IMG/VR virus record: IMGVR_UViG_3300008261_000042
Reading direction: 5' to 3' (one strand)
Source: a virus
Length of the DNA stretch: 64,000 nt
Part shown: piece by piece, positions 1-64,000 of the stretch
Layout of the letters: each line of letters opens with the position of its first letter
How positions within the stretch are numbered: the first letter of the stretch is position 1
Notes under the pieces: generated by a model
Seen by the model: the letters and a program-made list of their open reading frames with translations, nothing else
Database searches by the model: none
What the model was told of the DNA's origin: nothing
Made by a program: the position numbers and the translations under genes

Positions 1-1
1 T

Positions 2-1408
2 GGTGTTAGAGATCTTGATGGAAATACTTATATTTTAGCAGAAGAAACAATAGGTGCAAATGACAACACATTATGGTTTATTAATGATAATAATAATACA
101 ATAAAATTCACACCAGTTTATCAAGAATTTGTAAGTACAAAAAAAGTAAGATCGGTAAACACTTCCGCTCCAGAATATACAGAATGGAATTCAAATATTC
201 CAGTAACTGCTGGACAATATTTAAAATATAGAAATAATATTTATGTTGTTGTTTCTTCTGGTGTAACTGGAACTTCTGGTTCCGAACCAACTAATACCAG
301 TGGAAATAATTTTCCAAATGGAACTTGCATATTAGCATATTTTACTACAGCAGTAGCACCATTAACTTTTGAAGAAATTTCAGAACTTAGAATAGCTCCA
401 ACTGGAGGAACGCCATTATCTATTAACGGAGATCTTCGATTAGCAAATAATGTTATATCTACTGATATAAATGATTTATTAGTTCGTCCAAATTCTGGTA
501 AAAAAGTTACTATTGATGCTAATACTTCTTTAGTTCTTCCAGTAGGAAATAGTAATGAAAGAGGTGCTCCAGTAAGAGGTTCTGTTAGATTTAACACAAC
601 AATTCTTCAATATGAAGGATACGATGGTACTAACTGGTCTTCTTTAGGAGGAGTTCGTGATGTAGATGGAAATACTTATATTATACCAGAATTATCCCCT
701 GGCTCTAATGAAAATATTTTATATTTCTATAATAATGGAAATAATACATTAAGAGTAACAGAAAACCAAATAGAATTAGATTCTATTGATACTATTAATT
801 CAGTAGATTCAGATATATTAAATTTAAATGCTAAATTAATAACATTCGATAATTTATCTACTTCTATTGATAATAATGGATCTAGTACATTTATTACAAC
901 AACTAAAGATAATCTTGATTTTGGATTATCAAGTGGTTTAACAAATGATCCATTACTTAGATTATCTGATACTGGTGATATTTACTACAATCTTGGTTTT
1001 GGTTCTGGAATCTATAATGGTCTTAAAATATTAGATACAGATTTAAAACAATTTGAGTTAGCTGATTACAAACTTTCTACATCTAAAGTTATTTTAAATA
1101 GAGGAACTGTTAATTCAGGAAGTTCTGTTATATATAATCCAGCTGTACATGCTTCTGCTAAGGTTCAAGTTATTGCTCATAATACTACAACAGGTGATAA
1201 AGAATTTATAGAATATTCTGTAATTGATAAAGGATCTGATATATTCTTTACTGATTTTGGCAATGTTAAAACAGGAGCAGAATTAATTTCATGTATATTT
1301 GATTTTAATGCTAGCAATAATGTTCGTATAACATTTACGTTAGATACTACTATAACTGCTGGCAATTTAGTAGAGGTTACTGTTATTAGTAATATTATTA
1401 AGAGGTAA
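2..1408 (+). CDS. 3' part of a large virion structural/tail-associated protein (starts before the window; missed by the ORF track)
   Basis: Frame 2 reads GVRDLDGNTYILAEE... to ...SNIIKR-TAA(1406-1408); I translated the first ~660 nt and the 3' end. Internal repeat GVRD(L/V)DGNTYI at 2 and 650. Fibre-type motif LPVGNSNERG..RFNT..QYEGYDGTNWSSLGG. Confidence 0.8.
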   Translation, partial: GVRDLDGNTYILAEETIGANDNTLWFINDNNNTIKFTPVYQEFVSTKKVRSVNTSAPEYTEWNSNIPVTAGQYLKYRNNIYVVVSSGVTGTSGSEPTNTSGNNFPNGTCILAYFTTAVAPLTFEEISELRIAPTGGTPLSINGDLRLANNVISTDINDLLVRPNSGKKVTIDANTSLVLPVGNSNERGAPVRGSVRFNTTILQYEGYDGTNWSSLGGVRDVDGNTYIIPELSPGSNENILYFYNNGNNTLRVTENQIELDSIDTINSVDSDILNLNAKLITFDNLSTSIDNNGSSTFITTTKDNLDFGLSSGLTNDPLLRLSDTGDIYYNLGFGSGIYNGLKILDTDLKQFELADYKLSTSKVILNRGTVNSGSSVIYNPAVHASAKVQVIAHNTTTGDKEFIEYSVIDKGSDIFFTDFGNVKTGAELISCIFDFNASNNVRITFTLDTTITAGNLVEVTVISNIIKR

Positions 1409-1410
1409 AC

Positions 1411-1920
1411 ATGGCATCAAATTTAAAAACGTTAGATTCTGTAGGTGGATTTTCAGTAGATAATACTACTTTAATTAATGAAAAAAAAGATATCAAAAAT
1501 GCTAATTCTTTAGAGGTTAAAAATTCTTTTTATCAAGATAGTTCAACTACATATTATATTTTACGTGGATTAAATACATCGACACTTTCTTTAGATGATG
1601 TCGGAAGTCAAATTATTCTTCCTTCAAACACTATTAATTTTATTACTGCAAGTATAGTTGCGGTTAATGCTACTGGAGGTGGTCATTTATCTTCAAAAAT
1701 TGAAAGCGCCGTTTCTGTTGGATCTAATGGTAATGTACAAGAATTGTCATCAATGACTACTATTATTAAAGATAGTATTCCAGAAGGAGAGTCTTGGACA
1801 ATACAACCTTTTGATTCTGGCTCTGCAAATAGATATAGTTACTCTACAGTTAGAGCAGGTACAACAGCAACTATTAAATGGGTTGTTTACGTCAAAGTAG
1901 TAAGTATAGCTTGGTCTTGA
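1411..1920 (+). CDS. hypothetical virion structural protein (169 aa)
   Basis: ORF with AGAGG RBS, Ser/Thr-rich beta composition, within the tail cluster. Confidence 0.7.
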   Translation: MASNLKTLDSVGGFSVDNTTLINEKKDIKNANSLEVKNSFYQDSSTTYYILRGLNTSTLSLDDVGSQIILPSNTINFITASIVAVNATGGGHLSSKIESAVSVGSNGNVQELSSMTTIIKDSIPEGESWTIQPFDSGSANRYSYSTVRAGTTATIKWVVYVKVVSIAWS

Positions 1921-1922
1921 TG

Positions 1923-1929
1923 CTAAATA
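1923..1929 (+). promoter_or_regulatory. T4-type late promoter (CTAAATA)
   Basis: TAAATA core in the intergenic gap before the 2876-aa gene. Confidence 0.55.
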
Positions 1930-1970
1930 GTTAAAGAAAATAAAATTTACGCCAGAGGCTCGATAGTAAG

Positions 1971-4900
1971 ATGAGTTTTCAGTTTAATTCCGATAGGGAA
2001 CAAATTAGAGCTATTAATCCTTCTTTAATTGGTAGTAATGAATTAACAATTCGTTCTGGATCTGGATCAAACGAAAAAGAAATCCTGCGAGCACAACTAG
2101 ATGCGAATACGACACTCCCTAGAGTCGGCATCAATAGAACTGGTAATAGAATAGATAGAATTCAAGTAACTAATGGGGGTTCTGGATATACTTTACAGCC
2201 AACAGTTACTTTATCTGCCCCCCCTAATGGAGGAATACAAGCACTAGCTTCAGCAGTAATTAGTGATGGTAGTGTAGTAGCAGTTCTAATTGATAATATT
2301 GGAGGTGGTTACGAAACAGCTCCTTCAGTAACTATTACTGGAGGTAATGGAAATGGAGCTACTGCAGTTGCTTATTTGGATACAGTAGATTTTGAGTTAG
2401 ATATTAATGGTGCAATCAGAACATCGACCTCTATCATTTCCGATACTGCAAGAATTTTAAACCTAGATATTGATAATTTTGTTACTCCAGATGCTCAATT
2501 TAGAGCACCAAATTTAAAAACATATTTAAATAGTGGAGGAACTCCTTGGTCTAGTAATGTTATTATCCAAGAAGGTCAATATAGATACCACAATACTAAT
2601 GTATACCAGGCATTAAATACAGGAACTACTGGAACTACTCCACCACAACATACCGATGGCATTGTATTAAATGGTGAAGTTAGATTTAAACATATTGGTA
2701 TTAGAGCTAATGATGTAAATCAACCTTATTTTAATGAAGGTGGTCAATCTGGAGTATTTCCTAGGTCAATAACTCCACAGTTTGGCGATAGATCCGACAA
2801 GATTGCTACTACAGAATATGTTTTAAATCTAGCTACAAATGATGTTGGTGGTAGAGTTTATGTTTCTGAACAAATTGGTAGTGATTTAAATGATGGTCGT
2901 TCTGCTGTTAATCCAGTTAGAACAATTAAAAAAGCGGCACAAATTGCATGGACAACTCCTGGTGTAAAAGAAACTATTATTGTTTCTGGCGGTGATTATG
3001 TAGAAGATAACCCAATTTCACTTCCACCAGATGCTTCTGTTGTTGGTGATAACCTTCGTCTTGTTATCATCAGACCAAACAATCCAAGAAAACACATCTT
3101 TAAGTTTGGAGATAAGAACTATGTAACTGGTGTTACTTATAGAGATAAGATCGATTCTAATGGTGATCCAGTTGCTACTTGGGATTACGCTATGGTCTTT
3201 GATGACAAACAGCGTATCGAAATTGATTACACAGCAAATGGAGATTTTGGAACTGATTTCCCCGTAGGTCATCAAATTTTTGGTCCAGAAAAATTCCGTT
3301 CAACATATCAAACAAATACTGGTTTATCACAATTAACATCAGGCCAAAGGGTTAAAGGTGTTAATACTGGTGCTATTGGTTTATTAACTGATGTAACTTT
3401 TAATAGAATCACTGGTGCTGATGCTTATGTAAATGGATCTGTTGATTTTAGTATTATTAGTGGTAGTTTTAATGCTGGAGAAACATTTCAATATGGTGGT
3501 ATTGGAGTAGTTCAATTTGCTCAAAATACTGCATACACATTAGGTCAACTTGTGTGGACTGGTGATAATGTATATACTATTACTGTTGCGGGTATTTCTG
3601 GTTCATCTGCACCTTCACATACTTCAGGAGCAATTACAAATGGTAGTGCTGAATTCACTTTCCTAAGGGAAGCATATGAATTTATTTCGACAGATATTCG
3701 TTCCATTAGAGCAGAAGGAGAAGTAGTATTTACTGATTATGATATAACAACTGCTTTACCTATCGTAAGAATTGATTTTTCAAAACAAGGCGATCCATCC
3801 GTAGCCACTGGCGGTTTTGGTGACTATGGAACTCCAGAAGATCTTGGTGGTATTGTTTTCTACACTAATGCTCTTGTTGGTAGACAAAATACTCATAATT
3901 TTAAAGAAGGTCAAGAAATTTTAATTTCTAATCTTCCAACATCATCTCCTGATCTTTCTTTCTTAAATGGCAAGCAAAGAATTTACAAAGTTTTAGAAGA
4001 TGCAGATGGAAGAACTAGAAGATTTGTTATTCCAAAAAAGACTACAGTAACTATAGATTCAAATTTTGATCCTGGTCAATTTGCTAGTGTAAGATCATAT
4101 TCCAGATCAGTAACTCTTTCATTACTAAACTCCCCAAATAAGTTTCCTGTAGCAACTCCAGTAGCTAGAAGATATCAGGATGCTTGCTTGCAAATCAGAA
4201 ACAATATTGATTTTATTGCTGATGAAGTTGTAAGAAAAATCAATGATCAATTTAAACAAGAATATTTTAGTGTTTATGGTATTAGTGGGGTAGAGTTTAA
4301 AATTTATCTTGGACCATCGAGATTTATCCACACTTATGTAAGTGGAGGTACAGTAAGATTCAATAATACTAATTATAATATTACAAATTTTGTTTATGAT
4401 AATGTGGTAACTGGAGAGGCTACTATCACAACATCTATTCCAGTTGCTTCATTAACAGAAGATAGTATAGTAAAACTTTCTGGAATTGTTGTAGAATGTG
4501 ATATTGATGGCGTTACAACACAAAAAGTATACCCAAGTTTTAATATTCCAGTTAGTGATTCCAAGTGCCGTAGAGATATTGGTCACTTCTTAAATGCTGT
4601 TTGTAGAGATTTAGAATTTGGTAGTAATTATAATATTATTAATGCAGCCAAAAAATATATCTCTGCTGGCCAAATTGACCTTGTAGATTATGAAATTACT
4701 CAAACAATTCGTGCTATTGAGTATGCCAGAGAATTAGCAATTTATGCAATGAGGAAGTGGAGGACTGGTAATGGTACTCCATCAGATCCAGTTTATGTTC
4801 CTCAGTATTCTTCTTTACAAAGATACACAGACCCAACCGTAATTGATGATATTTCTTCTCCTGCTTGTGCCAACGTAGCATCAGCTATCAACACTTTATC

Positions 4901-7900
4901 GTATCTATTTGTAGATGTATTAGCAAACGGTGCTTCTGGCACTTCATTAGATGCTGCTTATCTTATTGCTAGAAATAGAGATTTTATTGCTGATGAAGCA
5001 TACGGAAAAACTAAAGCACTATATCCATCATTGAATCTTTCAAATATCAATGAAAGAAAGTGCCGTAGAGATATTAATTTTATTATTAGTGGATTAATAA
5101 GAGACATAATTCTTGGTGGTAATGCTGGTATTGTAACTGCTGTAGAATCATATTTTAGTGGTTCTGTATTAACTGGCATTCCCGAGGCACAAAGAGATGA
5201 AACTATCTATGCTTTCAATCAAGTAAGAGATCTTTGTATCCTTGCTATGAGAAATTGGAAGACTGGAACTAATGGCACTGGATCTGTTTATACTCCATTG
5301 CATACACCAATTCCATTATTTACAGATAATACAATTTTAATTGATCCAAATGTAAATAAATGCGCCACTATAGTTTCAAATATCACAACATCATTTGCGT
5401 TGCTTGAAGATATTTTAGATGGAACTATTTCTCCTGGAGCAACAACAAAAACATTTGGTACATTATTTGATACTGTAAATATCGTAACTTACCCAGATAG
5501 CGTAATTTATGATGCAGATGGAGTTGTTTATACTCCACGTTCTGACTATGATGACTATCCAATTATTGAAGCGTCTCCATACACACAGAACGCATCTGTA
5601 ATTTCATTCCTTGGTGGCGGTGGTGCTCTTATTGATGGTTCCAAAGTCAAGCAACCAAACTGTCCTTTCCCTGGTCTAGAACTTGATGGTTCTGCAACCT
5701 TCCCGAATCAGGGTAAATCGATGGTTGCCGCTGCATTCACTATCGTATCTTTTGGTGGTACTGGTTATAAAATTATCAACGATGGTTATGTTCAGCTTGT
5801 TTCTGTATTCGTTATCTTCTGTGCTGATGGTGTTCTTGCAGAATCTGGTGGATATGCTTCAATTACTAACTCAGCTACAAACTTTGGTATCTTTGCGTTA
5901 AGAGCAAGAGGATACAATGATTTTGCTTACTCATTTGACGTTGGCACTATTACTAACGTGTCATCAACACCAACTGGAAGAACAATATTTACTGTTGATG
6001 GTCTTGGAAGAGAGCCACTTGAGCATTATGTTGTAAAAATTGATGGTTATGAAAATGTAAATCCAGATATTGAATACTTTATTGATACTGTTGGTGCAGT
6101 TACTGTTGGTCCTCCTTTCTCTGCTCAAATTACCATTGAGTCTGGATCTGGAGGAGGAGCAGAATTTAAGTCAATTTCTACTGGCCAAGCTGTATCATCT
6201 TCTACATTAACTGGGAAAACAATTAGATTACATAGACCATCTATTGTTAACTCTTCCTCACATACTTGGGAATTTGCTGGTTCTGGTACAAATTATAATG
6301 CTCTACCAGAAAATGGTGGTGTTAAAATTGAAGCATACGAACAAGTATCTCAAGACTACGGGCGTGTTTATGTTTCTGGTACTGATGAACTTGGTGACTT
6401 CAAGGTTGGTACATTTGCTCGTATTGAAAACAGAACTGGTAATATTACTTTCACTGGTACAGTTACCATTTCGGAAGTTGAATTCCTTAAGTTAAAAGGT
6501 GGCGACGTTGTTGTTACTGGTTTCGATGCTTCAAATACTCTTGGAGGTGCTAATTCAACTGACTCTAAACTACCAACTCAGAAGGCAGTTAGAGACTATA
6601 TTACTAATAACTTAGGCCCATACATCAACAAGCCATATTCAACAAATGCTGTTCCTAGAGCACTTGTTGAACTGACAGATTCTGGCAAGATTTCAATTGA
6701 TCAGATTCCACCACTAAGACCATTTAGTGTATTTACAGTTCCAGACCAAACATCTCGTCTTGCTATTGAAGGAGCACTTGCTGGTGATATTGCGATTCAG
6801 CAAGATACTTCAACTTCTTACATTCTCAATAATGATAATGGAAGTTTATTCGTATCATTTAATATAGATCCAACTTTACAATTTACTACTAATGATGTAT
6901 TTACTGGTAGTATTTCTGGAGGAAAAATTCAGGCAACTGAATATAGACAGGGAGTTGTTTATCAAATTAATTTAACTGACCCAGGATCTGGATATACTAC
7001 AACTCCAGTTATAACTATTACTGGAGGAAATCCACAAGCAGGTGCTATTCAAGCAGCAGCTACTTGTACAATTGCTAATGGTCAAGTTGTTACTGTTAAA
7101 ATAGTATCGTTTAATGGATTGATCGGCGGTAAAGGATACACAACTCCTCCAACTGTTACTTTCTCTGCTCCATCTGGTGCTGGCACACAAGCAACTGGTG
7201 TAGCATTAATTGAAAGTAGATTATACGGAGATATCGTCAATAATATTAAAATGGGAGAGGCTGATACAATTCAGTCAAGTGATATTCCAGCAGAAACTAT
7301 TGAAATCAATAGAGTTGTAAATACCTCTGCTTCTAATAATAATAACTGGGTATCGCTTTCAACAAATCAAATTGCTGCTTCTGATATCACATCTGGGGTT
7401 ATTGCTACTTCTAGACTTGCTAATAACTCAGATGCTGCAAACTCTTTCTCATTCTTGAGAGGTGACCAAGCATATGCTCCAGTAGTTCAATCAATTAAAG
7501 GAGCAGAGAATAGATATTTTGCCAAATTATATTCACAAGCATCTAGTGGTTCTTCTCAATTATTATTTACAACAAATTCAAATACTTTAGTTGGTCATAC
7601 AGTTGTAAATAATCTTACTGGTATTCAAGCAAATACTAGTATCAATGGTGTTATAACTTCTGGTGGTATTACCACAGTATCATTAAACAATCCATTAACA
7701 TCTACAATAGCAGCTGGAACTATTATTGAATTTGAAAGAGGTGCTTCACCACTTGTATTTGAATCTTCATTTACTCAAGGTGGATTTGTTGATAGTATTG
7801 TTATTGCTAGTGGTGGTTCTGGATTTACTAATGGTCAGTATTTTGATGTACCACTAACTGGTGGTTCTGGAACAGGTTTAAGATCTAATATTATTGTTTC

Positions 7901-10601
7901 TAATGGAATTGTAACAGAGCTTACTGTAACTAACTCTGGTGCTGGATATACTGCAGATTTTAATGTTTCTTCTGCTCCAGCAGAACTTGGTGGTGGATCT
8001 GGTTTAGTTTTAGCTGCAAAAGTCAGTACTGTAAACAGACAGTATGCTAATACCTCTCTCGATATTCAAAGAGTTACTGACCTCACAATTTCGGCAGATG
8101 AATTTGGTACTATTGGTGTTGCTAGATTCAGAAAATCTCAGTTCCTAATCGGTCAATCAGGTAATGGTTCGGTTGTTTTAAAGACTGGAGCAGATAGTGG
8201 ATTAGATGCTGACTTGTTAGATGGCGCTCAAGGTTCTTACTATCTTAATGCTTCTAACTTAAACGCTGGAACAGTATCAGTAGATAGACTTTCAGGTACT
8301 TACAATATTAGTATTTCTGGTCAGTCTGGTAATACAATCCGTGTTATCACAAATACTTCAAACCCAACTTCAAATCCATCTCCAAATGCATTCTCAACTG
8401 GTATTGTTGCAGATACAAGAAATAATGTTTCTAATGGATTATCTGATGGAGGAACCAAAAATTTAGTTCTTACATTAAGACCAGGAGGATCAGGATTTAC
8501 TGTAGATGGTGGTGTTAAACAATTAGCATTTACTGATAATGATAATATGTGGTTACGTGGTTCTGGAACCAACGTAGATGCATTTGGTTCTTGGGCTAAA
8601 GTTTGGACTTCCTTAAATGATGGCCCTGGAACTGGACTAGATGCTGATAGATTAGACAATAGACAAGGAACATGGTATCAAAATGCACTTAATGTTAATT
8701 TTGGAACTTTAAGTGATAATAGATTACCATCATATCAATCTAGAAAAGATTTCCAAGATTCAATTAGAGTATTATCATTTACTGGTCAACCAAGATATAG
8801 AATTTTCATCCCAGATGAAATTCTAACATCAACTCCATTCCTTCCTGGTTTAACAGTTAACTTATATAATTCAAATGATCAAGGTACTGGTGTAATTTCT
8901 ATTACTAATGTAGAAATTAATAATGATACAAATGATGTATTTAATAATTACACCATTATCACTGGTACTTTAACTACTGGTAATTTTGTAGGTGCTGTTA
9001 CTATTGGTACAGCAAGTAATAAAAAAGCATTTAGAGATTTTAGTATTGCTACTCTTGATGCAAATGCAGATGGTATACCAGACGGAACTTTTGTTGCTGC
9101 TGCTTTAGAAAGTGATGGAGGAACAGCTAATTTAAGACTTGGAAGAAAAGATGGACAAGCATCTTCTCCTGGATTATATTTTAACTCATCTCAATTAGCT
9201 GCATCTTACAATGCTGCTATCGTTGCTACAGGTGGTAATGGATCAACTGGAAGCGGAACTCTTGATGTCAAAGTTTTAAATGCTGACGGATTTACTTTAA
9301 ATGGAAATACTATTTGGAATGCTGGTAATGTAACATTCAATAGTACTAATGTAGTATCAACTGCTGTTATTCGTGATGCTTCTGGTAATTTTGCTGCGGG
9401 AACAATCACAGCAAATCTAACTGGTGCTGCTTCTCAAAACGTACTTAAAGCTGGCGATACCATGACTGGTTCGCTAACTCTTACTGGTGCTGGAAGCAAC
9501 TTCAGTGTATCTGGAACTTCTGGATTTGTTGGTAATGTTACTATGAGTGGTAACTTAACAGTTGATACAAATACTTTATTTGTTGACTCCACTAATGATA
9601 GTGTTGGAATTGGAACTATATCACAATCAAACCAATCAAAACTTCATGTACAAGGTAATCATGTCAGTGGTCATTCCATCATAAAAGTACAAAGGAATAA
9701 TTCTGATGTAAGTTCAATTGGATTTTATTCACAGTCTTCTGTGAGAGATGCTTTAATATATTCCAACAATAGTGCTCAATTATTCCTAGAAACTGCTGGT
9801 GCTGGAGCTAGTATCCTTCTCGCTCCAAATGGATCTACACGTTTAACTCTTCTTGCTACAGGGGAAGTTGGAGTAAGTAGATCCCCAGCATCTGGATATG
9901 CTTTAGATGTATCTGGTAAGGGTAGATTCTCTACATCTATGGAAATTCGTGATGCTTCTGATAATTCTGGAGCATCGATGTTATTCCTTGGTGCTAGTGG
10001 CTTTAGAAATTTCAGAATTGGCAATCAACTCAATGCTAATGATGTATTTGAAATTACTCCATCTACTGCAAACGGAGGAACAACTTGGGGTACAACTCCA
10101 GCATTAGCAATTCAAGGTGCGAATAATAGAGTTGCAATTAATACCTCAAACTTCTCTGGTACTGATACATCAGTAAGTCCAAATGTAACTAGAAATTATA
10201 ATTTAAATATCCAAGGTGATATCAATATCAATGGTAACGTATTCCAAAATAATGCAGCATTTGTAACTTCTAGATGGACACAAGCAACAAATCAACTAGA
10301 TATCTATAGATTATCTAAAGTTGGTATAAATAAAGCTAATCCAGATTATACATTACATGTTTCTGGAACTATAAATTTTGAAGGATCTTCTTTCACTTCA
10401 CAAGCAAATACAAGTGTTCTTTATGTAAATGGTGATAGACAATATATTGATACTTATGGGGTATTTAAAACAAATAGAAATACCGTAAATGAAGATATAA
10501 CTATTCCTTCAAATACAAATGCTATGAGTGCTGGTCCTATCACTATAAATAGTGGAAGGATAATAACAATTGCATCAGGAGCCTCATGGTCTGTAGTTTA
10601 A
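1971..10601 (+). CDS. very large tail fibre / virion structural protein (2876 aa)
   Basis: Repeated GSGYT..P.V motifs, two CBM-like W/F..N..Y..G..P.HT.G modules, KCRRDI repeats, LDADLLDG/LDADRLD fibre motifs, C-terminal ITIPSNTNAMSAGPITI...WSVV motif. Confidence 0.8.
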   Translation: MSFQFNSDREQIRAINPSLIGSNELTIRSGSGSNEKEILRAQLDANTTLPRVGINRTGNRIDRIQVTNGGSGYTLQPTVTLSAPPNGGIQALASAVISDGSVVAVLIDNIGGGYETAPSVTITGGNGNGATAVAYLDTVDFELDINGAIRTSTSIISDTARILNLDIDNFVTPDAQFRAPNLKTYLNSGGTPWSSNVIIQEGQYRYHNTNVYQALNTGTTGTTPPQHTDGIVLNGEVRFKHIGIRANDVNQPYFNEGGQSGVFPRSITPQFGDRSDKIATTEYVLNLATNDVGGRVYVSEQIGSDLNDGRSAVNPVRTIKKAAQIAWTTPGVKETIIVSGGDYVEDNPISLPPDASVVGDNLRLVIIRPNNPRKHIFKFGDKNYVTGVTYRDKIDSNGDPVATWDYAMVFDDKQRIEIDYTANGDFGTDFPVGHQIFGPEKFRSTYQTNTGLSQLTSGQRVKGVNTGAIGLLTDVTFNRITGADAYVNGSVDFSIISGSFNAGETFQYGGIGVVQFAQNTAYTLGQLVWTGDNVYTITVAGISGSSAPSHTSGAITNGSAEFTFLREAYEFISTDIRSIRAEGEVVFTDYDITTALPIVRIDFSKQGDPSVATGGFGDYGTPEDLGGIVFYTNALVGRQNTHNFKEGQEILISNLPTSSPDLSFLNGKQRIYKVLEDADGRTRRFVIPKKTTVTIDSNFDPGQFASVRSYSRSVTLSLLNSPNKFPVATPVARRYQDACLQIRNNIDFIADEVVRKINDQFKQEYFSVYGISGVEFKIYLGPSRFIHTYVSGGTVRFNNTNYNITNFVYDNVVTGEATITTSIPVASLTEDSIVKLSGIVVECDIDGVTTQKVYPSFNIPVSDSKCRRDIGHFLNAVCRDLEFGSNYNIINAAKKYISAGQIDLVDYEITQTIRAIEYARELAIYAMRKWRTGNGTPSDPVYVPQYSSLQRYTDPTVIDDISSPACANVASAINTLSYLFVDVLANGASGTSLDAAYLIARNRDFIADEAYGKTKALYPSLNLSNINERKCRRDINFIISGLIRDIILGGNAGIVTAVESYFSGSVLTGIPEAQRDETIYAFNQVRDLCILAMRNWKTGTNGTGSVYTPLHTPIPLFTDNTILIDPNVNKCATIVSNITTSFALLEDILDGTISPGATTKTFGTLFDTVNIVTYPDSVIYDADGVVYTPRSDYDDYPIIEASPYTQNASVISFLGGGGALIDGSKVKQPNCPFPGLELDGSATFPNQGKSMVAAAFTIVSFGGTGYKIINDGYVQLVSVFVIFCADGVLAESGGYASITNSATNFGIFALRARGYNDFAYSFDVGTITNVSSTPTGRTIFTVDGLGREPLEHYVVKIDGYENVNPDIEYFIDTVGAVTVGPPFSAQITIESGSGGGAEFKSISTGQAVSSSTLTGKTIRLHRPSIVNSSSHTWEFAGSGTNYNALPENGGVKIEAYEQVSQDYGRVYVSGTDELGDFKVGTFARIENRTGNITFTGTVTISEVEFLKLKGGDVVVTGFDASNTLGGANSTDSKLPTQKAVRDYITNNLGPYINKPYSTNAVPRALVELTDSGKISIDQIPPLRPFSVFTVPDQTSRLAIEGALAGDIAIQQDTSTSYILNNDNGSLFVSFNIDPTLQFTTNDVFTGSISGGKIQATEYRQGVVYQINLTDPGSGYTTTPVITITGGNPQAGAIQAAATCTIANGQVVTVKIVSFNGLIGGKGYTTPPTVTFSAPSGAGTQATGVALIESRLYGDIVNNIKMGEADTIQSSDIPAETIEINRVVNTSASNNNNWVSLSTNQIAASDITSGVIATSRLANNSDAANSFSFLRGDQAYAPVVQSIKGAENRYFAKLYSQASSGSSQLLFTTNSNTLVGHTVVNNLTGIQANTSINGVITSGGITTVSLNNPLTSTIAAGTIIEFERGASPLVFESSFTQGGFVDSIVIASGGSGFTNGQYFDVPLTGGSGTGLRSNIIVSNGIVTELTVTNSGAGYTADFNVSSAPAELGGGSGLVLAAKVSTVNRQYANTSLDIQRVTDLTISADEFGTIGVARFRKSQFLIGQSGNGSVVLKTGADSGLDADLLDGAQGSYYLNASNLNAGTVSVDRLSGTYNISISGQSGNTIRVITNTSNPTSNPSPNAFSTGIVADTRNNVSNGLSDGGTKNLVLTLRPGGSGFTVDGGVKQLAFTDNDNMWLRGSGTNVDAFGSWAKVWTSLNDGPGTGLDADRLDNRQGTWYQNALNVNFGTLSDNRLPSYQSRKDFQDSIRVLSFTGQPRYRIFIPDEILTSTPFLPGLTVNLYNSNDQGTGVISITNVEINNDTNDVFNNYTIITGTLTTGNFVGAVTIGTASNKKAFRDFSIATLDANADGIPDGTFVAAALESDGGTANLRLGRKDGQASSPGLYFNSSQLAASYNAAIVATGGNGSTGSGTLDVKVLNADGFTLNGNTIWNAGNVTFNSTNVVSTAVIRDASGNFAAGTITANLTGAASQNVLKAGDTMTGSLTLTGAGSNFSVSGTSGFVGNVTMSGNLTVDTNTLFVDSTNDSVGIGTISQSNQSKLHVQGNHVSGHSIIKVQRNNSDVSSIGFYSQSSVRDALIYSNNSAQLFLETAGAGASILLAPNGSTRLTLLATGEVGVSRSPASGYALDVSGKGRFSTSMEIRDASDNSGASMLFLGASGFRNFRIGNQLNANDVFEITPSTANGGTTWGTTPALAIQGANNRVAINTSNFSGTDTSVSPNVTRNYNLNIQGDININGNVFQNNAAFVTSRWTQATNQLDIYRLSKVGINKANPDYTLHVSGTINFEGSSFTSQANTSVLYVNGDRQYIDTYGVFKTNRNTVNEDITIPSNTNAMSAGPITINSGRIITIASGASWSVV

Positions 10602-10614
10602 TTTATATAGAAAA

Positions 10615-11364
10615 ATGAGTAGCATATTTGTAAATACGATTCAAGCATCTACTGGGAATACCGTTACTGTTGCTTCTGGAGTAAGTCTTTCTTTAGGAGG
10701 AACGGTATTAAATAGTTCTTCTTTATTGCCAAATCCATCAGGTCAAGCTGGGAAAATTTTAAAATCAAATGGCTCTTCATTCATTTATGATGTTGCTGGA
10801 GTAAAACAAGTTTTAGTTTATACTTCAAATGGAAGTTATACGCCATCTAGTGGAACTAGACTAGTATACGTTAGATTAGTTGGAGCTGGTGGAGGTGGTT
10901 CTGGTTATGGAGAATCTGGAGGTTCTGGTGGTTACGCAGAAGGATTTGTAGACATGACTGGAGTAAATAATGTAAATATTACTATAGGCACTGGAGGAAC
11001 TGGGTCATATTATTCTGGTGGTGCTGGTGGAGGAACTACCACATCATTTGGTTCTTATATGAGTGCTACGGGAGGAAATGGTGCAAATACTTCTCACCAA
11101 CATTGTGGTGGTCTTCCTGGAGTTGGATCTGGAGGACAATTAGCAATTTATGGTGGTGGTGGCACTGGTCATGGATACAATGGTAGAGGTGGAGGAAATT
11201 ATTTCGGGGGAGCTGGTGCTGCTGGTCATCCACAAGGCGGAAACTTTAATCAAAATCATAACAGCCATCAAATCCCAGGAGTTGGTGGTATAAATGGCTG
11301 GGCAACTAGTTATCCTGGCAACACTGGGGGTAACGGTATGGTAGTAATCTGGGAGTACTCATAA
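10615..11364 (+). CDS. glycine-rich tail-tip/adhesin-like protein, paralog 1
   Basis: Poly-Gly segments, HQHCGGLPGVG and GHPQGG motifs shared with the next two ORFs; follows the fibre gene. Confidence 0.7.
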   Translation: MSSIFVNTIQASTGNTVTVASGVSLSLGGTVLNSSSLLPNPSGQAGKILKSNGSSFIYDVAGVKQVLVYTSNGSYTPSSGTRLVYVRLVGAGGGGSGYGESGGSGGYAEGFVDMTGVNNVNITIGTGGTGSYYSGGAGGGTTTSFGSYMSATGGNGANTSHQHCGGLPGVGSGGQLAIYGGGGTGHGYNGRGGGNYFGGAGAAGHPQGGNFNQNHNSHQIPGVGGINGWATSYPGNTGGNGMVVIWEYS

Positions 11365-12636
11365 TGTCAATATTAAAAGTAAACGAAATAAGACCACAAT
11401 CTGGAACAACAATTACTATTCCTTCTGGACACCAATTAAGTCTAGCAGGAACTATTGTAAATTCAAATTCATTTCCTCCAAGTTTTTCTGGGCAAGCAGG
11501 AAAATTTTTACAATCTGATGGAACTAATTTAAACTGGCAAAGTTTAGGACCAGTTGCTATTAGAACATTTACCGCAAATGGAACTTGGACGAAACCAGCT
11601 GGAGTAACTAAAATTCTTGTTCGTGTACAAGGTGGTGGAGGATCTGCATCTGGCGTAGGAGAAGGTGGAGGAGGTGGAGGATTTTCCGAAAAATTTATTG
11701 ATGTTACTTCGGTCTCAAGTGTAAATGTCACCGTTGGTCAAGGATCCACTGCTAGTACGTATTATGCAAATACTGCTGGAGCAGGAACGGCATCTTCGTT
11801 CGGTAGTTATGTAACTGCTACTGGAGGAAATGGAGGAAATCAATCACATCAACATTGTGGTGGTCTTCCTGGCGTTGGGTCAGGAGGAGATTTAAATCTT
11901 TATGGTGGAGGTGGATCTGGGCACATGTATTGGTCTGGACCTCCAGGAGGAAATTCTTTTTATGGCGGTGCTGGAGCTTCTGGTCATCCACAAGGTGGAG
12001 ATTATGCACATAATCATTCATCTCATGCAGCATTTGGTTGTGGGGGAACTGCTGGTTATCACACAGAAAGAAGAGGTGCTAATGGAATGCCTGGAGTAGT
12101 AGTCGTATACGAATTTGTATAACCATGTCAACACTAAACGTAAATAACATAGAATCTTCTAGTGGTACTACTATTTTAATACCATCTGGAAATAGTTTAT
12201 CCTTAGCTGGAACTGTAGTAAATTCATCTACTCTTCCACCAAATCCATCAGGACAAACAAATCAAGCTTTATATACAAATGGTTCCGCTGTTTCTTTTAA
12301 TGTTACAGGACCAAGAAGTATCCAAACATTTACTAGCAGTGGAACTTGGACAAAGCCAAGTGGCATTAGTAAAATATGGGTAATGTTATGTGGGGGTGGA
12401 GGTGCAGCATCTGCTCACTCAGAATCTGGAGGTGCTGGAGGATATTGTGAGAAACTAATCGATGTTAGTTCAGTATCATCTGTTCAAGTTACGATTGGAG
12501 ATGGCTCTACTTCATGGACATATTATTCTGGTGCTGCAGGAGGAGGTGGAACTAGTTCTTTTGGTACTTATATGAGTGCGACAGGAGGTAGAGGCGCAAA
12601 TACTTCTCACCAACATTGCGGTGGTCTTCCTGGAGT
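11083..12636 (+). repeat. dispersed direct repeat within the three Gly-rich paralogs
   Basis: 41-nt gcaaatacttctcaccaacattg(t/c)ggtggtcttcctggagt at 11083-11123 and 12596-12636 (1 mismatch); 23-nt core also at 11850-11872. Confidence 0.9.
11364..12122 (+). CDS. glycine-rich tail-tip/adhesin-like protein, paralog 2
   Basis: Same architecture (MSILKVNEI...GTWTKP...HQHCGGLPGVG...GHPQGG...VVVYEF); TAATG overlap with paralog 1. Confidence 0.7.
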   Translation: MSILKVNEIRPQSGTTITIPSGHQLSLAGTIVNSNSFPPSFSGQAGKFLQSDGTNLNWQSLGPVAIRTFTANGTWTKPAGVTKILVRVQGGGGSASGVGEGGGGGGFSEKFIDVTSVSSVNVTVGQGSTASTYYANTAGAGTASSFGSYVTATGGNGGNQSHQHCGGLPGVGSGGDLNLYGGGGSGHMYWSGPPGGNSFYGGAGASGHPQGGDYAHNHSSHAAFGCGGTAGYHTERRGANGMPGVVVVYEFV

Positions 12637-12886
12637 AGGTACTGGCGGAGACTTGAATGTTTATGGTGGTGGTGGCACGGGTCATATGTCATGGGCATGT
12701 ATGAAAGGTGGTTCATCTTATTTTGGAGGAGCTGGAGTAAGTGGCCATCCCCAAGGAGGTAATTTTGCTCATAGTTATTGGGATAGATCAGCTCCTGGTT
12801 GTGGAGGAACTGCTGGGTATGATAATAACTCAACATTAGGAGCTTATGGAAGAGGTGGATTGTGTATTATCTACGAATATGCGTAA
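12125..12886 (+). CDS. glycine-rich tail-tip/adhesin-like protein, paralog 3
   Basis: Same architecture (MSTLNVNNI...GTWTKP...HQHCGGLPGVG...GHPQGG...IIYEY). Confidence 0.7.
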   Translation: MSTLNVNNIESSSGTTILIPSGNSLSLAGTVVNSSTLPPNPSGQTNQALYTNGSAVSFNVTGPRSIQTFTSSGTWTKPSGISKIWVMLCGGGGAASAHSESGGAGGYCEKLIDVSSVSSVQVTIGDGSTSWTYYSGAAGGGGTSSFGTYMSATGGRGANTSHQHCGGLPGVGTGGDLNVYGGGGTGHMSWACMKGGSSYFGGAGVSGHPQGGNFAHSYWDRSAPGCGGTAGYDNNSTLGAYGRGGLCIIYEYA

Positions 12887-12893
12887 ATAAATA
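12887..12893 (+). promoter_or_regulatory. late promoter (ATAAATA) upstream of the chaperone/halogenase/oxygenase run
   Basis: ATAAATA followed by CAGGAG RBS and ATG at 12921. Confidence 0.6.
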
Positions 12894-12920
12894 GTTTATA
12901 TAAACAGGAGATTTACAATA

Positions 12921-13382
12921 ATGAAAAGGGTTTTACTTGATTTTAGAGGAGTTATTAACGATGTTGTTGAGGTTGGATCTGAATTTGAAATTTATGATGG
13001 TCCAGACACAACAATTAAATGGGTTTTATGTCCACATGATGGAGTAGACGGCACTTGGCATTGTCAAGATGGTGAATGGATTTCTCCAGATAGAAAAAAA
13101 GATGTAAATTATGATATGCAAAGAAAAATTGCATACGGTACATTAGAAGAACAATTGGGAATGCTTTATCATGATATAAAATCTGGCAATTTACAAGATG
13201 GCGAATGGATTAGAATGCAAGATAATGTAAAATCTGCTATTATCTCACAAAGACAATATGAATCAGATCCAGCTAATATTGAAGGAAAGGTGGATCTAAA
13301 GTATCATACAGAAACAGATCCTGCATGGAATCATTTACCAGCAGAAGAAATTATTCCCCCATCATTTGATCACTTAAAATAA
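12921..13382 (+). CDS. putative tail-fibre assembly/chaperone-like protein
   Basis: RKIAYGTLEEQLGMLYHDI...W...VKS motif of small proteins that follow marine phage fibre genes; strong RBS. Confidence 0.5.
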   Translation: MKRVLLDFRGVINDVVEVGSEFEIYDGPDTTIKWVLCPHDGVDGTWHCQDGEWISPDRKKDVNYDMQRKIAYGTLEEQLGMLYHDIKSGNLQDGEWIRMQDNVKSAIISQRQYESDPANIEGKVDLKYHTETDPAWNHLPAEEIIPPSFDHLK

Positions 13383-13398
13383 TAATTAAATTATAATC

Positions 13399-14985
13399 AT
13401 GAAAATAAATTCAATATGCATCGTCGGAGGTGGCTCCAGTGGATGGATGGCAGCGGCTGCAATTGCCGTTAATTTACCAAATATTAAGTTAACTGTTATA
13501 GAACCAACTGATATTCCCATCGTTGGAGTTGGAGAATCAACATTAGGTCACATCAATCGTTATTTGCATTGTATTGGATTGGGAGGTAAAGATAAAGAAT
13601 GGATGCCACAATGTGAAGCTTCTTATAAAGTTTCTATTCAATTTTCCGATTTTAAACAAAAAGGACATGTATTTCAGTATCCATTTGGAAAGCATGATTA
13701 TACAAATAACAAAACTCCAAATGATTGGGCATATCTAAAAAATTTAATTCCAGAATTTAATGACACTTATTCAGAATTTTATAATCCAATTACGTATCTA
13801 GCAAATACAAATAAGATGGTTTCTGATAACTCTATTATTAGAAACTTTAATTTTACTATGGATACTGCGTATCATTTTAATGCTACTCAGTTTGGTCAAT
13901 ATTTGAAAAATAATATTTGTATCCCAAAAGGAGTTACTGTAATAAGAGATAGTATCGAAGATGTAGTTATAAATGAAGATGGAGAGATTGAATACCTAGT
14001 AGCAAAATTAACTCCAAGAATGAAATTAAAATATGATTTGTATATTGATTGCACTGGATTCAAATCATTGATCCTAGAAAAGAAAATGGGATCAAAATTT
14101 ATAAGTTTTAATGATGTACTATTAAATGATACTGCATTAGCAACTAGAATCCCATATATTGATATAGAAAAAGAACTAACTAATGTTACAGACTGCTGTG
14201 CATTAAAAAATGGATGGGTTTGGAATATTCCATTGTGGAGTAGAATTGGAACTGGATATTGTTATTCTAGTAAATTTACTACTAAAGAAAATGCAGAAAA
14301 AGAATTTAGAGAACATCTAGCAAAAATTGATAAGAAAAGAGCTGAAGAAGCAGAGTTATTTACAATTAATATTAGACATGGTAAACGTGAAAAAGCTTGG
14401 GTAAAAAATTGTTTAGGTATTGGTCTTTCTTACGGATTTTTAGAGCCACTAGAATCTACTGGATTATTAACAACACATGAAAATGTTTTGCGATTAGTTG
14501 ATACACTACAAAAAAGAGAAGGTTATGTAACAAAATTAGATGTTGATGGTTATAACCATGCAGTAGATTATGATTTAGAATCATTTAAAGATTTTATTGT
14601 TATGCACTATGTGCTTTCACAAAGAGATGATAGTGATTATTGGAAATATATCAAATATGAAATGGATGTAGTTCCGCCAGAAATGATTACTGATAGACTA
14701 GTAACAAGTCCAAGACTTTATAGAGAATTTTTACATGATAGTTATAGAAGTCATAATTTTAGTGACTTAGATGGCATTCTTTATATTGCTCATGGAATGG
14801 ACTATCTTCCTGTAGGAAAAACTCAAACTGAATATAGATTTTCGGAAAATGGTTATTTTAATAAAGATCAATTGATAAAAGATGTAAAAATTCCACATGA
14901 TAGGTATAAAAAACAAGTACTACGTCATCTGGATAAATGCCCGTCTACATACAAATTTTTGAAGGACAACATTTACAATGCTTAA
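13399..14985 (+). CDS. prnA: flavin-dependent (tryptophan-type) halogenase, PrnA-like
   Basis: GGGSSG FAD motif, GVGEST, ASYK (catalytic Lys position), GWVWNIP (WxWxIP), FLEPLESTG; 528 aa. Confidence 0.9.
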   Translation: MKINSICIVGGGSSGWMAAAAIAVNLPNIKLTVIEPTDIPIVGVGESTLGHINRYLHCIGLGGKDKEWMPQCEASYKVSIQFSDFKQKGHVFQYPFGKHDYTNNKTPNDWAYLKNLIPEFNDTYSEFYNPITYLANTNKMVSDNSIIRNFNFTMDTAYHFNATQFGQYLKNNICIPKGVTVIRDSIEDVVINEDGEIEYLVAKLTPRMKLKYDLYIDCTGFKSLILEKKMGSKFISFNDVLLNDTALATRIPYIDIEKELTNVTDCCALKNGWVWNIPLWSRIGTGYCYSSKFTTKENAEKEFREHLAKIDKKRAEEAELFTINIRHGKREKAWVKNCLGIGLSYGFLEPLESTGLLTTHENVLRLVDTLQKREGYVTKLDVDGYNHAVDYDLESFKDFIVMHYVLSQRDDSDYWKYIKYEMDVVPPEMITDRLVTSPRLYREFLHDSYRSHNFSDLDGILYIAHGMDYLPVGKTQTEYRFSENGYFNKDQLIKDVKIPHDRYKKQVLRHLDKCPSTYKFLKDNIYNA

Positions 14986-15784
14986 TAATTTTTTTAAAAA
15001 GAAATCTCCTACAATAAGATTTTTTTCTCTTACCCCAGGAGTAAATACTTTATATCCAATTATAAAATCTAATAAATTAAATCGTGAATGGGTAACAGAA
15101 GAAAAAATTGATTATGAAAATAGAAAATCTAAATGTCCATTTGGATTTTTATCAACACAAGGAATTGATCGTGTTAGTAGTATTGGAAAATGCCCAGCAA
15201 TTAGTGGAATAATTGGAGCTGGATTTACAATAAGAGCACCAGCAGATTTTGTTGTGATGACAAATGGAGATAAAACAACGCTCGATTTCAAATACAAAAA
15301 TATTGTTCCTCATATTGAATATGTAACAAAGCACGAAAAAGAAGTATCAAGTTGGTTATTAGATTCTTCTAAAGATAATACTCTAAATCAGGTTTTAAAA
15401 GTAAATACTCCATGGAGAATTACTTGCGATTCTGATGATATTATTTTTCTAGTAACAAAAGTTCCATTCGTCAAAGAAGATAGATTCACAGCTGTTACTG
15501 GAATTTTAGATCCAAAAACAGCATATGAAATAAATATACAACTTTTTTGGCACGTACTAAATGGAGAAGAAGTTATAAAAGCTGGCACACCCTTATGTAA
15601 TTACATTCCAATTTCTAGATCTTTATTGCAAAATATTTCTTTTGTTTCTGAAGATGCTGAAGAAAGAGATTATCTTGTCGAAAGAGAAATGCTATTTTCT
15701 TATGAACATGTATTTTCAAATTCAAACACTTTGAAAGATAAAGTATCTAGAGTTGTAAAAATATTAAAAAAATATTATGGTTGA
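14978..15784 (+). CDS. hypothetical protein (KCPAI...IKAGTPL family often found beside phage oxygenases)
   Basis: 268-aa ORF overlapping both neighbours. Confidence 0.55.
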   Translation: MLNNFFKKKSPTIRFFSLTPGVNTLYPIIKSNKLNREWVTEEKIDYENRKSKCPFGFLSTQGIDRVSSIGKCPAISGIIGAGFTIRAPADFVVMTNGDKTTLDFKYKNIVPHIEYVTKHEKEVSSWLLDSSKDNTLNQVLKVNTPWRITCDSDDIIFLVTKVPFVKEDRFTAVTGILDPKTAYEINIQLFWHVLNGEEVIKAGTPLCNYIPISRSLLQNISFVSEDAEERDYLVEREMLFSYEHVFSNSNTLKDKVSRVVKILKKYYG

Positions 15785-16370
15785 ATTATTTCCTATAAAA
15801 ATTTACAAATCTTCAATTGTTCCATCTAGTAGTGACGACAAGATTTGTGAAGATATCTTAAATGATCTTTTTTCAAAATCAACAGAAAATTATTGGGCAG
15901 GAGAAAGTGGATTTTCTACTGGAGAGTTTTCACTTTCTCTACATCAATATAAAGAATTTAATTGGTTATTTGATTCTCTAGTTTCTCATTTAGGTGCATA
16001 CTGGGATGAATTATCTTATGGAAATATACCTGTTTATTTGAGAGATAGTTGGGCAAATTTGCATTACTCTAATCACGAAACAGAAGAGCATTCACATTCT
16101 GATGGATTACTAGGAAATTCAATAATATCTGGAGTTTTTTATTTTAGAAAACCAGAAAATGAATCTAACATAATTTTTTGCAACCCATTAGATTATATAC
16201 TAAGATTACAACCATATAAAGATTTAAAAGGTATAAAAACCATTGGAGAAGAAATAAAAACAAATCAATATGATTTTTTACTTTTCCCTTCTTGGTTGCG
16301 TCATAGAGTACCAGCATTCAAATCAAATTCAAAAAGAATAGCTATATCGTTTAACTATGCAAGAGTATGA
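15777..16370 (+). CDS. putative 2OG-Fe(II) oxygenase (TIGR02466-like)
   Basis: W.N...HSH...SGVFY...FPSWLRHRV...RIAISFN. Confidence 0.8.
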   Translation: MVELFPIKIYKSSIVPSSSDDKICEDILNDLFSKSTENYWAGESGFSTGEFSLSLHQYKEFNWLFDSLVSHLGAYWDELSYGNIPVYLRDSWANLHYSNHETEEHSHSDGLLGNSIISGVFYFRKPENESNIIFCNPLDYILRLQPYKDLKGIKTIGEEIKTNQYDFLLFPSWLRHRVPAFKSNSKRIAISFNYARV

Positions 16371-17136
16371 TATAAATGATTTTAGAAAAATGTCTATCTC
16401 TTCAGTTTACTTTAATGATGAGATTAAAATAAAATCAATTAAAAATTTAGAATATGAATACATTAAATTAGATAAAAATGTAGGATATTGGATTACCGAT
16501 TGTCCATTTGTAGATGGATCTTTTATAAAATATATGGAATTTGTTAAATCAAATCCTATATGGAGAATGAATAACGAATACGATTTGGAAGATACTAATC
16601 CATTTGCAACAATTCATCTACCAGATTTTTCAACTAGACCATTGTTTAATTTATTATATCAATTTTACTCTTCTACTATTGGTTATAATAAAGATGTTTC
16701 GGTAAATGATTGGGGAAATATTTATTTTAAAGAGCACTCACGTCCTATAAAAAGATGGAGGCTTCCTCATATGGATTATGTTTCTGGTTTGGTAGCTAAT
16801 CTTTGGTTTACTAATCATGATATAAATTCTACAGGAACTAATTTATATTTTTATAAAGGAGTGACTCATGGAATTAATTATGATTTCCAAGTAAATGAAA
16901 GTCATCCATTATATAAAGAATGGCACAATATGAAATCTAAAGATCGTGATATTAAATGGAATAATTTTTCTATCGATGAAGCTAACTATTGGGGATTTGA
17001 ATTGCTTGGCAAAGCTCCAACTAAATATAGTTGTATGACAATGTACTATCCAAATATTTCTCATGCTCCATTTATTGAAGATGACATAAAATTTAGATGG
17101 TCACATACTTTTAGTTGTTTTTCTAATTTTTTATGA
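16357..17136 (+). CDS. putative 2OG-Fe(II) oxygenase-like protein
   Basis: PHMD...GTNLY...HAP...RWS (HxD...H...R triad). Confidence 0.6.
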   Translation: MQEYDINDFRKMSISSVYFNDEIKIKSIKNLEYEYIKLDKNVGYWITDCPFVDGSFIKYMEFVKSNPIWRMNNEYDLEDTNPFATIHLPDFSTRPLFNLLYQFYSSTIGYNKDVSVNDWGNIYFKEHSRPIKRWRLPHMDYVSGLVANLWFTNHDINSTGTNLYFYKGVTHGINYDFQVNESHPLYKEWHNMKSKDRDIKWNNFSIDEANYWGFELLGKAPTKYSCMTMYYPNISHAPFIEDDIKFRWSHTFSCFSNFL

Positions 17137-17723
17137 TTAATGTTGAGCATATTTTTCCTGTTCCTATTTGGTCAATTGATTTAGATCTTAATTTAAACGA
17201 GATAGAAACTTATATAAGATCTATTAAAAATGTATCTAATGGGCGAGCTATTTCAAATGTAAATGGATGGCAATCAGATTCATTTGATACAAAACAAGAA
17301 ACAATTCCAGAGATAAAAAGGTTATTTTATCTCATACAAAAATATTTAAAATTATGTTATGCAGAATATGGTAGTGCAGAAAACCCAGAAATTGACAATT
17401 ATTGGTTTAATATAAATTATCCAGGTTCTTCAAATTTAGATCATCTACATTCTAGATGTTTTTTATCTGGTTGCTTTTATGTAAATACATCTCTTAACTG
17501 TGGGGATATTGTTTTTAAAAGATCTTCATTAGAAGATTATATAATTTCTTCTAATGTTGGATTATCTAATACTAAACTATCGGCATCTCATTGGAAATAT
17601 TCCACGAAGCCAAATCAAGTATTAATATTTCCTTCATGGATTTCTCATTTTGTCGAAGAAAATAAATCATCAGAAGATAGAATTTCAATTGCTTTTAATA
17701 CGAGGTCTTTAAAATGGGAGTAA
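17133..17723 (+). CDS. putative 2OG-Fe(II) oxygenase (TIGR02466-like)
   Basis: SNVNGWQS, WFNIN, HLH, SGCFY, FPSWISHFV, RISIAFN. Confidence 0.85.
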   Translation: MINVEHIFPVPIWSIDLDLNLNEIETYIRSIKNVSNGRAISNVNGWQSDSFDTKQETIPEIKRLFYLIQKYLKLCYAEYGSAENPEIDNYWFNINYPGSSNLDHLHSRCFLSGCFYVNTSLNCGDIVFKRSSLEDYIISSNVGLSNTKLSASHWKYSTKPNQVLIFPSWISHFVEENKSSEDRISIAFNTRSLKWE

Positions 17724-18328
17724 AAATTATTGATAATTTATTACCAAAAAAATTAGAAAACGATATTATGGATCTTACCATGGGAACATCATTTCCATGG
17801 TTTTATATAAATGATATAACTAGAAATGTGAGCGGTGAAGGAATTTATGCTCAGCCAGGATTTCATAACACTCCATTTATACATTATGCTCCATCAAATC
17901 CATTTTTTGATTATTTCAAATCTTTATCTTTTATTATAGAAGATCAAATAAATTGGAAACATGATTTAAATTTGTTTAGATTAAGATGCGGATTAAATTA
18001 TCCGTTAGTACATCAAAATAAAAAATTTAGTTGGGAATGGAATTATCCTCATATTGATCATAATCCAGATTTTGTTACTGGAAAAACTTTTACTTGTTTA
18101 TACTATGTTAATGATTCTGACGGAGATACATTTGTTTTCAATGAAGTAGAGGAATCAAAAAATTACACCGTGATGGAAAGGATATCTCCTAAAAAAGGAA
18201 GAATTGCAATATTTGATGGAGAGCATTATCACGCAAGTTCTTCTCCTAGACTATCAAATTCCAGAATTGTTTTAGCTTTTAATTATCATGATAAAAAATA
18301 TTTTACGAGATCTGAAGAAACAAATTAA
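17714..18328 (+). CDS. 2OG-Fe(II) oxygenase
   Basis: PHID...LYYVNDSDGDT...FDGEHYHAS...RIVLAFN. Confidence 0.8.
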   Translation: MGVKIIDNLLPKKLENDIMDLTMGTSFPWFYINDITRNVSGEGIYAQPGFHNTPFIHYAPSNPFFDYFKSLSFIIEDQINWKHDLNLFRLRCGLNYPLVHQNKKFSWEWNYPHIDHNPDFVTGKTFTCLYYVNDSDGDTFVFNEVEESKNYTVMERISPKKGRIAIFDGEHYHASSSPRLSNSRIVLAFNYHDKKYFTRSEETN

Positions 18329-18983
18329 ATTTGATGATCAATGTGTTGTTATAAAAGATTTTATTTCAAATCCAAATATATTAATTTCGTGGTATGACGT
18401 TGAAGAAGCTTTAAATTATAATTTATTTAAATTTGAAATTATACAAAATGGCAATAAATTACCTATACCAGAAATGAATTATTTTTGGTATTCAAAAATA
18501 ATTCAAGACAAAAAATACATTTATGATTTCATCATCAACGGTAATGCTTTTGTAATATTAGAATATAGAAATAAAGAAATCAACAATTTACTACAGCAAA
18601 TAGAAAATTTTTTTGATGTCTTATGTGATGCTCATATTTATGGTGGGATATCAGAATATTCAAAATCATTTACACCGCATGTTGATATTCCTCCAAATTT
18701 TATTTTACAAATAGAAGGAACTACGACATGGAAAATATATAAAAATTGTGCATCTGATTTATTTTCACAAGAAGATATAAATTCTTCAGTAGACAAAAAT
18801 ATTTTAGAAATAGATAAAGAAGTGATATTATCACCTGGAGATATTCTTTACATACCATCAAGAAGATTTCATGAGGCTATACCAACGGGGAAAAGACTTT
18901 CTATAAGTATTCCATGTAGACCAAAAAAATACGATAGAAGTATGTTTAATTTAGATAGAAATTACTATGAAATTACAAGTTAA
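18288..18983 (+). CDS. JmjC/cupin-4 (YcfD/ROX-like) oxygenase
   Basis: SFTPHVD...FILQIEG...W...LSPGDILYIP..RFHEA...RLSISI. Confidence 0.8.
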   Translation: MIKNILRDLKKQIKFDDQCVVIKDFISNPNILISWYDVEEALNYNLFKFEIIQNGNKLPIPEMNYFWYSKIIQDKKYIYDFIINGNAFVILEYRNKEINNLLQQIENFFDVLCDAHIYGGISEYSKSFTPHVDIPPNFILQIEGTTTWKIYKNCASDLFSQEDINSSVDKNILEIDKEVILSPGDILYIPSRRFHEAIPTGKRLSISIPCRPKKYDRSMFNLDRNYYEITS

Positions 18984-19638
18984 TGATTGGGATGAGCCAA
19001 TGCTAGAATCAGGCAAAGATTTTCCTCCTATCTTAAAATTGGTAAAAAATGCAATACCAAAAGAAGTATTAACAATCATGGATATCGAATTTACAATGAT
19101 GCGTGATTGTATGAAAACTTTAAACAGTACTAATGGATTTAATGATCCATCAGTTCACAATTCTTTTTCTTGGTATTCTCCAATATGTTTTGAAACTTTA
19201 AGTGTTTATTTACAGCCATTGGTAGAAAAAGAAGTTGGAGAAAAATTGTTTCCTACGTATTCATATGCTAGAATTTATATGAATAATAGTGTGTTGACTA
19301 AGCATACTGATAGAAAAAGTTCTCAATTATCAGCAAGTTGTTGTATAAGAAAGGACGCAGATTGGCCACTTTGTTTTAAAACAAAAGAAGGTATTGAAGA
19401 ATTTGATATGGATCCAGGAGATATAGTAATTTCTTCAGGAACAAAAATTCCTCATTGGAGAGAACCATATACAGGTAATGAACATATGCAAGCATTTTTA
19501 CAATATGTTTATGTCGATGGAAAATATTCTCATTTAAAATATGACACTAGACCATGTTTAGCATCTGATTATGAATTAACTGCTCCTTATATAAAAGAAG
19601 AAGTTAATCGAAGATATAATCATCCATACATTTCATAA
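18967..19638 (+). CDS. 2OG-Fe(II) oxygenase-like protein
   Basis: PTYSYARIY...LTKHTDR...PGD...PHWRE...QAFLQYV. Confidence 0.75.
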   Translation: MKLQVNDWDEPMLESGKDFPPILKLVKNAIPKEVLTIMDIEFTMMRDCMKTLNSTNGFNDPSVHNSFSWYSPICFETLSVYLQPLVEKEVGEKLFPTYSYARIYMNNSVLTKHTDRKSSQLSASCCIRKDADWPLCFKTKEGIEEFDMDPGDIVISSGTKIPHWREPYTGNEHMQAFLQYVYVDGKYSHLKYDTRPCLASDYELTAPYIKEEVNRRYNHPYIS

Positions 19639-19662
19639 ATATAGTAGAATTAATTTAGTATT

Positions 19663-19923
19663 ATGATTGAAGCAACCGAAAATAAAACATATACATTTGA
19701 AGAAATTTGGGAAAATTTTGCATCTCAATTAAATGAAGCGAGAATCCAATTGAATAATAAAGAAGAAGAAATTCAAGCAGAAGCTGCTCATATGACAAGA
19801 ATTGATCTTACTGAATTTAATGACTTAAGAACTGCTGTTATTAAATTAGAAGCAGCATTAGAAACTATGGATATTTTGAGAGTAAATTTATTCAACCAAG
19901 AATCATTGATTGTAAAACAATGA
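19663..19923 (+). CDS. small coiled-coil hypothetical protein
   Basis: 86-aa ORF preceded by late promoter ATAAATA at 19635-19641. Confidence 0.65.
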   Translation: MIEATENKTYTFEEIWENFASQLNEARIQLNNKEEEIQAEAAHMTRIDLTEFNDLRTAVIKLEAALETMDILRVNLFNQESLIVKQ

Positions 19924-19957
19924 TAAATAATCATACACATAATTATTATTGATCACT

Positions 19958-20140
19958 ATGGACACCGAACAACTTAAGAAAAATTTTGAAGATCAACTTG
20001 CTACTACAGAAAAGCAAATCGCCGAGCTGGAAGCAAATCTAGAAAAAGCAAAAGAGTATCGCCTTAAACTACAAGGCGGTCTAGAAACTCTAATTCTTCT
20101 GAATCCGCCAGAAGAATCTACAGAAGAAGTAGCAGAATAA
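19958..20140 (+). CDS. small coiled-coil hypothetical protein (likely ATG start 19958)
   Basis: Preceded by ATAAATA at 19923-19929; resembles the previous ORF (NF..QL...KL...LET). Confidence 0.7.
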   Translation: MDTEQLKKNFEDQLATTEKQIAELEANLEKAKEYRLKLQGGLETLILLNPPEESTEEVAE

Positions 20141-20145
20141 TCTTC

Positions 20146-20181
20146 AAATCCCTATCTGATAAATACAGGTAGGGATTTTTT
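20146..20181 (+). terminator. intrinsic terminator whose loop is a late promoter
   Basis: AAATCCCTATCTG-ATAAATA-CAGGTAGGGATTT followed by T-run. Confidence 0.7.
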
Positions 20182-20193
20182 GTATCTAATTAA

Positions 20194-21024
20194 ATGGCAC
20201 AGCCATCTACAAGACAGGGACTAATTGATTATTGCAAAAGGCAATTAGGTGCTCCTGTGCTACAGATCAATATTGATGACGCTCAAGTTGGAGATGTCAT
20301 TGATGATGCTATTCAGTATTATCAGGAATGGCATTATGATGGTGTGGAAAGAATGTATCTCAAACATCAGGTAACAGCAGATGATGTTGCTAGATTTACT
20401 GCTTCTAATGAATTAAATAGCACAGCAGATCCTGATGCATCTACATGGGAGAATAGAAAAAACTTTATTGAAGTGCCAGATCATGTAATCGGTATTTCAA
20501 AAGTATTTGGTGTGTCATCTAATTGGGTTCGCAATGATTTGTTTGGTTTAAGCAACCAGTATTTCTTGATGGATGTATTTTCATTTTCATCTGGATTTGC
20601 TTTTGGTAATTTTGATATGACAAATTATTATATGATTCGTCAGTATTTTGAAACTCTTGATATGGTTGTCAATACTGGTGCATTAGTTGAGTATAGATTT
20701 AACAAAAGACAGGATCGTTTGTTTATTGATATTGATGTAAACAGATTGACAGAAGGAAATTATATTTTAATTGAATGTTATAGAGCATTGAATCCAGATG
20801 AATTTAATCAAATCTATAATGATAGTTTTGTGAAGAAGTATGCTACTGCTCTCATGAAGAGGCAGTGGGGACAGAACTTAATTAAGTATAATGCTGTCCA
20901 ACTTCCTGGTGGTATCACACTAAATGGAAGACAGATTTATGAAGATGCGTTGGCGGAACTTGCTCAATTAGAAGCTGATATGCCAACCAAGTATACACTC
21001 CCACCAATGGATATGATCGGATAA
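20194..21024 (+). CDS. gp13: neck protein gp13
   Basis: LIDYCKRQLGAPVLQINID...QWGQNLIKY...LPGGITLNG; T4-like gene order. Confidence 0.92.
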   Translation: MAQPSTRQGLIDYCKRQLGAPVLQINIDDAQVGDVIDDAIQYYQEWHYDGVERMYLKHQVTADDVARFTASNELNSTADPDASTWENRKNFIEVPDHVIGISKVFGVSSNWVRNDLFGLSNQYFLMDVFSFSSGFAFGNFDMTNYYMIRQYFETLDMVVNTGALVEYRFNKRQDRLFIDIDVNRLTEGNYILIECYRALNPDEFNQIYNDSFVKKYATALMKRQWGQNLIKYNAVQLPGGITLNGRQIYEDALAELAQLEADMPTKYTLPPMDMIG

Positions 21025-21025
21025 G

Positions 21026-21910
21026 ATGCCTACTAGTCCTTACTTTCCCCCATACTACGAAGGATATTCTGGCGAGCAAAATCTCGTACAGGATCTTGTT
21101 GACGAACAGATAAAACTGTTTGGATCGGATATCTATTATATCCCAAGAACTATTCTTAAAGATAATACATTAGATGATGTAATCTATTCTAAATTTGAAA
21201 GTCAATTTCAAGTTGAAATGCTTCTTTCTAATGTTGAAGGTTTTGGTGAGCAATCAGAATTTATTTCCAAATTTGGTATTCGCATTACCGACGAAGTTAA
21301 ATTTATTGTTTCTGCAAGAAGATGGGCAGAATCAGAAGAACAATATAATCCACCTTTAACTGTTGCTGGAAGACCGAATGAAGGAGATCTTTTATACTTT
21401 CCATTAACTACAGATATCTATGAAATTAAATTTGTAGAAAGAGAATCTCCTTTCTATCAGTTTGGCAAGATTCAGTTTATCATTATGACTGCAGAAATCT
21501 ATGAAATTGGTAACGATAAAATTAATACTGGTATTGAAGCAATTGATGAAATTGAACAACTATTCAGTTCTGCTATTGCACTCAATATGAAGGTTGGTGG
21601 TACTGGAAACTTTGATATTGGTGAAGTAGTTACTGGTAGTATATCAAATGAAACTGGAGAAGTCAAGTCTTGGAATCCAACAACAAGAGTTGTTCAGATT
21701 ATTAATCGCACAGGAACATTTGTCGAAAATGAAAGTTTAACAGGTGATGATAGCGGAGCAGTTTGGGTCGTAGATAATTTCTCTACGATTGAAAATACTA
21801 ATTCTGAATATGATCAAAATAAATATATTGAAGACACTGCAGATCCTCTTATTGATTGGGGTGAAGTAAACCCATTCGGGGAATATGGAAATATAGGAGA
21901 TAGCTTTTAA
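21026..21910 (+). CDS. gp14: neck protein gp14
   Basis: EQNLVQDLVDEQIKLFG...PNEGDLLYFP...FYQFGK...NPFG. Confidence 0.92.
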   Translation: MPTSPYFPPYYEGYSGEQNLVQDLVDEQIKLFGSDIYYIPRTILKDNTLDDVIYSKFESQFQVEMLLSNVEGFGEQSEFISKFGIRITDEVKFIVSARRWAESEEQYNPPLTVAGRPNEGDLLYFPLTTDIYEIKFVERESPFYQFGKIQFIIMTAEIYEIGNDKINTGIEAIDEIEQLFSSAIALNMKVGGTGNFDIGEVVTGSISNETGEVKSWNPTTRVVQIINRTGTFVENESLTGDDSGAVWVVDNFSTIENTNSEYDQNKYIEDTADPLIDWGEVNPFGEYGNIGDSF

Positions 21911-22713
21911 TGTTAGGACCACACTATTATAACGAGGCAATACGCAAAACTGTCGTTGCATTTGGAACACTATTCAATAATATCGAAATTCAAAAGCTAG
22001 ATCCACAAACAAAGGATGTTCTTGAAGTAGAAAAAGTTCCTCTTGGTTATGGACCAAAAAATAAATTTCTTACTCGTTTAGAACAGAACCCAGAAGTGGG
22101 AAGAAAGGTTGCTATTCAGTTGCCTCGTATATATTTCGAGATGACTGGTATTAATTACGATAACGCAAGAAAGACAAGTCCTATTCAAAAATATAGAACT
22201 GTTGTTGCAGATAATGGTAATGAAGTAAGAGTTCAATATGTTCCTGTTCCATATAACATGGATTTTGAACTTGGTATTATTGCTAAGTCCCAGGATGATG
22301 GTCTGCAAATTATTGAACAGATCTTACCATACTTTCAACCAAATTTTAACCTTACTCTTAATTTCATTCCAGACATGGATGAGAAGAGAGATGTTGCTGT
22401 AATTTTAAATAGTGTAGATTATGAAGATGATTGGGAAGATGATTTCATGCAACGCCGTAGTATTATTTGGACTTTGAATTTTACCGCTAAGTCATACATA
22501 TACGGTCCTTTCAATCAAGCTGGTATTATTCGCAAAGCTACAGTTTACGAATCAGTTGGTGATCTAAATCAAAGCAGAAGAAATGCTGCATATTCTTATA
22601 CACCAAAAGCACTTGAAGATATTAATGATGATGGTGTTATAGATAACTTAGATGATGCTCTGGTTATGCCAGATGATGATTTCGGATTTAATGAAGGTGT
22701 AGAGTTCTTTTAA
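21910..22713 (+). CDS. gp15: tail sheath stabiliser/completion protein gp15
   Basis: FGTLFNNI...VPLGYGPK...QIIEQILPYFQP. Confidence 0.92.
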   Translation: MLGPHYYNEAIRKTVVAFGTLFNNIEIQKLDPQTKDVLEVEKVPLGYGPKNKFLTRLEQNPEVGRKVAIQLPRIYFEMTGINYDNARKTSPIQKYRTVVADNGNEVRVQYVPVPYNMDFELGIIAKSQDDGLQIIEQILPYFQPNFNLTLNFIPDMDEKRDVAVILNSVDYEDDWEDDFMQRRSIIWTLNFTAKSYIYGPFNQAGIIRKATVYESVGDLNQSRRNAAYSYTPKALEDINDDGVIDNLDDALVMPDDDFGFNEGVEFF

Positions 22714-22719
22714 CAACAT

Positions 22720-23145
22720 ATGAATGAGTTTGAAAAAAGCATGGAACAAATTTTTGATATTGATATTACTGCAGAAGAAACTGAAGTAGTTGAGCAAAAG
22801 AAAGAGGATCCTAAATTGAAAGAGGATCCTCAAAAGGATTATGAATATACCAGGGGGGAACTCTATAGCCTCATCAGCAAGGGCCAGGAGGCTGTACAAG
22901 GTGCCTTAGAGGTCGCTCAGGAGTCAGGACACCCGAGAGCCTATGAAGTTGCTGTAGCGGCGATGAAACACGTTGCTGACATGACTGATAAGCTGATCGA
23001 TCTTCAGAAAAAGATGAAGGATCTCGACGCACCTGTAAAAGGTAAAGGACCAACAACTGTTAACAATACCATGTTTGTTGGTTCAACTGCTGATCTCCAA
23101 AAAATGATTAAGGAGATGGGCAAAAATATGCCAGAAGATAAATAA
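22720..23145 (+). CDS. gp16: terminase small subunit gp16
   Basis: DYEYTR...HPRAYEV...FVGSTADLQK. Confidence 0.92.
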   Translation: MNEFEKSMEQIFDIDITAEETEVVEQKKEDPKLKEDPQKDYEYTRGELYSLISKGQEAVQGALEVAQESGHPRAYEVAVAAMKHVADMTDKLIDLQKKMKDLDAPVKGKGPTTVNNTMFVGSTADLQKMIKEMGKNMPEDK

Positions 23146-23154
23146 AAATAAAAA

Positions 23155-23775
23155 ATGTCTTATATTAGACACGATATTAATAATAATCCAGTTTCTCCCC
23201 AACCAGGATCAAATACAGTAACTGTATTTGATAACTGTGAAGGATGGACTCCTATCACATATGAAGTTTGGAATGCTAATTATGTTGCTAGAAATTCTGA
23301 CAATACAGTAAGAACTCCTGGCACATATCAAGCTAGGAATTCTGACAATACAGTAAGAACCCCAGCAGCATATCAACGCCATGACATAAACAATGTTCCA
23401 GTTGATATTTGTCCGCAGATAGGTAGTGATGATCCAGCAAATGCTGCTGAACCAGATGCTACAGCATGGGTATTGATGGATGGTCCTTTCTACAACACTC
23501 CAGGTAATCCAGGTTCTGGATTTGTTGGTGGTCAAAGTTGGAGAAAGATGGCACCATCAGCACCAGTAAATGGTAAGACATCTTACATCTATGGTGATGA
23601 GACAGTGACTTGGACTGGATCAGAATGGCAGTATGCCAATCTATATACTGGTGTAATCGCATCTTCAACCAGTAATGTTGCATATCCATGGCTTGCTACA
23701 TGGAGTGGTAATTATACTGGAGCAAAGATTACATCAGCATATGTAAAAACAACTAATTACCCAGCGGTTCCATAA
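23155..23775 (+). CDS. hypothetical protein with short internal repeats
   Basis: 206 aa; late promoter ATAAATA at 23138-23144; ARNSDNTVRTP x2 and RHDINN x2. Confidence 0.7.
   Translation: MSYIRHDINNNPVSPQPGSNTVTVFDNCEGWTPITYEVWNANYVARNSDNTVRTPGTYQARNSDNTVRTPAAYQRHDINNVPVDICPQIGSDDPANAAEPDATAWVLMDGPFYNTPGNPGSGFVGGQSWRKMAPSAPVNGKTSYIYGDETVTWTGSEWQYANLYTGVIASSTSNVAYPWLATWSGNYTGAKITSAYVKTTNYPAVP
23287..23376 (+). repeat. 45-nt tandem repeat (2 copies)
   Basis: gctag(a/g)aattctgacaatacagtaagaac(t/c)cc at 23287 and 23332. Confidence 0.85.
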
Positions 23776-25166
23776 TGGCACAATATAGTAAGCATTACGA
23801 AGATTTCCTGCCACAGGAAAAAACAAACTTTGAAGTAGTAATGATTGCCGATAACTTCGGTAATCTAACTCCTGGCACTGGTGCTACTGCTGCCGATGCT
23901 TTTGGTCGTTTGAGAGTTGCTGAAACTTTTACTCTAGGTGACTACAAGCACCTTTATGCTATTGATCCAAACTTCATTGATAAAACTGCTAATGGTGGAA
24001 ACATAGTTTTCAATGCCAATAAAGCGTTGGGAACTTTAACTACTTCATCAGATCCTGCTGGTTATGCCATTCACCAAACAAAATTTTATCATCACTACCA
24101 ACCAGGAAAGTCACAATTAATCTTTAGCTCAATCAACTTTGGTTTTGCTCAACAGAATGTAACCAAGAGAACTGGATACTTTGATGACAGAGATGGCATC
24201 TACTTTGAGCAAGTTGGCAGCAATATTTCCACTGGCACCGATAAAGGAACTCTAAACTTTGTTATTCGCTCACACACTGGTGGCAGTGCTAGTGAAGCAA
24301 ATGTAGGTTCCTACAAAAGAAGAGTGCCACAATCGGAATGGAATATTGATCCTTGTGATGGAACTGGTCCTTCAAAGTTCAATCTTGATATTTCAAAAAC
24401 CCAGTTAGTTTATATTGATTTCCAGTGGTTAGGAGTTGGTAGAGTTCGTTGTGGTTTCGTTCATAACGGACAGATTGTTCTAGCACATGAATACTACCAT
24501 TCTAATGTGCTACCAGAAGTTTATATGTCTAACCCCAATCTTCCCGTAAGATGTGAGATTAGAAATACTGGCACCACAACTGGTGGAAGCATGGATCAAG
24601 TTTGTGCCACTGTAATGTCAGAAGGTGGATATGTAGAAAGTGGTATTGATTGGGCGGCTGAAAGTGGAGCTACCAGAGCTACTAAAACTCCTGGCGGAAC
24701 AAGATTTCCACTGATGGCAATTCGTTTGAAAAATACATTCAAAACATATCCAAATAGAATTTCAGTAAGACCAAACAGTTTAGGCATTTATGTCTCAAGT
24801 GGTGATTGTTACTATGAGTTAGTCAAACTATCCAATGCCAGTCAATTAACTACTTCACTAAATGGTGGAGTATTGACTTGGACTTCTGCTAACGATAACA
24901 GCGGCGTTGAGTATTGTGTAAATGCTGAAGCTATCACAGGAAATGTAGATGTCTTTTCTGTTGGTATTGTTCCTGCTGGTGCTTCACCAAACTCACTATC
25001 ACCAGTAGCATCTGGTTCTTTGACAACAGCAAAGAAAAATGTAATCACACAAAACTTTGATTCAAATGATTCTGAAGTTTTTGTGGTTGTTCTAAAAACA
25101 ATTTCTACAGCAGCGAATGCTACAGCCACTGCTGCTTGTTCTATCCAGTGGAGGGAGATTTACTAA
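23775..25166 (+). CDS. hypothetical (probably virion) protein, 463 aa
   Basis: DAFGRLRV...YQPGKSQL...DFQWLGVGRVRCGF beta-rich family seen in T4-like phages; TAATG coupling. Confidence 0.65.
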   Translation: MAQYSKHYEDFLPQEKTNFEVVMIADNFGNLTPGTGATAADAFGRLRVAETFTLGDYKHLYAIDPNFIDKTANGGNIVFNANKALGTLTTSSDPAGYAIHQTKFYHHYQPGKSQLIFSSINFGFAQQNVTKRTGYFDDRDGIYFEQVGSNISTGTDKGTLNFVIRSHTGGSASEANVGSYKRRVPQSEWNIDPCDGTGPSKFNLDISKTQLVYIDFQWLGVGRVRCGFVHNGQIVLAHEYYHSNVLPEVYMSNPNLPVRCEIRNTGTTTGGSMDQVCATVMSEGGYVESGIDWAAESGATRATKTPGGTRFPLMAIRLKNTFKTYPNRISVRPNSLGIYVSSGDCYYELVKLSNASQLTTSLNGGVLTWTSANDNSGVEYCVNAEAITGNVDVFSVGIVPAGASPNSLSPVASGSLTTAKKNVITQNFDSNDSEVFVVVLKTISTAANATATAACSIQWREIY

Positions 25167-25441
25167 TGAAAAGTTTTAAACAACTAAGACAAGAGCTTAA
25201 TGAAGCTGCTTGGACAAGAAAAGAAGGACAAAATAAAAATGGCGGTCTTAATGAAAAAGGTCGCAAATCTTACGAGAAACAAAATCCTGGAAGTGATCTA
25301 AAAGCACCGTCAAAGGATAAAGATAATCCTCGTAGAAAATCTTTTTGTGCCAGAATGAAAGGAATGCGTAAGAGACAAAAAGATAGCAACAACACTGGAG
25401 AAGATCGTCTATCTAAATCTCTTCGTGCTTGGAACTGTTAG
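25166..25441 (+). CDS. basic hypothetical protein, candidate internal head protein (true start probably ATG 25166)
   Basis: MKSFKQLRQELNE leader; GGLNEKGR...RRKSFCARMKG...SLRAWNC. Confidence 0.7.
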   Translation: MKSFKQLRQELNEAAWTRKEGQNKNGGLNEKGRKSYEKQNPGSDLKAPSKDKDNPRRKSFCARMKGMRKRQKDSNNTGEDRLSKSLRAWNC

Positions 25442-25519
25442 TAGTTTACATAACTTAAGTAACATATGTAACAGAATGAACATGTTACAATAAATAGTAT
25501 ACTGTTCATTTATTTACTT

Positions 25520-25756
25520 ATGGAAACCAGAACTTGTCCCAAGTGCAAAGCAACTTGGATTGATGGTCAGCATTACTGGACAGGAACAAATAAGAAAGGT
25601 AATGAGACCGAGTTGGCTTCACTTGTGTGCGACAAGTTTGGAGATGATACATGCATCAACCCATGCAAAGGAACTACTGACGGCAAAGGTTGGGAAAATA
25701 GGTTAAATAATATGGATGCTATTGATAAAGATATAAAGAGGACTTTGAATGAGTAG
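25520..25756 (+). CDS. small Cys-rich hypothetical protein
   Basis: CPKC...C...CINPC; late promoter ATAAATA at 25490-25496. Confidence 0.65.
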   Translation: METRTCPKCKATWIDGQHYWTGTNKKGNETELASLVCDKFGDDTCINPCKGTTDGKGWENRLNNMDAIDKDIKRTLNE

Positions 25757-27401
25757 TGGTGATCAGATTTATTTGGGGAATCCGCTTCTAAAAAAAGCCA
25801 ACGTTCCCCACGATTGGACTAAAGAAGAAATTCAAGAATACATTAAGTGCAAAGAAGATCCTGTTTACTTTGCACTTAATTATGTAAAAATTGTTCAGGT
25901 TGATGAAGGATTAATTCCTTTTAGGATGTATGACTTCCAGAAAGATCTTGTTAACAAATTTCATAACAATAGATTTAATATTGCAAAGCTACCAAGACAG
26001 ACAGGGAAATCAACCGTTGTGGTTTCTTACCTTCTTCACTATGCATTGTTTAATGATAGTGCAAACATTGGTATTCTAGCAAACAAAGCTTCTACTGCTC
26101 GTGACCTATTAGGAAGATTGCAAACAGCATACGAAAATCTTCCTAAGTGGTTGCAGCAAGGTGTGATTGCGTGGAACAAAGGATCAATGGAACTAGAGAA
26201 CGGTTCTAAGATTATGGCTGCTTCAACGTCAGCATCTGCTGTGCGAGGAATGTCATTCAACATCATCTTCTTGGACGAATTTGCTTTCGTTCCAAATCAC
26301 ATTGCAGATGACTTTTTCTCGTCTGTATATCCTACCATTTCATCTGGCCAAAAAACAAAAGTTATTATTATTTCTACCCCATATGGTATGAACCACTTCT
26401 ACAAGTTGTGGGTAGATGCACAGAATAAAAGAAACAATTATATTTGGACTGAAGTTCATTGGTCCGAAGTTCCTGGGCGTGATGCTAAGTGGAAAGAAGA
26501 AACGATCAAGAACACGTCCGAGCGTCAGTTCACTCAGGAATTTGAATGCGAATTTTTGGGATCGGTTGATACTCTTATTGCTGCTTCCAAATTAAGATCA
26601 CTTGTATTTGATACACCAATTAGCTCAAATAAAGGTTTGGATGTATACGAAAAGCCAAATGAAAAATCAGAATATATTATTACAGCTGACGTAAGTAGAG
26701 GTATTGGGGGAGATTATTCTGCTTTTATTGTATTTGATATTACTACACTTCCATATAAAATTGTAGCAAAGTATAGAAACAACGAGATAAAACCAATGCT
26801 TTTCCCTAATGTCATCAACGACGTTGCTAGGGCATATAACAATGCTTATGTCCTTTGTGAAGTAAACGACGTTGGAGATCAGGTAGCATCTATTCTCAAC
26901 TACGATTTAGAGTATCCAAATGTATTGATGTGTTCTATGAGAGGTAGAGCAGGTCAGATTGTTGGTCAAGGTTTCTCTGGAAACAAAACTCAACTTGGAG
27001 TCAAGATGAGTATCACTGTCAAGAAAGTTGGTTGCCAGAACCTCAAACAAATTATCGAAGATGATAAGTTATTGTTTAGAGATTATGATATCATCAATGA
27101 GCTTACCACTTTTATTCAGAAAAAGCAATCGTTTGAAGCGGACGAAGGTTATCATGATGACCTAGTAATGTGTCTAGTTATCTTTGCTTGGATGGCTGTT
27201 CAAGATTACTTCAAAGAAATGACAGACAATGATGTTCGTCAAAGAATCTATGAAGAACAAAAGAATCAGATTGAGCAGGACATGGCACCATTTGGTTTTA
27301 TTACTACTGGATTAGAAGGAGATGAAGGATTTGTTTCTGATGGAGCTGTGTGGTATGGAGATACACAAGAAGATGTTTCTTATATGTGGGATTACAGATA
27401 A
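25749..27401 (+). CDS. gp17: terminase large subunit gp17
   Basis: YLGNPLLK, PRQTGKST Walker A, FLDEFAF Walker B, HDDLVM nuclease motif. Confidence 0.97.
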   Translation: MSSGDQIYLGNPLLKKANVPHDWTKEEIQEYIKCKEDPVYFALNYVKIVQVDEGLIPFRMYDFQKDLVNKFHNNRFNIAKLPRQTGKSTVVVSYLLHYALFNDSANIGILANKASTARDLLGRLQTAYENLPKWLQQGVIAWNKGSMELENGSKIMAASTSASAVRGMSFNIIFLDEFAFVPNHIADDFFSSVYPTISSGQKTKVIIISTPYGMNHFYKLWVDAQNKRNNYIWTEVHWSEVPGRDAKWKEETIKNTSERQFTQEFECEFLGSVDTLIAASKLRSLVFDTPISSNKGLDVYEKPNEKSEYIITADVSRGIGGDYSAFIVFDITTLPYKIVAKYRNNEIKPMLFPNVINDVARAYNNAYVLCEVNDVGDQVASILNYDLEYPNVLMCSMRGRAGQIVGQGFSGNKTQLGVKMSITVKKVGCQNLKQIIEDDKLLFRDYDIINELTTFIQKKQSFEADEGYHDDLVMCLVIFAWMAVQDYFKEMTDNDVRQRIYEEQKNQIEQDMAPFGFITTGLEGDEGFVSDGAVWYGDTQEDVSYMWDYR

Positions 27402-27631
27402 TGGATGTTGAAGATCAGTTTTCTTTAGAACATTTGATCTTCAAAGATCGAAAGTGTAGAGTATGTGGAAAGGTAAAAAGTTTAATGGATGATTTTTATA
27501 TCACTCGGAAAGATCGAGGAACCATGTTTTCTGCTTATTCATATGAGTGTAAACAGTGTACCATAGAAAGAGTTAAAAAGTCAAGAACGCAAAAGTGTGG
27601 AAATGATAATTGGCAGTATCCAGATTGGTGA
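27401..27631 (+). CDS. small zinc-finger protein (true start probably ATG 27401)
   Basis: CRVC...YECKQC; TAATG overlap with gp17. Confidence 0.65.
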   Translation: MDVEDQFSLEHLIFKDRKCRVCGKVKSLMDDFYITRKDRGTMFSAYSYECKQCTIERVKKSRTQKCGNDNWQYPDW

Positions 27632-27670
27632 TGTTCACGCTACGTTTCCCCACTCAAAGAAGTCAAAATA

Positions 27671-27677
27671 ATAAATA
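27671..27677 (+). promoter_or_regulatory. late promoter for gp18
   Basis: ATAAATA followed by AGAGGAG RBS. Confidence 0.7.
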
Positions 27678-27714
27678 ATTTTAGATTACATGGATATCTA
27701 AAGAGGAGAAAAAC

Positions 27715-29652
27715 ATGGCAAGTCAAGTCTCGCCTGGAATTGTTTTAAAGGAGCGTGACCTAAGTAATGTCGTTGTTACTGGTGCTCTTCAAATTACTGC
27801 AGCGATTGCTTCATCGTTTGCAAAGGGACCAGTTGGTAAAGTTGTAAATATCAATACTCAAAAAGAACTTGTAGCTGTTTTTGGTGCTCCAGTTGATGCT
27901 AATGCAGACGACTGGCACGTTGCTTCTGAGTTTCTATCATACGGTGGTAGATTAGCAGTTGTTCGTGCAGATGCATCTGGTTTAAAAAATGCAGGTTCAA
28001 CACAAGGTGTACTTGTTAAGAGCGATGAAGATTGGCAAGCAGGTGCTGGCGGTTCAGAAGCATTCGTAGCAAGAACTGCTGGTACTTGGGGCAACTCAGC
28101 AACCGTAGTTGTTGTTGATAGAGGTGCTGATCAATATGTTACATTCAATGCTGCATTTGCTGTTGCACCTACAGTAGGTTCAACTTTAACTTTCGATAGC
28201 GCAAAAACTGGTAAAGTTTTATCAGTATCTGGCAATACTGTAGCAGTTGTTTTAACTGATCCATCAAGCCTTATTGCTGTTGGAGATGGTATTGAGGGGG
28301 CTGGTGCTGCTGGAGCAGATCTGAGCGTAACTGCAGTTCAAAACTGGTATTTAAATACTCAGATTGGTTCAACTGGTATCGCTCTTTCTTCAATCGGTCC
28401 TCGCCCAGGAACTTCAGAATTTGCTTCTTCTAGAGGTATTTCATATGATGAAGTTCACGTAGCAGTCATTGATACGACTGGTTCTATTTCTGGAACTGCA
28501 AATACTATTCTAGAAAGATTAACTTATCTTTCAAAACTATCTAATGCAACTGGCGCTCAAGGCGAAAAGATTTATTACAAGGATGTAATTAACGAGCAAT
28601 CAACTCAAATTTTCAATGGTGCTCATCCAACAGAAGTTATTGATGGTCTAAATTGGGGTCAAGCATCTACTGGATTAACTGGTCAATTAGGATTAGTTGG
28701 TCTTCACACCGATGCACTAACTGGTGGTGTTGATGATTATGTCTACACTGGCGCAGAAATTTCTGATGCTTATGATCAGTTTGGCGACACCGAAGAAACC
28801 GAAATTGATTTCGTTTTAATGGGTGGTCCAATGGCTCTAGAGTCAGATACAAAGATTAAGGCAAATAAAGTTGTTGCTATCGCAGCAGCAAGAAAAGATT
28901 GTGTTGCTTTCGTATCTCCACACAAAGGAAATCAAATCGGAACTGGTGGAGCATTAACTGCAATCCAGCAAAGAGACAATACAATTGCTTTCTTCAGCAC
29001 AATTACTTCTACTTCATACGCAGTATTTGATAGCGGTTACAAGTATTTCTATGATCGCTTTACTGATAAGTATCGCTGGTTAGCTTGCAACGGTGACGTT
29101 GCTGGTCTATGTGTTTCAACTTCAGCTGCACTTGATGATTGGTATTCACCTGCTGGTGTTAACAGAGGTTCATTGAGAAACGCTGTTAAGCTTGCATACA
29201 ATCCAAACAAAGCAGATAGAGATGAACTCTATCAAGCAAGAATCAACCCAATTGTTTCTTTCCCTGGTCAAGGTATCACTCTATTTGGTGATAAGACAGC
29301 TCTTGCTTCTCCTTCAGCATTTGATAGAATTAACGTTCGTCGTTTATTCCTCAACGTCGAGAAGAGAGCAGGTGAGCTTGCTAAGCAAGTTCTATTTGAA
29401 CAGAACGATGAAACCACAAGAGCTTCATTCTCAAGTGCATTAAATTCGTACTTAAACGAAGTTCAATCAAGAAGAGGAATTACCGACTTCTTAGTTGTAT
29501 GTGATGAATCAAATAATACTCCTGATGTAATTGATAGAAATGAGTTTGTTGCTGAACTCTATATTAAACCAACTCGCTCAATTAACTTCATTACCATTAC
29601 CTTCACCGCAACGAAGACAGGTGTTTCATTTAGTGAAGTTGTCGGACGATAA
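27715..29652 (+). CDS. gp18: tail sheath protein gp18
   Basis: SPGIVLKERD...WYSPAG...FDRINVRRLF...KPTRSINFI. Confidence 0.97.
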   Translation: MASQVSPGIVLKERDLSNVVVTGALQITAAIASSFAKGPVGKVVNINTQKELVAVFGAPVDANADDWHVASEFLSYGGRLAVVRADASGLKNAGSTQGVLVKSDEDWQAGAGGSEAFVARTAGTWGNSATVVVVDRGADQYVTFNAAFAVAPTVGSTLTFDSAKTGKVLSVSGNTVAVVLTDPSSLIAVGDGIEGAGAAGADLSVTAVQNWYLNTQIGSTGIALSSIGPRPGTSEFASSRGISYDEVHVAVIDTTGSISGTANTILERLTYLSKLSNATGAQGEKIYYKDVINEQSTQIFNGAHPTEVIDGLNWGQASTGLTGQLGLVGLHTDALTGGVDDYVYTGAEISDAYDQFGDTEETEIDFVLMGGPMALESDTKIKANKVVAIAAARKDCVAFVSPHKGNQIGTGGALTAIQQRDNTIAFFSTITSTSYAVFDSGYKYFYDRFTDKYRWLACNGDVAGLCVSTSAALDDWYSPAGVNRGSLRNAVKLAYNPNKADRDELYQARINPIVSFPGQGITLFGDKTALASPSAFDRINVRRLFLNVEKRAGELAKQVLFEQNDETTRASFSSALNSYLNEVQSRRGITDFLVVCDESNNTPDVIDRNEFVAELYIKPTRSINFITITFTATKTGVSFSEVVGR

Positions 29653-29689
29653 TTTTTCATAACAAACAAACACTAAGAGGTAACAACAA

Positions 29690-30313
29690 ATGGCACTATC
29701 AAGCAAAATTAGCGATTTTATTTCAAAGGTTGGTCAAGGCGTTAAGCCTAATATGTTCCAGGTGGAACTATTTTTCCCAGCAAGTGCAATCGGTGGATCT
29801 GGTGGAACTTCTGTTTCCACCACAGATCAAGAGTTAGCAAATCTTCTTTGCAAATCAGCTGCACTTCCTGCTTCTAACTTAGGAGTTATTGAAGTTCCTT
29901 TCCGTGGTCGTACAGTAAAGATTGCTGGCGACAGAACCTTCGATACATGGTCACCAACCTTTATCGTTGATAAGGATATGAGAACCCGTGCTCTATTTGA
30001 GCAGTGGATGGAATCTATCAATGGTCATGCTGGCAACACAGCAGATCTTCTTGTTCCAGACAATAGCTCTGGTTATACTGCTGATATTCTTGTTCACCAG
30101 TTAGAGAAAGGATCTGAGCCTGGAAATGCTGCTTATATCAGAACTTACAAACTCTGGTATGCATTCCCAACCAATGTTTCTCAGATTGATCTTGCTTATG
30201 ATAGCAATGATCAAATCGAAGAATTCTCGGTTGAGTTCCAGTATTCATACTGGACTACAGAAGATGGTTCTAATTCCCCAAGATCTGGTTTACCAGTTAA
30301 TGCTGACGTTTGA
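29690..30313 (+). CDS. gp19: tail tube protein gp19
   Basis: LPASNLGVIEVPFRGRTVKIAGDRTFDTW...IEEFSVEFQY. Confidence 0.95.
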   Translation: MALSSKISDFISKVGQGVKPNMFQVELFFPASAIGGSGGTSVSTTDQELANLLCKSAALPASNLGVIEVPFRGRTVKIAGDRTFDTWSPTFIVDKDMRTRALFEQWMESINGHAGNTADLLVPDNSSGYTADILVHQLEKGSEPGNAAYIRTYKLWYAFPTNVSQIDLAYDSNDQIEEFSVEFQYSYWTTEDGSNSPRSGLPVNADV

Positions 30314-30348
30314 TAAATAGTAGATAACGACTATTTTAAACTTTAATC

Positions 30349-32007
30349 ATGAGTCAATTATTTGGTTTTCTAATTAACAAAAACGGAGAGGGTAGGGGGC
30401 AATCCCCTATCCCTCCTAATCAAGATGATGGTGCTACGGTAGCCGCTGGTGGTTACTTTGGCACCTATGTTGATATAGAGGGTCTTCAAGGAAGTGAGTT
30501 TGATTTAATCAAACGTTATAGAGATATGTCATTACATCCAGAGTGTGACTCTGCTGTGGATGAAATTGTAAATGAATTTGTAGTTAGTGACGCAGATGAT
30601 TCTCCTGTAGAAATTGAATTATCTAATTTAGACGTTGGTGTAAATATTAAAAACAAAATTAGAGACGAATTTAACTATATTAAAAGGTTGATGCGTTTCG
30701 ATAAAAAAGCACACGAAATTATTCGCACATGGTATGTTGATGGTCGTATATTTTATCATAAAGTAGTAGATCTTGACAATCCAAAAAAAGGAATTTTAGA
30801 ACTTCGCTACATCGATTCCTTAAAAATTCGTAAAGTAAGACAGCAATTAAAAGATAAATCAAAAGCACAGGAACAAAGAGGAAGTGCTCTTGAATATGAT
30901 TGGGGCGATTATATTGATTATTATATCTACAACCCAAAAGGATTTGGCGCAAGTTTACCATCAAATTCTGCTTCAGATTTTAGTACCGCAAATGGTATTA
31001 AGATCGCAGCAGATTCTATTGCTACATCTAATTCTGGCTTGATGGATCTTAATAAAAAGATCAATTTAAGTTTCTTACACAAAGCAATCAAGTCACTCAA
31101 TCAACTTAGAATGATTGAAGACTCTCTTGTTATCTACAGATTGTCTCGTGCTCCAGAGCGTAGAATTTTCTATATTGATGTAGGTAATCTTCCTAAGGTA
31201 AAGGCAGAACAATATCTTCGTGACGTTATGGCACGTTACAGAAATAAGATGGTTTATGATGCTAACACTGGGGAGATTCGTGATGATAAAAAGCACATGT
31301 CAATGCTTGAAGATTTCTGGTTACCTCGTCGTGAAGGCGGTAGAGGAACTGAGATCACTACACTCCCAGGCGGTCAAAACCTTGGTGAACTCAAGGATGT
31401 TGAGTATTTCAAAAAGAAACTTTACAACTCACTCAACCTACCACCTTCCCGCCTTACGGATGACAACAAAGGGTTTAATCTTGGTAAGACCACAGAAGTT
31501 CTTAGGGATGAACTCAAGTTTGCTAAGTTCATCGGTCGTCTCCGCAAGCGTTTTTCGGAACTATTCCACGATATTCTCAAGACCCAACTAATCCTCAAAG
31601 GTATCATTACCCCAGAAGATTGGGAAGAAATGGAGGAACATATTCAATATGACTTCTTGTTTGATAATCATTTCAATGAACTAAAACAACAAGAACTCAT
31701 GATGCAACGTGTAAATCTTGCTACTCAGATGGATCCTTTTGTTGGCAAATACTTCTCTACAGAATATGTTCGTCGTCAAGTTCTCATGCAAACTGAGAAG
31801 GAGTTTAAAGAAATTGGCAAGCAGATGAAGAAGGATATTGAATCTGGTCTTGCATTAGATCCAGTTGATGTCAATTCAATGGATATGATGTCACAACAAA
31901 ATGATGCTATGCAACCAGAATTGGATGCTGCTGCTGCAGAAGCTGACTTTGAAAGGCAGAAACAATTAGCAGCACAAAAACCTAAAACTTCTAGTTCCAA
32001 TAAATAA
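30349..32007 (+). CDS. gp20: portal vertex protein gp20
   Basis: YRLSRAPERRIFYIDVGNLP...EDFWLPRREGGRGTEITTLPGG; late promoter at 30313-30319. Confidence 0.97.
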   Translation: MSQLFGFLINKNGEGRGQSPIPPNQDDGATVAAGGYFGTYVDIEGLQGSEFDLIKRYRDMSLHPECDSAVDEIVNEFVVSDADDSPVEIELSNLDVGVNIKNKIRDEFNYIKRLMRFDKKAHEIIRTWYVDGRIFYHKVVDLDNPKKGILELRYIDSLKIRKVRQQLKDKSKAQEQRGSALEYDWGDYIDYYIYNPKGFGASLPSNSASDFSTANGIKIAADSIATSNSGLMDLNKKINLSFLHKAIKSLNQLRMIEDSLVIYRLSRAPERRIFYIDVGNLPKVKAEQYLRDVMARYRNKMVYDANTGEIRDDKKHMSMLEDFWLPRREGGRGTEITTLPGGQNLGELKDVEYFKKKLYNSLNLPPSRLTDDNKGFNLGKTTEVLRDELKFAKFIGRLRKRFSELFHDILKTQLILKGIITPEDWEEMEEHIQYDFLFDNHFNELKQQELMMQRVNLATQMDPFVGKYFSTEYVRRQVLMQTEKEFKEIGKQMKKDIESGLALDPVDVNSMDMMSQQNDAMQPELDAAAAEADFERQKQLAAQKPKTSSSNK

Positions 32008-32027
32008 TATATAAATTAAATTTAATT

Positions 32028-32204
32028 ATGGAAAATTCAGTTGTAGATGTTGTGAATTTAATTCACGATAGAAAGAGAGCTGACGCTTTAGATAAGATCA
32101 ATGATCTTTTAAATACCAAGGCAGCAGAAGCGTTAGACACATATAAAAAAATTGTTGCCAACACTTATTTCAATGAACCAGTAGAGCAGATCGAAGACCA
32201 ATGA
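32028..32204 (+). CDS. small prohead-core-region protein (58 aa, not in ORF track)
   Basis: MENSVVDVVNLIHD...EQIEDQ*; late promoter at 32000-32006; ATGA overlap with gp21; syntenic with T4 gp67/68. Confidence 0.7.
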   Translation: MENSVVDVVNLIHDRKRADALDKINDLLNTKAAEALDTYKKIVANTYFNEPVEQIEDQ

Positions 32205-32845
32205 AACTAATCACGGAAAATATCGAAGAAGTAAACGTTCTTGTCGAAGAATCTAACGGCAAGAAAAATCTTTACATTGAAGGTATCTTCCTTCAATCAG
32301 AAATGAAGAACCGCAATGGAAGAGTTTATCCATTCGATGTTCTCGATCGTGAAGTTAAAAAGTATAGTGAGCAGTATGTAAATACTGGTCGTGCTCTAGG
32401 TGAACTTGGACACCCAGATGGTCCATCAATTAATCTAGATCGTGTATCACATAAGATTATTGAACTTCGTTCTGAAGGTTCAAACTTCTATGGCAAGGCA
32501 CGTATTCTCGATACCCCCATGGGTAAAATTGCTAAGTCACTTCTAGATGAAGGAGTGAAGCTTGGTGTTTCTTCCAGAGGCATGGGTTCTTTGGAAGAGC
32601 GCAATGGTGTGAAATATGTTCGTGATGACTTTATGCTTGCGACTGCTGCTGATATCGTAGCAGATCCTTCTGCTCCTGATGCTTTTGTTCAAGGAATCAT
32701 GGAAGGAAAAGAATGGGTTTGGGACAATGGTATTCTAAAAGAGTATCGTGTATCGGAGTATAAACAATATATTTCAGAAGCAACCCGCAGAAATTTGGAA
32801 GAGAGGAAGCTAAAAGCATTCCAACATTTCTTGTCAAATCTCTAA
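32201..32845 (+). CDS. gp21: prohead protease gp21
   Basis: NRNGRVYP...ALGELGHP...GVSSRGMGS...DIVADPSAPDAFV. Confidence 0.96.
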   Translation: MKLITENIEEVNVLVEESNGKKNLYIEGIFLQSEMKNRNGRVYPFDVLDREVKKYSEQYVNTGRALGELGHPDGPSINLDRVSHKIIELRSEGSNFYGKARILDTPMGKIAKSLLDEGVKLGVSSRGMGSLEERNGVKYVRDDFMLATAADIVADPSAPDAFVQGIMEGKEWVWDNGILKEYRVSEYKQYISEATRRNLEERKLKAFQHFLSNL

Positions 32846-32898
32846 TTTAATAAATAATCATAGAATAATCTTATAGGAAAATTACGAGGAAAACTCAA

Positions 32899-33932
32899 AT
32901 GTCAGATAAGTTAAACGAAAAGTTTGAGGAGCTTGTAACTGTGGTGGCAAAGATCCACAACCTACAGTTACCACTCAAGCAGTTGCTCCTTATCATCAAA
33001 CTCAAGGCACCGATCTCGGTGGTCCTAAGCCAGATGGTAATGACGAGGGTGAAGACAACCCTGGAGCAAAAGCTGCCGCTCCTATTACGCCAGTTAGTGG
33101 TGATCCCCAGCAAAGAGCTGGCGAATCAACTGGCATGAATGCAACGCCAACGGTTGGTGCTCAAGTAGCATATGGAACCAGCACTGGTCCAGATGTATCT
33201 TATCCAATCAAGCCTTCGTTTGAAGAGATCGACTTATCTGGTGACGTTGCTGCTCTTACGGAAGGTGAAGATCTTTCGGAAGATTTCAAAACAAAAGCAA
33301 AAACAATTCTAGAAGCTGCTGTCAAGTCACGTCTTGCTGAAGAGGCAGTAAAGCTAGAGGAAGCTTTTGAAGCTAAAGTTAATGAGAAAGTAGAAGCTAT
33401 TAAAGCAGAACTTTCCGAAGAAGTAATGGGAACCGTAAATTATGCTATTACCAATTGGGTAGAGCATAACCAAGTTGCTATTGATCGTGGTCTTCGCAAT
33501 GAGATTACTGAGGACTTCATCGCAGGTCTTAAGGGTCTCTTTGCTGAGCACTACATCAACATCCCCGACGAGAAAGTTGATGTTGTCGAGGAAATGACTG
33601 ACCAGCTTTGTGAGATGGAAGCACGCCTCAACGAACAGGTTGAGCGTAACATTGAATTAAATAAGCGTCTTGCTGAGTCGCATAAAGACATTATTCTGAA
33701 TCAAATTTCAGAAGGTCTTGCTGATACTCAGAAAGAAAAACTTGCTTCGCTAGCAGAGGGAGTAACATTTGAATCAGTAGAGAAATTTACTGAAGCAGTC
33801 AAGACTCTTCGTGAGTCATACTTCCCTAACGCTGCACCTATTGCAGACGTAACCGATGAAACTCCAGTAGAATCACAAGATATGGCACCAGCAATGGCAG
33901 CGTATCTAAATGCAATTTCACGCTGGAAGTGA
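32899..33932 (+). CDS. gp22: prohead scaffold/core protein gp22, frameshifted near 32940 (ORF track splits it into 32899-33138 and 33135-33932)
   Basis: Late promoter at 32850 and GAGGA RBS lead to MSDKLNEKFEELVT in frame 1. The scaffold-like sequence GGKDPQP...NPGAKAAAP continues in frame 3 from 32943 into LSEDFKTKAKTILEAAV...LRESYF. Confidence 0.8.
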
Positions 33933-33936
33933 ATTT

Positions 33937-33944
33937 TATAAATA
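33937..33944 (+). promoter_or_regulatory. T4 consensus late promoter for gp23
   Basis: TATAAATA followed by AAGGAG RBS. Confidence 0.85.
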
Positions 33945-33984
33945 ATACATAACTACTTTTCAAAGAAAACACAAGGAGACACTA

Positions 33985-35412
33985 ATGTTTAACGCTAGAC
34001 ATCTCCAGGAAAAGTGGGCACCTGTTCTTGAGCACTCCGAGGCTCCTTCCATTCAGGATAAGTATAGACAGGCTGTTACCGCAGTTCTCCTGGAAAACCA
34101 AGAGAGAGCACTCCGTGAGGAGAGAGCTATTCTTAACGAGACCACCCCTGTAAATAGCTTCACTGGTTCTGCAGGTCTTAATGGCGCATCAGGCGCTGCT
34201 CTATCATCAGCTGCTAATAACGCAACTGGACTTGCTGGTTTTGATCCAATTCTAATCAGCCTAGTTCGTCGTTCGATGCCAAATCTAATGGCATATGACG
34301 TTTGTGGTGTTCAGCCAATGAGCGGTCCTAATGGACTTATTTTCGCAATGCGTTCACGCTACGAGAATCAAGCTGGCGAAGAAGCACTCTTCAACGAACC
34401 AGATACTGGATTCTCTGCTGGTTACGACGCTGCACTTGGCGATTATAACGTTCGCAACGGTGCTGGTTCTGGTGGAGATTCTGAGGGTAACAACCCTGCT
34501 CTACTCAACGATGCTTCACCTGCAGCTAATGCTTATGAAGTTGCTCGTGGCATGAGCCGTGAGAACCTTGAGCGTATGGGCGAGTCAGGTCGTCTCTTCC
34601 GTGAGATGAGCTTCAGCATCGAGAAGACCTCTGTAACTGCAAAGTCCAGAGCACTACGTGCTGAGTACACTCTAGAGCTTGCACAAGACCTTAAGGCTAT
34701 CCATGGTCTTGATGCTGAGCAAGAGCTTGCCAATATTCTTTCCAGCGAAGTTCTTGCTGAGATCAACCGTGAGGTTGTTCGTACAGTTTATACTGTTGCT
34801 AAGAAAGGTGCTCAGAACAACGTTGCTAACGCTGGTATCTTTGACCTTGACGTTGATTCAAACGGTCGTTGGTCGGTTGAGAAGTTCAAGGGTCTTCTAT
34901 TCCAGATTGAGCGTGATGCTAATGCTATCGCTCAGGACACTCGTAGAGGTAAGGGCAACTTCCTAATTTGCTCGGCTGACGTTGCTTCAGCTCTTGCAAT
35001 GGCAGGCGTTCTTGACTATAGCTCAGGTCTAACTGGTGCTGGTGGTCCTTCCATCGGTGGCGTTGATGACACTGGCAACCTCGCAGTTGGCACCATCAAT
35101 GGTCGTATTAAGGTCTTCGTTGATCCTTATTCGGCTAATGTTTCGGACAAGCACTACTATGTCATGGGTTATAAGGGTTCTTCACCTTATGATGCTGGTC
35201 TATTCTATTGCCCATATGTTCCTCTCCAGATGCTCCGCAGCATTGATCCAGAGACCTTCCAGCCTAAGATTGGCTTCAAGACCCGTTACGGCATGGTATC
35301 GAACCCATTCGTTACCACCAACGGTGCTTATAATGGTACTCCTGATGGCGAGGCACTCACCGCTAACGCTAACATGTACTACAGAAGAGTACAAGTTATC
35401 AACCTCATGTGA
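33985..35412 (+). CDS. gp23: major capsid protein gp23
   Basis: LQEKWAPVL...GVQPMSGPNGLIFAMR...YCPYVPLQM...FQPKIGFKTRYG. Confidence 0.98.
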   Translation: MFNARHLQEKWAPVLEHSEAPSIQDKYRQAVTAVLLENQERALREERAILNETTPVNSFTGSAGLNGASGAALSSAANNATGLAGFDPILISLVRRSMPNLMAYDVCGVQPMSGPNGLIFAMRSRYENQAGEEALFNEPDTGFSAGYDAALGDYNVRNGAGSGGDSEGNNPALLNDASPAANAYEVARGMSRENLERMGESGRLFREMSFSIEKTSVTAKSRALRAEYTLELAQDLKAIHGLDAEQELANILSSEVLAEINREVVRTVYTVAKKGAQNNVANAGIFDLDVDSNGRWSVEKFKGLLFQIERDANAIAQDTRRGKGNFLICSADVASALAMAGVLDYSSGLTGAGGPSIGGVDDTGNLAVGTINGRIKVFVDPYSANVSDKHYYVMGYKGSSPYDAGLFYCPYVPLQMLRSIDPETFQPKIGFKTRYGMVSNPFVTTNGAYNGTPDGEALTANANMYYRRVQVINLM

Positions 35413-35430
35413 TTTATCCATAAGGTTTTT

Positions 35431-35455
35431 AAGCTCCCTTCGGGGAGCTTTTTTT
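35431..35455 (+). terminator. rho-independent terminator after gp23
   Basis: AAGCTCCC-TTCG-GGGAGCTT followed by T-run (cUUCGg tetraloop). Confidence 0.92.
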
Positions 35456-35490
35456 ATGCAAATAAATAGTAGATAGCTTGGGAAGTTGAC

Positions 35491-36003
35491 ATGCCTGCCA
35501 ATTGGTATAAGGAGCAACCATCAAATAGAAATTACCTATCCCCTATTGGATTTAAGATTGTTCTTGAATTATTTGAGGGGGTAGATTTCTTTTGTCAATC
35601 AGCAACTCTTCCAGAAATCTCTGTGCCAGTTACAGAAGTTCCAACTAGGTTTAGAAATTTTCCTATTGTTGGGGGAGGTGGAGTTTCTTATGGAGATCTT
35701 AATCTTACTTTTATTATTGATGAAGAATTAATTAACTACAAATCTATTCACAATTGGATTAGACGTAATGGAGCTTCTGAGCAGCATATGCCAACAAATG
35801 AGCCCCAGTACTCTGGTGGTCAGTTGCATATATTGACATCTAATTTTAATACTAACCATATTATAGATTACGAAAATTTATTTCCAGTTAGTTTAACTCC
35901 AATTCAATTTGATTCTACTGTCACCGATGTAGAATACTTTACAGCTCAAGTCGTTTTTAAGTATACTAATTACACAATTCGTGACGAAAACTTTAAACTA
36001 TGA
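35491..36003 (+). CDS. gp3: tail completion protein gp3
   Basis: NRNYLSPIGF...FFCQSATLP...FIIDEELINY; late promoter at 35462-35468. Confidence 0.85.
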   Translation: MPANWYKEQPSNRNYLSPIGFKIVLELFEGVDFFCQSATLPEISVPVTEVPTRFRNFPIVGGGGVSYGDLNLTFIIDEELINYKSIHNWIRRNGASEQHMPTNEPQYSGGQLHILTSNFNTNHIIDYENLFPVSLTPIQFDSTVTDVEYFTAQVVFKYTNYTIRDENFKL

Positions 36004-36476
36004 AATTTGAACAACTTGTTAAAATCTTTGACCACATCAAATCTGAGTGGAGCAAAGATACTGAAATTGATTTCCAATTTAAAAATAAAGAATACACAGA
36101 AGATCTCGCTAGGTTATCACTTGAGATCCCTTTCCAACACAATAAATACTTAAACCATTACACAGATCTTAGTCAAATTAAAACTTCTCTAGAGTTTGAA
36201 ATTAGAAAACTGGTTAGAGAAAAACGTGAGTACTACGGTGGGGAAGCAGATCCAAAAGTATACGCAGAAAAACCATTTGGATCTAGTATAAAAACTGCCG
36301 AGAAAATGAAGGTTTATCTTGAGTCAGACGAAGAGATCATTAATTTAGAAGCAAAGATCAAGTATGTTGATCAAGCTTTGCATTATCTAGATCAAGTTTT
36401 AAGGATGATTTCACAAAGAAATTATCATGTCAAGAATGCAATTGAATGGGAAAAATTCATTAATGGTGACACATAA
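36000..36476 (+). CDS. uvsY: recombination mediator UvsY
   Basis: IPFQHNKYL...EYYGGEA...RNYHVKNAIEW; precedes uvsW. Confidence 0.88.
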   Translation: MKFEQLVKIFDHIKSEWSKDTEIDFQFKNKEYTEDLARLSLEIPFQHNKYLNHYTDLSQIKTSLEFEIRKLVREKREYYGGEADPKVYAEKPFGSSIKTAEKMKVYLESDEEIINLEAKIKYVDQALHYLDQVLRMISQRNYHVKNAIEWEKFINGDT

Positions 36477-37939
36477 TGTCGAGAATTGTAATCCGCAAAA
36501 AGAACGAAGTATTTCTTCAGATCTTGTCCGAACCTCATGTTCATCGTGAGTTGTCGGACTATTTTTCTTTTGAAGTACCAGAAGCAAAGTTTCTAAAAAG
36601 AAATCCAAAGTATCGTTACTGGGATGGAACTATCCATTTGTATTCTCCAGCCACAGGAGAACTATATGGTGGTCTTTTGCCTCACTTGAAAGAGTGGTGT
36701 GGAGAACGTCAGTATCAACTTCAGTATGAAAATAACGATTGGTATGGGGAGGTAGAAGAAACTAATGGATTTGTTTCTCCTGCTGGAATCAAAGTGTTTA
36801 TGGATAAGATCTGTAAATATGCTCCAAGAGATTATCAATATGCGACGGTATACAAAGCACTGAAGAATAATCGTGGATTATTTTTGTCTCCAACTGGATC
36901 AGGAAAATCCTTGATGATTTATAGTATAGTGCGTTATTACGTAGCCACTAATAAGAAAATTTTATTGATCGTCCCAACAACATCGTTGGTTGAGCAGATG
37001 TTAAAGGACTTCAAAGATTATGGATGGAATGCCGACGAATTCTGTCATACAATTTATTCGGGCAAAGATAAGAACACAGATAAGCCTGTCATCATTTCTA
37101 CCTGGCAATCAATCTACAAATTTCCCAAAAGGTATTTTGACGATATTGACTGTGTTATCGGTGATGAAGCACACTTATTTAAGTCAAAATCTCTCACAGG
37201 AATCATGACTAAACTTCATAATGCTAAGTATCGTTTCGGATTTACTGGAACATTAGATGGAAGTAAAACTCACAAGTGGGTTCTTGAAGGATTGTTTGGC
37301 TCATGTGAAAAAGTTACGAAAACAGATGATCTGATTAAGAAAGGTCACTTGTCCAATTTTCGTATCAAGATTCTTGTCTGTAAGCATGAGTATCAATATT
37401 TTGAAGATTATCATTCCGAAATGGAATACATTGTGAACAATCGCAAGAGAAACAATCTTATTAAGAATCTCGTATGCGATATTGATGGCAACACATTAGT
37501 TTTGTTTAACTATGTGGAGAAGCATGGTATGCCATTGTTTGATTTAATAAATACTGCTATAGGGGGAGACCGTAAAGTTTTCTTTGTTCATGGTTCAACT
37601 GACGTTGAGGATAGAGAAGAAGTCAGATCTATTACTGAACAAGAAAATAATGCTGTAATTATTGCATCTTACGGAACCTTTAGTACTGGTATTAATATTA
37701 AGAAACTGCACAATATTATCTTTGCTTCACCATCTAAATCTAGAGTAAGAAATCTACAATCTATTGGTAGGGTATTACGTAAAGGAGAAGATAAAGATAT
37801 TGCTACTCTTTATGATATCGCTGATGATATCTCTTCAAAGTCAAGACAAAACTATACTTTAAACCATTTGGTAGAAAGAATTAAAATTTATGATGAAGAG
37901 AACTTTAAGTATGAAACAATAAAAATAGATTTAAGATAA
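36476..37939 (+). CDS. uvsW: RNA-DNA/DNA helicase UvsW
   Basis: SPTGSGKS, GDEAH, QSIGRVLR SF2 motifs. Confidence 0.95.
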   Translation: MSRIVIRKKNEVFLQILSEPHVHRELSDYFSFEVPEAKFLKRNPKYRYWDGTIHLYSPATGELYGGLLPHLKEWCGERQYQLQYENNDWYGEVEETNGFVSPAGIKVFMDKICKYAPRDYQYATVYKALKNNRGLFLSPTGSGKSLMIYSIVRYYVATNKKILLIVPTTSLVEQMLKDFKDYGWNADEFCHTIYSGKDKNTDKPVIISTWQSIYKFPKRYFDDIDCVIGDEAHLFKSKSLTGIMTKLHNAKYRFGFTGTLDGSKTHKWVLEGLFGSCEKVTKTDDLIKKGHLSNFRIKILVCKHEYQYFEDYHSEMEYIVNNRKRNNLIKNLVCDIDGNTLVLFNYVEKHGMPLFDLINTAIGGDRKVFFVHGSTDVEDREEVRSITEQENNAVIIASYGTFSTGINIKKLHNIIFASPSKSRVRNLQSIGRVLRKGEDKDIATLYDIADDISSKSRQNYTLNHLVERIKIYDEENFKYETIKIDLR

Positions 37940-37941
37940 CA

Positions 37942-38337
37942 ATGGAAGAAGAATTTTATTCAACTATTAAACTTACTTCTGGTGAAGAAATCATTGCTAA
38001 GGTATGTTATCTTCCTGATGAAGATTCTTTATTAATAGAGAATCCAATGACAGTAGAAGCTGTTAAAGGTAAATCTTCTCAGGAAGCATTCATACTAAAA
38101 GATTGGATTAAATCAAGTTATGATTCAATGTATATTATTAAAATGAATCAAGTCATTACTATGAGTGAGTTAGATAAAAAGATAGAAGTATTTTATTTAA
38201 AGAATTTATCTGGAGAAGGATTCATAGATCCAGATACTGTTAATATTAAACCTAATCAGTTTAGTCAAAGGATGGGTTACTTAGGATCTGTAAAGGAAAC
38301 TAAGAAGTTTCTAGAAGATATATTTAATAAAAGCTAA
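37942..38337 (+). CDS. conserved hypothetical protein (Sm-like fold suspected)
   Basis: TIKLTSGEEIIAKV N-terminus; typical position between uvsW and gp55. Confidence 0.65.
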   Translation: MEEEFYSTIKLTSGEEIIAKVCYLPDEDSLLIENPMTVEAVKGKSSQEAFILKDWIKSSYDSMYIIKMNQVITMSELDKKIEVFYLKNLSGEGFIDPDTVNIKPNQFSQRMGYLGSVKETKKFLEDIFNKS

Positions 38338-38391
38338 TGAGTATCTATAAGTAATTAATAGATATTATTAATCTTGAACCCTGACAGAGTT

Positions 38392-38420
38392 ATTCTACTG
38401 GGTTTTATGAGGTTTGTCAA
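38392..38420 (-). promoter_or_regulatory. sigma70-type promoter, antisense direction
   Basis: Minus strand TTGACA (38420-38415), 17 nt, TAGAAT (38397-38392). Confidence 0.6.
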
Positions 38421-38425
38421 CCCCC

Positions 38426-38454
38426 TTGACATTCCGATTGCCTCGTGTTATGAT
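38426..38454 (+). promoter_or_regulatory. sigma70-type promoter for gp55 operon
   Basis: TTGACA-17 nt-TATGAT with TG extension. Confidence 0.85.
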
Positions 38455-38489
38455 AGATTCAACACAATTATTTTTATTAGTGATGAACT

Positions 38490-38984
38490 ATGGCAAAAAC
38501 AAAAAGCAAGGAGTTCTATGTAAACAATAAGGAATTCCTACAAGCATTGATTGAATACAGAACAAAGGTCAAGCAAGCAAAGGAATCTGGATCTCCTCGC
38601 CCCATAGTTCCCAACTATATTGGTGACTGCTTTCTCAAGATTGCTACTCACCTATCATACAAACCAAACTTTGTCAACTACATGTTCCGTGAGGATATGA
38701 TTTGTGATGGCATTGAGAATTGTTTACAATACATTGATAACTTTGATCCAGAGAAATCACAAAACCCATTTGCATACTTCACTCAAATTATTTGGTATGC
38801 TTTCTTGAGGAGAATTCAAAAAGAAAAGAAACAACTTGAAATCAAGAACAAAATACTTGAGAGATCAGGTTACGATCAAGTTATGCACACAGATGATTAT
38901 GGTGCCGATATGGCTGGCATGAACCATAATTATTCTGATATGGGTAGTATCAAAGAAAACATTGAAACACGAATGAATCGATGA
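38490..38984 (+). CDS. gp55: late transcription sigma factor gp55
   Basis: YVNNKEFL...NFVNYMFREDMICDGIENC...NPFAYFTQI. Confidence 0.95.
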   Translation: MAKTKSKEFYVNNKEFLQALIEYRTKVKQAKESGSPRPIVPNYIGDCFLKIATHLSYKPNFVNYMFREDMICDGIENCLQYIDNFDPEKSQNPFAYFTQIIWYAFLRRIQKEKKQLEIKNKILERSGYDQVMHTDDYGADMAGMNHNYSDMGSIKENIETRMNR

Positions 38985-40024
38985 CAGTAGCACTTATCAC
39001 TGATCAACATCTTGATGGTAGAAAAGGAAGCATTGCTTTCTGGGAATACTTTAATAAGTTTTATGATGAAGTATTTTTTCCAACACTTAAGGAACGAGGG
39101 ATAACAACAGTTATAGACCTCGGAGATACTTTTGATAATCGTAAGAACATTGATTATAATGTTTGGGCTCGTATTCGCAGGAATTACTTTGATCGTCTTG
39201 CTGACAACAATATTTCAGTTCATATGATCTTGGGTAACCATTGTGTTTACTACAAGAACACGAATGAAATCAACGCACCAGATCTTCTTCTCGATACTTA
39301 CGATAATATTCAGATCTATTCTCAGCCAGAAACAGTAATGATTGAAGGCACTAAAATTCTAATGTTGCCTTGGATCAATGCTCAAAACTATGAAGAGACA
39401 ATGAGATGGATCAAGGATACCAGTGCCGAGATTGCTATGGGACATCTTGAACTGAATGGATTTGAAGTAACTCCTGGTATGCTTCATGAAGGTGGTATGG
39501 ATCCAGACATCTTCTTCAAATTCAAGCAAGTATTTTCTGGACACTTCCACCACAAGTCAAGTCGTGGTAACATTACTTACCTTGGCAATCCTTATCAGAT
39601 GTTCTGGAATGATTACAAGGATCCACGAGGATTTCATCTCTACGAACCAAAGTCAAATAAACTACAGTTCATCAAAAATCCATTTGAAATCTTCAAGAAA
39701 ATCTATTACGATGATTCACAACCACAAGAAATTAATCCAGAAGAATATGCTAATACTTATGTAAAAGTTGTTGTCGAACAAAAAACTGATTTCTTTAAGT
39801 TTGAAAAACTAATCGAATCTTTATACAACGCAAACGTCCTTGATCTTAAGATCATTGAAACAATGGTTGAAAAAGATAAGAAAGATGTGGACATTAATCT
39901 TGAAATTACCGATACGCTTTCTCTACTAAATGAATACATTGATGAGGTAGAGATGTCCGTAAATAAAAACGAACTTAAGTCAATTATGAGATCCCTATAT
40001 ATTGAAAGTTGTGAAGTAGTATGA
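38981..40024 (+). CDS. gp47: recombination endonuclease subunit gp47 (Mre11-like)
   Basis: ITDQH, DLGDTFD, GNH, GHLE, SGHFH phosphoesterase motifs. Confidence 0.95.
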   Translation: MTVALITDQHLDGRKGSIAFWEYFNKFYDEVFFPTLKERGITTVIDLGDTFDNRKNIDYNVWARIRRNYFDRLADNNISVHMILGNHCVYYKNTNEINAPDLLLDTYDNIQIYSQPETVMIEGTKILMLPWINAQNYEETMRWIKDTSAEIAMGHLELNGFEVTPGMLHEGGMDPDIFFKFKQVFSGHFHHKSSRGNITYLGNPYQMFWNDYKDPRGFHLYEPKSNKLQFIKNPFEIFKKIYYDDSQPQEINPEEYANTYVKVVVEQKTDFFKFEKLIESLYNANVLDLKIIETMVEKDKKDVDINLEITDTLSLLNEYIDEVEMSVNKNELKSIMRSLYIESCEVV

Positions 40025-40287
40025 TGTTTATTCTCACACTCAAAGATAAACCAGACGGCGTATTTTCAGTAATAAGCGACGAAGGTGAACAAATTATCCC
40101 TATTTTTGAGTGTGAGGATGATGCTGATAGATATCATTTTCAACTTACAATGCTAGATGATTATCCAGAGATGCAAATATATGAAATCGAAGAAGATTTA
40201 ATTGTTAATGCTTGCGAAGAGCGAGACCAAAAATATGCTATCATTACGATAGATGATTTCCTGATTCCACCAAAAGATTTACGATGA
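40021..40287 (+). CDS. conserved hypothetical protein
   Basis: 88-aa acidic ORF (FECEDDADRY) coupled between gp47 and gp46. Confidence 0.7.
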   Translation: MMFILTLKDKPDGVFSVISDEGEQIIPIFECEDDADRYHFQLTMLDDYPEMQIYEIEEDLIVNACEERDQKYAIITIDDFLIPPKDLR

Positions 40288-42023
40288 TTACATTTAAAAA
40301 AATTCGCTGGAAGAATTTTCTTTCTACTGGAAATGTCTTTACTGAAATTGATTTAACTAAAAACAAAACCAATCTGATTGTTGGTAAAAATGGAGCAGGC
40401 AAGTCAACCATCTTAGATGCGTTGACTTTTTCTCTCTTCGGTAAACCGTATAGAAAAATTAATAAACCGATGCTAGTCAATAGCATCAACAGTGCCGATT
40501 GCCTCACCGAAACTGAATTTGATATCGGAAACAATCAATATAAAATTGTTCGTGGTATCAAACCAGCTGTATTTGAGATATGGCAAAACGGTGCTTTGCT
40601 TGATCAAAATTCTTCTATCATTGATCAGCAAAAACAACTGGAACAAAACATCCTCAAAATGAATTACAAATCTTTTACTCAGATTGTAGTTCTTGGATCT
40701 TCAAACTTCATTCCTTTCATGCGACTACCTGTTGCATCACGTCGAGAAATCATTGAGGATATCCTTGACATCCAGATCTTTTCTGTGATGAATTTAAATT
40801 TAAAAGAGAAACTTAAATTTGCTAACGATGATATCAAAGAACGTGACTATCAACTCGATATGCTTTCTGAAAAGATTGAAATGCAGAAAGCGTTCATCAG
40901 TGATATTGAAAAGAAAACTGAATCTGAAATAGATAGTAGAAAAGATAAGATCGATGAGTTTAGGATTGAACAACAGTCCCATGATTCATCTATCATTGAC
41001 TTTTCTAATAAAGTATCGGAACTTATAGATCGATCTAAAAGTCATGAAGGTGCTGATGCTAAGCTTAAAAAGCTTACTACTTTAAAAGGGAAGATTCAGC
41101 AGAAGTTTAGTAGCTATCAAAAAGAACATCAGTTCTTCAGTGAGAATGAAAGCTGTCCTACATGTGGTCAGCATATCGATGATGATCTTAAACAGAATCG
41201 ACTTGATAAGATCATGGGTTCTATTACTGATCTCAATAAAGGTTTTGATGAGATCAAACAAACAATTGAAGAAGAAGAAAATCGCCACAAAGAGTTTATC
41301 AATCTACAATCCGAAATCAATGATTACAATTCTAAGATTCATTTCGCTCGCACTACAAATGATCGAATCGAAAGACAGATCAAACAACTCCAACAAGAAA
41401 TCGAAAACCTTAAGAACCAGACAGGATCGGAAGGTGAAGCGTATGCAAAGCTTGACGAGTATGAACAGGAGCAGGCAAATCTAAAGAAACAATTAAGTAT
41501 TGTTAAGGAAGAACGTGAATGTTTGCAAACTGCTGCTATACTGTTGAAAGATAATGGTATCAAAACCAGAATCATTAAACGGTATCTTCCTGTTATGAAT
41601 AAACTCGTTAACGAGTATCTTCAAAACATGGATTTCTATGTTAACTTTACTCTCGATGAAAATTTTGAGGAAACAATCAAATCAAGATATAGAGACATCT
41701 TCTCTTACGAATCATTCTCGGAGGGAGAAAAAGCTCGTATTGATATTTCTCTTCTGCTTACTTGGAGAGCTGTTGCTAAACTTAAAAATAGCGTTGACAC
41801 TAACCTCCTTATCCTCGATGAGATCTTTGATGGATCTCTAGATACTAGTGGTAGTAGTGAGCTTGGTTGGATTCTTAGAAACTTCGACAAGAATACCAAC
41901 GTGTTTGTTATTAGTCACAAAGAAGGAATGGAAGATAAGTTTCATTCTACTTGGCATTGCGAAAAAGTTAAAAACTTCAGTTACGTCAAGGAGACGACTT
42001 TTGAAGTGGCACAGGAGGGGTGA
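40284..42023 (+). CDS. gp46: recombination ATPase gp46 (Rad50-like)
   Basis: GKNGAGKST, CPTCGQ zinc hook, FSEGEKARI, LILDEIFD. Confidence 0.96.
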   Translation: MITFKKIRWKNFLSTGNVFTEIDLTKNKTNLIVGKNGAGKSTILDALTFSLFGKPYRKINKPMLVNSINSADCLTETEFDIGNNQYKIVRGIKPAVFEIWQNGALLDQNSSIIDQQKQLEQNILKMNYKSFTQIVVLGSSNFIPFMRLPVASRREIIEDILDIQIFSVMNLNLKEKLKFANDDIKERDYQLDMLSEKIEMQKAFISDIEKKTESEIDSRKDKIDEFRIEQQSHDSSIIDFSNKVSELIDRSKSHEGADAKLKKLTTLKGKIQQKFSSYQKEHQFFSENESCPTCGQHIDDDLKQNRLDKIMGSITDLNKGFDEIKQTIEEEENRHKEFINLQSEINDYNSKIHFARTTNDRIERQIKQLQQEIENLKNQTGSEGEAYAKLDEYEQEQANLKKQLSIVKEERECLQTAAILLKDNGIKTRIIKRYLPVMNKLVNEYLQNMDFYVNFTLDENFEETIKSRYRDIFSYESFSEGEKARIDISLLLTWRAVAKLKNSVDTNLLILDEIFDGSLDTSGSSELGWILRNFDKNTNVFVISHKEGMEDKFHSTWHCEKVKNFSYVKETTFEVAQEG

Positions 42024-42037
42024 CACCCTCCTTTTTT
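42014..42037 (+). terminator. intrinsic terminator overlapping the next promoter
   Basis: GGAGGG-GTGACA-CCCTCC-TTTTTT; GTGACA...TATACT (42020-42049) is also promoter-like. Confidence 0.7.
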
Positions 42038-42071
42038 ATGGTCTATACTGACTTCAGTTCAGACAAAACCA

Positions 42072-44234
42072 ATGCCCATCAACCACGAAGTCAAAGGCAA
42101 CCTCGCCAAGCTGCTTGCCACCGAAAACCTTGTGATTGAGCACAAGAAGGTAGCTACTGCATCTTTTGATGTAATTAACCGTGTTCTGGTACTTCCTATC
42201 TGGGATCGTGCTTCAGGCACCGTATACGACCTTCTGGTTGGGCATGAGGTGGGTCATGCACTCTATACCCCAGCAGATGATTGGCGTGAGTGTTTGACTC
42301 AACCCATCCCTCCAGATTATGTCAATGTGATCGAAGATGCTCGCATTGAGAAACTGATGAAGCGTAAGTATCCTGGTCTTGCTCGCAGTTTTTACAACGG
42401 ATATCAAGAACTTAATAAGTCAGATTTCTTCTCTATTGCGGATGAAGATATGTCTGCGATGTCTCTTATTGATCGTATCAACCTTCACTTCAAGGTGGGT
42501 GCGTTTGCACTGATTCCTTTTTCTGAGGATGAGAAGCAGTTTGTTGAGATGACAGAAGTGGCAGAAACCTTTGCTGATGTCTTGATGATCTGTGAGCAGA
42601 TTGTATCTTTCCTCAAAGACAAATATAAGGAAGAGCAGATCGAGGTTTCTGTTGACCGTGAAGAAATTATGCAGGGTCATGGTGGACAATCTATGTCTGT
42701 GGATATGGATGGTGATGAATCTTCAGAAGAACCTCAGCAAAAGAAAGAAGAAGGAGATAGTCAGATTGAAGCGGATGAAGATATTGCTACTGGTAAAAAA
42801 GCTGGTGGTCCTTCCGATGAAGAGGTATCTAAAACTCAGCGATCTTTTGATTCTGAGCTGGAATCTCTTACCGATAAAAATTCTCACGGTCATGAAACTG
42901 ACTACGTAGAACTGCCTAAATTTGATATCAATAAAATCGTTGCAGATAATACTTTGCTTCGTAATTATATCAATGAACAGTTTAATCATCAGCAAGCACA
43001 AATTGATAAGCATGTTGATTTGTTTGCAGGAACTGATACTTCATATCGTAACTACAAAAAAGAATCTACTAAGGAAGTAAACTATCTTGTAAAGGAGTTT
43101 GAGTGTAGGAAATCTGCTGATGCTTATGCTCGTGCTTCCACTGCTCGCACTGGAGTTCTTGATACCAAGATGCTTCATACCTACAAGTATAATGAAGATC
43201 TGTTCAAGAAAGTTTCTATCATCCCTGATGGTAAGAATCATGGTCTGATCTTTATTCTTGACTGGTCTGGATCTATGAATGATTATCTTCTGGATACTGT
43301 CAAGCAACTGTTGAACCTTGTATGGTTCTGTCGTAAAGTTCAGATTCCTTTTGAGGTGTATGCATTTACTTACGAGTGGAATGATCGCTATGCCGATCCT
43401 GATGCAGAATGGGATCGTGAAATCTGTGAAAAGAAAGATGGTCACATCATCATCCACAATCGTTTCTCTTTGATGAATATGTTGACATCAAAAACGAATA
43501 GCAAAGATTTTGAAAATGATTGTATCAATCTCTGGCGTCTTGCTGTTCGTCAAGATCGTAAGAGCTACTGCCGTTACAGCTGTCCAGCTGGTTTGGATTT
43601 GAGTGGCACTCCTCTCAATGAAAGCATCATTGCACTACATCAAATTATTCCCATGTTCAAAAACAGGGAGCAACTTCAGAAAGTTAACGTTGTTATCCTT
43701 ACCGATGGCGATGGTAACGGTCTTCAATATAGTGTTGATGTTCGTCGTAAGTATGGTCGTGATGTAGATTATCTTGGTCGTAATACTGTCAATGATTTGA
43801 CTGCTCTTCGTGATCGTAAAACTGGTCACGTTTATCGCAACTTTGATAATGGTCATCGCAATGGTTTGACTACTATTTTACTGGAAAATCTCAAGCACAA
43901 TTTCCCCTTTGTAAATCTGATTGGATTCCGAATTCTTTCTGGTTCTGAATTCAGTTATCTGTTCAGGGGAGTGAATGAAATCTTTAGGAATGGTGATGAT
44001 GCGAAAGTTGCCGCTGCATTTAAAGTGTGGCGAAAGGAGCACTCGTATGAATTCAATGACATTGGATATGATGCTCTGTATACCCTTGCCTCATCTAAGC
44101 TGAACCAGGACACTACGTTTACTGTCACAGAAGATGCCAGCGATGCTCAGATCGCCAAGGCATTCCGTGATACAATGAAGACCAAGCGAACCAGCAAGAA
44201 AATCCTTTCTTCGTTCGCTACCCTGGTCAGCTGA
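42072..44234 (+). CDS. HExxH metallopeptidase-like / VWA domain protein (CobT-like partner of CobS)
   Basis: HEVGH near the N-terminus; LDWSGS MIDAS, GTPL and LTDG VWA motifs. Confidence 0.8.
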   Translation: MPINHEVKGNLAKLLATENLVIEHKKVATASFDVINRVLVLPIWDRASGTVYDLLVGHEVGHALYTPADDWRECLTQPIPPDYVNVIEDARIEKLMKRKYPGLARSFYNGYQELNKSDFFSIADEDMSAMSLIDRINLHFKVGAFALIPFSEDEKQFVEMTEVAETFADVLMICEQIVSFLKDKYKEEQIEVSVDREEIMQGHGGQSMSVDMDGDESSEEPQQKKEEGDSQIEADEDIATGKKAGGPSDEEVSKTQRSFDSELESLTDKNSHGHETDYVELPKFDINKIVADNTLLRNYINEQFNHQQAQIDKHVDLFAGTDTSYRNYKKESTKEVNYLVKEFECRKSADAYARASTARTGVLDTKMLHTYKYNEDLFKKVSIIPDGKNHGLIFILDWSGSMNDYLLDTVKQLLNLVWFCRKVQIPFEVYAFTYEWNDRYADPDAEWDREICEKKDGHIIIHNRFSLMNMLTSKTNSKDFENDCINLWRLAVRQDRKSYCRYSCPAGLDLSGTPLNESIIALHQIIPMFKNREQLQKVNVVILTDGDGNGLQYSVDVRRKYGRDVDYLGRNTVNDLTALRDRKTGHVYRNFDNGHRNGLTTILLENLKHNFPFVNLIGFRILSGSEFSYLFRGVNEIFRNGDDAKVAAAFKVWRKEHSYEFNDIGYDALYTLASSKLNQDTTFTVTEDASDAQIAKAFRDTMKTKRTSKKILSSFATLVS

Positions 44235-44252
44235 GCAGCTGTCCACCCTGAT

Positions 44253-44281
44253 TTGACAGGGGAGAGATTCTCCCCTATACT
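44253..44281 (+). promoter_or_regulatory. sigma70-type promoter
   Basis: TTGACA-17 nt-TATACT; the spacer is an inverted repeat GGGGAGA-GAT-TCTCCCC. Confidence 0.85.
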
Positions 44282-44312
44282 AAGAACATCCCAATCAACG
44301 GAGCCTTTTGTT

Positions 44313-45416
44313 ATGCCTCGCATGTCCCAGATCAACATGAACGAACTGACCGCTTTTATTTCTGAAAACTATGGTAACGATTTCGGCACTAATGCCGTGT
44401 ATGCTGCAGCAAAACATTTTGATGTTTCTCACCCGACTATTGCTAAGCGTCTCGATCAATACAAAGTTGGTCATGGTCGTTGGTCGCTGACTGCTGACCA
44501 ACTTGAGAAAACTTACAATGCACCTGCTGCAGAACCTGCAGTTGAAACTGTGGAAAAAGTAAACCTGATTCCTGAAAAAGATGATAACTTCGTCAGCTTT
44601 GGTAACTTTAGTGACGTTAAGAAAATTATTTCTTCTAACGTCTTCTATCCTGTGTTCATCACTGGCATGTCTGGTAATGGTAAAACTTTCAGTGTGGAGC
44701 AAGCTTGTGCTCAACTAAAGCGTGAGATGATTCGTGTAAACATCACTATTGAAACTGATGAGGATGATCTGATCGGTGGTTTCCGTCTTGTTGATGGAAA
44801 CACTGTGTGGCACAACGGTCCTGTGATTGAAGCTCTTGAGCGTGGTGCTGTTCTGCTGCTTGATGAGATCGACCTTGCTTCTAACAAGATCATGTGTCTT
44901 CAGTCCATCCTCGAAGGTAAGGGCGTGTTCCTGAAAAAAACGGGTCGTTATGTGAAGCCTACCCATGGTTTCACTATCATTGCTACTGCAAACACCAAGG
45001 GCAAGGGTTCTGATGATGGTCGTTTCATTGGCACCAATGTTTTGAACGAAGCATTCCTTGAGCGATTTGCTCTCACCTTCGAGCAGGATTATCCGACTCC
45101 TAAGATCGAGCAAAAGATTCTTGAAAAGCTTTCTGCAAAGCTTGGTGTTCTAGATGAAGAGTTCTGTCAGAAGCTTGCTTTCTGGGCAGAGCAAATTCGC
45201 AAAACCTTCAAGGATGGTGGTGTTGATGAAGTGATTTCCACTCGTCGTCTGACTCACATCATTCGTGCTTATAGCATCTTCAACAAGCGTAAGAAAGCAA
45301 TCGAAGTTTGTGTGAATCGTTTTGATGATGAGACCAAGGAATCGTTTCTTTCTCTCTACAATGCAATTGATGAAAAGGTAGAAACTGTAAATGAAAACCA
45401 AGAAGGAATCATCTGA
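44313..45416 (+). CDS. cobS: CobS-like MoxR-family AAA+ ATPase (start moved to ATG 44313)
   Basis: GMSGNGKT Walker A, LLLDEID Walker B, ATANTKG, NEAFLERF. The track's TTG start at 44253 is the -35 box. Confidence 0.85.
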   Translation: MPRMSQINMNELTAFISENYGNDFGTNAVYAAAKHFDVSHPTIAKRLDQYKVGHGRWSLTADQLEKTYNAPAAEPAVETVEKVNLIPEKDDNFVSFGNFSDVKKIISSNVFYPVFITGMSGNGKTFSVEQACAQLKREMIRVNITIETDEDDLIGGFRLVDGNTVWHNGPVIEALERGAVLLLDEIDLASNKIMCLQSILEGKGVFLKKTGRYVKPTHGFTIIATANTKGKGSDDGRFIGTNVLNEAFLERFALTFEQDYPTPKIEQKILEKLSAKLGVLDEEFCQKLAFWAEQIRKTFKDGGVDEVISTRRLTHIIRAYSIFNKRKKAIEVCVNRFDDETKESFLSLYNAIDEKVETVNENQEGII

Positions 45417-45570
45417 GTTTCACGGGTATGTTGGTAACCTCGCCGTTCTAACGAGCGGCGAGACCGTGAAAATCCTTGGTGGACATCACCTTAAACTGTT
45501 CGTAAAAACACTTGACGGCACAATCAAAGAGTGCTATCATAGTGATCTGTCTTATGTATTGGAGGAATGA
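45391..45570 (+). CDS. small hypothetical protein (59 aa, not in ORF track)
   Basis: MKTKKESSEFHGYVG...YVLEE*; ATGA coupling to the next gene. Confidence 0.5.
   Translation: MKTKKESSEFHGYVGNLAVLTSGETVKILGGHHLKLFVKTLDGTIKECYHSDLSYVLEE
45512..45540 (+). promoter_or_regulatory. sigma70-type promoter for the clamp/clamp-loader genes
   Basis: TTGACG-17 nt-TATCAT with TG extension. Confidence 0.7.
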
Positions 45571-45881
45571 TTATGCAATGGAAATACAATGAGGACAAAA
45601 TCCTCAAGGACATTGAAGAGTATGTGATCAGCACCTATCATGGTCACTACTGCGGTGACGAAGAAGGTTTTGATGACATTCAAACAATTGATCTGATGGC
45701 AGCAAAGAAACTTGCCTCTGGGTTTTGTCAAGCAAACATCCTCAAGTATGGCAGCCGATATGGCGACAAGGATGGGCTTAACAAGCGAGACCTTCTCAAA
45801 GTCATTCATTACGCCATGCTGCTGCTTCACTTTGATAAACACTATTCTCGCACTCAAAACGGTCTCCAGGAGTTTAAATGA
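45567..45881 (+). CDS. conserved hypothetical protein (DUF3310-like)
   Basis: TYHGHY...FCQANILKYGSRYG.KDG..DLLKVIHYA; GGAGG RBS. Confidence 0.7.
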   Translation: MIMQWKYNEDKILKDIEEYVISTYHGHYCGDEEGFDDIQTIDLMAAKKLASGFCQANILKYGSRYGDKDGLNKRDLLKVIHYAMLLLHFDKHYSRTQNGLQEFK

Positions 45882-46543
45882 GTAACGTAACTATTTCTCC
45901 CCAAACAATGATGGTGCTGAAAAACTTCTCCACCATTAATGGTTCTATTCTGATTCGGGAAGGCAACCAGCTAAAAACAATCAGTGTAGGTGAGAACGCT
46001 GTTGCACAATATACTTGTGCAGAAACATTTCCCCAAACTTTTGGTATCTATGATCTAAACCAGTTCCTTGCTGGTCTGTCTCTTTTTGATAATGCAGTTC
46101 TAGATTTTAACAATCCAGAATATGTAACTATTCGTGGTGGTGGTCGTAGTGCCAAGTATTATTTCTCTAGTCCTGAGATTACCCTGAAAGCAGCACCAGA
46201 AAAAGATATTAAATTTCCTGGTGCTGATATGGAATTTACTATTAGTCAGGAAGATATTACTGCACTTCATAAAGCAAGCGCCGTGTATAGCATTGCTGAT
46301 CTCAAGTTTCATTCTATTGGAGGGTCTGTAGTCCTCAGCTTGGTGGATAAAGAGAATGAAACTAGCAATGTATTCTCACTTGAGTTGCCTGGTGATAACA
46401 CTGGCGAGTATGAATTTTTCATGAAGATGGAAAATATTCGATTGCTTCCTGGAAATTATCATGTTAAAATTTCCAAGCATCTGATTACAGAGTGGAAACA
46501 CACTTCTCTCGATCTCACTTATTATATTGCTCTTGAACCTTGA
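45878..46543 (+). CDS. gp45: sliding clamp gp45
   Basis: LKNFSTIN...FGIYDLNQFL...YYIALE. Confidence 0.93.
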   Translation: MSNVTISPQTMMVLKNFSTINGSILIREGNQLKTISVGENAVAQYTCAETFPQTFGIYDLNQFLAGLSLFDNAVLDFNNPEYVTIRGGGRSAKYYFSSPEITLKAAPEKDIKFPGADMEFTISQEDITALHKASAVYSIADLKFHSIGGSVVLSLVDKENETSNVFSLELPGDNTGEYEFFMKMENIRLLPGNYHVKISKHLITEWKHTSLDLTYYIALEP

Positions 46544-47487
46544 TGAATAAGAAATTTTTGTGGGTGGAAGAATATCGTCCTCATACTATTGATGACTGTA
46601 TTCTTCCAGTGAATATTAAAAAATCATTTGAAGGATTCCTTGCTCAGAAAGAAATCCCTAATCTTCTCCTTTGTGGTTCTGCTGGTGTGGGAAAGACCAC
46701 AGTTGCCAAAGCGGTGTGTGATGAGATTGGAGCATCCTACATTGTCATTAACGGTTCGGACGAGGGACGATTCCTGGATACTGTTCGGAACAAGGTCAGG
46801 CAATTCGCCACAACTGTCTCATTGACCTCTGGGGCAGCCCACAAGGTCGTCATTATTGACGAGGCAGACAACACCACCAGCGACGTTCAGCTGTCGCTCA
46901 GGACCGCTGTGGAAGAGTTCCACAGCAACTGTCGCTTTATCTTTACCTGTAACTTCCCAAACAAAATCATTGAACCATTGCACTCACGTTGTACGGTTAT
47001 TGATTTTAAAATTAATAGCACAGAAGTAGATAAACTTCAAGCTAAATTTTTTGTACGTCTCAAAACTATTCTTGATAACAATAGTATTGAGTACGAAGAT
47101 AAAATTTTGATTAAACTAATCAAGCGTTATTATCCAGATTGGAGGAGGCTGATCAATGAAGCACAGAGACACAGTGCCAACGGACGGATTGATTCTTCTA
47201 TTCTTGCTGACATTGCCGACATTAATCTGGATGATTTGGTCCGCTCGCTAAAGAATAAAGAATTTACTACAGTAAAGAAATGGGTTGTTGAAAATATCGA
47301 TAACGATCCTAATCTTGTTTTGCGAAGAATGTATGAGGTTCTTTATGATAATCTTAAACCAGCTTCTATTCCTGAAGCAGTTTTAATTATCGCAAAATAT
47401 CAGTATCAAATTTCTTTTGTTGCTGATCAGGAGATTAATCTTCTTGCTTGCCTTACTGAAATTATGATGAGTTGTGAATTCAAATGA
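46540..47487 (+). CDS. gp44: clamp loader large subunit gp44
   Basis: LWVEEYRP, GSAGVGKTT, IIDEAD, PLHSRC. Confidence 0.95.
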   Translation: MMNKKFLWVEEYRPHTIDDCILPVNIKKSFEGFLAQKEIPNLLLCGSAGVGKTTVAKAVCDEIGASYIVINGSDEGRFLDTVRNKVRQFATTVSLTSGAAHKVVIIDEADNTTSDVQLSLRTAVEEFHSNCRFIFTCNFPNKIIEPLHSRCTVIDFKINSTEVDKLQAKFFVRLKTILDNNSIEYEDKILIKLIKRYYPDWRRLINEAQRHSANGRIDSSILADIADINLDDLVRSLKNKEFTTVKKWVVENIDNDPNLVLRRMYEVLYDNLKPASIPEAVLIIAKYQYQISFVADQEINLLACLTEIMMSCEFK

Positions 47488-48161
47488 AAAACGTTGATGA
47501 GATCATTCAAAATTTAAGAGATAAAGACATTTGGAATGAAGAAATTCTTTCCTATATCGAAACTTTAATTAAGAAAGAAATCTGGACAAACATTGTTATA
47601 GCAGGTAAAGAATATGACGGATATTCTATTTCTAGTCATGGAAATTTGATCTCGCATTTTAAACAAATTAGATCTAACGGGCTTATTGTTACTAAAATAG
47701 TTGATCCAACGATTAAAAAACCTTGTAAATTTTCTCCTTCTAAAGATAAAAATGGTAGAATAACATCAATGTACAAAAAAATTCATTTGCCAAAAGGATT
47801 TTTTGAAGGTACATATCTAGAAAATGAAAATTATTTTTCTCAAGCTAGCACTAGTTTTGCTTATAGAAGAACTCCCCATCAATTAGTTATGGAAGCATTC
47901 CTCCCAATTTTCAAATATCCTCCAAAAAGGTTAGAGTTTTTTTGGAATGATTTAGCGATTGGAGTAAAACAATGGATATATGAATCTGTAATTATAGATC
48001 ATATTGATAATGATCCAACTCATAATTGTATATGGAATTTAAGATATGGTACTGCTGGTGAAAATACCAGATGGGCAAAGGAACATTATGGGGGGAATTT
48101 TACAAACAAAATCAATAGTGCTCCTAAAGTGAAAAAAAATTCTATTCTCTCATTTATTTGA
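47484..48161 (+). mobile_element. free-standing HNH (NUMOD4-like) homing endonuclease gene
   Basis: YSISSHGN N-terminal motif, HQLVMEAF, IDHIDNDPTHNCIWNLRY..AGEN; AT-rich; inserted between gp44 and gp62. Confidence 0.75.
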
Positions 48162-48162
48162 T

Positions 48163-48555
48163 ATGATTAATTTTCAATCCGAAAGTAAAAAATCTGGTGA
48201 TGAGTTTGAAGATTTTGTTGAACAAGATCTTATTAAACGTAATGGAATAATTGTTGGTAAAGATTATTGTGTTCGGAATATTGGCATTGAACTTGATTAC
48301 ATTGCAGATCTTCCATATCGAACAGAGTATGTGGAAGCAAAAGGTGGGAGATCTGGTGGCAAGAAACGACCAGGAGCACAACGAACAGACAATGTAAAGA
48401 AAGCTGTTTGCAATGGTGCGTTACTTAAGTTTTATAAACCAGATGCATATTATGTAATCTATTTTTCTGCTAAACCAAAAGAAGATAGTTACTCTCATAA
48501 TATGATTCTAACAGCTATTCAAGCTGGGTATGTTAATGAGGTTCGTTATCTATGA
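48163..48555 (+). CDS. PD-(D/E)xK nuclease-like protein
   Basis: SGDEFE...ELDYI...YVEAKG. Confidence 0.65.
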   Translation: MINFQSESKKSGDEFEDFVEQDLIKRNGIIVGKDYCVRNIGIELDYIADLPYRTEYVEAKGGRSGGKKRPGAQRTDNVKKAVCNGALLKFYKPDAYYVIYFSAKPKEDSYSHNMILTAIQAGYVNEVRYL

Positions 48556-48716
48556 ATAAGACAACACCTGAAAATGTAGCAGAAGCAAACTGGGCATTGT
48601 TTCGTGCTACAATGAATCTTCCTGCTGCAGCTGCTCATTGTGGCATGACCCAAAAGGAAATGAAAATGACTTTCCGTGAATTTTTGAAGTACCACGAACC
48701 TGATTATGAAAGTTGA
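48552..48716 (+). CDS. small hypothetical protein (54 aa, not in ORF track)
   Basis: MNKTTPENVAEANWALFRATMNLPAAAAHCGMTQKEMK...; overlaps both neighbours. Confidence 0.6.
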   Translation: MNKTTPENVAEANWALFRATMNLPAAAAHCGMTQKEMKMTFREFLKYHEPDYES

Positions 48717-49089
48717 ACTTAAAGATTATCTTTATAGCATCAATCAATCCAAGAAAAATATCATGGATGATCCTGATGCTGTAAAAAGTTACCCGCCTTT
48801 TATTATTAATAAATGTTTAGCTTATCATACTGATAGCATTCTTTATGCTAACGAAATGAATCGTTATCCAGAATTGGATAAGAAGATGCAGTATGACTTT
48901 TATATAAATAGTTTGAAGCCAAGGAAACGATTTAGTCCCTGGGTAAAAAAACAAACACTTGAGCATCTTGAATTAGTAAAAGAGTATTATGGTTATAACC
49001 ATGCAAAATCTCTAGAAGCATTGAGGATTCTCACGACAGAACAACTTGATCTAATTAAACAAGCATTGAATAAAGGCGGAACAAAATGA
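48706..49089 (+). CDS. gp62: clamp loader small subunit gp62
   Basis: YPPFIINKCL...ANEMN...RKRFSPW...VKEYYGY. Confidence 0.92.
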   Translation: MKVELKDYLYSINQSKKNIMDDPDAVKSYPPFIINKCLAYHTDSILYANEMNRYPELDKKMQYDFYINSLKPRKRFSPWVKKQTLEHLELVKEYYGYNHAKSLEALRILTTEQLDLIKQALNKGGTK

Positions 49090-49508
49090 CAACTGACATT
49101 GAAATTAAATGGCAACAATCTGATATGGTAGAAGTTGCTCTGGGTCAACCTGATGATTTTCTCAAGGTTCGTGAGACCCTAACTCGCATTGGAGTTGCTT
49201 CTAGAAAAGAACATAAACTATACCAATCATGTCATATCTTACATAAACAAGGTAAGTATTACATCGTGCATTTCAAAGAACTCTTTGCTCTCGATGGAAA
49301 AAAGACAAATCTTTCTCTCAATGACGTTCAGCGTCGCAATCGTATTATCCAGTTACTTTCTGATTGGGGTCTTATTGAAGTAGTAACTCCAGATAAAATT
49401 GAGGATGTTGCTCCACTCAATCAAATTAAAGTTCTTTCATTTAAAGATAAAGATGATTGGACTCTTGAAAGCAAGTATAATATTGGAAGAAAGAAAACTG
49501 AGGTATGA
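49086..49508 (+). CDS. regA: translational repressor RegA
   Basis: PDDFLKVRETLTRIG...LYQSCHILHKQGKYYIVHFKELF. Confidence 0.96.
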   Translation: MTTDIEIKWQQSDMVEVALGQPDDFLKVRETLTRIGVASRKEHKLYQSCHILHKQGKYYIVHFKELFALDGKKTNLSLNDVQRRNRIIQLLSDWGLIEVVTPDKIEDVAPLNQIKVLSFKDKDDWTLESKYNIGRKKTEV

Positions 49509-49630
49509 GAACATTAACCATGATGGTGTTAACTCCTAACAAAGAAGTTAAGTGGTTAACCATACCATGGGGAAAATCTCATCTTGATTGGTATAGAAAA
49601 CAAGGATATACTATCCTGATGACCGTATAA
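49505..49630 (+). CDS. small hypothetical protein (41 aa)
   Basis: ATGA overlap with regA, GAGG RBS, ends just before a terminator. Confidence 0.45.
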   Translation: MRTLTMMVLTPNKEVKWLTIPWGKSHLDWYRKQGYTILMTV

Positions 49631-49634
49631 AATT

Positions 49635-49662
49635 GTGGGGTTTCCAACACCCCACTTTTTTT
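49635..49662 (+). terminator. intrinsic terminator
   Basis: GTGGGGT...ACCCCAC followed by T7. Confidence 0.8.
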
Positions 49663-49686
49663 ATGATGTGTTATAATTAGTATGTG

Positions 49687-49771
49687 ATGGGTACGTGGTC
49701 AATGACCGCCCATACGCTACGGATGCCGATTAAGGATCCTAATTTAAACCTCGCTTATTTAAGGAGACACC
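49687..49771 (+). promoter_or_regulatory. structured 5' UTR of hsp20, ROSE-like RNA thermometer candidate
   Basis: Three hairpins; the last (CTCGCTT-ATTT-AAGGAG) pairs UCGCU with the SD; extended -10 TGTTATAAT at 49669-49677. Confidence 0.6.
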
Positions 49772-50212
49772 ATGACTAAATACACCTGGGATATCTATTC
49801 CCCATTTTCAGTAGGTCTAGACGATGTGTTTAATCGTCTAGAGGCAATGTCTGGACACAATACCAGTTATCCGCCCTACAATTTAATCAAACACGATGGC
49901 AGCAATTACGAAATTGAAATCGCTCTTGCAGGATTTAAAGCAGAGGAGATCGAAGTATCTACTGAACAGAACATTCTCCGAGTTGCCTCCAAAGTTGAAA
50001 AACGAGATCCTGAACGAGTGTACATTCATAAAGGATTGTCGAAGCGTTCCTTCAACCATTCCTGGCAACTTGCCGATGATGTCCGAGTATCCTCTGTAGA
50101 TTTTGCTGATGGTCTTTTGACAATCTCTTTAGAAAAAATTGTACCAGACCATCAGAAGAAAACTACTTATACGATTGGAACAAGTGAGAAGCAACTTCTT
50201 ATGGAAGCATAA
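49772..50212 (+). CDS. hsp20: small heat shock protein Hsp20 (IbpA-like)
   Basis: YPPYNLIK...EIALAGF...HKGLSKRSF...DGLLTISL. Confidence 0.95.
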   Translation: MTKYTWDIYSPFSVGLDDVFNRLEAMSGHNTSYPPYNLIKHDGSNYEIEIALAGFKAEEIEVSTEQNILRVASKVEKRDPERVYIHKGLSKRSFNHSWQLADDVRVSSVDFADGLLTISLEKIVPDHQKKTTYTIGTSEKQLLMEA

Positions 50213-50260
50213 ATAAATCGTATCGTCGGCGCACGGGGCAAAGCTGGTCAGCATCAGCAC

Positions 50261-50289
50261 TTGCCCCATTTTACTTTGTGTGCTATAAT
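50261..50289 (+). promoter_or_regulatory. sigma70-type promoter for the gp43 operon
   Basis: TTGCCC-17 nt-TATAAT with TG extension. Confidence 0.65.
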
Positions 50290-50311
50290 AGCTTAGTATA
50301 TAATTTGGACT

Positions 50312-50653
50312 ATGGAATCAATTAAAATAGTTCTTCTGAGAAATCAACTGCAGGTAATTGCAAAAGTTAGTGAACTACAAACAGACGATAACACTCCGTA
50401 CTGTTTTTTGTTTGAAGTTCCCTTTGTTGTTTCCTTTGATGAAGGAAGCACTCCAGAAGACCCAAAAATTGTATTTACGGCATTGATGCCTTTTACAAAG
50501 AATTTCGCATATAGAATGCCATTTGATCAAGTGATGACTATGGGAGATCCTACAGATCCTATTTTAAATAGATATGTGGAAATTGTAAAACCATATTATC
50601 CAATCGATGGTGGAGCTGAACCAAACGTAATTGAAAATCAAGAGGAAAATTAA
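50312..50653 (+). CDS. hypothetical protein (Sm-like family suspected)
   Basis: 113-aa ORF, IKIVLLRN N-terminus. Confidence 0.65.
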   Translation: MESIKIVLLRNQLQVIAKVSELQTDDNTPYCFLFEVPFVVSFDEGSTPEDPKIVFTALMPFTKNFAYRMPFDQVMTMGDPTDPILNRYVEIVKPYYPIDGGAEPNVIENQEEN

Positions 50654-50654
50654 A

Positions 50655-51050
50655 ATGACAACTGAATCTCAAAAACTTAATCCGTCTATTGTTGTTCTTA
50701 AAACTGGTGAAAAATTAATCACAATTCTTCAAGAAGCATTTGAAGGGGAAGGAGAAGAGCAAAAAGGAATTTGTCTTGTAATGAGTCATCCTTATGAATT
50801 GTATTTGGTCAATGTTAATAATACAGAAAATCCAGAACAAGATCTTCAGGTAAAGTTTAGTAAGTGGTGTCCGTATTCTATTGACATCCAATATAAAATT
50901 CCTTATGATGGTGTTCTTGCTATTGGACAACCAGATCCAGGACTTGCTCAAGCATACCAAGCTAAAATTGAGCAGTATGAACAAATGACTGAAAACCAAA
51001 GACAACAACAAGAAGATATTGCGAAAGTAATTAATCCTGAAGTAGTATGA
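50655..51050 (+). CDS. hypothetical protein (Sm-like family suspected; start ATG 50655)
   Basis: IVVLKTGEKLI...KWCPYS; AGAGG RBS. Confidence 0.65.
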   Translation: MTTESQKLNPSIVVLKTGEKLITILQEAFEGEGEEQKGICLVMSHPYELYLVNVNNTENPEQDLQVKFSKWCPYSIDIQYKIPYDGVLAIGQPDPGLAQAYQAKIEQYEQMTENQRQQQEDIAKVINPEVV

Positions 51051-51301
51051 TCAAACTTATAAAATTTGATGGTGATTGGATTGTTGCAAATGTTTCAGAA
51101 ATTCCTGAAGTAGAGTTTGGGGATCCTGATTGTGTGTTAAAATATCCGTATCAAGTTCAGGGGGAGTGCCTTGGACCTTGGCCTCTTCATTCCGATGAAC
51201 GAGAGATCGTTGTTAGATCATCTGATGTAACAGTAGTCACAGAACCAAACACTTTCCTTTTGACATCCTACCAAAAAGTTATTGACGAAGAAACAGCATG
51301 A
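51047..51301 (+). CDS. hypothetical protein
   Basis: GDPDCVLKYPY...PWP; coupled to gp43. Confidence 0.65.
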   Translation: MIKLIKFDGDWIVANVSEIPEVEFGDPDCVLKYPYQVQGECLGPWPLHSDEREIVVRSSDVTVVTEPNTFLLTSYQKVIDEETA

Positions 51302-53793
51302 AATTTTATACCAGTATTGAACAATCTGGAAGCAACATTCTGGTACGTGGTTATGAACATGGTAAACAATTTCAAGACAAGATTAAATACAATCCAACAT
51401 TGTTTCTTCCTTCAGCAAAACCTTCTGAATGGAAAACACTTGATGGTAAATATGTAAGACCTGTACAACAGGGAACAATTAGAGATGCCAAAAAATTCAT
51501 CGAAGACCATGGTGAGATCGAAGACTTTCAGATCTATGGTCAAACTCGATTCTTGAATCAGTATATTCTTGAAGAGTATCCTGGGGAAGAGATTAAATTC
51601 GATATGAATTTGATTCGCATCTTTACTATTGATATTGAAACAGGTGCTGAGAATGGATTTCCTGACATCGAATCTGCTGACCAGGAGATCCTTACTATCA
51701 GTGTGAAGGATAGTACTATGGGTCGCATTATTGTGTTTGGTGCCAAACCATTCGATAATAAAGATCCCCAGGTTCAGTACATGCATTTTGAAACTGAAAC
51801 TGGATTGCTAAAAGGATTTTTGCACTGGTGGTCCTCAAATTATCCAGATATTATTACTGGATGGAACGTTCAACTATTTGATATTCCGTATATCCTTCGC
51901 AGAGTTGAACGACTATTTGGAGAAAAAGAAGCACGTATGATTTCTCCTTGGGGTAATATTCTCTGCAGGGAAATCTATATCAAAGGTCGTAAGCAGATTG
52001 CTTATGATATTAGTGGCATTGCCACCTTGGATTATCTTGAACTCTATCGCAAGTTCACTTACACCAACCAGGAGTCATATCGACTCGATCATATTTGTGA
52101 AGTAGAACTTGGAGAAAAGAAACTAGATCATAGTGAGTTTGATACATTCAAGGAGTTCTATACTAACAACTGGCAAAAGTTTGTTGAGTATAACATTCAT
52201 GACGTTCGCCTAGTGGATAAACTAGACGACAAGATGAAGCTTTTAGAACTTGCTGTGGTTATGGCATACGATGCTAAGGTAAACTACGAAGATGTTTACT
52301 CGCAGGTTCGTATGTGGGATAACATCATCTATGTTTATCTTGCAGAACAGAACATTGTAATTCCTCCCAAAAAGGAAAGTCATAAATCTGCTAAGTATGC
52401 TGGTGCATTTGTGAAAGAACCAGTTCCTGGTTTGTATGATTGGGTAGTGAACTTTGACTTGAACTCACTGTATCCACACTTGATCATGCAATACAATATC
52501 TCTCCAGAAACTCTTCTTCCACAAAGACATCCAAATGCGAGTGTGGATAAACTATTAAATGAAGAGATTGATACATCAGATATTGTTGGTCAATCGCTGT
52601 GTGCTAATGGCACATTCTACACAAATGAATATCAGGGATTTCTCCCTAAGCTAATGCAAAAGATCTACGATGAACGTGTGATCTACAAAAAGAAAATGCT
52701 TAAGGCAAAGCAAGAATATGAAAACAATCCATCAGTTGAATTGAAGAAAGAGATTGCCCGCTGTAATAACATTCAGATGGCACGTAAGATTCAACTCAAC
52801 TCTGCCTATGGTGCTATTGGTAACGAGCATTTTCGATACTACAAACTTGAAATTGCAGAAGCAATTACTTTGTCTGGACAATTATCCATTCGCTGGATTG
52901 AGAAAAGCACAAACAAGTATCTTAATAAAATTCTGAAAACTGATGGAGTAGATTATGTTATTGCTTGTGATACTGATTCTATGTACCTTAATCTTGGTCC
53001 TTTGGTACAAAAGATATTCAGTGGACGAGAGAAATCTAATGAGAGCATTGTTTCATTCCTTGATAAGGTCTGTGAAATGGAACTTGAAAAGTATATTGAA
53101 AGTTCTTACCAAAAATTGGCGGAGTACGTCAAAGCATACGACCAAAAGATGAAGATGAAACGGGAGAACATTGCTAATCGTGGTTTCTGGACTGCGAAGA
53201 AACGTTATGTTCTCAACGTATGGGATAGTGAAGGTGTGCGTTACAAAGAACCTAAGATGAAAATCTGTGGTATGGAAACGGCACGTTCTTCCACTCCAGC
53301 ATACTTCCGAGATAAACTTCTCAAAGCATATACAATTATCATCAATCAATCAAATGATGAGATCCTTGATTTTATTGATCTGGTAAAAGAAGAAACTCGG
53401 AAACAAGATTACTTAAACATCGCATTTCCTAGAGGTTGTAATGGTCTCAGCAAATATAAAAGCACTGCAGACATTTATACAAAGAGCACACCTGTTCAAG
53501 TCCGAGGTGCATTATTGTATAATCACTACGTTCGCAAGCATCAACTTACTCATAAGTACCCTCTTATCCAAGAGGGAGAAAAAATAAAATTTATCTATCT
53601 CAAAACTCCTAATCCTATTAATGAAAATGTGATTAGTTTCTTTGGCACAATTCCTAAAGAGTTTAATCTTGACAAGTATGTAGATTACAATTTACAATTT
53701 GAAAAGTCATTCTACGATCCTCTTCGGAATGTGCTAGAATGTATCGGCTGGACTGCCGAACGCAAAGTATCCCTTCTTAGTTTTTTCTCATAA
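51298..53793 (+). CDS. gp43: family B DNA polymerase gp43
   Basis: DIET exonuclease motif, FDLNSLYPH, KIQLNSAYG, DTDS; uninterrupted. Confidence 0.98.
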   Translation: MKFYTSIEQSGSNILVRGYEHGKQFQDKIKYNPTLFLPSAKPSEWKTLDGKYVRPVQQGTIRDAKKFIEDHGEIEDFQIYGQTRFLNQYILEEYPGEEIKFDMNLIRIFTIDIETGAENGFPDIESADQEILTISVKDSTMGRIIVFGAKPFDNKDPQVQYMHFETETGLLKGFLHWWSSNYPDIITGWNVQLFDIPYILRRVERLFGEKEARMISPWGNILCREIYIKGRKQIAYDISGIATLDYLELYRKFTYTNQESYRLDHICEVELGEKKLDHSEFDTFKEFYTNNWQKFVEYNIHDVRLVDKLDDKMKLLELAVVMAYDAKVNYEDVYSQVRMWDNIIYVYLAEQNIVIPPKKESHKSAKYAGAFVKEPVPGLYDWVVNFDLNSLYPHLIMQYNISPETLLPQRHPNASVDKLLNEEIDTSDIVGQSLCANGTFYTNEYQGFLPKLMQKIYDERVIYKKKMLKAKQEYENNPSVELKKEIARCNNIQMARKIQLNSAYGAIGNEHFRYYKLEIAEAITLSGQLSIRWIEKSTNKYLNKILKTDGVDYVIACDTDSMYLNLGPLVQKIFSGREKSNESIVSFLDKVCEMELEKYIESSYQKLAEYVKAYDQKMKMKRENIANRGFWTAKKRYVLNVWDSEGVRYKEPKMKICGMETARSSTPAYFRDKLLKAYTIIINQSNDEILDFIDLVKEETRKQDYLNIAFPRGCNGLSKYKSTADIYTKSTPVQVRGALLYNHYVRKHQLTHKYPLIQEGEKIKFIYLKTPNPINENVISFFGTIPKEFNLDKYVDYNLQFEKSFYDPLRNVLECIGWTAERKVSLLSFFS

Positions 53794-53796
53794 CCT

Positions 53797-54828
53797 ATGG
53801 ACTTTTTATCTCAAGTAATTAAAGACAGCAAAAACGAATTTGCTTCTATTGCTGCCGATGGCGTTGCTGCTGGCGATATTGAATCTTATATTGATACTGG
53901 CAGTTATGTATTTAATGCATTAGTATCTGGATCATTATTTGGTGGAATTCCATCTAACAAAATTACTGCTCTTGCTGGAGAAAGTGGAACAGGTAAAACT
54001 TTCTTCTGTCTTTCCGTTGTTCGCCATTTCCTCAATACTGATCCCGATGCTGGAGTCATTTATTTTGAAACAGAATCTGCTATTAGTAAGCAGATGATTG
54101 AAAGTCGCAATATTGATTCTAAGCGACTTGTTATTTTCCCTGTAGATACTATCGAAGAGTTTAGAACTCAGGCAGTTCGGATCATCGATAAATACATGGA
54201 ACAGCCAAAGGAAGAACGCAAACCACTTATGTTTGTGTTGGATTCTCTTGGTATGCTTGCCACCAATAAAGAAGTTGAAGATGCATCGAACGATAAGAAC
54301 GTTCGTGATATGACCAAAGCTCAATTGATCAAATCTGTATTCCGAATTCTTACATTGAAACTCGGTAAAGCAAACATTCCCATGCTCGTTACTAATCATA
54401 CCTATGACGTTGTTGGCGCTTACGTTCCTACGAAAGAGATGGGCGGTGGTAGTGGTCTTAAGTATTCTGCTAGCACAATCATTTATCTCGGAAAGAAAAA
54501 AGAAAAAGACGGAACAGAACTTATCGGAAACATTATTAAATGTGAGGCGAAGAAGTCCCGTCTAACAAGAGAAGGATCCAAAGTCGAAACACGCCTTTTC
54601 TTTGACGAGAGGGGTTTACAGCAGCACTATGGTCTGCTAGAATTGGGCGAACGTGCTGGCATCTGGAAGAATGTTGCTGGCAGATATGAAATTGATGGCA
54701 AGAAAATCTATGGCAAAGAAATTCTCAAAAACCCAGAACAATACTTCACTCCTGATCTAATGGAAATTCTTGACCAGCAGGCACAAAAAGAATTTCTTTA
54801 TGGAGTAGAAGACGATGGAGAGGATTGA
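53797..54828 (+). CDS. uvsX: RecA-like recombinase UvsX
   Basis: [28 protein letters not shown]. Confidence 0.95.
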
Positions 54829-56203
54829 ACAAACAATCTTAAGAAACTTATTGTTTAACAGGAACTACTATAGCAAGGTAGTTCCTTTTATTAAACCTGA
54901 ATACTTTGAAGAACATTGTGAAAAAGTAATCTACGAAGAGATCTGGGATTTTGCTAGTAAATATCAAGCACAACCAACATCAGAAATTCTAGATATTAAC
55001 TTACAAACAAGGAAAGATCTAAGTGAAGAAGTTTATCAAAACGCAGTTAAAACAATTAAAGAACTTAGTGAAGTCGAAGTTGAATATAACTGGCTTCTGG
55101 ACACAACAGAAAAATGGTGTAAAGACCGAGCCATCTACCTCGCTCTCCTTGAGTCGATCAAGATCGCAGATGGAGGCAATCAAAAAGTATCAAAGGATGC
55201 GATCCCAAGTATCTTACAAGAAGCCTTGGCAGTATCGTTCGATGAACACGTAGGTCACGACTACGTTGAAAATGCTACCGAACGTTATGACTATTATCAT
55301 TTAAAAGAAGAAAAGATTCCTTTTGATCTTGAGAAGTTCAATCTCATTACGAAAGGTGGTTTACCTAACAAGACACTAAACGTTGCACTTGCTGGAACTG
55401 GTGTTGGTAAATCTCTTTTCATGTGTCATATGGCAGCAGCATGTTTATCTCAAGGAAAGAATGTTTTATACATTACGCTTGAGATGGCAGAAGAAAAGAT
55501 TGCAGAACGTATTGACGCAAATCTTTTGAATGTAAATATTAAAGATATTGGTTCTCTTCCAGAATCAATCTTTACATCTCGCATTAAAGAGATTGGTAAC
55601 AAGACACAGGGTAAACTTATTATTAAGGAATACCCAACTGCATCTGCACATGCTGGACACTTTAAAGCATTACTTAATGAACTGAGTTTGAAGAAATATT
55701 TCAAACCAGACATTATCTTCATTGATTACCTTAACATATGTGCATCTTCAAGATACAAAGGTCAAATTGTAAACAGTTACACTTATGTTAAAGCAATCGC
55801 TGAAGAACTTAGAGGTCTCGCTGTTGAGCATAACGTTCCAGTTGTTTCTGCTACTCAAACTACTAGGAGTGGCTTTGGCAATAGCGACGTTGATCTTACC
55901 GATACTTCCGAGTCTTTTGGTCTTCCCGCTACAGCTGACTTTATGTTTGCTCTTATCGCTACTGAGGAACTTGAACAGTCTGGTCGCATCATGGTCAAAC
56001 AACTCAAGAACCGATATAACGATCCCACCTTCAACAAAAGATTTACTGTGGGGGTTGACAGAGCGAAGATGAAGCTGTATAATGTAGATGATTCAGACGG
56101 AGCTGCTATCCTCTCAACTGAGGAAGAAGAAACGTTTGAAGCATTTGAAGACCTATCTAATAGGCAATCCCGTCTCAATAAATTTTCTCAATTCGTAATC
56201 TAA
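54815..56203 (+). CDS. gp41: replicative helicase gp41
   Basis: [38 protein letters not shown]. Confidence 0.96.
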
Positions 56204-56206
56204 TCT

Positions 56207-56617
56207 ATGACTAAGCACGTTGACTTTGATCGTTATGTTGAATTCGTTGATGAAGTAACTTCTGATGCTTCTAAAGAATTCCTTGCACTTTCTGATCGCC
56301 TTGTTGAGCTGGATTCTAAAGGTGCCAATATTGAACGACTTCTCACTGCTGGCGTTGGTATCAATGCTGAAGGTGGTGAGTTCCTTGAGATCATTAAGAA
56401 GATGGTATTCCAGGGTAAGCCTTGGAACGATGACAATCGAGAACATCTTATTATTGAGCTGGGTGACATTATGTGGTATGTAGCTCAAGCTTGTAATGCT
56501 CTTGGTGTTTCTTTTGATGATGTGATTTCTACAAATGTAAACAAGCTGCTTAAGCGTTATCCAGGGGGAGAGTTCGATGTCTTCTATTCAGAAAACCGAG
56601 CTGAAGACGACCGATAA
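56207..56617 (+). CDS. mazG: MazG nucleoside triphosphate pyrophosphohydrolase
   Basis: AEGGEFLEIIKK...ELGDIMWY...KRYP. Confidence 0.92.
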   Translation: MTKHVDFDRYVEFVDEVTSDASKEFLALSDRLVELDSKGANIERLLTAGVGINAEGGEFLEIIKKMVFQGKPWNDDNREHLIIELGDIMWYVAQACNALGVSFDDVISTNVNKLLKRYPGGEFDVFYSENRAEDDR

Positions 56618-56753
56618 AATTTATCACGTCTATAAGCAAAAAGAAGTAGTTGCTCATAACATTTCTAAAGAGGATCTAGATTCAATCTATGATCCTCGGC
56701 AACATGAGTATGAGGAACTTGAAATAAATAACTATACAGATGCATCTTACTGA
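56577..56753 (+). CDS. small hypothetical protein (58 aa)
   Basis: Open frame MSSIQKTELK...TDASY* overlapping the mazG 3' end. Confidence 0.4.
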   Translation: MSSIQKTELKTTDKIYHVYKQKEVVAHNISKEDLDSIYDPRQHEYEELEINNYTDASY

Positions 56754-56762
56754 TGCTTTTTT

Positions 56763-56847
56763 GGAGAGGTGGTCGAGTGGTTTATGGCACTGGTCTTGAA
56801 AACCAGCGAGGTGCAAGCCTCCGTGGGTTCAAATCCCACCCTCTCCG
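56763..56847 (+). tRNA. tRNA-Ser(UGA)
   Basis: GGAGAGG/CCTCTCC acceptor stem, CTGGT-CTTGAAA-ACCAG anticodon arm, long variable arm, GTTCAAATC T-loop; CCA not encoded. Confidence 0.93.
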
Positions 56848-56866
56848 TTTAGCTCATCTATAAATT

Positions 56867-57028
56867 ATGAAAATCAATCTTTGGTATTGCGAACAAATGA
56901 AACAATGGAGATGGACTCTTGTTGATGATCATCGTCCAATTATTCGTCAAGAATCTGGTCAACGTCCAGACCTTCGTGACGCAATGAATGATGTAGCAAA
57001 CACAGTAGAATATATGTTGGGGAATTAG
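56867..57028 (+). CDS. small hypothetical protein (53 aa)
   Basis: MKINLWYCEQMKQWRWTL...EYMLGN*; last 10 nt overlap tRNA-Ala. Confidence 0.55.
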   Translation: MKINLWYCEQMKQWRWTLVDDHRPIIRQESGQRPDLRDAMNDVANTVEYMLGN

Positions 57029-57091
57029 CTCAGTTGGTAGAGCACCTGCTTTGCAAGCAGGCTGTCAGGAGTTCGAGTCTCCTATTCTCCA
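57019..57091 (+). tRNA. tRNA-Ala(UGC)
   Basis: GGGGAAT/ATTCTCC acceptor stem with G3:U70, CCTGC-TTTGCAA-GCAGG anticodon arm, GTTCGAGTC T-loop. Confidence 0.95.
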
Positions 57092-57126
57092 TTTAATAAA
57101 TATTTGTATAATTTTTTTTACCTACA

Positions 57127-58254
57127 ATGCCAAATAAGATAAATCCTTTTTCTGGATTATCTAAAGAAACAATTGAACAAATGTCTGAAAAAGGTACTGT
57201 ATGGATATTTAATAGAGCGTTAATCAATAATATAAGATATAATAGTATTGAAGATATAAAAAGAGATCCTAAATTTAATGAGTTGAAAAAAATTTGGCGG
57301 GGTAGTGTTCCTGATGCTTGGTTGCTTTCTTATTATAAGCAGCAGGAAGAGATGCTAAAAAAATTTGGATCGTCTGAATGGTCTAGATTTAAATATGGTT
57401 CTGGTAGTTTTATGGATTTTATAAAAGATGTCCTTAGAACTTTAAATATAAATTCCGAAAATAAACTTAGATATGAGCAATGGAATCCAACAGATATTTG
57501 GATGATTAAAAAAAACTCTATTACCAAAATAAAACGTCAAATATCTAAAAATATAAAAAGAAGGAGTCAGACAATAATTGAGTTGAATGATTTGTTAAGA
57601 TCTTTGATAAAAAATAAAGAACTTATTGGAATATCTTTAAAAAAAATTGGCACTGGGGATGCAAAATTTATTTACATTAATGTAGATATAGATGGGGTAG
57701 AATCTTTAGTTAGGGATAATACTAATATTAATGTTGTTAGTAATATCGAATATTCTCTAGATCAACTTCAATGTAAAGTTGAATTTGACGGAGGAGATAA
57801 AATTCAAATTACAAATAACACAGGACAAAATAAACCAGATAATTTAAAATTTGAAGTTATTATAAAAAAATCTGGTGGAAAGGGTGGTAAAGTTGTGATA
57901 AAAGATCTTTCTGATTTAATGAAAAATTATGGGAAAAATTTTAGTAATAACTATAAAAGATATCCTTTAACCAGTGAAAACTATGAGAGAAATAAAAATG
58001 AGTATAAACAACTGGTGAATATTCTAAAACAAAAAAAGGTTATATCATCAAATATTTCATTTAATGAATTTGACGATGCTATATTAAATCTTTACGAAAA
58101 TGATAAACCATATTATGCTATAACTAAATTAATGGAATTAAAATTTTTAAGTGCTGCTATTCAAATCAATGATCAAAATGAATTTTGGACTGATATGTAT
58201 TATCTTGGATTAAAAGTTGGAAATAAATTTGCTCCTCATGGGAAGTTGTACTAA
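57127..58254 (+). CDS. AT-rich putative PD-(D/E)xK-type endonuclease
   Basis: WNPTDIW...GISLKK motif; Lys/Asn/Ile-rich; ATAAATA at 57096-57102. Confidence 0.5.
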   Translation: MPNKINPFSGLSKETIEQMSEKGTVWIFNRALINNIRYNSIEDIKRDPKFNELKKIWRGSVPDAWLLSYYKQQEEMLKKFGSSEWSRFKYGSGSFMDFIKDVLRTLNINSENKLRYEQWNPTDIWMIKKNSITKIKRQISKNIKRRSQTIIELNDLLRSLIKNKELIGISLKKIGTGDAKFIYINVDIDGVESLVRDNTNINVVSNIEYSLDQLQCKVEFDGGDKIQITNNTGQNKPDNLKFEVIIKKSGGKGGKVVIKDLSDLMKNYGKNFSNNYKRYPLTSENYERNKNEYKQLVNILKQKKVISSNISFNEFDDAILNLYENDKPYYAITKLMELKFLSAAIQINDQNEFWTDMYYLGLKVGNKFAPHGKLY

Positions 58255-58547
58255 TGAAAAATTTTAAACAGCTGAGACAAGAAACTCTTCGTGAGCGTTA
58301 TATTCAAAAAGAAGTATTCCAAGAAGGTGACTATGTTATGTCTGTAGTTACTGGAGAGAAAGGACGTATTCATCGTTCTGGAACTAACTATGTAATTGCT
58401 ATTACAGAAGGTGGACAGATGTTTCGTGCATGGGTAAAAGATATACGTGAAGTCAATGTATCTGAAAACATAAATAAAGAAAGGAAAAAAAGTATATTCT
58501 TTACAAATGGACAGACAGAAACCAACGACAACAGTTCGTCATTATGA
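58254..58547 (+). CDS. hypothetical protein with MKNFKQLRQE leader
   Basis: FQEGDYV...G.IHRSGTNYVI...FRAWVKDI; TAATG coupling. Confidence 0.7.
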   Translation: MKNFKQLRQETLRERYIQKEVFQEGDYVMSVVTGEKGRIHRSGTNYVIAITEGGQMFRAWVKDIREVNVSENINKERKKSIFFTNGQTETNDNSSSL

Positions 58548-59454
58548 TGATTTCACTAAAGCATTAATTGAATCAACCGCTGCTTATCTTGGTGGTGATA
58601 AAGTAGTTTCTGAAGAAGGTATTCCCACGCTTCCGAAGAAAGAAAATACAGATACAACTGCGAAGAAAGATCCAAAAGCAGGTGCAGCATCAGCAGATCC
58701 TGCAGTAGATCTTCGTACTGGATCTGGAATTAAACAATCACATGGAGCTACAATTCGCAACACAAGTATTCTTACTAAAGAAGAGAAGTGTAAAGAATGT
58801 AAGAAAGATCCTTGCTCTTGTGATGAGAAAGAAGATAAGATGGATGAATCATGTGGTTCTTCTCATGGTGAAATGAAGAAGGAAAAGAAGGAGAAAAAAG
58901 AAAACGAAAAGATGGATGAAGTATTCAACGTATTTGTTGACGATGTTCATTATGTTTTTGAAAAGAAGAATTCTGAAGGTAAAGAGCAAGGTCTTGATGG
59001 CAAAGCTTGCTGGAAAGGATACAAAAGAATGGGCACTAAACAAAAAGGTGGTAAGACAGTTGATAACTGCGTAAAGGCTGGTTATGAACCAATCGGTGAA
59101 CTAATGCTCGATGAGAAGGCACCTCCAGGTGCAAAGTATGAGCGTATGGTTAAGCATATTAAAAAAGGTTATTCTGAAGGTGGTGTAAGCGAAAAGGAAA
59201 AGTCAATCGCTTATGCTACTGCTTGGAAAGAAAAGAATAAAAAGAAAGCAACCAAAGAGGAATTTGAAATTACTGAAAAGAAACTTGATCCTCTTGGTAA
59301 AGAAGATAAGGATATTGATAATGATGGTGATCATGATAAGTCGGATAAGTATCTTGCCGCTCGTCGTGGAAAGGTAAGCAAGATTATTGCTGCTAAGAAA
59401 AAGATGAAAGAAGATACTGAAATTCGTAAGGAGATTGAAGAAGAAAAAAAGTGA
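58507..59454 (+). CDS. highly charged candidate internal head protein with a -1 frameshift site at its end
   Basis: Late promoter at 58470-58476; ACWKGYKRMG...NCVK, IAYATAWK and DIDNDGDHDKSDKYL modules; ends A AAA AAG TGA. Confidence 0.7.
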   Translation: MDRQKPTTTVRHYDDFTKALIESTAAYLGGDKVVSEEGIPTLPKKENTDTTAKKDPKAGAASADPAVDLRTGSGIKQSHGATIRNTSILTKEEKCKECKKDPCSCDEKEDKMDESCGSSHGEMKKEKKEKKENEKMDEVFNVFVDDVHYVFEKKNSEGKEQGLDGKACWKGYKRMGTKQKGGKTVDNCVKAGYEPIGELMLDEKAPPGAKYERMVKHIKKGYSEGGVSEKEKSIAYATAWKEKNKKKATKEEFEITEKKLDPLGKEDKDIDNDGDHDKSDKYLAARRGKVSKIIAAKKKMKEDTEIRKEIEEEKK

Positions 59455-59480
59455 AAGGGGCAACCGTTGAGGTAATGCCC
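59428..59480 (+). other. programmed -1 ribosomal frameshift signal (dnaX-type)
   Basis: AAGGAG (59428-33), 11 nt, A AAA AAG (59445-51), 6 nt, hairpin GGGCA-ACC...GGT-AA-TGCCC; -1 frame open to 59573. Confidence 0.65.
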
Positions 59481-59612
59481 AATCTTCCTACTGATGTAGA
59501 TCATGCAGATAAATCGAGAAAAAAGAATAAGAAGTATGTTCTTAAGGCACTGAGAAGTCAAGAGAAAGAATAAATAAAAAAGGGAAACCCGAAATAACAT
59601 AAGGAGGATATT

Positions 59613-59783
59613 ATGGGAGTAGTAGTAGAGGTTCTAAAACCAATTATTTTTGCAGCAATGAATTCTTGCCACACTAAGCGTCTTGTAGTAGAACTACTTG
59701 ATCGCTATGTAAATACCACAGACAATGATATTGATAATGTAATTGCTGGTACTGTAAGAGCAGCACTTCTAAAAGGTTGCTGA
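59613..59783 (+). CDS. small hypothetical protein (56 aa, not in ORF track)
   Basis: Late promoter at 59570-59576, AAGGAGG RBS, MGVVVEVLKP...TDNDIDN...LLKGC*. Confidence 0.75.
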   Translation: MGVVVEVLKPIIFAAMNSCHTKRLVVELLDRYVNTTDNDIDNVIAGTVRAALLKGC

Positions 59784-59808
59784 TTTAAACTTAAAAAATA
59801 TAATTCCT

Positions 59809-59831
59809 GGGGAGGTAACTCCCCTTTTTTT
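59809..59831 (+). terminator. intrinsic terminator
   Basis: GGGGAG-GTAA-CTCCCC followed by T-run, immediately followed by TATAAATA (59831-59838). Confidence 0.88.
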
Positions 59832-59873
59832 ATAAATATTTCTTAGATATAAAGTTCAATTTGGAGAAATTAA

Positions 59874-60746
59874 ATGTCTCTATACGGGAAAGATGATTCA
59901 AACGCTAACGTAACCAAAGCTGGTCGTGGAGTCGCTGCATCATCACAGGCAAAAACAATTGTATTTGTAGATAATACTGAAGCTGCTCTATCAGAAAATA
60001 AGCTACGTGGACTTAATGCTCCAGGCTGGTGGGCATATTATACGTTTACTGATTGTGATGGAAATACTCGCCACAAAGCAGAGCATTTAGTAACTATTGC
60101 TGATCCAGAAGCTAATGCTTCAGAAACACAATCTGATGATACACTAGCAGCAGACGTAGCATCAGCTATTACTATTTCTGGTCAGCCATCTAATCAATCG
60201 ACTAGCACTCCATCTGGTGCAATTCTAACTGTAACTAGAGCTGGAACTGCTGCTACTGGAACTGGATCTTACACCATTACTGATGCAACTGCTGGTGTAA
60301 CAGTCGCTAATGTTTCTGGTGGTGCTGCCCCATCTGGTACATGGTCACTTGGAATTTCTAGATCTGGCGGAACTTATACAGTTACTGTTAATGCTGGTGG
60401 TGCAAACTTTGCTGCTACCGATACTATCACTATTCCTGGTGATCTACTTGGCGGAGCTGCTACAACCAACGATCTTGTTGTTACTGTTGCTACCGTTGCA
60501 ACTGCAGCAGCAACATTCAGTGTCACTGCATCTGCTACAACTGGTTCTCTTGTCTATCAGTGGCAGCGTAGAACAAGCAGCACAGCTAAGTGGACAAACG
60601 TATCTGGAGCTACTAGTTCTTCCCTTGCTCTTACTGGACTTACTACAACTTCAAGTGGTTACCAGTATCGTGTCAAGCTTACATCATCTGCTGGTGCTGA
60701 AGAGGTTATCTCTAATACAGCAACACTTACAGTTACCGCTGCATGA
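59874..60746 (+). CDS. Ig-domain virion surface protein (Hoc-like)
   Basis: ITISGQP...ATFSVTAS...YQWQ...GATSSSL.L...YRV...ATLTV Ig signature; consensus late promoter. Confidence 0.7.
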   Translation: MSLYGKDDSNANVTKAGRGVAASSQAKTIVFVDNTEAALSENKLRGLNAPGWWAYYTFTDCDGNTRHKAEHLVTIADPEANASETQSDDTLAADVASAITISGQPSNQSTSTPSGAILTVTRAGTAATGTGSYTITDATAGVTVANVSGGAAPSGTWSLGISRSGGTYTVTVNAGGANFAATDTITIPGDLLGGAATTNDLVVTVATVATAAATFSVTASATTGSLVYQWQRRTSSTAKWTNVSGATSSSLALTGLTTTSSGYQYRVKLTSSAGAEEVISNTATLTVTAA

Positions 60747-60754
60747 TTTAATGT

Positions 60755-61111
60755 ATGATTTTTGATGAGTTGACTAAAGATAATTGGATCATGTTTGCAA
60801 TGAAACATTATGATAATCCAACATCGGTAACGTATGAGGATTTTGAAGAAGATTTGAATCGATTCAAATATATCAAAAGATTATTTAAAAGATATGAAAC
60901 AACTGGTGAATTGAAAACTCATCTTATTTTAAATCATATTATTCTCATGTATAATGCTTTTGATGATGCTGCCACGCCACTTTTATTTTTTAAAATAGAA
61001 GCAACGTATTGGCCATTATTGAAAGCATTTCTACTGTTCCTAAATAGATTACCAGAACCCCTTAACGATAATATCAATCAAGAATGTCTGAAGCAACTGA
61101 ATCTAATTTGA
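60755..61111 (+). CDS. conserved T4-like hypothetical protein
   Basis: FAMKHYDNP...FEEDLNRFKYIKRL...LILNHII. Confidence 0.75.
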   Translation: MIFDELTKDNWIMFAMKHYDNPTSVTYEDFEEDLNRFKYIKRLFKRYETTGELKTHLILNHIILMYNAFDDAATPLLFFKIEATYWPLLKAFLLFLNRLPEPLNDNINQECLKQLNLI

Positions 61112-61806
61112 ATGAAATGAAAGCAGGTGATGGATCTGCATTATCCATGCCACCTGCTTTAGTGTTCGTAAAACCACGATCACATAGAGCATATAAAAAA
61201 GCAAATAAAGATTACATTGACGGACGTTCAAAGGGAGCAAAAAGTTTACTCTCTCGCATCAACCGAAGAAAGAAAATGAAAGAAGAATTAGAAAACTTAA
61301 TTTCTGAAGCGGCTCCCTCGGAAACCGAGAGAGCACAAAAACAAATTACGCAACAGAAAAAGTTAAATCGTGCTAAGGATCTCCAGAAAAAGAGAGCCGA
61401 AGCAAAATCAAAAATGCAGCAAAAAACTAAGGAAATGGATACCTTAGTTAAAGCACGCCTTTCTGATTTCAAAAAGAAAGCAGCAACACAACAACAAAAA
61501 GTATCCATGAAAAACTCTTATGAACCCCAAGGTGAAATTATGAATGAATCAACAACTACTGTAGACGCTCTTGAAGTTGCACTTCGTGTTGCTACATCCG
61601 AACTAAACCCAAGTGGAGAAACTGAATTTGCCAAGATTACTTTTGGTGATGGCACTCAACAGAATCTTGACAACTTCTCTGCTAAGCGTATTGCCGCTGC
61701 TTACGCTCAGCTTGACGATGCTAATAAAGATAAATATCGTTATATGCTGAATAAAGATGCTGTTACATTCCAAAGTGCTCTTGAGTTTGCAGTAAAGAAC
61801 GTTTAG
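61084..61806 (+). CDS. hypothetical protein, possible processed head protein
   Basis: 240-aa ORF with LNE/ISE/MNE motifs and a basic coiled coil. Confidence 0.65.
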   Translation: MSEATESNLNEMKAGDGSALSMPPALVFVKPRSHRAYKKANKDYIDGRSKGAKSLLSRINRRKKMKEELENLISEAAPSETERAQKQITQQKKLNRAKDLQKKRAEAKSKMQQKTKEMDTLVKARLSDFKKKAATQQQKVSMKNSYEPQGEIMNESTTTVDALEVALRVATSELNPSGETEFAKITFGDGTQQNLDNFSAKRIAAAYAQLDDANKDKYRYMLNKDAVTFQSALEFAVKNV

Positions 61807-61818
61807 TAGGCTACGTAG

Positions 61819-62244
61819 ATGTTTAATAATAAAGATATAGCAAAACTAGATGTATTGGAATCTAAATTAAACATCTACGAATCACTTTCTAGGGAAATGT
61901 TAGACAAGTTGGAAACAGCAGTGGATAAAATATCCGATGCTAATCAACACATTGCTAATATTCTTACTAAACATGATGAAAAGATTGAACAAAGTGTGAA
62001 GACAGATGAGCTTATCGTCAAAATGATTGACGATGTTAAAGAGCAAAACTCAAAAGAACATGCTACTGTCATCAAAAGATTAGAAACAGTAGAGGCTAAT
62101 ATCGCTGAGTTATCTAAATTCAAATGGCAGGCGGCAGCTCTGGTTGGAGCTGCCGTTTTGATTGTGGGGTTCGTGGTCCCATTCGTTGACAACCTCATGC
62201 CGATGCACTATAATGGAGGGAGCGAGCCGACCCTTCGTAAATGA
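61819..62244 (+). CDS. coiled-coil protein with C-terminal transmembrane helix
   Basis: Heptad-rich N-terminus, then WQAAALVGAAVLIVGFVVPFV. Confidence 0.7.
   Translation: MFNNKDIAKLDVLESKLNIYESLSREMLDKLETAVDKISDANQHIANILTKHDEKIEQSVKTDELIVKMIDDVKEQNSKEHATVIKRLETVEANIAELSKFKWQAAALVGAAVLIVGFVVPFVDNLMPMHYNGGSEPTLRK
62186..62214 (+). promoter_or_regulatory. perfect sigma70 promoter for primase/nrdA
   Basis: TTGACA-17 nt-TATAAT. Confidence 0.88.
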
Positions 62245-63236
62245 GTTACATTGACATTAAGTACATCAACTTAGTTTCGCCACAGCTTCAATTATTTTCA
62301 AAGAAGAAATCTGATCTCTACAACTTTAGGTGTCCCTATTGTGGAGATAGTCAAAAGCATAAAAACAAAGCACGAGGATACTTCTTCAAGAAGAAGAACG
62401 ACACTGTTTTTAAGTGCCACAATTGTGGTGTAGGAAGAACGTTTACTAACTTCTTGAAAGATCACAGTCCTTTGCTATATGATCAGTATGTCCTTGAAAG
62501 ATACAAGGAAGGACTTACTGGCAAAGGATCTCAAACACCAAATCCTGACTGGAATTTTCAGGAACCAAAATTTATCAGCAAACGTGAAAATTCTTTAGAT
62601 TTGAAAAAGATCTCGGAACTAAATATTACACACCCAGCACGGGAGTACTTAGAAAACCGAAAAATTAAATACCTGGAAAAATTTTATTACTGTCCTAAAT
62701 TTAAAGAATGGACTAACTCTCAAGTAAAAGTTTTTGATACTTTGAGAAAAGATAGTCCGAGGATTATTATCCCACTCAAGGACCAAGAGGGAAAACTATT
62801 TGGATACCAGGGGAGGTCGCTATCTCCCAAAGCAAAGATTAGATACATCACAATCATGCTTGATGAATCAAAACCAAAAGTGTTTGGTCTTGATACAATA
62901 AAAACTGACGAGATTGTTTATGTCACTGAAGGACCATTCGACTCCACTTTTCTTACCAATAGCATTGCTATGTGTGGTAGTGATGTTGACCTTAGCAAAC
63001 TTGCTTGTAAATTCGTATTCGTCTTCGACAACGAACCAAGGAACAGAGAAATTGTATCTAAGATTGCTAAGACCATCGAGCAAGGTTATCCAGTAGTTAT
63101 CTTCCCCAAGAGCATTGTTGAAAAAGATATCAATGATATGGTCATGGCTGGACATGACGTGCAAAGTATGGTAGAATCGAATACCTACCATGGACTAGAA
63201 GCAAAACTAAAACTATCTGAATGGAAGAAAGTATGA
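62241..63236 (+). CDS. gp61: DNA primase gp61
   Basis: FRCPYCGDS...CHNC zinc finger, VTEGPFDS, FDNEPRN, KDINDM Toprim motifs. Confidence 0.96.
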   Translation: MSYIDIKYINLVSPQLQLFSKKKSDLYNFRCPYCGDSQKHKNKARGYFFKKKNDTVFKCHNCGVGRTFTNFLKDHSPLLYDQYVLERYKEGLTGKGSQTPNPDWNFQEPKFISKRENSLDLKKISELNITHPAREYLENRKIKYLEKFYYCPKFKEWTNSQVKVFDTLRKDSPRIIIPLKDQEGKLFGYQGRSLSPKAKIRYITIMLDESKPKVFGLDTIKTDEIVYVTEGPFDSTFLTNSIAMCGSDVDLSKLACKFVFVFDNEPRNREIVSKIAKTIEQGYPVVIFPKSIVEKDINDMVMAGHDVQSMVESNTYHGLEAKLKLSEWKKV

Positions 63237-64000
63237 GCAACGGGATTAAAGTTAAAAAGCGTGATGGTTCTATTGAGCCTCTCAACCTAGATAAAATTCA
63301 TCGAATGGTTGATGAAGCATGTGAAGGTCTAGCTGGAGTATCTTCTTCTCAAGTAGAAATGAATTCTGGCATTCAATTCTATGATGGCATTACTACAGAA
63401 CAAATTCAAGAAATTCTTATTCGTTCTGCTAGTGATCTTATTTCTCTTGATATTCCAAACTATCAATTCGTAGCAGCACGACTTTTGTTGTTTGCTCTTC
63501 GTAAACAAGTATTCAATAAGAATGTTTGGAAAGATGGTATGCCATCAGTGTTTGATGTAGCTGCTTACAATGCAACTATTTTAAAAGTATATGATGAAGA
63601 AATTTTAGACAAGTATTCGGATGAAGATTGGGTAAAAGTTAATGGGTGGATTGACCATCATCGTGATTATCTTTTTTCATACGCTGGTCTTCGTCAAGTA
63701 GTCGATAAGTATTTGGTTCAAGACCGTAGTTCTGGAGAAGTTTTTGAAACTCCTCAATATATGTACATGCTAATTGCAATGACATTGTTTGCTGAGTATC
63801 CTTTATCTACCAGAATGGATTATGTAAAAAGGTATTATGACGCAATCTCAAAGCACAAAATCAACATTCCAACTCCCATCATGGCAGGAGTTAGAACAAC
63901 TCTCAGGCAATTTGCAAGCTGTGTTCTTATTGATTCTGATGACACCCTCAACAGCATCTTTAGCAGTGACATGGCTATTGGCAGGTATGTTGCTCAAAGG
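63233..64000 (+). CDS. nrdA: ribonucleotide reductase class Ia alpha subunit, 5' part (runs off the window)
   Basis: MSNGIKVKKRDG ATP-cone...ETPQYMY...PTPIMAGVRT..RQFASCVLI. Confidence 0.95.
   Translation, partial: MSNGIKVKKRDGSIEPLNLDKIHRMVDEACEGLAGVSSSQVEMNSGIQFYDGITTEQIQEILIRSASDLISLDIPNYQFVAARLLLFALRKQVFNKNVWKDGMPSVFDVAAYNATILKVYDEEILDKYSDEDWVKVNGWIDHHRDYLFSYAGLRQVVDKYLVQDRSSGEVFETPQYMYMLIAMTLFAEYPLSTRMDYVKRYYDAISKHKINIPTPIMAGVRTTLRQFASCVLIDSDDTLNSIFSSDMAIGRYVAQR

Follow-up and report, generated by a model that had tools for sequence, protein, structure and literature searches.

The window analysed here is a 64,000-nucleotide stretch of viral DNA (IMG/VR record IMGVR_UViG_3300008261_000042). 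On its plus strand lies the opening gene of a 'host recognition cluster', which encodes a giant tail-fibre/structural protein of 2876 aa (1971..10601; phrog_5342, E 0). This protein has no Pfam match but is 55-62% identical to the fibres of S-RIM44 and Sf-CH3. It is followed on the same strand by genes for three Gly-rich tip proteins, which we call G1 (10615..11364, 249 aa, 26.5% Gly; phrog_863), G2 (11364..12122, 252 aa) and G3 (12125..12886, 253 aa). All three align with the Gly_rich_2 model (PF21722), with scores of 44.6 bits for G2, 32.8 for G3 and 24.1 for G1 against a cut-off of 24.3. The first-pass annotation had proposed three Gly-rich tip proteins, and this stands, with two above the cut-off and G1 just 0.2 bits under it. 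G1 aligns with two tail-fibre PHROGs, 21412 and 6202, at their C-terminal end, and G2 with positions 1260-1451 of the 1452 in phrog_21412. Both the domain model and this location at the C-terminal fibre end thus identify them as predicted fibre-tip proteins. Within the G3 family Y134, N159, Q163, H164 and H187 are invariant and H208 is present in at least 90% of sequences; the tip-protein family alignment contains no invariant Trp.

Next comes a small conserved ORF, here termed sm (12921..13382, plus strand, 153 aa; phrog_1787), which has no Pfam or NCBIfam match and no significant fold match by Foldseek or VIA. Foldseek ranks the Mu fibre chaperone 5yvq_B first, at E 2.1, and the highest VIA Z is 4.4; the chaperone role named at first pass is at most putative. 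The AF2 model (pLDDT 91) consists of a folded N-terminal part and a C-terminal tail that bears a P-x-W motif (W136) and packs onto the body with high confidence (pLDDT about 89-95). Five Trp are invariant across the family. The sm gene lies 16 nt upstream of the halogenase gene in the window, and across loci a median of 18 nt separates the small ORF from the last tip gene. The Trp-bearing tail is present in 67/69 halogenase-linked copies versus 0/4 halogenase-free copies, although the four halogenase-free lineages are also the most divergent, so that kinship could produce the same correlation. The N-terminal domain is kept beside tip genes even where the halogenase and the tail are both absent, and its first role therefore seems to be tied to the tip genes. 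The sm tail, rather than the tips, is the best sequence-based candidate for a halogenase substrate, and sm might alternatively be a partner of the enzyme.

The halogenase itself (13399..14985, plus strand, 528 aa) had been described as PrnA-like and is more precisely a VirX1-type flavin-dependent enzyme. It matches PF04820 at E 1.7e-103 (347 bits; cut-off 21) and VirX1 (6qgm), the enzyme of cyanophage Syn10, at E 6e-144 over residues 2-527; VirX1 is a full-length homologue with 44.6% identity by tblastn. The two proteins share the flavin motif GxGxxG (GGGSSG at residues 10-15), the WxWxIP motif (as GWVWNIP), a Lys (YKVS aligned to YKNS of VirX1) and a Glu (in an identical EPLES), with K79 the catalytic Lys and the Glu in the active site of VirX1 (PMC8407142). 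By family and by motifs, then, the protein belongs with the VirX1 clade, and halogenase activity is predicted. The active site of VirX1 is large and open, and the enzyme halogenates many small aromatic compounds in vitro; it has no known natural substrate (PMC8407142). No Flavin_Reduct gene was found in five related complete phage genomes, and a host reductase would therefore be needed.

The gene overlapping the halogenase (14978..15784, plus strand, 268 aa) was formerly listed as unassigned, a label that no longer holds. Its AF2 model (pLDDT 91.8) matches dUTPases at E 1e-4 by Foldseek and with VIA Z scores of 9.7-7.7, the top 11 VIA matches all being dUTPases. C72 and D90 are invariant in the family (52 sequences) and a motif-3-like D178 occurs in 85%. 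An invariant KAGTPL, with K201 in 49/52 sequences, would from the motif register lie in the place of dUTPase motif 4. The C-terminus is a helical hairpin and dUTPase motif 5 is absent; identification as a trimeric dUTPase enzyme, which calls for all five motifs, was rejected.

Six oxygenase-type genes follow, all on the plus strand. Those at 15777..16370 and 17133..17723 are Fe/2OG oxygenases of the PF13759/TIGR02466 type (57.3 and 79.7 bits for the former, 70.4 and 87.2 bits for the latter) with an invariant HxH..H..R. The product of 17714..18328 is prolyl-4-hydroxylase-like, matching PF13640 at 31 bits against a cut-off of 27 and carrying HxD..H..R, with H113-x-D115 and H172/H174; the PHROG name 'DNA endonuclease V' attached to it is a misnomer. 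These three pass curated family cut-offs. The proteins of 16357..17136 (259 aa) and 18967..19638 (223 aa; phrog_2954, a family misnamed 'ferrochelatase') have no Pfam match, and neither matches a curated family. HxD..H..R is nonetheless invariant in both families, as H138-x-D140, H236 and R247 in the first and H113-x-D115, H163 and R165 in the second. In the Atlas the first has DUF6445 (TM 0.68-0.72), PhyH and PF13759 proteins as structural neighbours, and the nearest named clusters to the second carry PF13640; the second also gives a weak profile match to a Tet-like dioxygenase (E 0.16). HHpred-based annotation of S-CREM1 supports both families as oxygenases (PMC9964418). Of the five 2OG oxygenases originally proposed, three are thus secured by Pfam, and these two are probable oxygenases on the strength of the conserved motif, weak profile alignments, Atlas neighbours and the S-CREM1 annotation.

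The sixth gene (18288..18983, 231 aa) encodes a minimal JmjC oxygenase with HxD..H..R (JmjC_2, 68.6 bits). Among solved structures it is closest to MINA53 and NO66 (E 8e-7 to 5e-6), whose HxD and distal His line up with its own, and its alignment to the 442-aa MINA53 is confined to the JmjC core (residues 97-202). The first-pass description as JmjC/YcfD-like holds for this core, which is common to MINA53, NO66 and YcfD. It does not extend to a full ROX-type enzyme, because the protein is only 231 aa long and lacks the dimerisation and winged-helix domains of those relatives. Relatives of the JmjC_2 and P4H types hydroxylate proteins. Pfam and NCBIfam models revealed no AlkB-type or TET/JBP-type family above threshold among the module ORFs. 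Downstream lie genes for two small helical proteins of 86 and 63 aa (19663..20140, plus strand; phrog_20247 and phrog_580), each with its own upstream ATAAATA (at 19635 and 19923).

The arrangement of these genes is compatible with late co-transcription of the tips, the small ORF and the enzymes. From 13399 on the enzyme genes overlap end to start by 8, 8, 14, 4, 10, 41 and 17 nt, and our ORF check bore out the coordinates, strand and overlaps reported for them at first pass. Fibre, tip and enzyme genes are alike in GC3 (0.11-0.16) and unlike core genes. A late-promoter-like ATAAATA (12887..12893, plus strand), here AATAAATA compared with the T4-type late promoter -10 element TATAAATA, sits 34 nt 5' of the 12921 start codon and is conserved in related phages. 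In the window 12/27 plus-strand copies of this motif fall 15-45 nt before an ORF start, zones which make up 3.2% of positions (P about 1e-11). The motif also occurs within 60 nt of the small-ORF homologue or last tip gene, on the upstream side, in 45/64 distinct loci. Our locus survey further showed that late-type ATAAATA is twofold depleted inside the enzyme run, 69% of whose gene junctions overlap. The late-type promoter proposed at 12887 is thus a candidate by motif and position. One more copy of the motif lies at 15530, within an ORF. The proposed end of the unit is real. An intrinsic terminator with a 13-bp stem and a T run (20146..20178, plus strand) closes it and is conserved in Sf-CH3 and S-RIM44; its loop holds the ATAAATA that precedes gp13. 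The earlier statement that no terminator or sigma-70 promoter separates the genes needs qualifying. There is a terminator-like hairpin inside an ORF at 17777-17801, yet the scan found no more such hairpins than chance predicts (4 against 4.4 expected), and the sigma-70 scan of the window was non-discriminating (68 found versus 69.4 expected).

The linkage of these genes extends to many other phages and is near-obligate. In an IMG/VR survey seeded with tip proteins from linked clusters, a halogenase lies within 5 kb in 59/63 loci holding the tip-protein family, the small ORF follows the last tip gene in 67/71 tip loci and an oxygenase is present in 52/56. Co-occurrence with tip genes in related genomes, one of several points on which the original proposal could have been refuted, is thus strongly upheld. 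Among phage isolates searched by tblastn, G2 is found only in genomes with a linked halogenase. The order of tips, small ORF, halogenase(s), dUTPase-fold or helical protein, and oxygenases is the same in Sf-CH3, S-RIM44, Syn9/Syn10, S-CREM1, P-TIM40, S-WAM1 and P-RSM6, with different downstream neighbours; in S-WAM1 and P-RSM6 a homologue of the first of the two small helical proteins substitutes for the dUTPase-fold gene. The linked halogenases split into three deep clades. Variants of the arrangement also occur: Sf-CH11 has a rearranged version with divergent Gly_rich_2 proteins on both sides of the enzymes, S-CAM8 has oxygenases beside a tip gene and no halogenase, and S-B64 retains the tip gene with its halogenase located elsewhere. 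In S-B64, S-MbCM6 and Syn30, halogenases from other clades and lone oxygenases are also encoded well away from the fibre genes. T4-like phages in general preserve gene order well.

The enzyme array is not new, having first been described in Syn9 (Iyer, Abhiman, de Souza and Aravind, 2010; PMC2938197). The Syn9/Syn10 neighbourhood (gp41-gp54 in Syn9) strings together distantly related Fe/2OG dioxygenases, a MINA/NO66-like JmjC protein among them, with one Trp-halogenase gene or two and a protein of dUTPase fold that has a conserved Cys. The window has the same constituents, with overlapping genes for two PF13759 proteins, one PF13640 protein, one JmjC_2 protein, two more HxD..H families and a halogenase, together with a dUTPase fold (VIA Z 9.7) in which C72 is invariant in 52 sequences. 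Syn9 has a homologue of every array gene of the window in identical order. It has two halogenase and ten oxygenase-type genes where the window has one and six, and the window array, unlike that of Syn9, lies directly before gp13. The array sits where cyano- and pelagimyophages have their host recognition cluster, between the giant structural gene and the neck genes; that slot likewise mixes fibre genes with seemingly unrelated accessory genes and is known to accumulate the latter (Zaragoza-Solas et al., 2020; PMC7029224). The cluster has been described as non-syntenic and hypervariable, whereas the sub-module described here keeps its order from one genus to the next and over dozens of environmental contigs. 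The tip-gene linkage and the small-ORF Trp tail go beyond published accounts of the array as far as these are accessible; in PMC2938197 the accessible text draws no link to Gly-rich tips or to a small ORF.

We infer, with a probability of roughly 0.4, that the fibre-linked genes form one late module and that its enzymes modify proteins encoded within it, not free metabolites. What is directly observed is that the genes are present with intact catalytic motifs, are tightly packed and stay linked in many phages; the stretch would represent a co-transcribed, translationally coupled part of the host-recognition cluster. The halogenase would depend on a host reductase for its reduced flavin and would halogenate the P-x-W Trp in the C-terminal tail of sm. 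Targets for hydroxylation by the JmjC, P4H-like and remaining oxygenases would be residues of sm and/or of the His/Tyr-bearing Gly-rich tips, and the modified product would join fibre-tip assembly or receptor binding. The first-pass proposal of virion decoration is partly supported: it fits with the tip co-occurrence and with the sequence signs of late co-transcription; less favourable are the lack of an invariant Trp in the tips and the Syn9 proteomic data. Gly-rich proteins yield few tryptic peptides. The missing virion-proteomics flag of the Syn9 tips is weak evidence for that reason: in supplement 3 of PMC3037559, the proteomics column flags the fibre but not the tip, small-ORF or dUTPase-fold homologues. 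Our own reading is further weakened by the seeding of the survey with tips from linked clusters, by the good conservation of gene order in T4-like phages, by the habit of this slot of gathering accessory genes (PMC7029224), by the separately located halogenase of S-B64 and by the small-molecule activity of VirX1 (PMC8407142).

It is possible, if somewhat doubtful, that the enzymes instead make a halogenated, hydroxylated small molecule or a non-ribosomal peptide-like metabolite in the infected cell. The fibre genes would then be mere neighbours, inherited together with the enzymes because they share a hypervariable slot. Secondary-metabolite synthesis is the published reading of the Syn9 array, and according to the same account tandem distant dioxygenases with Trp halogenases are typical of secondary-metabolite clusters (PMC2938197). 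The activity of VirX1 on many small aromatics (PMC8407142) points the same way, as do the gathering of accessory genes in this slot (PMC7029224) and the fact that replication or AMG regions, too, can hold a related halogenase or a lone oxygenase. However, the module contains no peptide synthetase, precursor-making enzyme or exporter, and a late promoter with translational coupling to structural genes would be odd for a metabolic pathway. Moreover, the tip/small-ORF linkage outlasts rearrangement, paralogue gain and loss and changed downstream neighbours, and the sm Trp tail tracks the halogenase.

That tracking would also suit a ribosomal-peptide precursor, with sm made up of a folded domain for recognition and a C-terminal core peptide that is halogenated and hydroxylated and then released or displayed, no virion role being required. 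Flavin halogenases acting on peptide Trp do exist, for example MibH in NAI-107, the P-x-W tail occurs only where a halogenase follows, and the sm gene is immediately 5' of the halogenase gene. We nevertheless consider this unlikely, given that the module has no protease or exporter, that the N-terminal domain of sm persists near tip genes without halogenase or tail, and that the model packs the tail onto the rest of the protein. Late modification of host ribosomal proteins, translation factors, envelope components or nucleic acids is very unlikely: the ribosomal-protein hydroxylases MINA53 and NO66 are the nearest solved JmjC relatives, the dUTPase fold hints at nucleotide binding and DNA repair or 2OG-level control has been suggested earlier (PMC3037559), but the 18288 protein lacks the extra domains of ribosomal oxygenases, no AlkB- or TET/JBP-type family passed the threshold, an unrelated helical protein replaces the dUTPase-fold protein in S-WAM1 and P-RSM6, and the tip-gene linkage would be left unexplained.

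Modification of the module's own proteins, the reading we favour, makes the association of array, tips and Trp tail a testable guess at the substrates of viral halogenases. Its logic is shared with the operons that join dioxygenases to collagen-like/tail-collar genes, where in PMC2938197 the co-encoded, non-enzymatic Gly-rich or fibre-like protein is the predicted substrate; unlike the window, those operons are bacterial and combine beta-hydroxylase/PhyH families with sulfotransferases and no flavin halogenase.

Judged by its sequence, the virus is a T4-like cyanophage, which its relatives place in the family Kyanoviridae. A megablast search of 50,697 phage records returned no close DNA match for the region, and the homology work was thereafter done at the protein level. 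The fibre gene (1971-10601, + strand; 2876 aa, phrog_5342) is followed on the same strand by three paralogous genes for Gly_rich_2 proteins (10615, 11364 and 12125; 249-253 aa, 21-27% Gly), here called tip proteins, which match the C-terminal ends of tail-fibre PHROGs. Next come a small ORF (12921-13382; 153 aa, phrog_1787 and no other family assignment), a flavin-dependent halogenase (13399-14985; 528 aa), an ORF with a dUTPase fold (14978-15784; 268 aa), six oxygenase-type ORFs (15777, 16357, 17133, 17714, 18288 and 18967) and two small helical ORFs, all on the + strand. This run closes at a strong terminator (20146-20178), downstream of which lie the neck genes gp13, gp14 and gp15. From 13399 to 19638 each gene overlaps its successor by 4-41 nt. 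The first-pass annotation had pointed to tip genes joined to a halogenase/oxygenase island, and this is borne out, with corrections to some gene labels.

The order of tip genes, small ORF, halogenase(s), dUTPase-fold (or helical) protein and oxygenases is kept in Sf-CH3, S-RIM44, Syn9/Syn10, S-CREM1, P-TIM40, S-WAM1 and P-RSM6, which represent several genera and differ in their downstream neighbours (neck genes, small early-type ORFs or helicases). Searching by tblastn with tip protein 11364 retrieved 20 records, all from these order-keeping phages, and the small ORF retrieved 25. A tip-protein profile identified 80 loci in IMG/VR; among those with enough flank, the small ORF follows the last tip gene in 67/71, a halogenase lies within 5 kb in 59/63 and at least one oxygenase is present in 52/56, in a survey whose seeds were tip proteins of linked clusters. 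Co-occurrence with tip genes in related genomes, the absence of which would have counted against the earlier proposal, is thus seen in both isolates and environmental loci. There are counter-examples: in S-B64 the tip gene follows the fibre and the halogenase sits beside gp46, in S-MbCM6 the halogenase is beside psbA, and in Syn30 single oxygenases occur in the replication module. In a halogenase tree (FastTree, no outgroup) the linked copies form three deep clades and the S-B64-type clade is unlinked. Variant arrangements were also found. Two divergent Gly_rich_2 proteins in Sf-CH11 flank the run P4H, 2OG, halogenase, 2OG, 2OG, and S-CAM8 (locus L119, NC_021530.1 33198-43326) has six oxygenase-type genes upstream of its tip gene, a 247-aa 'tail fiber protein', and no halogenase; its small-ORF homologue is short (117 aa) and has no Trp tail. 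In 18 loci the counts of the three gene types (tip, halogenase, oxygenase) are correlated, but these loci are kin and we did not use the correlation as evidence.

The small protein is strongly conserved and has five invariant Trp residues; its Syn9 counterpart is gp40, next to the Gly-rich proteins gp38 and gp39. The earlier label 'chaperone' is still a guess, as the protein models confidently and the model has no significant fold match. No longer, fused forms of the small ORF were found (weak evidence). Sequence and profile searches of solved structures with the small protein and the tip proteins likewise gave nothing significant. Each of the eight isolate copies located before a halogenase carries a C-terminal extension of 40-60 aa with a P-x-W motif (W136 in the window). 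In S-CAM8, S-H25 and S-B64, where the copy has a tip gene ahead of it and no linked halogenase, the protein ends just before this extension. Over all loci, a tail that contains Trp and is at least 25 aa long is present in 67/69 halogenase-linked copies (P-x-W in 58 of them) and in 0/4 halogenase-free copies, the sole environmental example of which has a short, Trp-free C-terminal end. By hand calculation, such a split among independent loci would have a chance probability of about 1e-5, but these loci are not independent, because the four halogenase-free copies are also the most divergent. In the tip proteins no Trp is invariant; the invariant residues are Y134, N159, Q163, H164 and H187, and at least 90% of sequences retain H208.

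Late expression of the module is plausible from its late-promoter-like motifs. The window has 27 copies of ATAAATA, the T4-type late-promoter core, on the + strand and three on the - strand. Twelve of the 27 fall 15-45 nt before an ORF start, in zones that make up 3.2% of positions (P about 1e-11), and composition-matched 7-mers have no such enrichment. The copy at 12887 precedes the small ORF by 34 nt, further well-placed copies are found at 19635, 19923 and 20159, and one (15530) is deep within an ORF. Over 64 distinct loci, neighbouring genes of the enzyme run overlap at 69% of their junctions; ATAAATA is twofold rarer inside the run, and it stands no more than 60 nt upstream of the small ORF in 28 loci and of the last tip gene in 17. 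Consensus scans for sigma-70 promoters and terminators gave counts at chance level, so internal promoters are possible. One hairpin (17777-17801; 10-bp stem and T-rich run), in a scan with such a chance-level count, lies inside the P4H-like ORF 17714. The terminator hairpin 20146-20178 is kept in Sf-CH3 and S-RIM44; the ATAAATA preceding gp13 sits in its loop, as it does in S-RIM44, so that the terminator and the late-promoter motif share one element. GC3 is 0.11-0.16 in fibre, tip and enzyme genes, compared with 0.19-0.40 in core structural genes, and the low-GC3 block (1411-19923, the host-recognition block) gives way to higher values in the neck, sheath and terminase genes (20194-30313). 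The whole host-recognition block therefore shares one composition. We rejected the idea that the GC dip marks a foreign island, given that the enzymes have the same GC3 as fibre and tips and that amino-acid make-up accounts for the lower total GC.

The halogenase is a full-length homologue of VirX1 (PDB 6qgm, E 6e-144), the iodinating halogenase of cyanophage Syn10 for which residue roles have been reported (PMC8407142), and it keeps the flavin motif, WxWxIP, a Lys aligned to VirX1 K79 and the active-site Glu. No flavin reductase is encoded in five related phage genomes, and the halogenase would therefore need a host reductase. Four of the six oxygenase-type ORFs are assigned by family models: PF13759/TIGR02466 for 15777 and 17133, PF13640 (prolyl-hydroxylase-like) for 17714 and JmjC_2 for 18288. 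Among solved structures, 18288 comes closest to the histidyl hydroxylases MINA53 and NO66 (E about 1e-6), in comparison with which it consists of the JmjC core alone, without their extra domains. The evidence for 16357 and 18967 is weaker. Neither has a Pfam match, and sequence and profile searches of solved structures gave nothing significant; HxD..H..R is invariant in both families, alignments to PF13759 family profiles are weak but sensible with the motifs correctly placed, and the Atlas neighbours are DUF6445, PF13640 and PhyH. The S-CREM1 authors also assigned these families as oxygenases, by HHpred (PMC9964418). ORF 14978, formerly unassigned, has a predicted dUTPase fold (pLDDT 91.8; Foldseek E 1e-4; VIA Z 9.7-7.7, the eleven best rows all being dUTPases), with Cys72 and Asp90 invariant in the family and dUTPase motif 5 absent. 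This fold and the lack of a conserved His pair rule it out as a further oxygenase.

To our knowledge, cyanophage halogenases and 2OG oxygenases have been regarded for twenty years as auxiliary metabolic genes, with no substrate known, and VirX1 itself is in use as a biocatalyst. The enzyme set is not new. Iyer et al. 2010 describe the array and propose synthesis of halogenated secondary metabolites (PMC2938197); the Syn9 array has a counterpart for every array gene of the window, in the same order. Elsewhere the same genes are treated as auxiliary metabolic genes (PMC3037559, PMC2984593, PMC9964418), the P-HM2 and metatranscriptome papers make no mention of them, and their genomic slot is described as a hypervariable 'host recognition cluster' (PMC7029224). 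The linkage to tip genes and small ORF, together with the tail, goes beyond the literature that we consulted. We put at about 0.4 the probability that the enzymes modify the module's own proteins. This reading is favoured by the tip linkage, the tail correlation and the late, coupled layout, by the relationship of the JmjC and P4H-like enzymes to protein hydroxylases, by the large, open active site of VirX1, whose natural substrate is unreported (PMC8407142), and by a module that holds neither a precursor-making enzyme nor an exporter. Several points weigh against it. The Syn9 homologues of the tip, small and dUTPase-fold proteins are not flagged as virion proteins in a table that does flag the fibre (PMC3037559, supplement 3); the seeds of the survey came from linked clusters; gene order is conserved in T4-like phages; and accessory genes are known to collect in this slot. 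The likeliest first target appears to be the tail of the small protein and not the tips. More tentatively, VirX1-type halogenases may act on this adjacent-encoded substrate at its P-x-W tail and, with the oxygenases, produce a halogenated, hydroxylated receptor-binding component. A small-molecule pathway, as in the published proposal, is somewhat less probable than modification of the module's own proteins, with the missing precursor-making enzyme and exporter counting against it. It is improbable that the product is a ribosomal peptide derived from the small ORF, and slightly more so that the targets are host molecules or nucleic acids. The decoration of virion proteins proposed in the first-pass annotation has partial support, from tip-gene co-occurrence and plausible late timing, and is still conjectural.

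The window adds one more member to the array, and its value lies in a sharpened, testable hypothesis: tip-gene linkage and a Trp tail that tracks the halogenase make the substrate question directly testable in the culturable phages Syn9, Syn10 and S-RIM44. A receptor-binding component halogenated in this way, if real, would be the first halogenated virion-associated protein and would name the natural role for a widespread marine viral enzyme family. Enzymes that decorate the receptor-binding apparatus would offer phages a new way to tune host recognition; if they do not, the module would be a conserved viral pathway to an unidentified halogenated product in abundant marine phototrophs.

The families of 17714, 18967 and 16357 go under PHROG and GenBank product names ('DNA endonuclease V', 'ferrochelatase', 'minor coat protein') that are misnomers by our reading of the sequences, because conserved HxD..H motifs and oxygenase relatives do not fit them; the names have spread into many annotations of cyanophages. 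Fibre residues 52-145, near the N-terminus, match a head-closure/neck protein PHROG (phrog_460), and one segment of the enlarged gp14 of Sf-CH3 (locus L001, 19448-20569) shares 35% identity with the fibre; a module common to neck protein and fibre is suggested by these matches. Finally, scanning bacterial genomes with the tip-protein profile returned one locus, apparently a phage contig. This 188-kb contig, filed under Nonlabens xiamenensis 1Q3 (locus L117, NZ_RMVE01000006.1, 98374-119174), carries a full module of three tip genes, small ORF, two halogenases, dUTPase-fold gene and oxygenases, and appears to be the genome of a T4-like cyanophage that was co-assembled with a flavobacterium.

Follow-up and report, generated by a model that had tools for sequence, protein, structure and literature searches.

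The 64,000-nt stretch of DNA analyzed here, referred to below as the window, comes from a T4-like cyanomyovirus. Its nearest database relatives are Kyanoviridae myoviruses of Synechococcus and Prochlorococcus, and the genes that flank the locus of interest encode a DNA polymerase, UvsX, a DnaB-type helicase, MazG, a primase and NrdA. At the locus itself, an open reading frame (ORF) of 315 amino acids (aa) ends in GAA GAA AAA AAG TGA, and the frame one base behind it stays open for a further 40 codons. The following features were located:

58469..58476, plus strand: T4-type late-promoter-like motif, CATAAATA, 31 nt before the start codon and inside the 97-aa gene
58507..59454, plus strand: 0-frame ORF of 315 aa, assigned to phrog_4359 and to the S-PM2 p142 family; highly charged and modular
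59428..59433, plus strand: AAGGAG, Shine-Dalgarno-like, 11 nt 5' of the heptamer; possible 5' stimulator
59445..59451, plus strand: slippery heptamer A_AAA_AAG in 0-frame phase, kept in phase by 57 of the 64 distinct relatives
59452..59454, plus strand: 0-frame stop codon TGA, directly 3' of the heptamer, which terminates the short form
59458..59480, plus strand: hairpin after a 6-nt spacer from the heptamer; possible 3' stimulator
59451..59573, plus strand: -1 frame extension of 40 codons plus TAA, assigned to phrog_11250, with an invariant VEVMP-type motif and a basic tail

An initial annotation of this DNA had read the locus as a complete dnaX-type programmed -1 frameshift cassette. Every detail of that layout was confirmed, from the end of the 315-aa ORF and the in-phase heptamer to the AAGGAG at 11 nt and the hairpin at 6 nt, and translation in the -1 frame from 59451 returns exactly the 40 residues claimed, closed by the TAA at 59571-59573. 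The hairpin is modest. It consists of 5 bp plus 3 bp with a loop of 5 nt and a bulge of 2 nt; taken alone within the 42 nt 3' of the heptamer it folds at -11.8 kcal/mol (z ~ -1.7), and a 49-nt segment with a further small hairpin in it reaches -15.4 kcal/mol (z -2.2), a value equalled by 6 of 200 shuffles.

Two tRNA genes, tRNA-Ser(TGA) at 56762-56848 and tRNA-Ala(TGC) at 57018-57092, lie just upstream of the gene cluster; they are the only ones encoded in the window, and tRNA-Lys was not found among its tRNA genes. In shifts of the dnaX/IS3 type, AAA and AAG are expected to be decoded in the host by a single tRNA-Lys(UUU); a scan of genome contigs with the phage Hsp20, meant to reach host tRNA-Lys genes, matched unrelated bacteria and no cyanobacterium. 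The neighborhood made up of these two tRNAs and the flanking genes named above agrees with the earlier statement that the site lies outside the tail-chaperone context. The 97-aa ORF upstream (58254-58547) has a PHROG match with the name 'ribonucleotide reductase alpha subunit'; its counterparts in isolates are called NrdB or 'possible cytidyltransferase'; given the size of 97 aa, these names look like propagated misannotation.

The window is A-rich, and AAAAAAG occurs in it 33 times versus 36 expected from shuffles. Because the heptamer is at chance frequency there, the single copy in the window proves nothing, and the significance of the site has to come from conservation among relatives and not from one sequence. 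Of the 136 long frames of the window, only 3 combine a slippery heptamer no more than 4 codons from the stop with a -1 frame that stays open for 30 codons or more. The other two such frames belong to an oxygenase gene cluster: at 17127-17133, T_TTT_TTA stands directly before TGA and is by sequence an ATGA overlap with the next gene, and at 17708-17714, T_TTA_AAA stands two codons before TAA. Both -1 frames are open for about 200 codons.

Conservation of the heptamer and its stop codon

Loci of relatives were retrieved from a viral contig collection, with the 0-frame protein as the sole query (whole, then its last 76 residues). Ten sequenced isolates with a C-terminal module at the gene end were added, six of which are part of the analyzed set. 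The resulting 64 distinct junction regions were retrieved without reference to the heptamer.

A_AAA_AAG was found in phase in 57 of these 64 relatives, directly before the stop codon in 51 and one codon earlier in 6. The stop codons that adjoin it in the 51 are TGA (38), TAA (12) and TAG (1), and TGA and TAA alternate between close relatives. Among sequenced isolates, the slip site is present in S-PM2 (p142/p143), S-RIM32, Syn1 (163/164), S-CAM1, S-CAM3, Sf-CH11 and Sf-FR1. The Lys codons of a KKxKKY motif in the extension, which served as a control, show free interchange of AAA and AAG across this set, whereas the terminal Lys-Lys of the upstream gene is always AAA AAG with a preceding A. Of the 56 relatives that were compared there, only 3 have a second in-phase A_AAA_AAG inside the extension (59519-59525), which was therefore dismissed as a slip site.

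These counts bear on two explanations that need no ribosomal slip. The first is that the arrangement has no function and only reflects a gene end rich in Lys and in A, or else a homopolymer assembly error. The chance frequency of the heptamer in the window would fit this, and such artefacts do exist, as a pilon-polished contig with a broken gene (P0040, see below) illustrates. Against it, the arrangement recurs in 57 distinct sequences from many independent assemblies as well as isolates, and the -1 frame bears the marks of purifying selection. The number of independent sequences excludes chance or assembly error, and we give this explanation a negligible probability.

The second is transcriptional slippage, in which RNA polymerase would add one A within the run of seven A's (59444-59450) and a subset of the mRNA would encode the same 355-aa protein that a ribosomal slip would give. 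One added A would indeed yield an identical product, and slippage of this kind is known on A or T runs in bacteria (PMC5009743). It is efficient on runs of 9, however, and a homopolymer of 9 or more is typical of it (PMC5009743); the run is 7 in the window and only 6 in four lineages (L017, L103, L116 and L126), all of which keep the heptamer. Moreover, what is conserved is six A's and a G in fixed phase with an adjacent stop codon and, in most lineages, a hairpin at 5-7 nt; these are marks of ribosomal slippage, and slippage by a polymerase does not require them. Transcriptional slippage is in our judgment a very unlikely source of the extended form.

The remaining 7 of the 64 relatives lack the heptamer, and all 7 have instead an ATG start that overlaps the stop codon (ATGA) and opens a longer downstream ORF, the start of which precedes the shared VEVMP motif by about 25 residues. 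The same overlap is found in the isolates S-H9-1, S-RSM4, S-MbCM7 and Sf-CH1b. Because the ATGA overlap is present in all of the heptamer-less relatives, slip site and proper start codon are complementary across the set. In these 7 lineages the downstream part clearly stands as a gene of its own that starts with ATG, and a separate downstream polypeptide can therefore be functional.

This raises the question of two separate genes throughout, the 40-codon ORF being translated alone, either by reinitiation at the GTGA or from the internal ATG of the VEVMP motif, with the A-rich gene end doing no more than encoding Lys-Lys. Every database record does annotate two CDS, and none of the isolate records carries a joined CDS. 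A GTG overlaps the TGA at the junction in the window and in 38 relatives, a layout that also permits termination-reinitiation; a true ATGA-coupled downstream gene exists in the 7 lineages and in four isolates; and a Shine-Dalgarno sequence near a gene end can serve such coupling (PMC5009743). A conserved start codon that overlaps the upstream stop, as expected of coupled genes, is nevertheless confined to the ATGA of the 7 heptamer-less lineages. The junction codon is GTA, not GTG, in 13 distinct lineages, a replacement that also counts against the alternative named in the initial annotation, independent initiation at the overlapping GTG (59451), and the alternation of TGA with TAA between close relatives points the same way. 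The AAGGAG lies 17 nt before the GTG, too far for initiation. Finally, the heptamer is invariant where an ATG start is missing and lost where one is present. The coding pattern of the extension and a natural fusion of the two parts, both described next, complete the case against separate genes.

Coding signature of the -1 frame

Upstream of the heptamer, column entropy is highest at the third position of the 0 frame (1.10 vs 0.73 and 0.68 at the other positions). Right after the heptamer the maximum shifts to the third position of the -1 frame (1.01 vs 0.61 and 0.47). Over the 40-codon extension, the -1 frame has a dN/dS of 0.24, as opposed to about 1.1 for either alternative frame. Among codon pairs that differ within the 7 codons from the junction to the first ATG, 50% are synonymous when read in the -1 frame vs 8.5% and 1% in the others, and when only the lineages with a TAA or TAG stop are considered, the values are 38% vs 7.6% and 0%. 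The junction GTA of these TAA/TAG-stop lineages is unable to start translation, yet the codons before the internal ATG are under protein-level selection even there. In two lineages, L154 and L126, the homologous extension ORFs run to 50 and 53 codons and contain no ATG, GTG or TTG at all, and Leu stands in both for the Met of the VEVMP motif. Comparison across relatives in this way reveals selection on the slip site, on the phase it occupies and on the protein-coding character of the -1 frame, starting at the junction itself.

An in-frame fusion in nature

The 40-aa peptide alone, searched against a set of 5.8 billion proteins, returned no longer protein that contains it. A profile built from 35 extensions and searched against longer proteins led to P0036, a 338-aa protein in which the upstream module continues in frame into the VEVMP extension. 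P0036 is encoded on at least 10 contigs, which come from several independent assemblies and share the same gene neighborhood. The two parts can thus form one polypeptide, judging by this lineage. In this fused lineage (L178, 1501-2517) A_AAA_AAG is kept, and the -1 frame meets a TGA three codons later; a slip there would yield the short form, by analogy with the orientation of E. coli dnaX. P0040, considered as a second in-frame fusion, was rejected: it derives from the pilon-polished contig mentioned above, where the gene is split into three pieces, and was attributed to a homopolymer error.

With start-less lineages and a natural fusion on one side and the two-CDS annotation on the other, the proposal of separate genes is improbable, though less so than transcriptional slippage. 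Initiation or reinitiation at the GTG may still add to expression where a GTG is present.

Candidate upstream and downstream stimulators

The two candidate stimulators are less constant than the heptamer. Upstream, AGGAG or GGAG is found 11 nt from the heptamer in most relatives; the S-PM2 group has AGGAGG at 7 nt, and L015 has no Shine-Dalgarno-like element. The bases of the AAGGAG double as Lys-Glu codons. Downstream, a GGCA...TGCC hairpin starts 6-7 nt from the heptamer in most lineages. Across 34 aligned relatives, pairing holds in 67-72% of cells vs 19-50% with slid partners. A few of the pairs are changed on both sides in these 34, and covariation support for the hairpin is modest; its 3' arm is, in addition, fixed by Met-Pro codons. 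Among the relatives folded, the S-PM2, Syn1 and S-CAM3 groups lack it. The S-CAM1 group has an insertion of 14-15 residues that displaces the usual hairpin, and a different, perfect 7-bp hairpin stands at the same 6-nt spacing, with variation confined to its loop.

The description of a complete dnaX-type cassette therefore applies in part. The heptamer (in 57 of 64 relatives) and its adjacent stop codon are constant, but the AAGGAG is partly conserved, and so is the hairpin, missing as it is from three groups. We take the heptamer and adjacent stop to be the probable core signal and the stimulators to be lineage-specific additions.

The 315-aa protein, its expression and its possible place in the virion

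Pfam and NCBIfam searches with the 315-aa protein matched no family, and an Atlas search with it returned no function; its Atlas model is poor (pLDDT 0.52). A tblastn search of a phage collection with the 76-residue C-terminal module likewise returned nothing, probably owing to the low-complexity filter. In PHROGs, the ORF and the extension fall into separate groups, phrog_4359, which is unnamed, and phrog_11250. The protein is built of modules, namely a conserved N-terminus, a Cys-rich stretch, a DUF6321-like segment and an acidic loop. The loop, of DxDxDGxxDxxD type and encoded at 59311-59346, is the best-conserved part. It recurs in P-SSM2, P-SSM4 and S-SCSM1 proteins that are otherwise differently built, and it appears to resemble calcium-binding loops.

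The initial annotation had called the product of this gene a late head protein and an internal virion protein. 'Late' gains support. Of the 17 sequences examined, 16 have NATAAATA, the consensus of T4-type late promoters, 33-38 nt ahead of the ATG, and relatives' versions of the motif read TATAAATA or AATAAATA. In some lineages (L178, Sf-FR1) NATAAATA is intergenic. Because the motif is common in the window when one mismatch is allowed (206 sites), its weight rests on its conserved position. It is this conservation, which includes the lineages where the motif is intergenic, that makes late expression likely, and the gene is probably expressed late from this candidate promoter. Beyond the 3' end of the gene, a terminator-like hairpin with a T run (59809-59824) is followed at 59831 by an exact TATAAATA. 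These elements, which together span 59809-59838, precede a virion-protein gene at 59874 and part the unit from that neighbor.

'Head' and 'internal virion protein', on the other hand, were not observations from the sequence, and PHROGs, Pfam and NCBIfam return no function that would back them. In T4, L-x-E is the prohead-protease site. A conserved N-terminal motif around residues 19-23, which resembles such a site, was considered as support for an internal head location and rejected, since several relatives have Asp or Asn in place of its Glu. The GenBank record of a distant phage, S-SCSM1, gives the name 'virion protein' to two syntenic proteins with modules in common with the 315-aa gene. 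One of them, of 520 aa, shares the acidic-loop module (E 9e-10), and the other is DUF3008-like, judged from sequence. The paper on S-SCSM1 reports virion mass spectrometry (PMC9602691). By analogy with these proteins, the product of the 315-aa family may be packaged in the virion.

Proposed mechanism

The conservation of the heptamer, the coding of the -1 frame, the lineages without a start codon and the natural in-frame fusion together make programmed -1 ribosomal frameshifting the best reading of the site, and we consider it very probable. These four lines of comparison lend strong support to the earlier proposal that the gene gives a short and a C-terminally extended form. An in-phase slippery heptamer and an open, conserved and coding -1 frame, which together characterize a -1 frameshift cassette, are both present.

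Under this mechanism, most ribosomes on the 315-aa gene would halt at the TGA (59452-59454) and free the short form. Some would slip one base back on A_AAA_AAG, after which the GTG at 59451 would be read as an internal valine, and would go on for 40 codons to give a 355-aa form. The slip could follow either of two routes: tRNA-Lys could re-pair from AAA AAG to AAA AAA, or a P-site tRNA-Lys could slip with the stop codon waiting in the A site. We infer that the slip itself is ribosomal. In the clade of the window, its efficiency is presumably raised by the AAGGAG at 11 nt on the 5' side and by the hairpin at 6 nt on the 3' side. The short and extended forms are presumably both needed, possibly at the fixed ratio that the initial annotation had supposed.

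Judging from the relatives, the extension is the point at which differing C-terminal modules are attached. The module at the junction is a short basic tail in the window and a DUF6321-like module or DUF3008 elsewhere; the DUF3008 match in S-PM2 scores 26.6 bits vs a cut-off of 24. A broader and tentative idea, which we think somewhat more likely to be wrong than right, is that T4-like cyanophages join the two parts in three interchangeable ways, by frameshift in most lineages, by a stop/start overlap with two polypeptides as its outcome in some, and by in-frame fusion in one. If so, the selected trait would be the ratio of short to extended form, and the slip site would be a docking point for swaps of C-terminal modules (basic tail, DUF6321-like, DUF3008) onto a late, possibly virion-packaged protein.

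Comparison with known recoding sites

The closest parallel is E. coli dnaX, which has the identical heptamer, A_AAA_AAG, the most shift-prone in E. coli (PMC5009743). Shine-Dalgarno stimulators of -1 shifts work at 9-14 nt upstream, a range that includes the 11 nt seen here, and the simple 3' stem-loop of dnaX is matched by one about 6 nt downstream (PMC5009743). The tau and gamma products share a common N-terminal part, as is proposed for the two forms here. The dnaX protein is, however, unrelated to the 315-aa protein, and here the two stimulators are not both kept in all relatives. The outcome of the shift is also reversed. In dnaX it ends translation one codon later and gives the shorter product, whereas here the stop codon is in the 0 frame and the shift would give the longer product; such a reversed layout has been mentioned for dnaX of a few bacteria (PMC5009743).

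An outcome of the latter kind is also seen in mobile elements, from which the present locus differs in being no mobile element and having no transposase. In the IS3 family (IS911, IS150), the first ORF of the orfA-orfB pair carries A_AAA_AAG close to its end, a Shine-Dalgarno sequence precedes the heptamer and a structure follows it, and the shift yields a longer fusion. The 3' stimulator of IS911 is a three-way junction, and about 56% of IS elements have a 5' Shine-Dalgarno stimulator (PMC5009743). The extension at our locus comprises 40 codons and is not a catalytic domain as in that family.

Phage examples are more distant. Gene 10A/10B of phage T7 has a slip site of G_GU type, and its protein is the major capsid protein. 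The slip site of lambda G/GT is G_GGA_AAG. The lambda protein is a tail chaperone, unlike the 315-aa protein, and G/GT is located between the tail-tube and tape-measure genes; the locus described here is located among replication genes and genes of unknown function, and not between major tail and tape-measure genes, the position typical of tail chaperones. Copies in relatives adjoin cytidylyltransferase-associated genes.

A separate site of related layout was noted in a different phage protein of at least 590 aa with a DUF6321-like end (L024:1784-1834, and also L025-L028), which terminates in TCA AAA AAG TAA. An 8-bp hairpin begins 5 nt further on, and the -1 ORF is 73 codons long, with its first common start codon (GTG) 29 codons in. 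We regard it as a second candidate for -1 frameshifting; results for all five copies (L024-L028) were identical.

A literature search, which included a 2016 recoding review, found no mention of frameshifting in the gene of the 315-aa family or in cyanophages. The mechanism is already known from dnaX and the IS3 family, and what would be new is its occurrence in this cyanophage gene family.

Conclusions

The mechanism proposed here is a textbook one, and the gain lies in annotation and comparative biology, with no new principle. S-PM2, Syn1 and S-CAM1 are cyanomyoviruses that serve as model viruses of the ocean's main photosynthetic bacteria, and in all three the gene pair is annotated as two hypothetical genes. 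If the frameshift reading is true, S-PM2 p143 and Syn1_164 would be C-terminal extensions and not genes, and gene counts, orthologue tables and proteomic search databases would need a joined entry. The family would also offer a natural series for the evolution of recoding, in which frameshift, coupled genes and in-frame fusion occur in close relatives while stimulators come and go.
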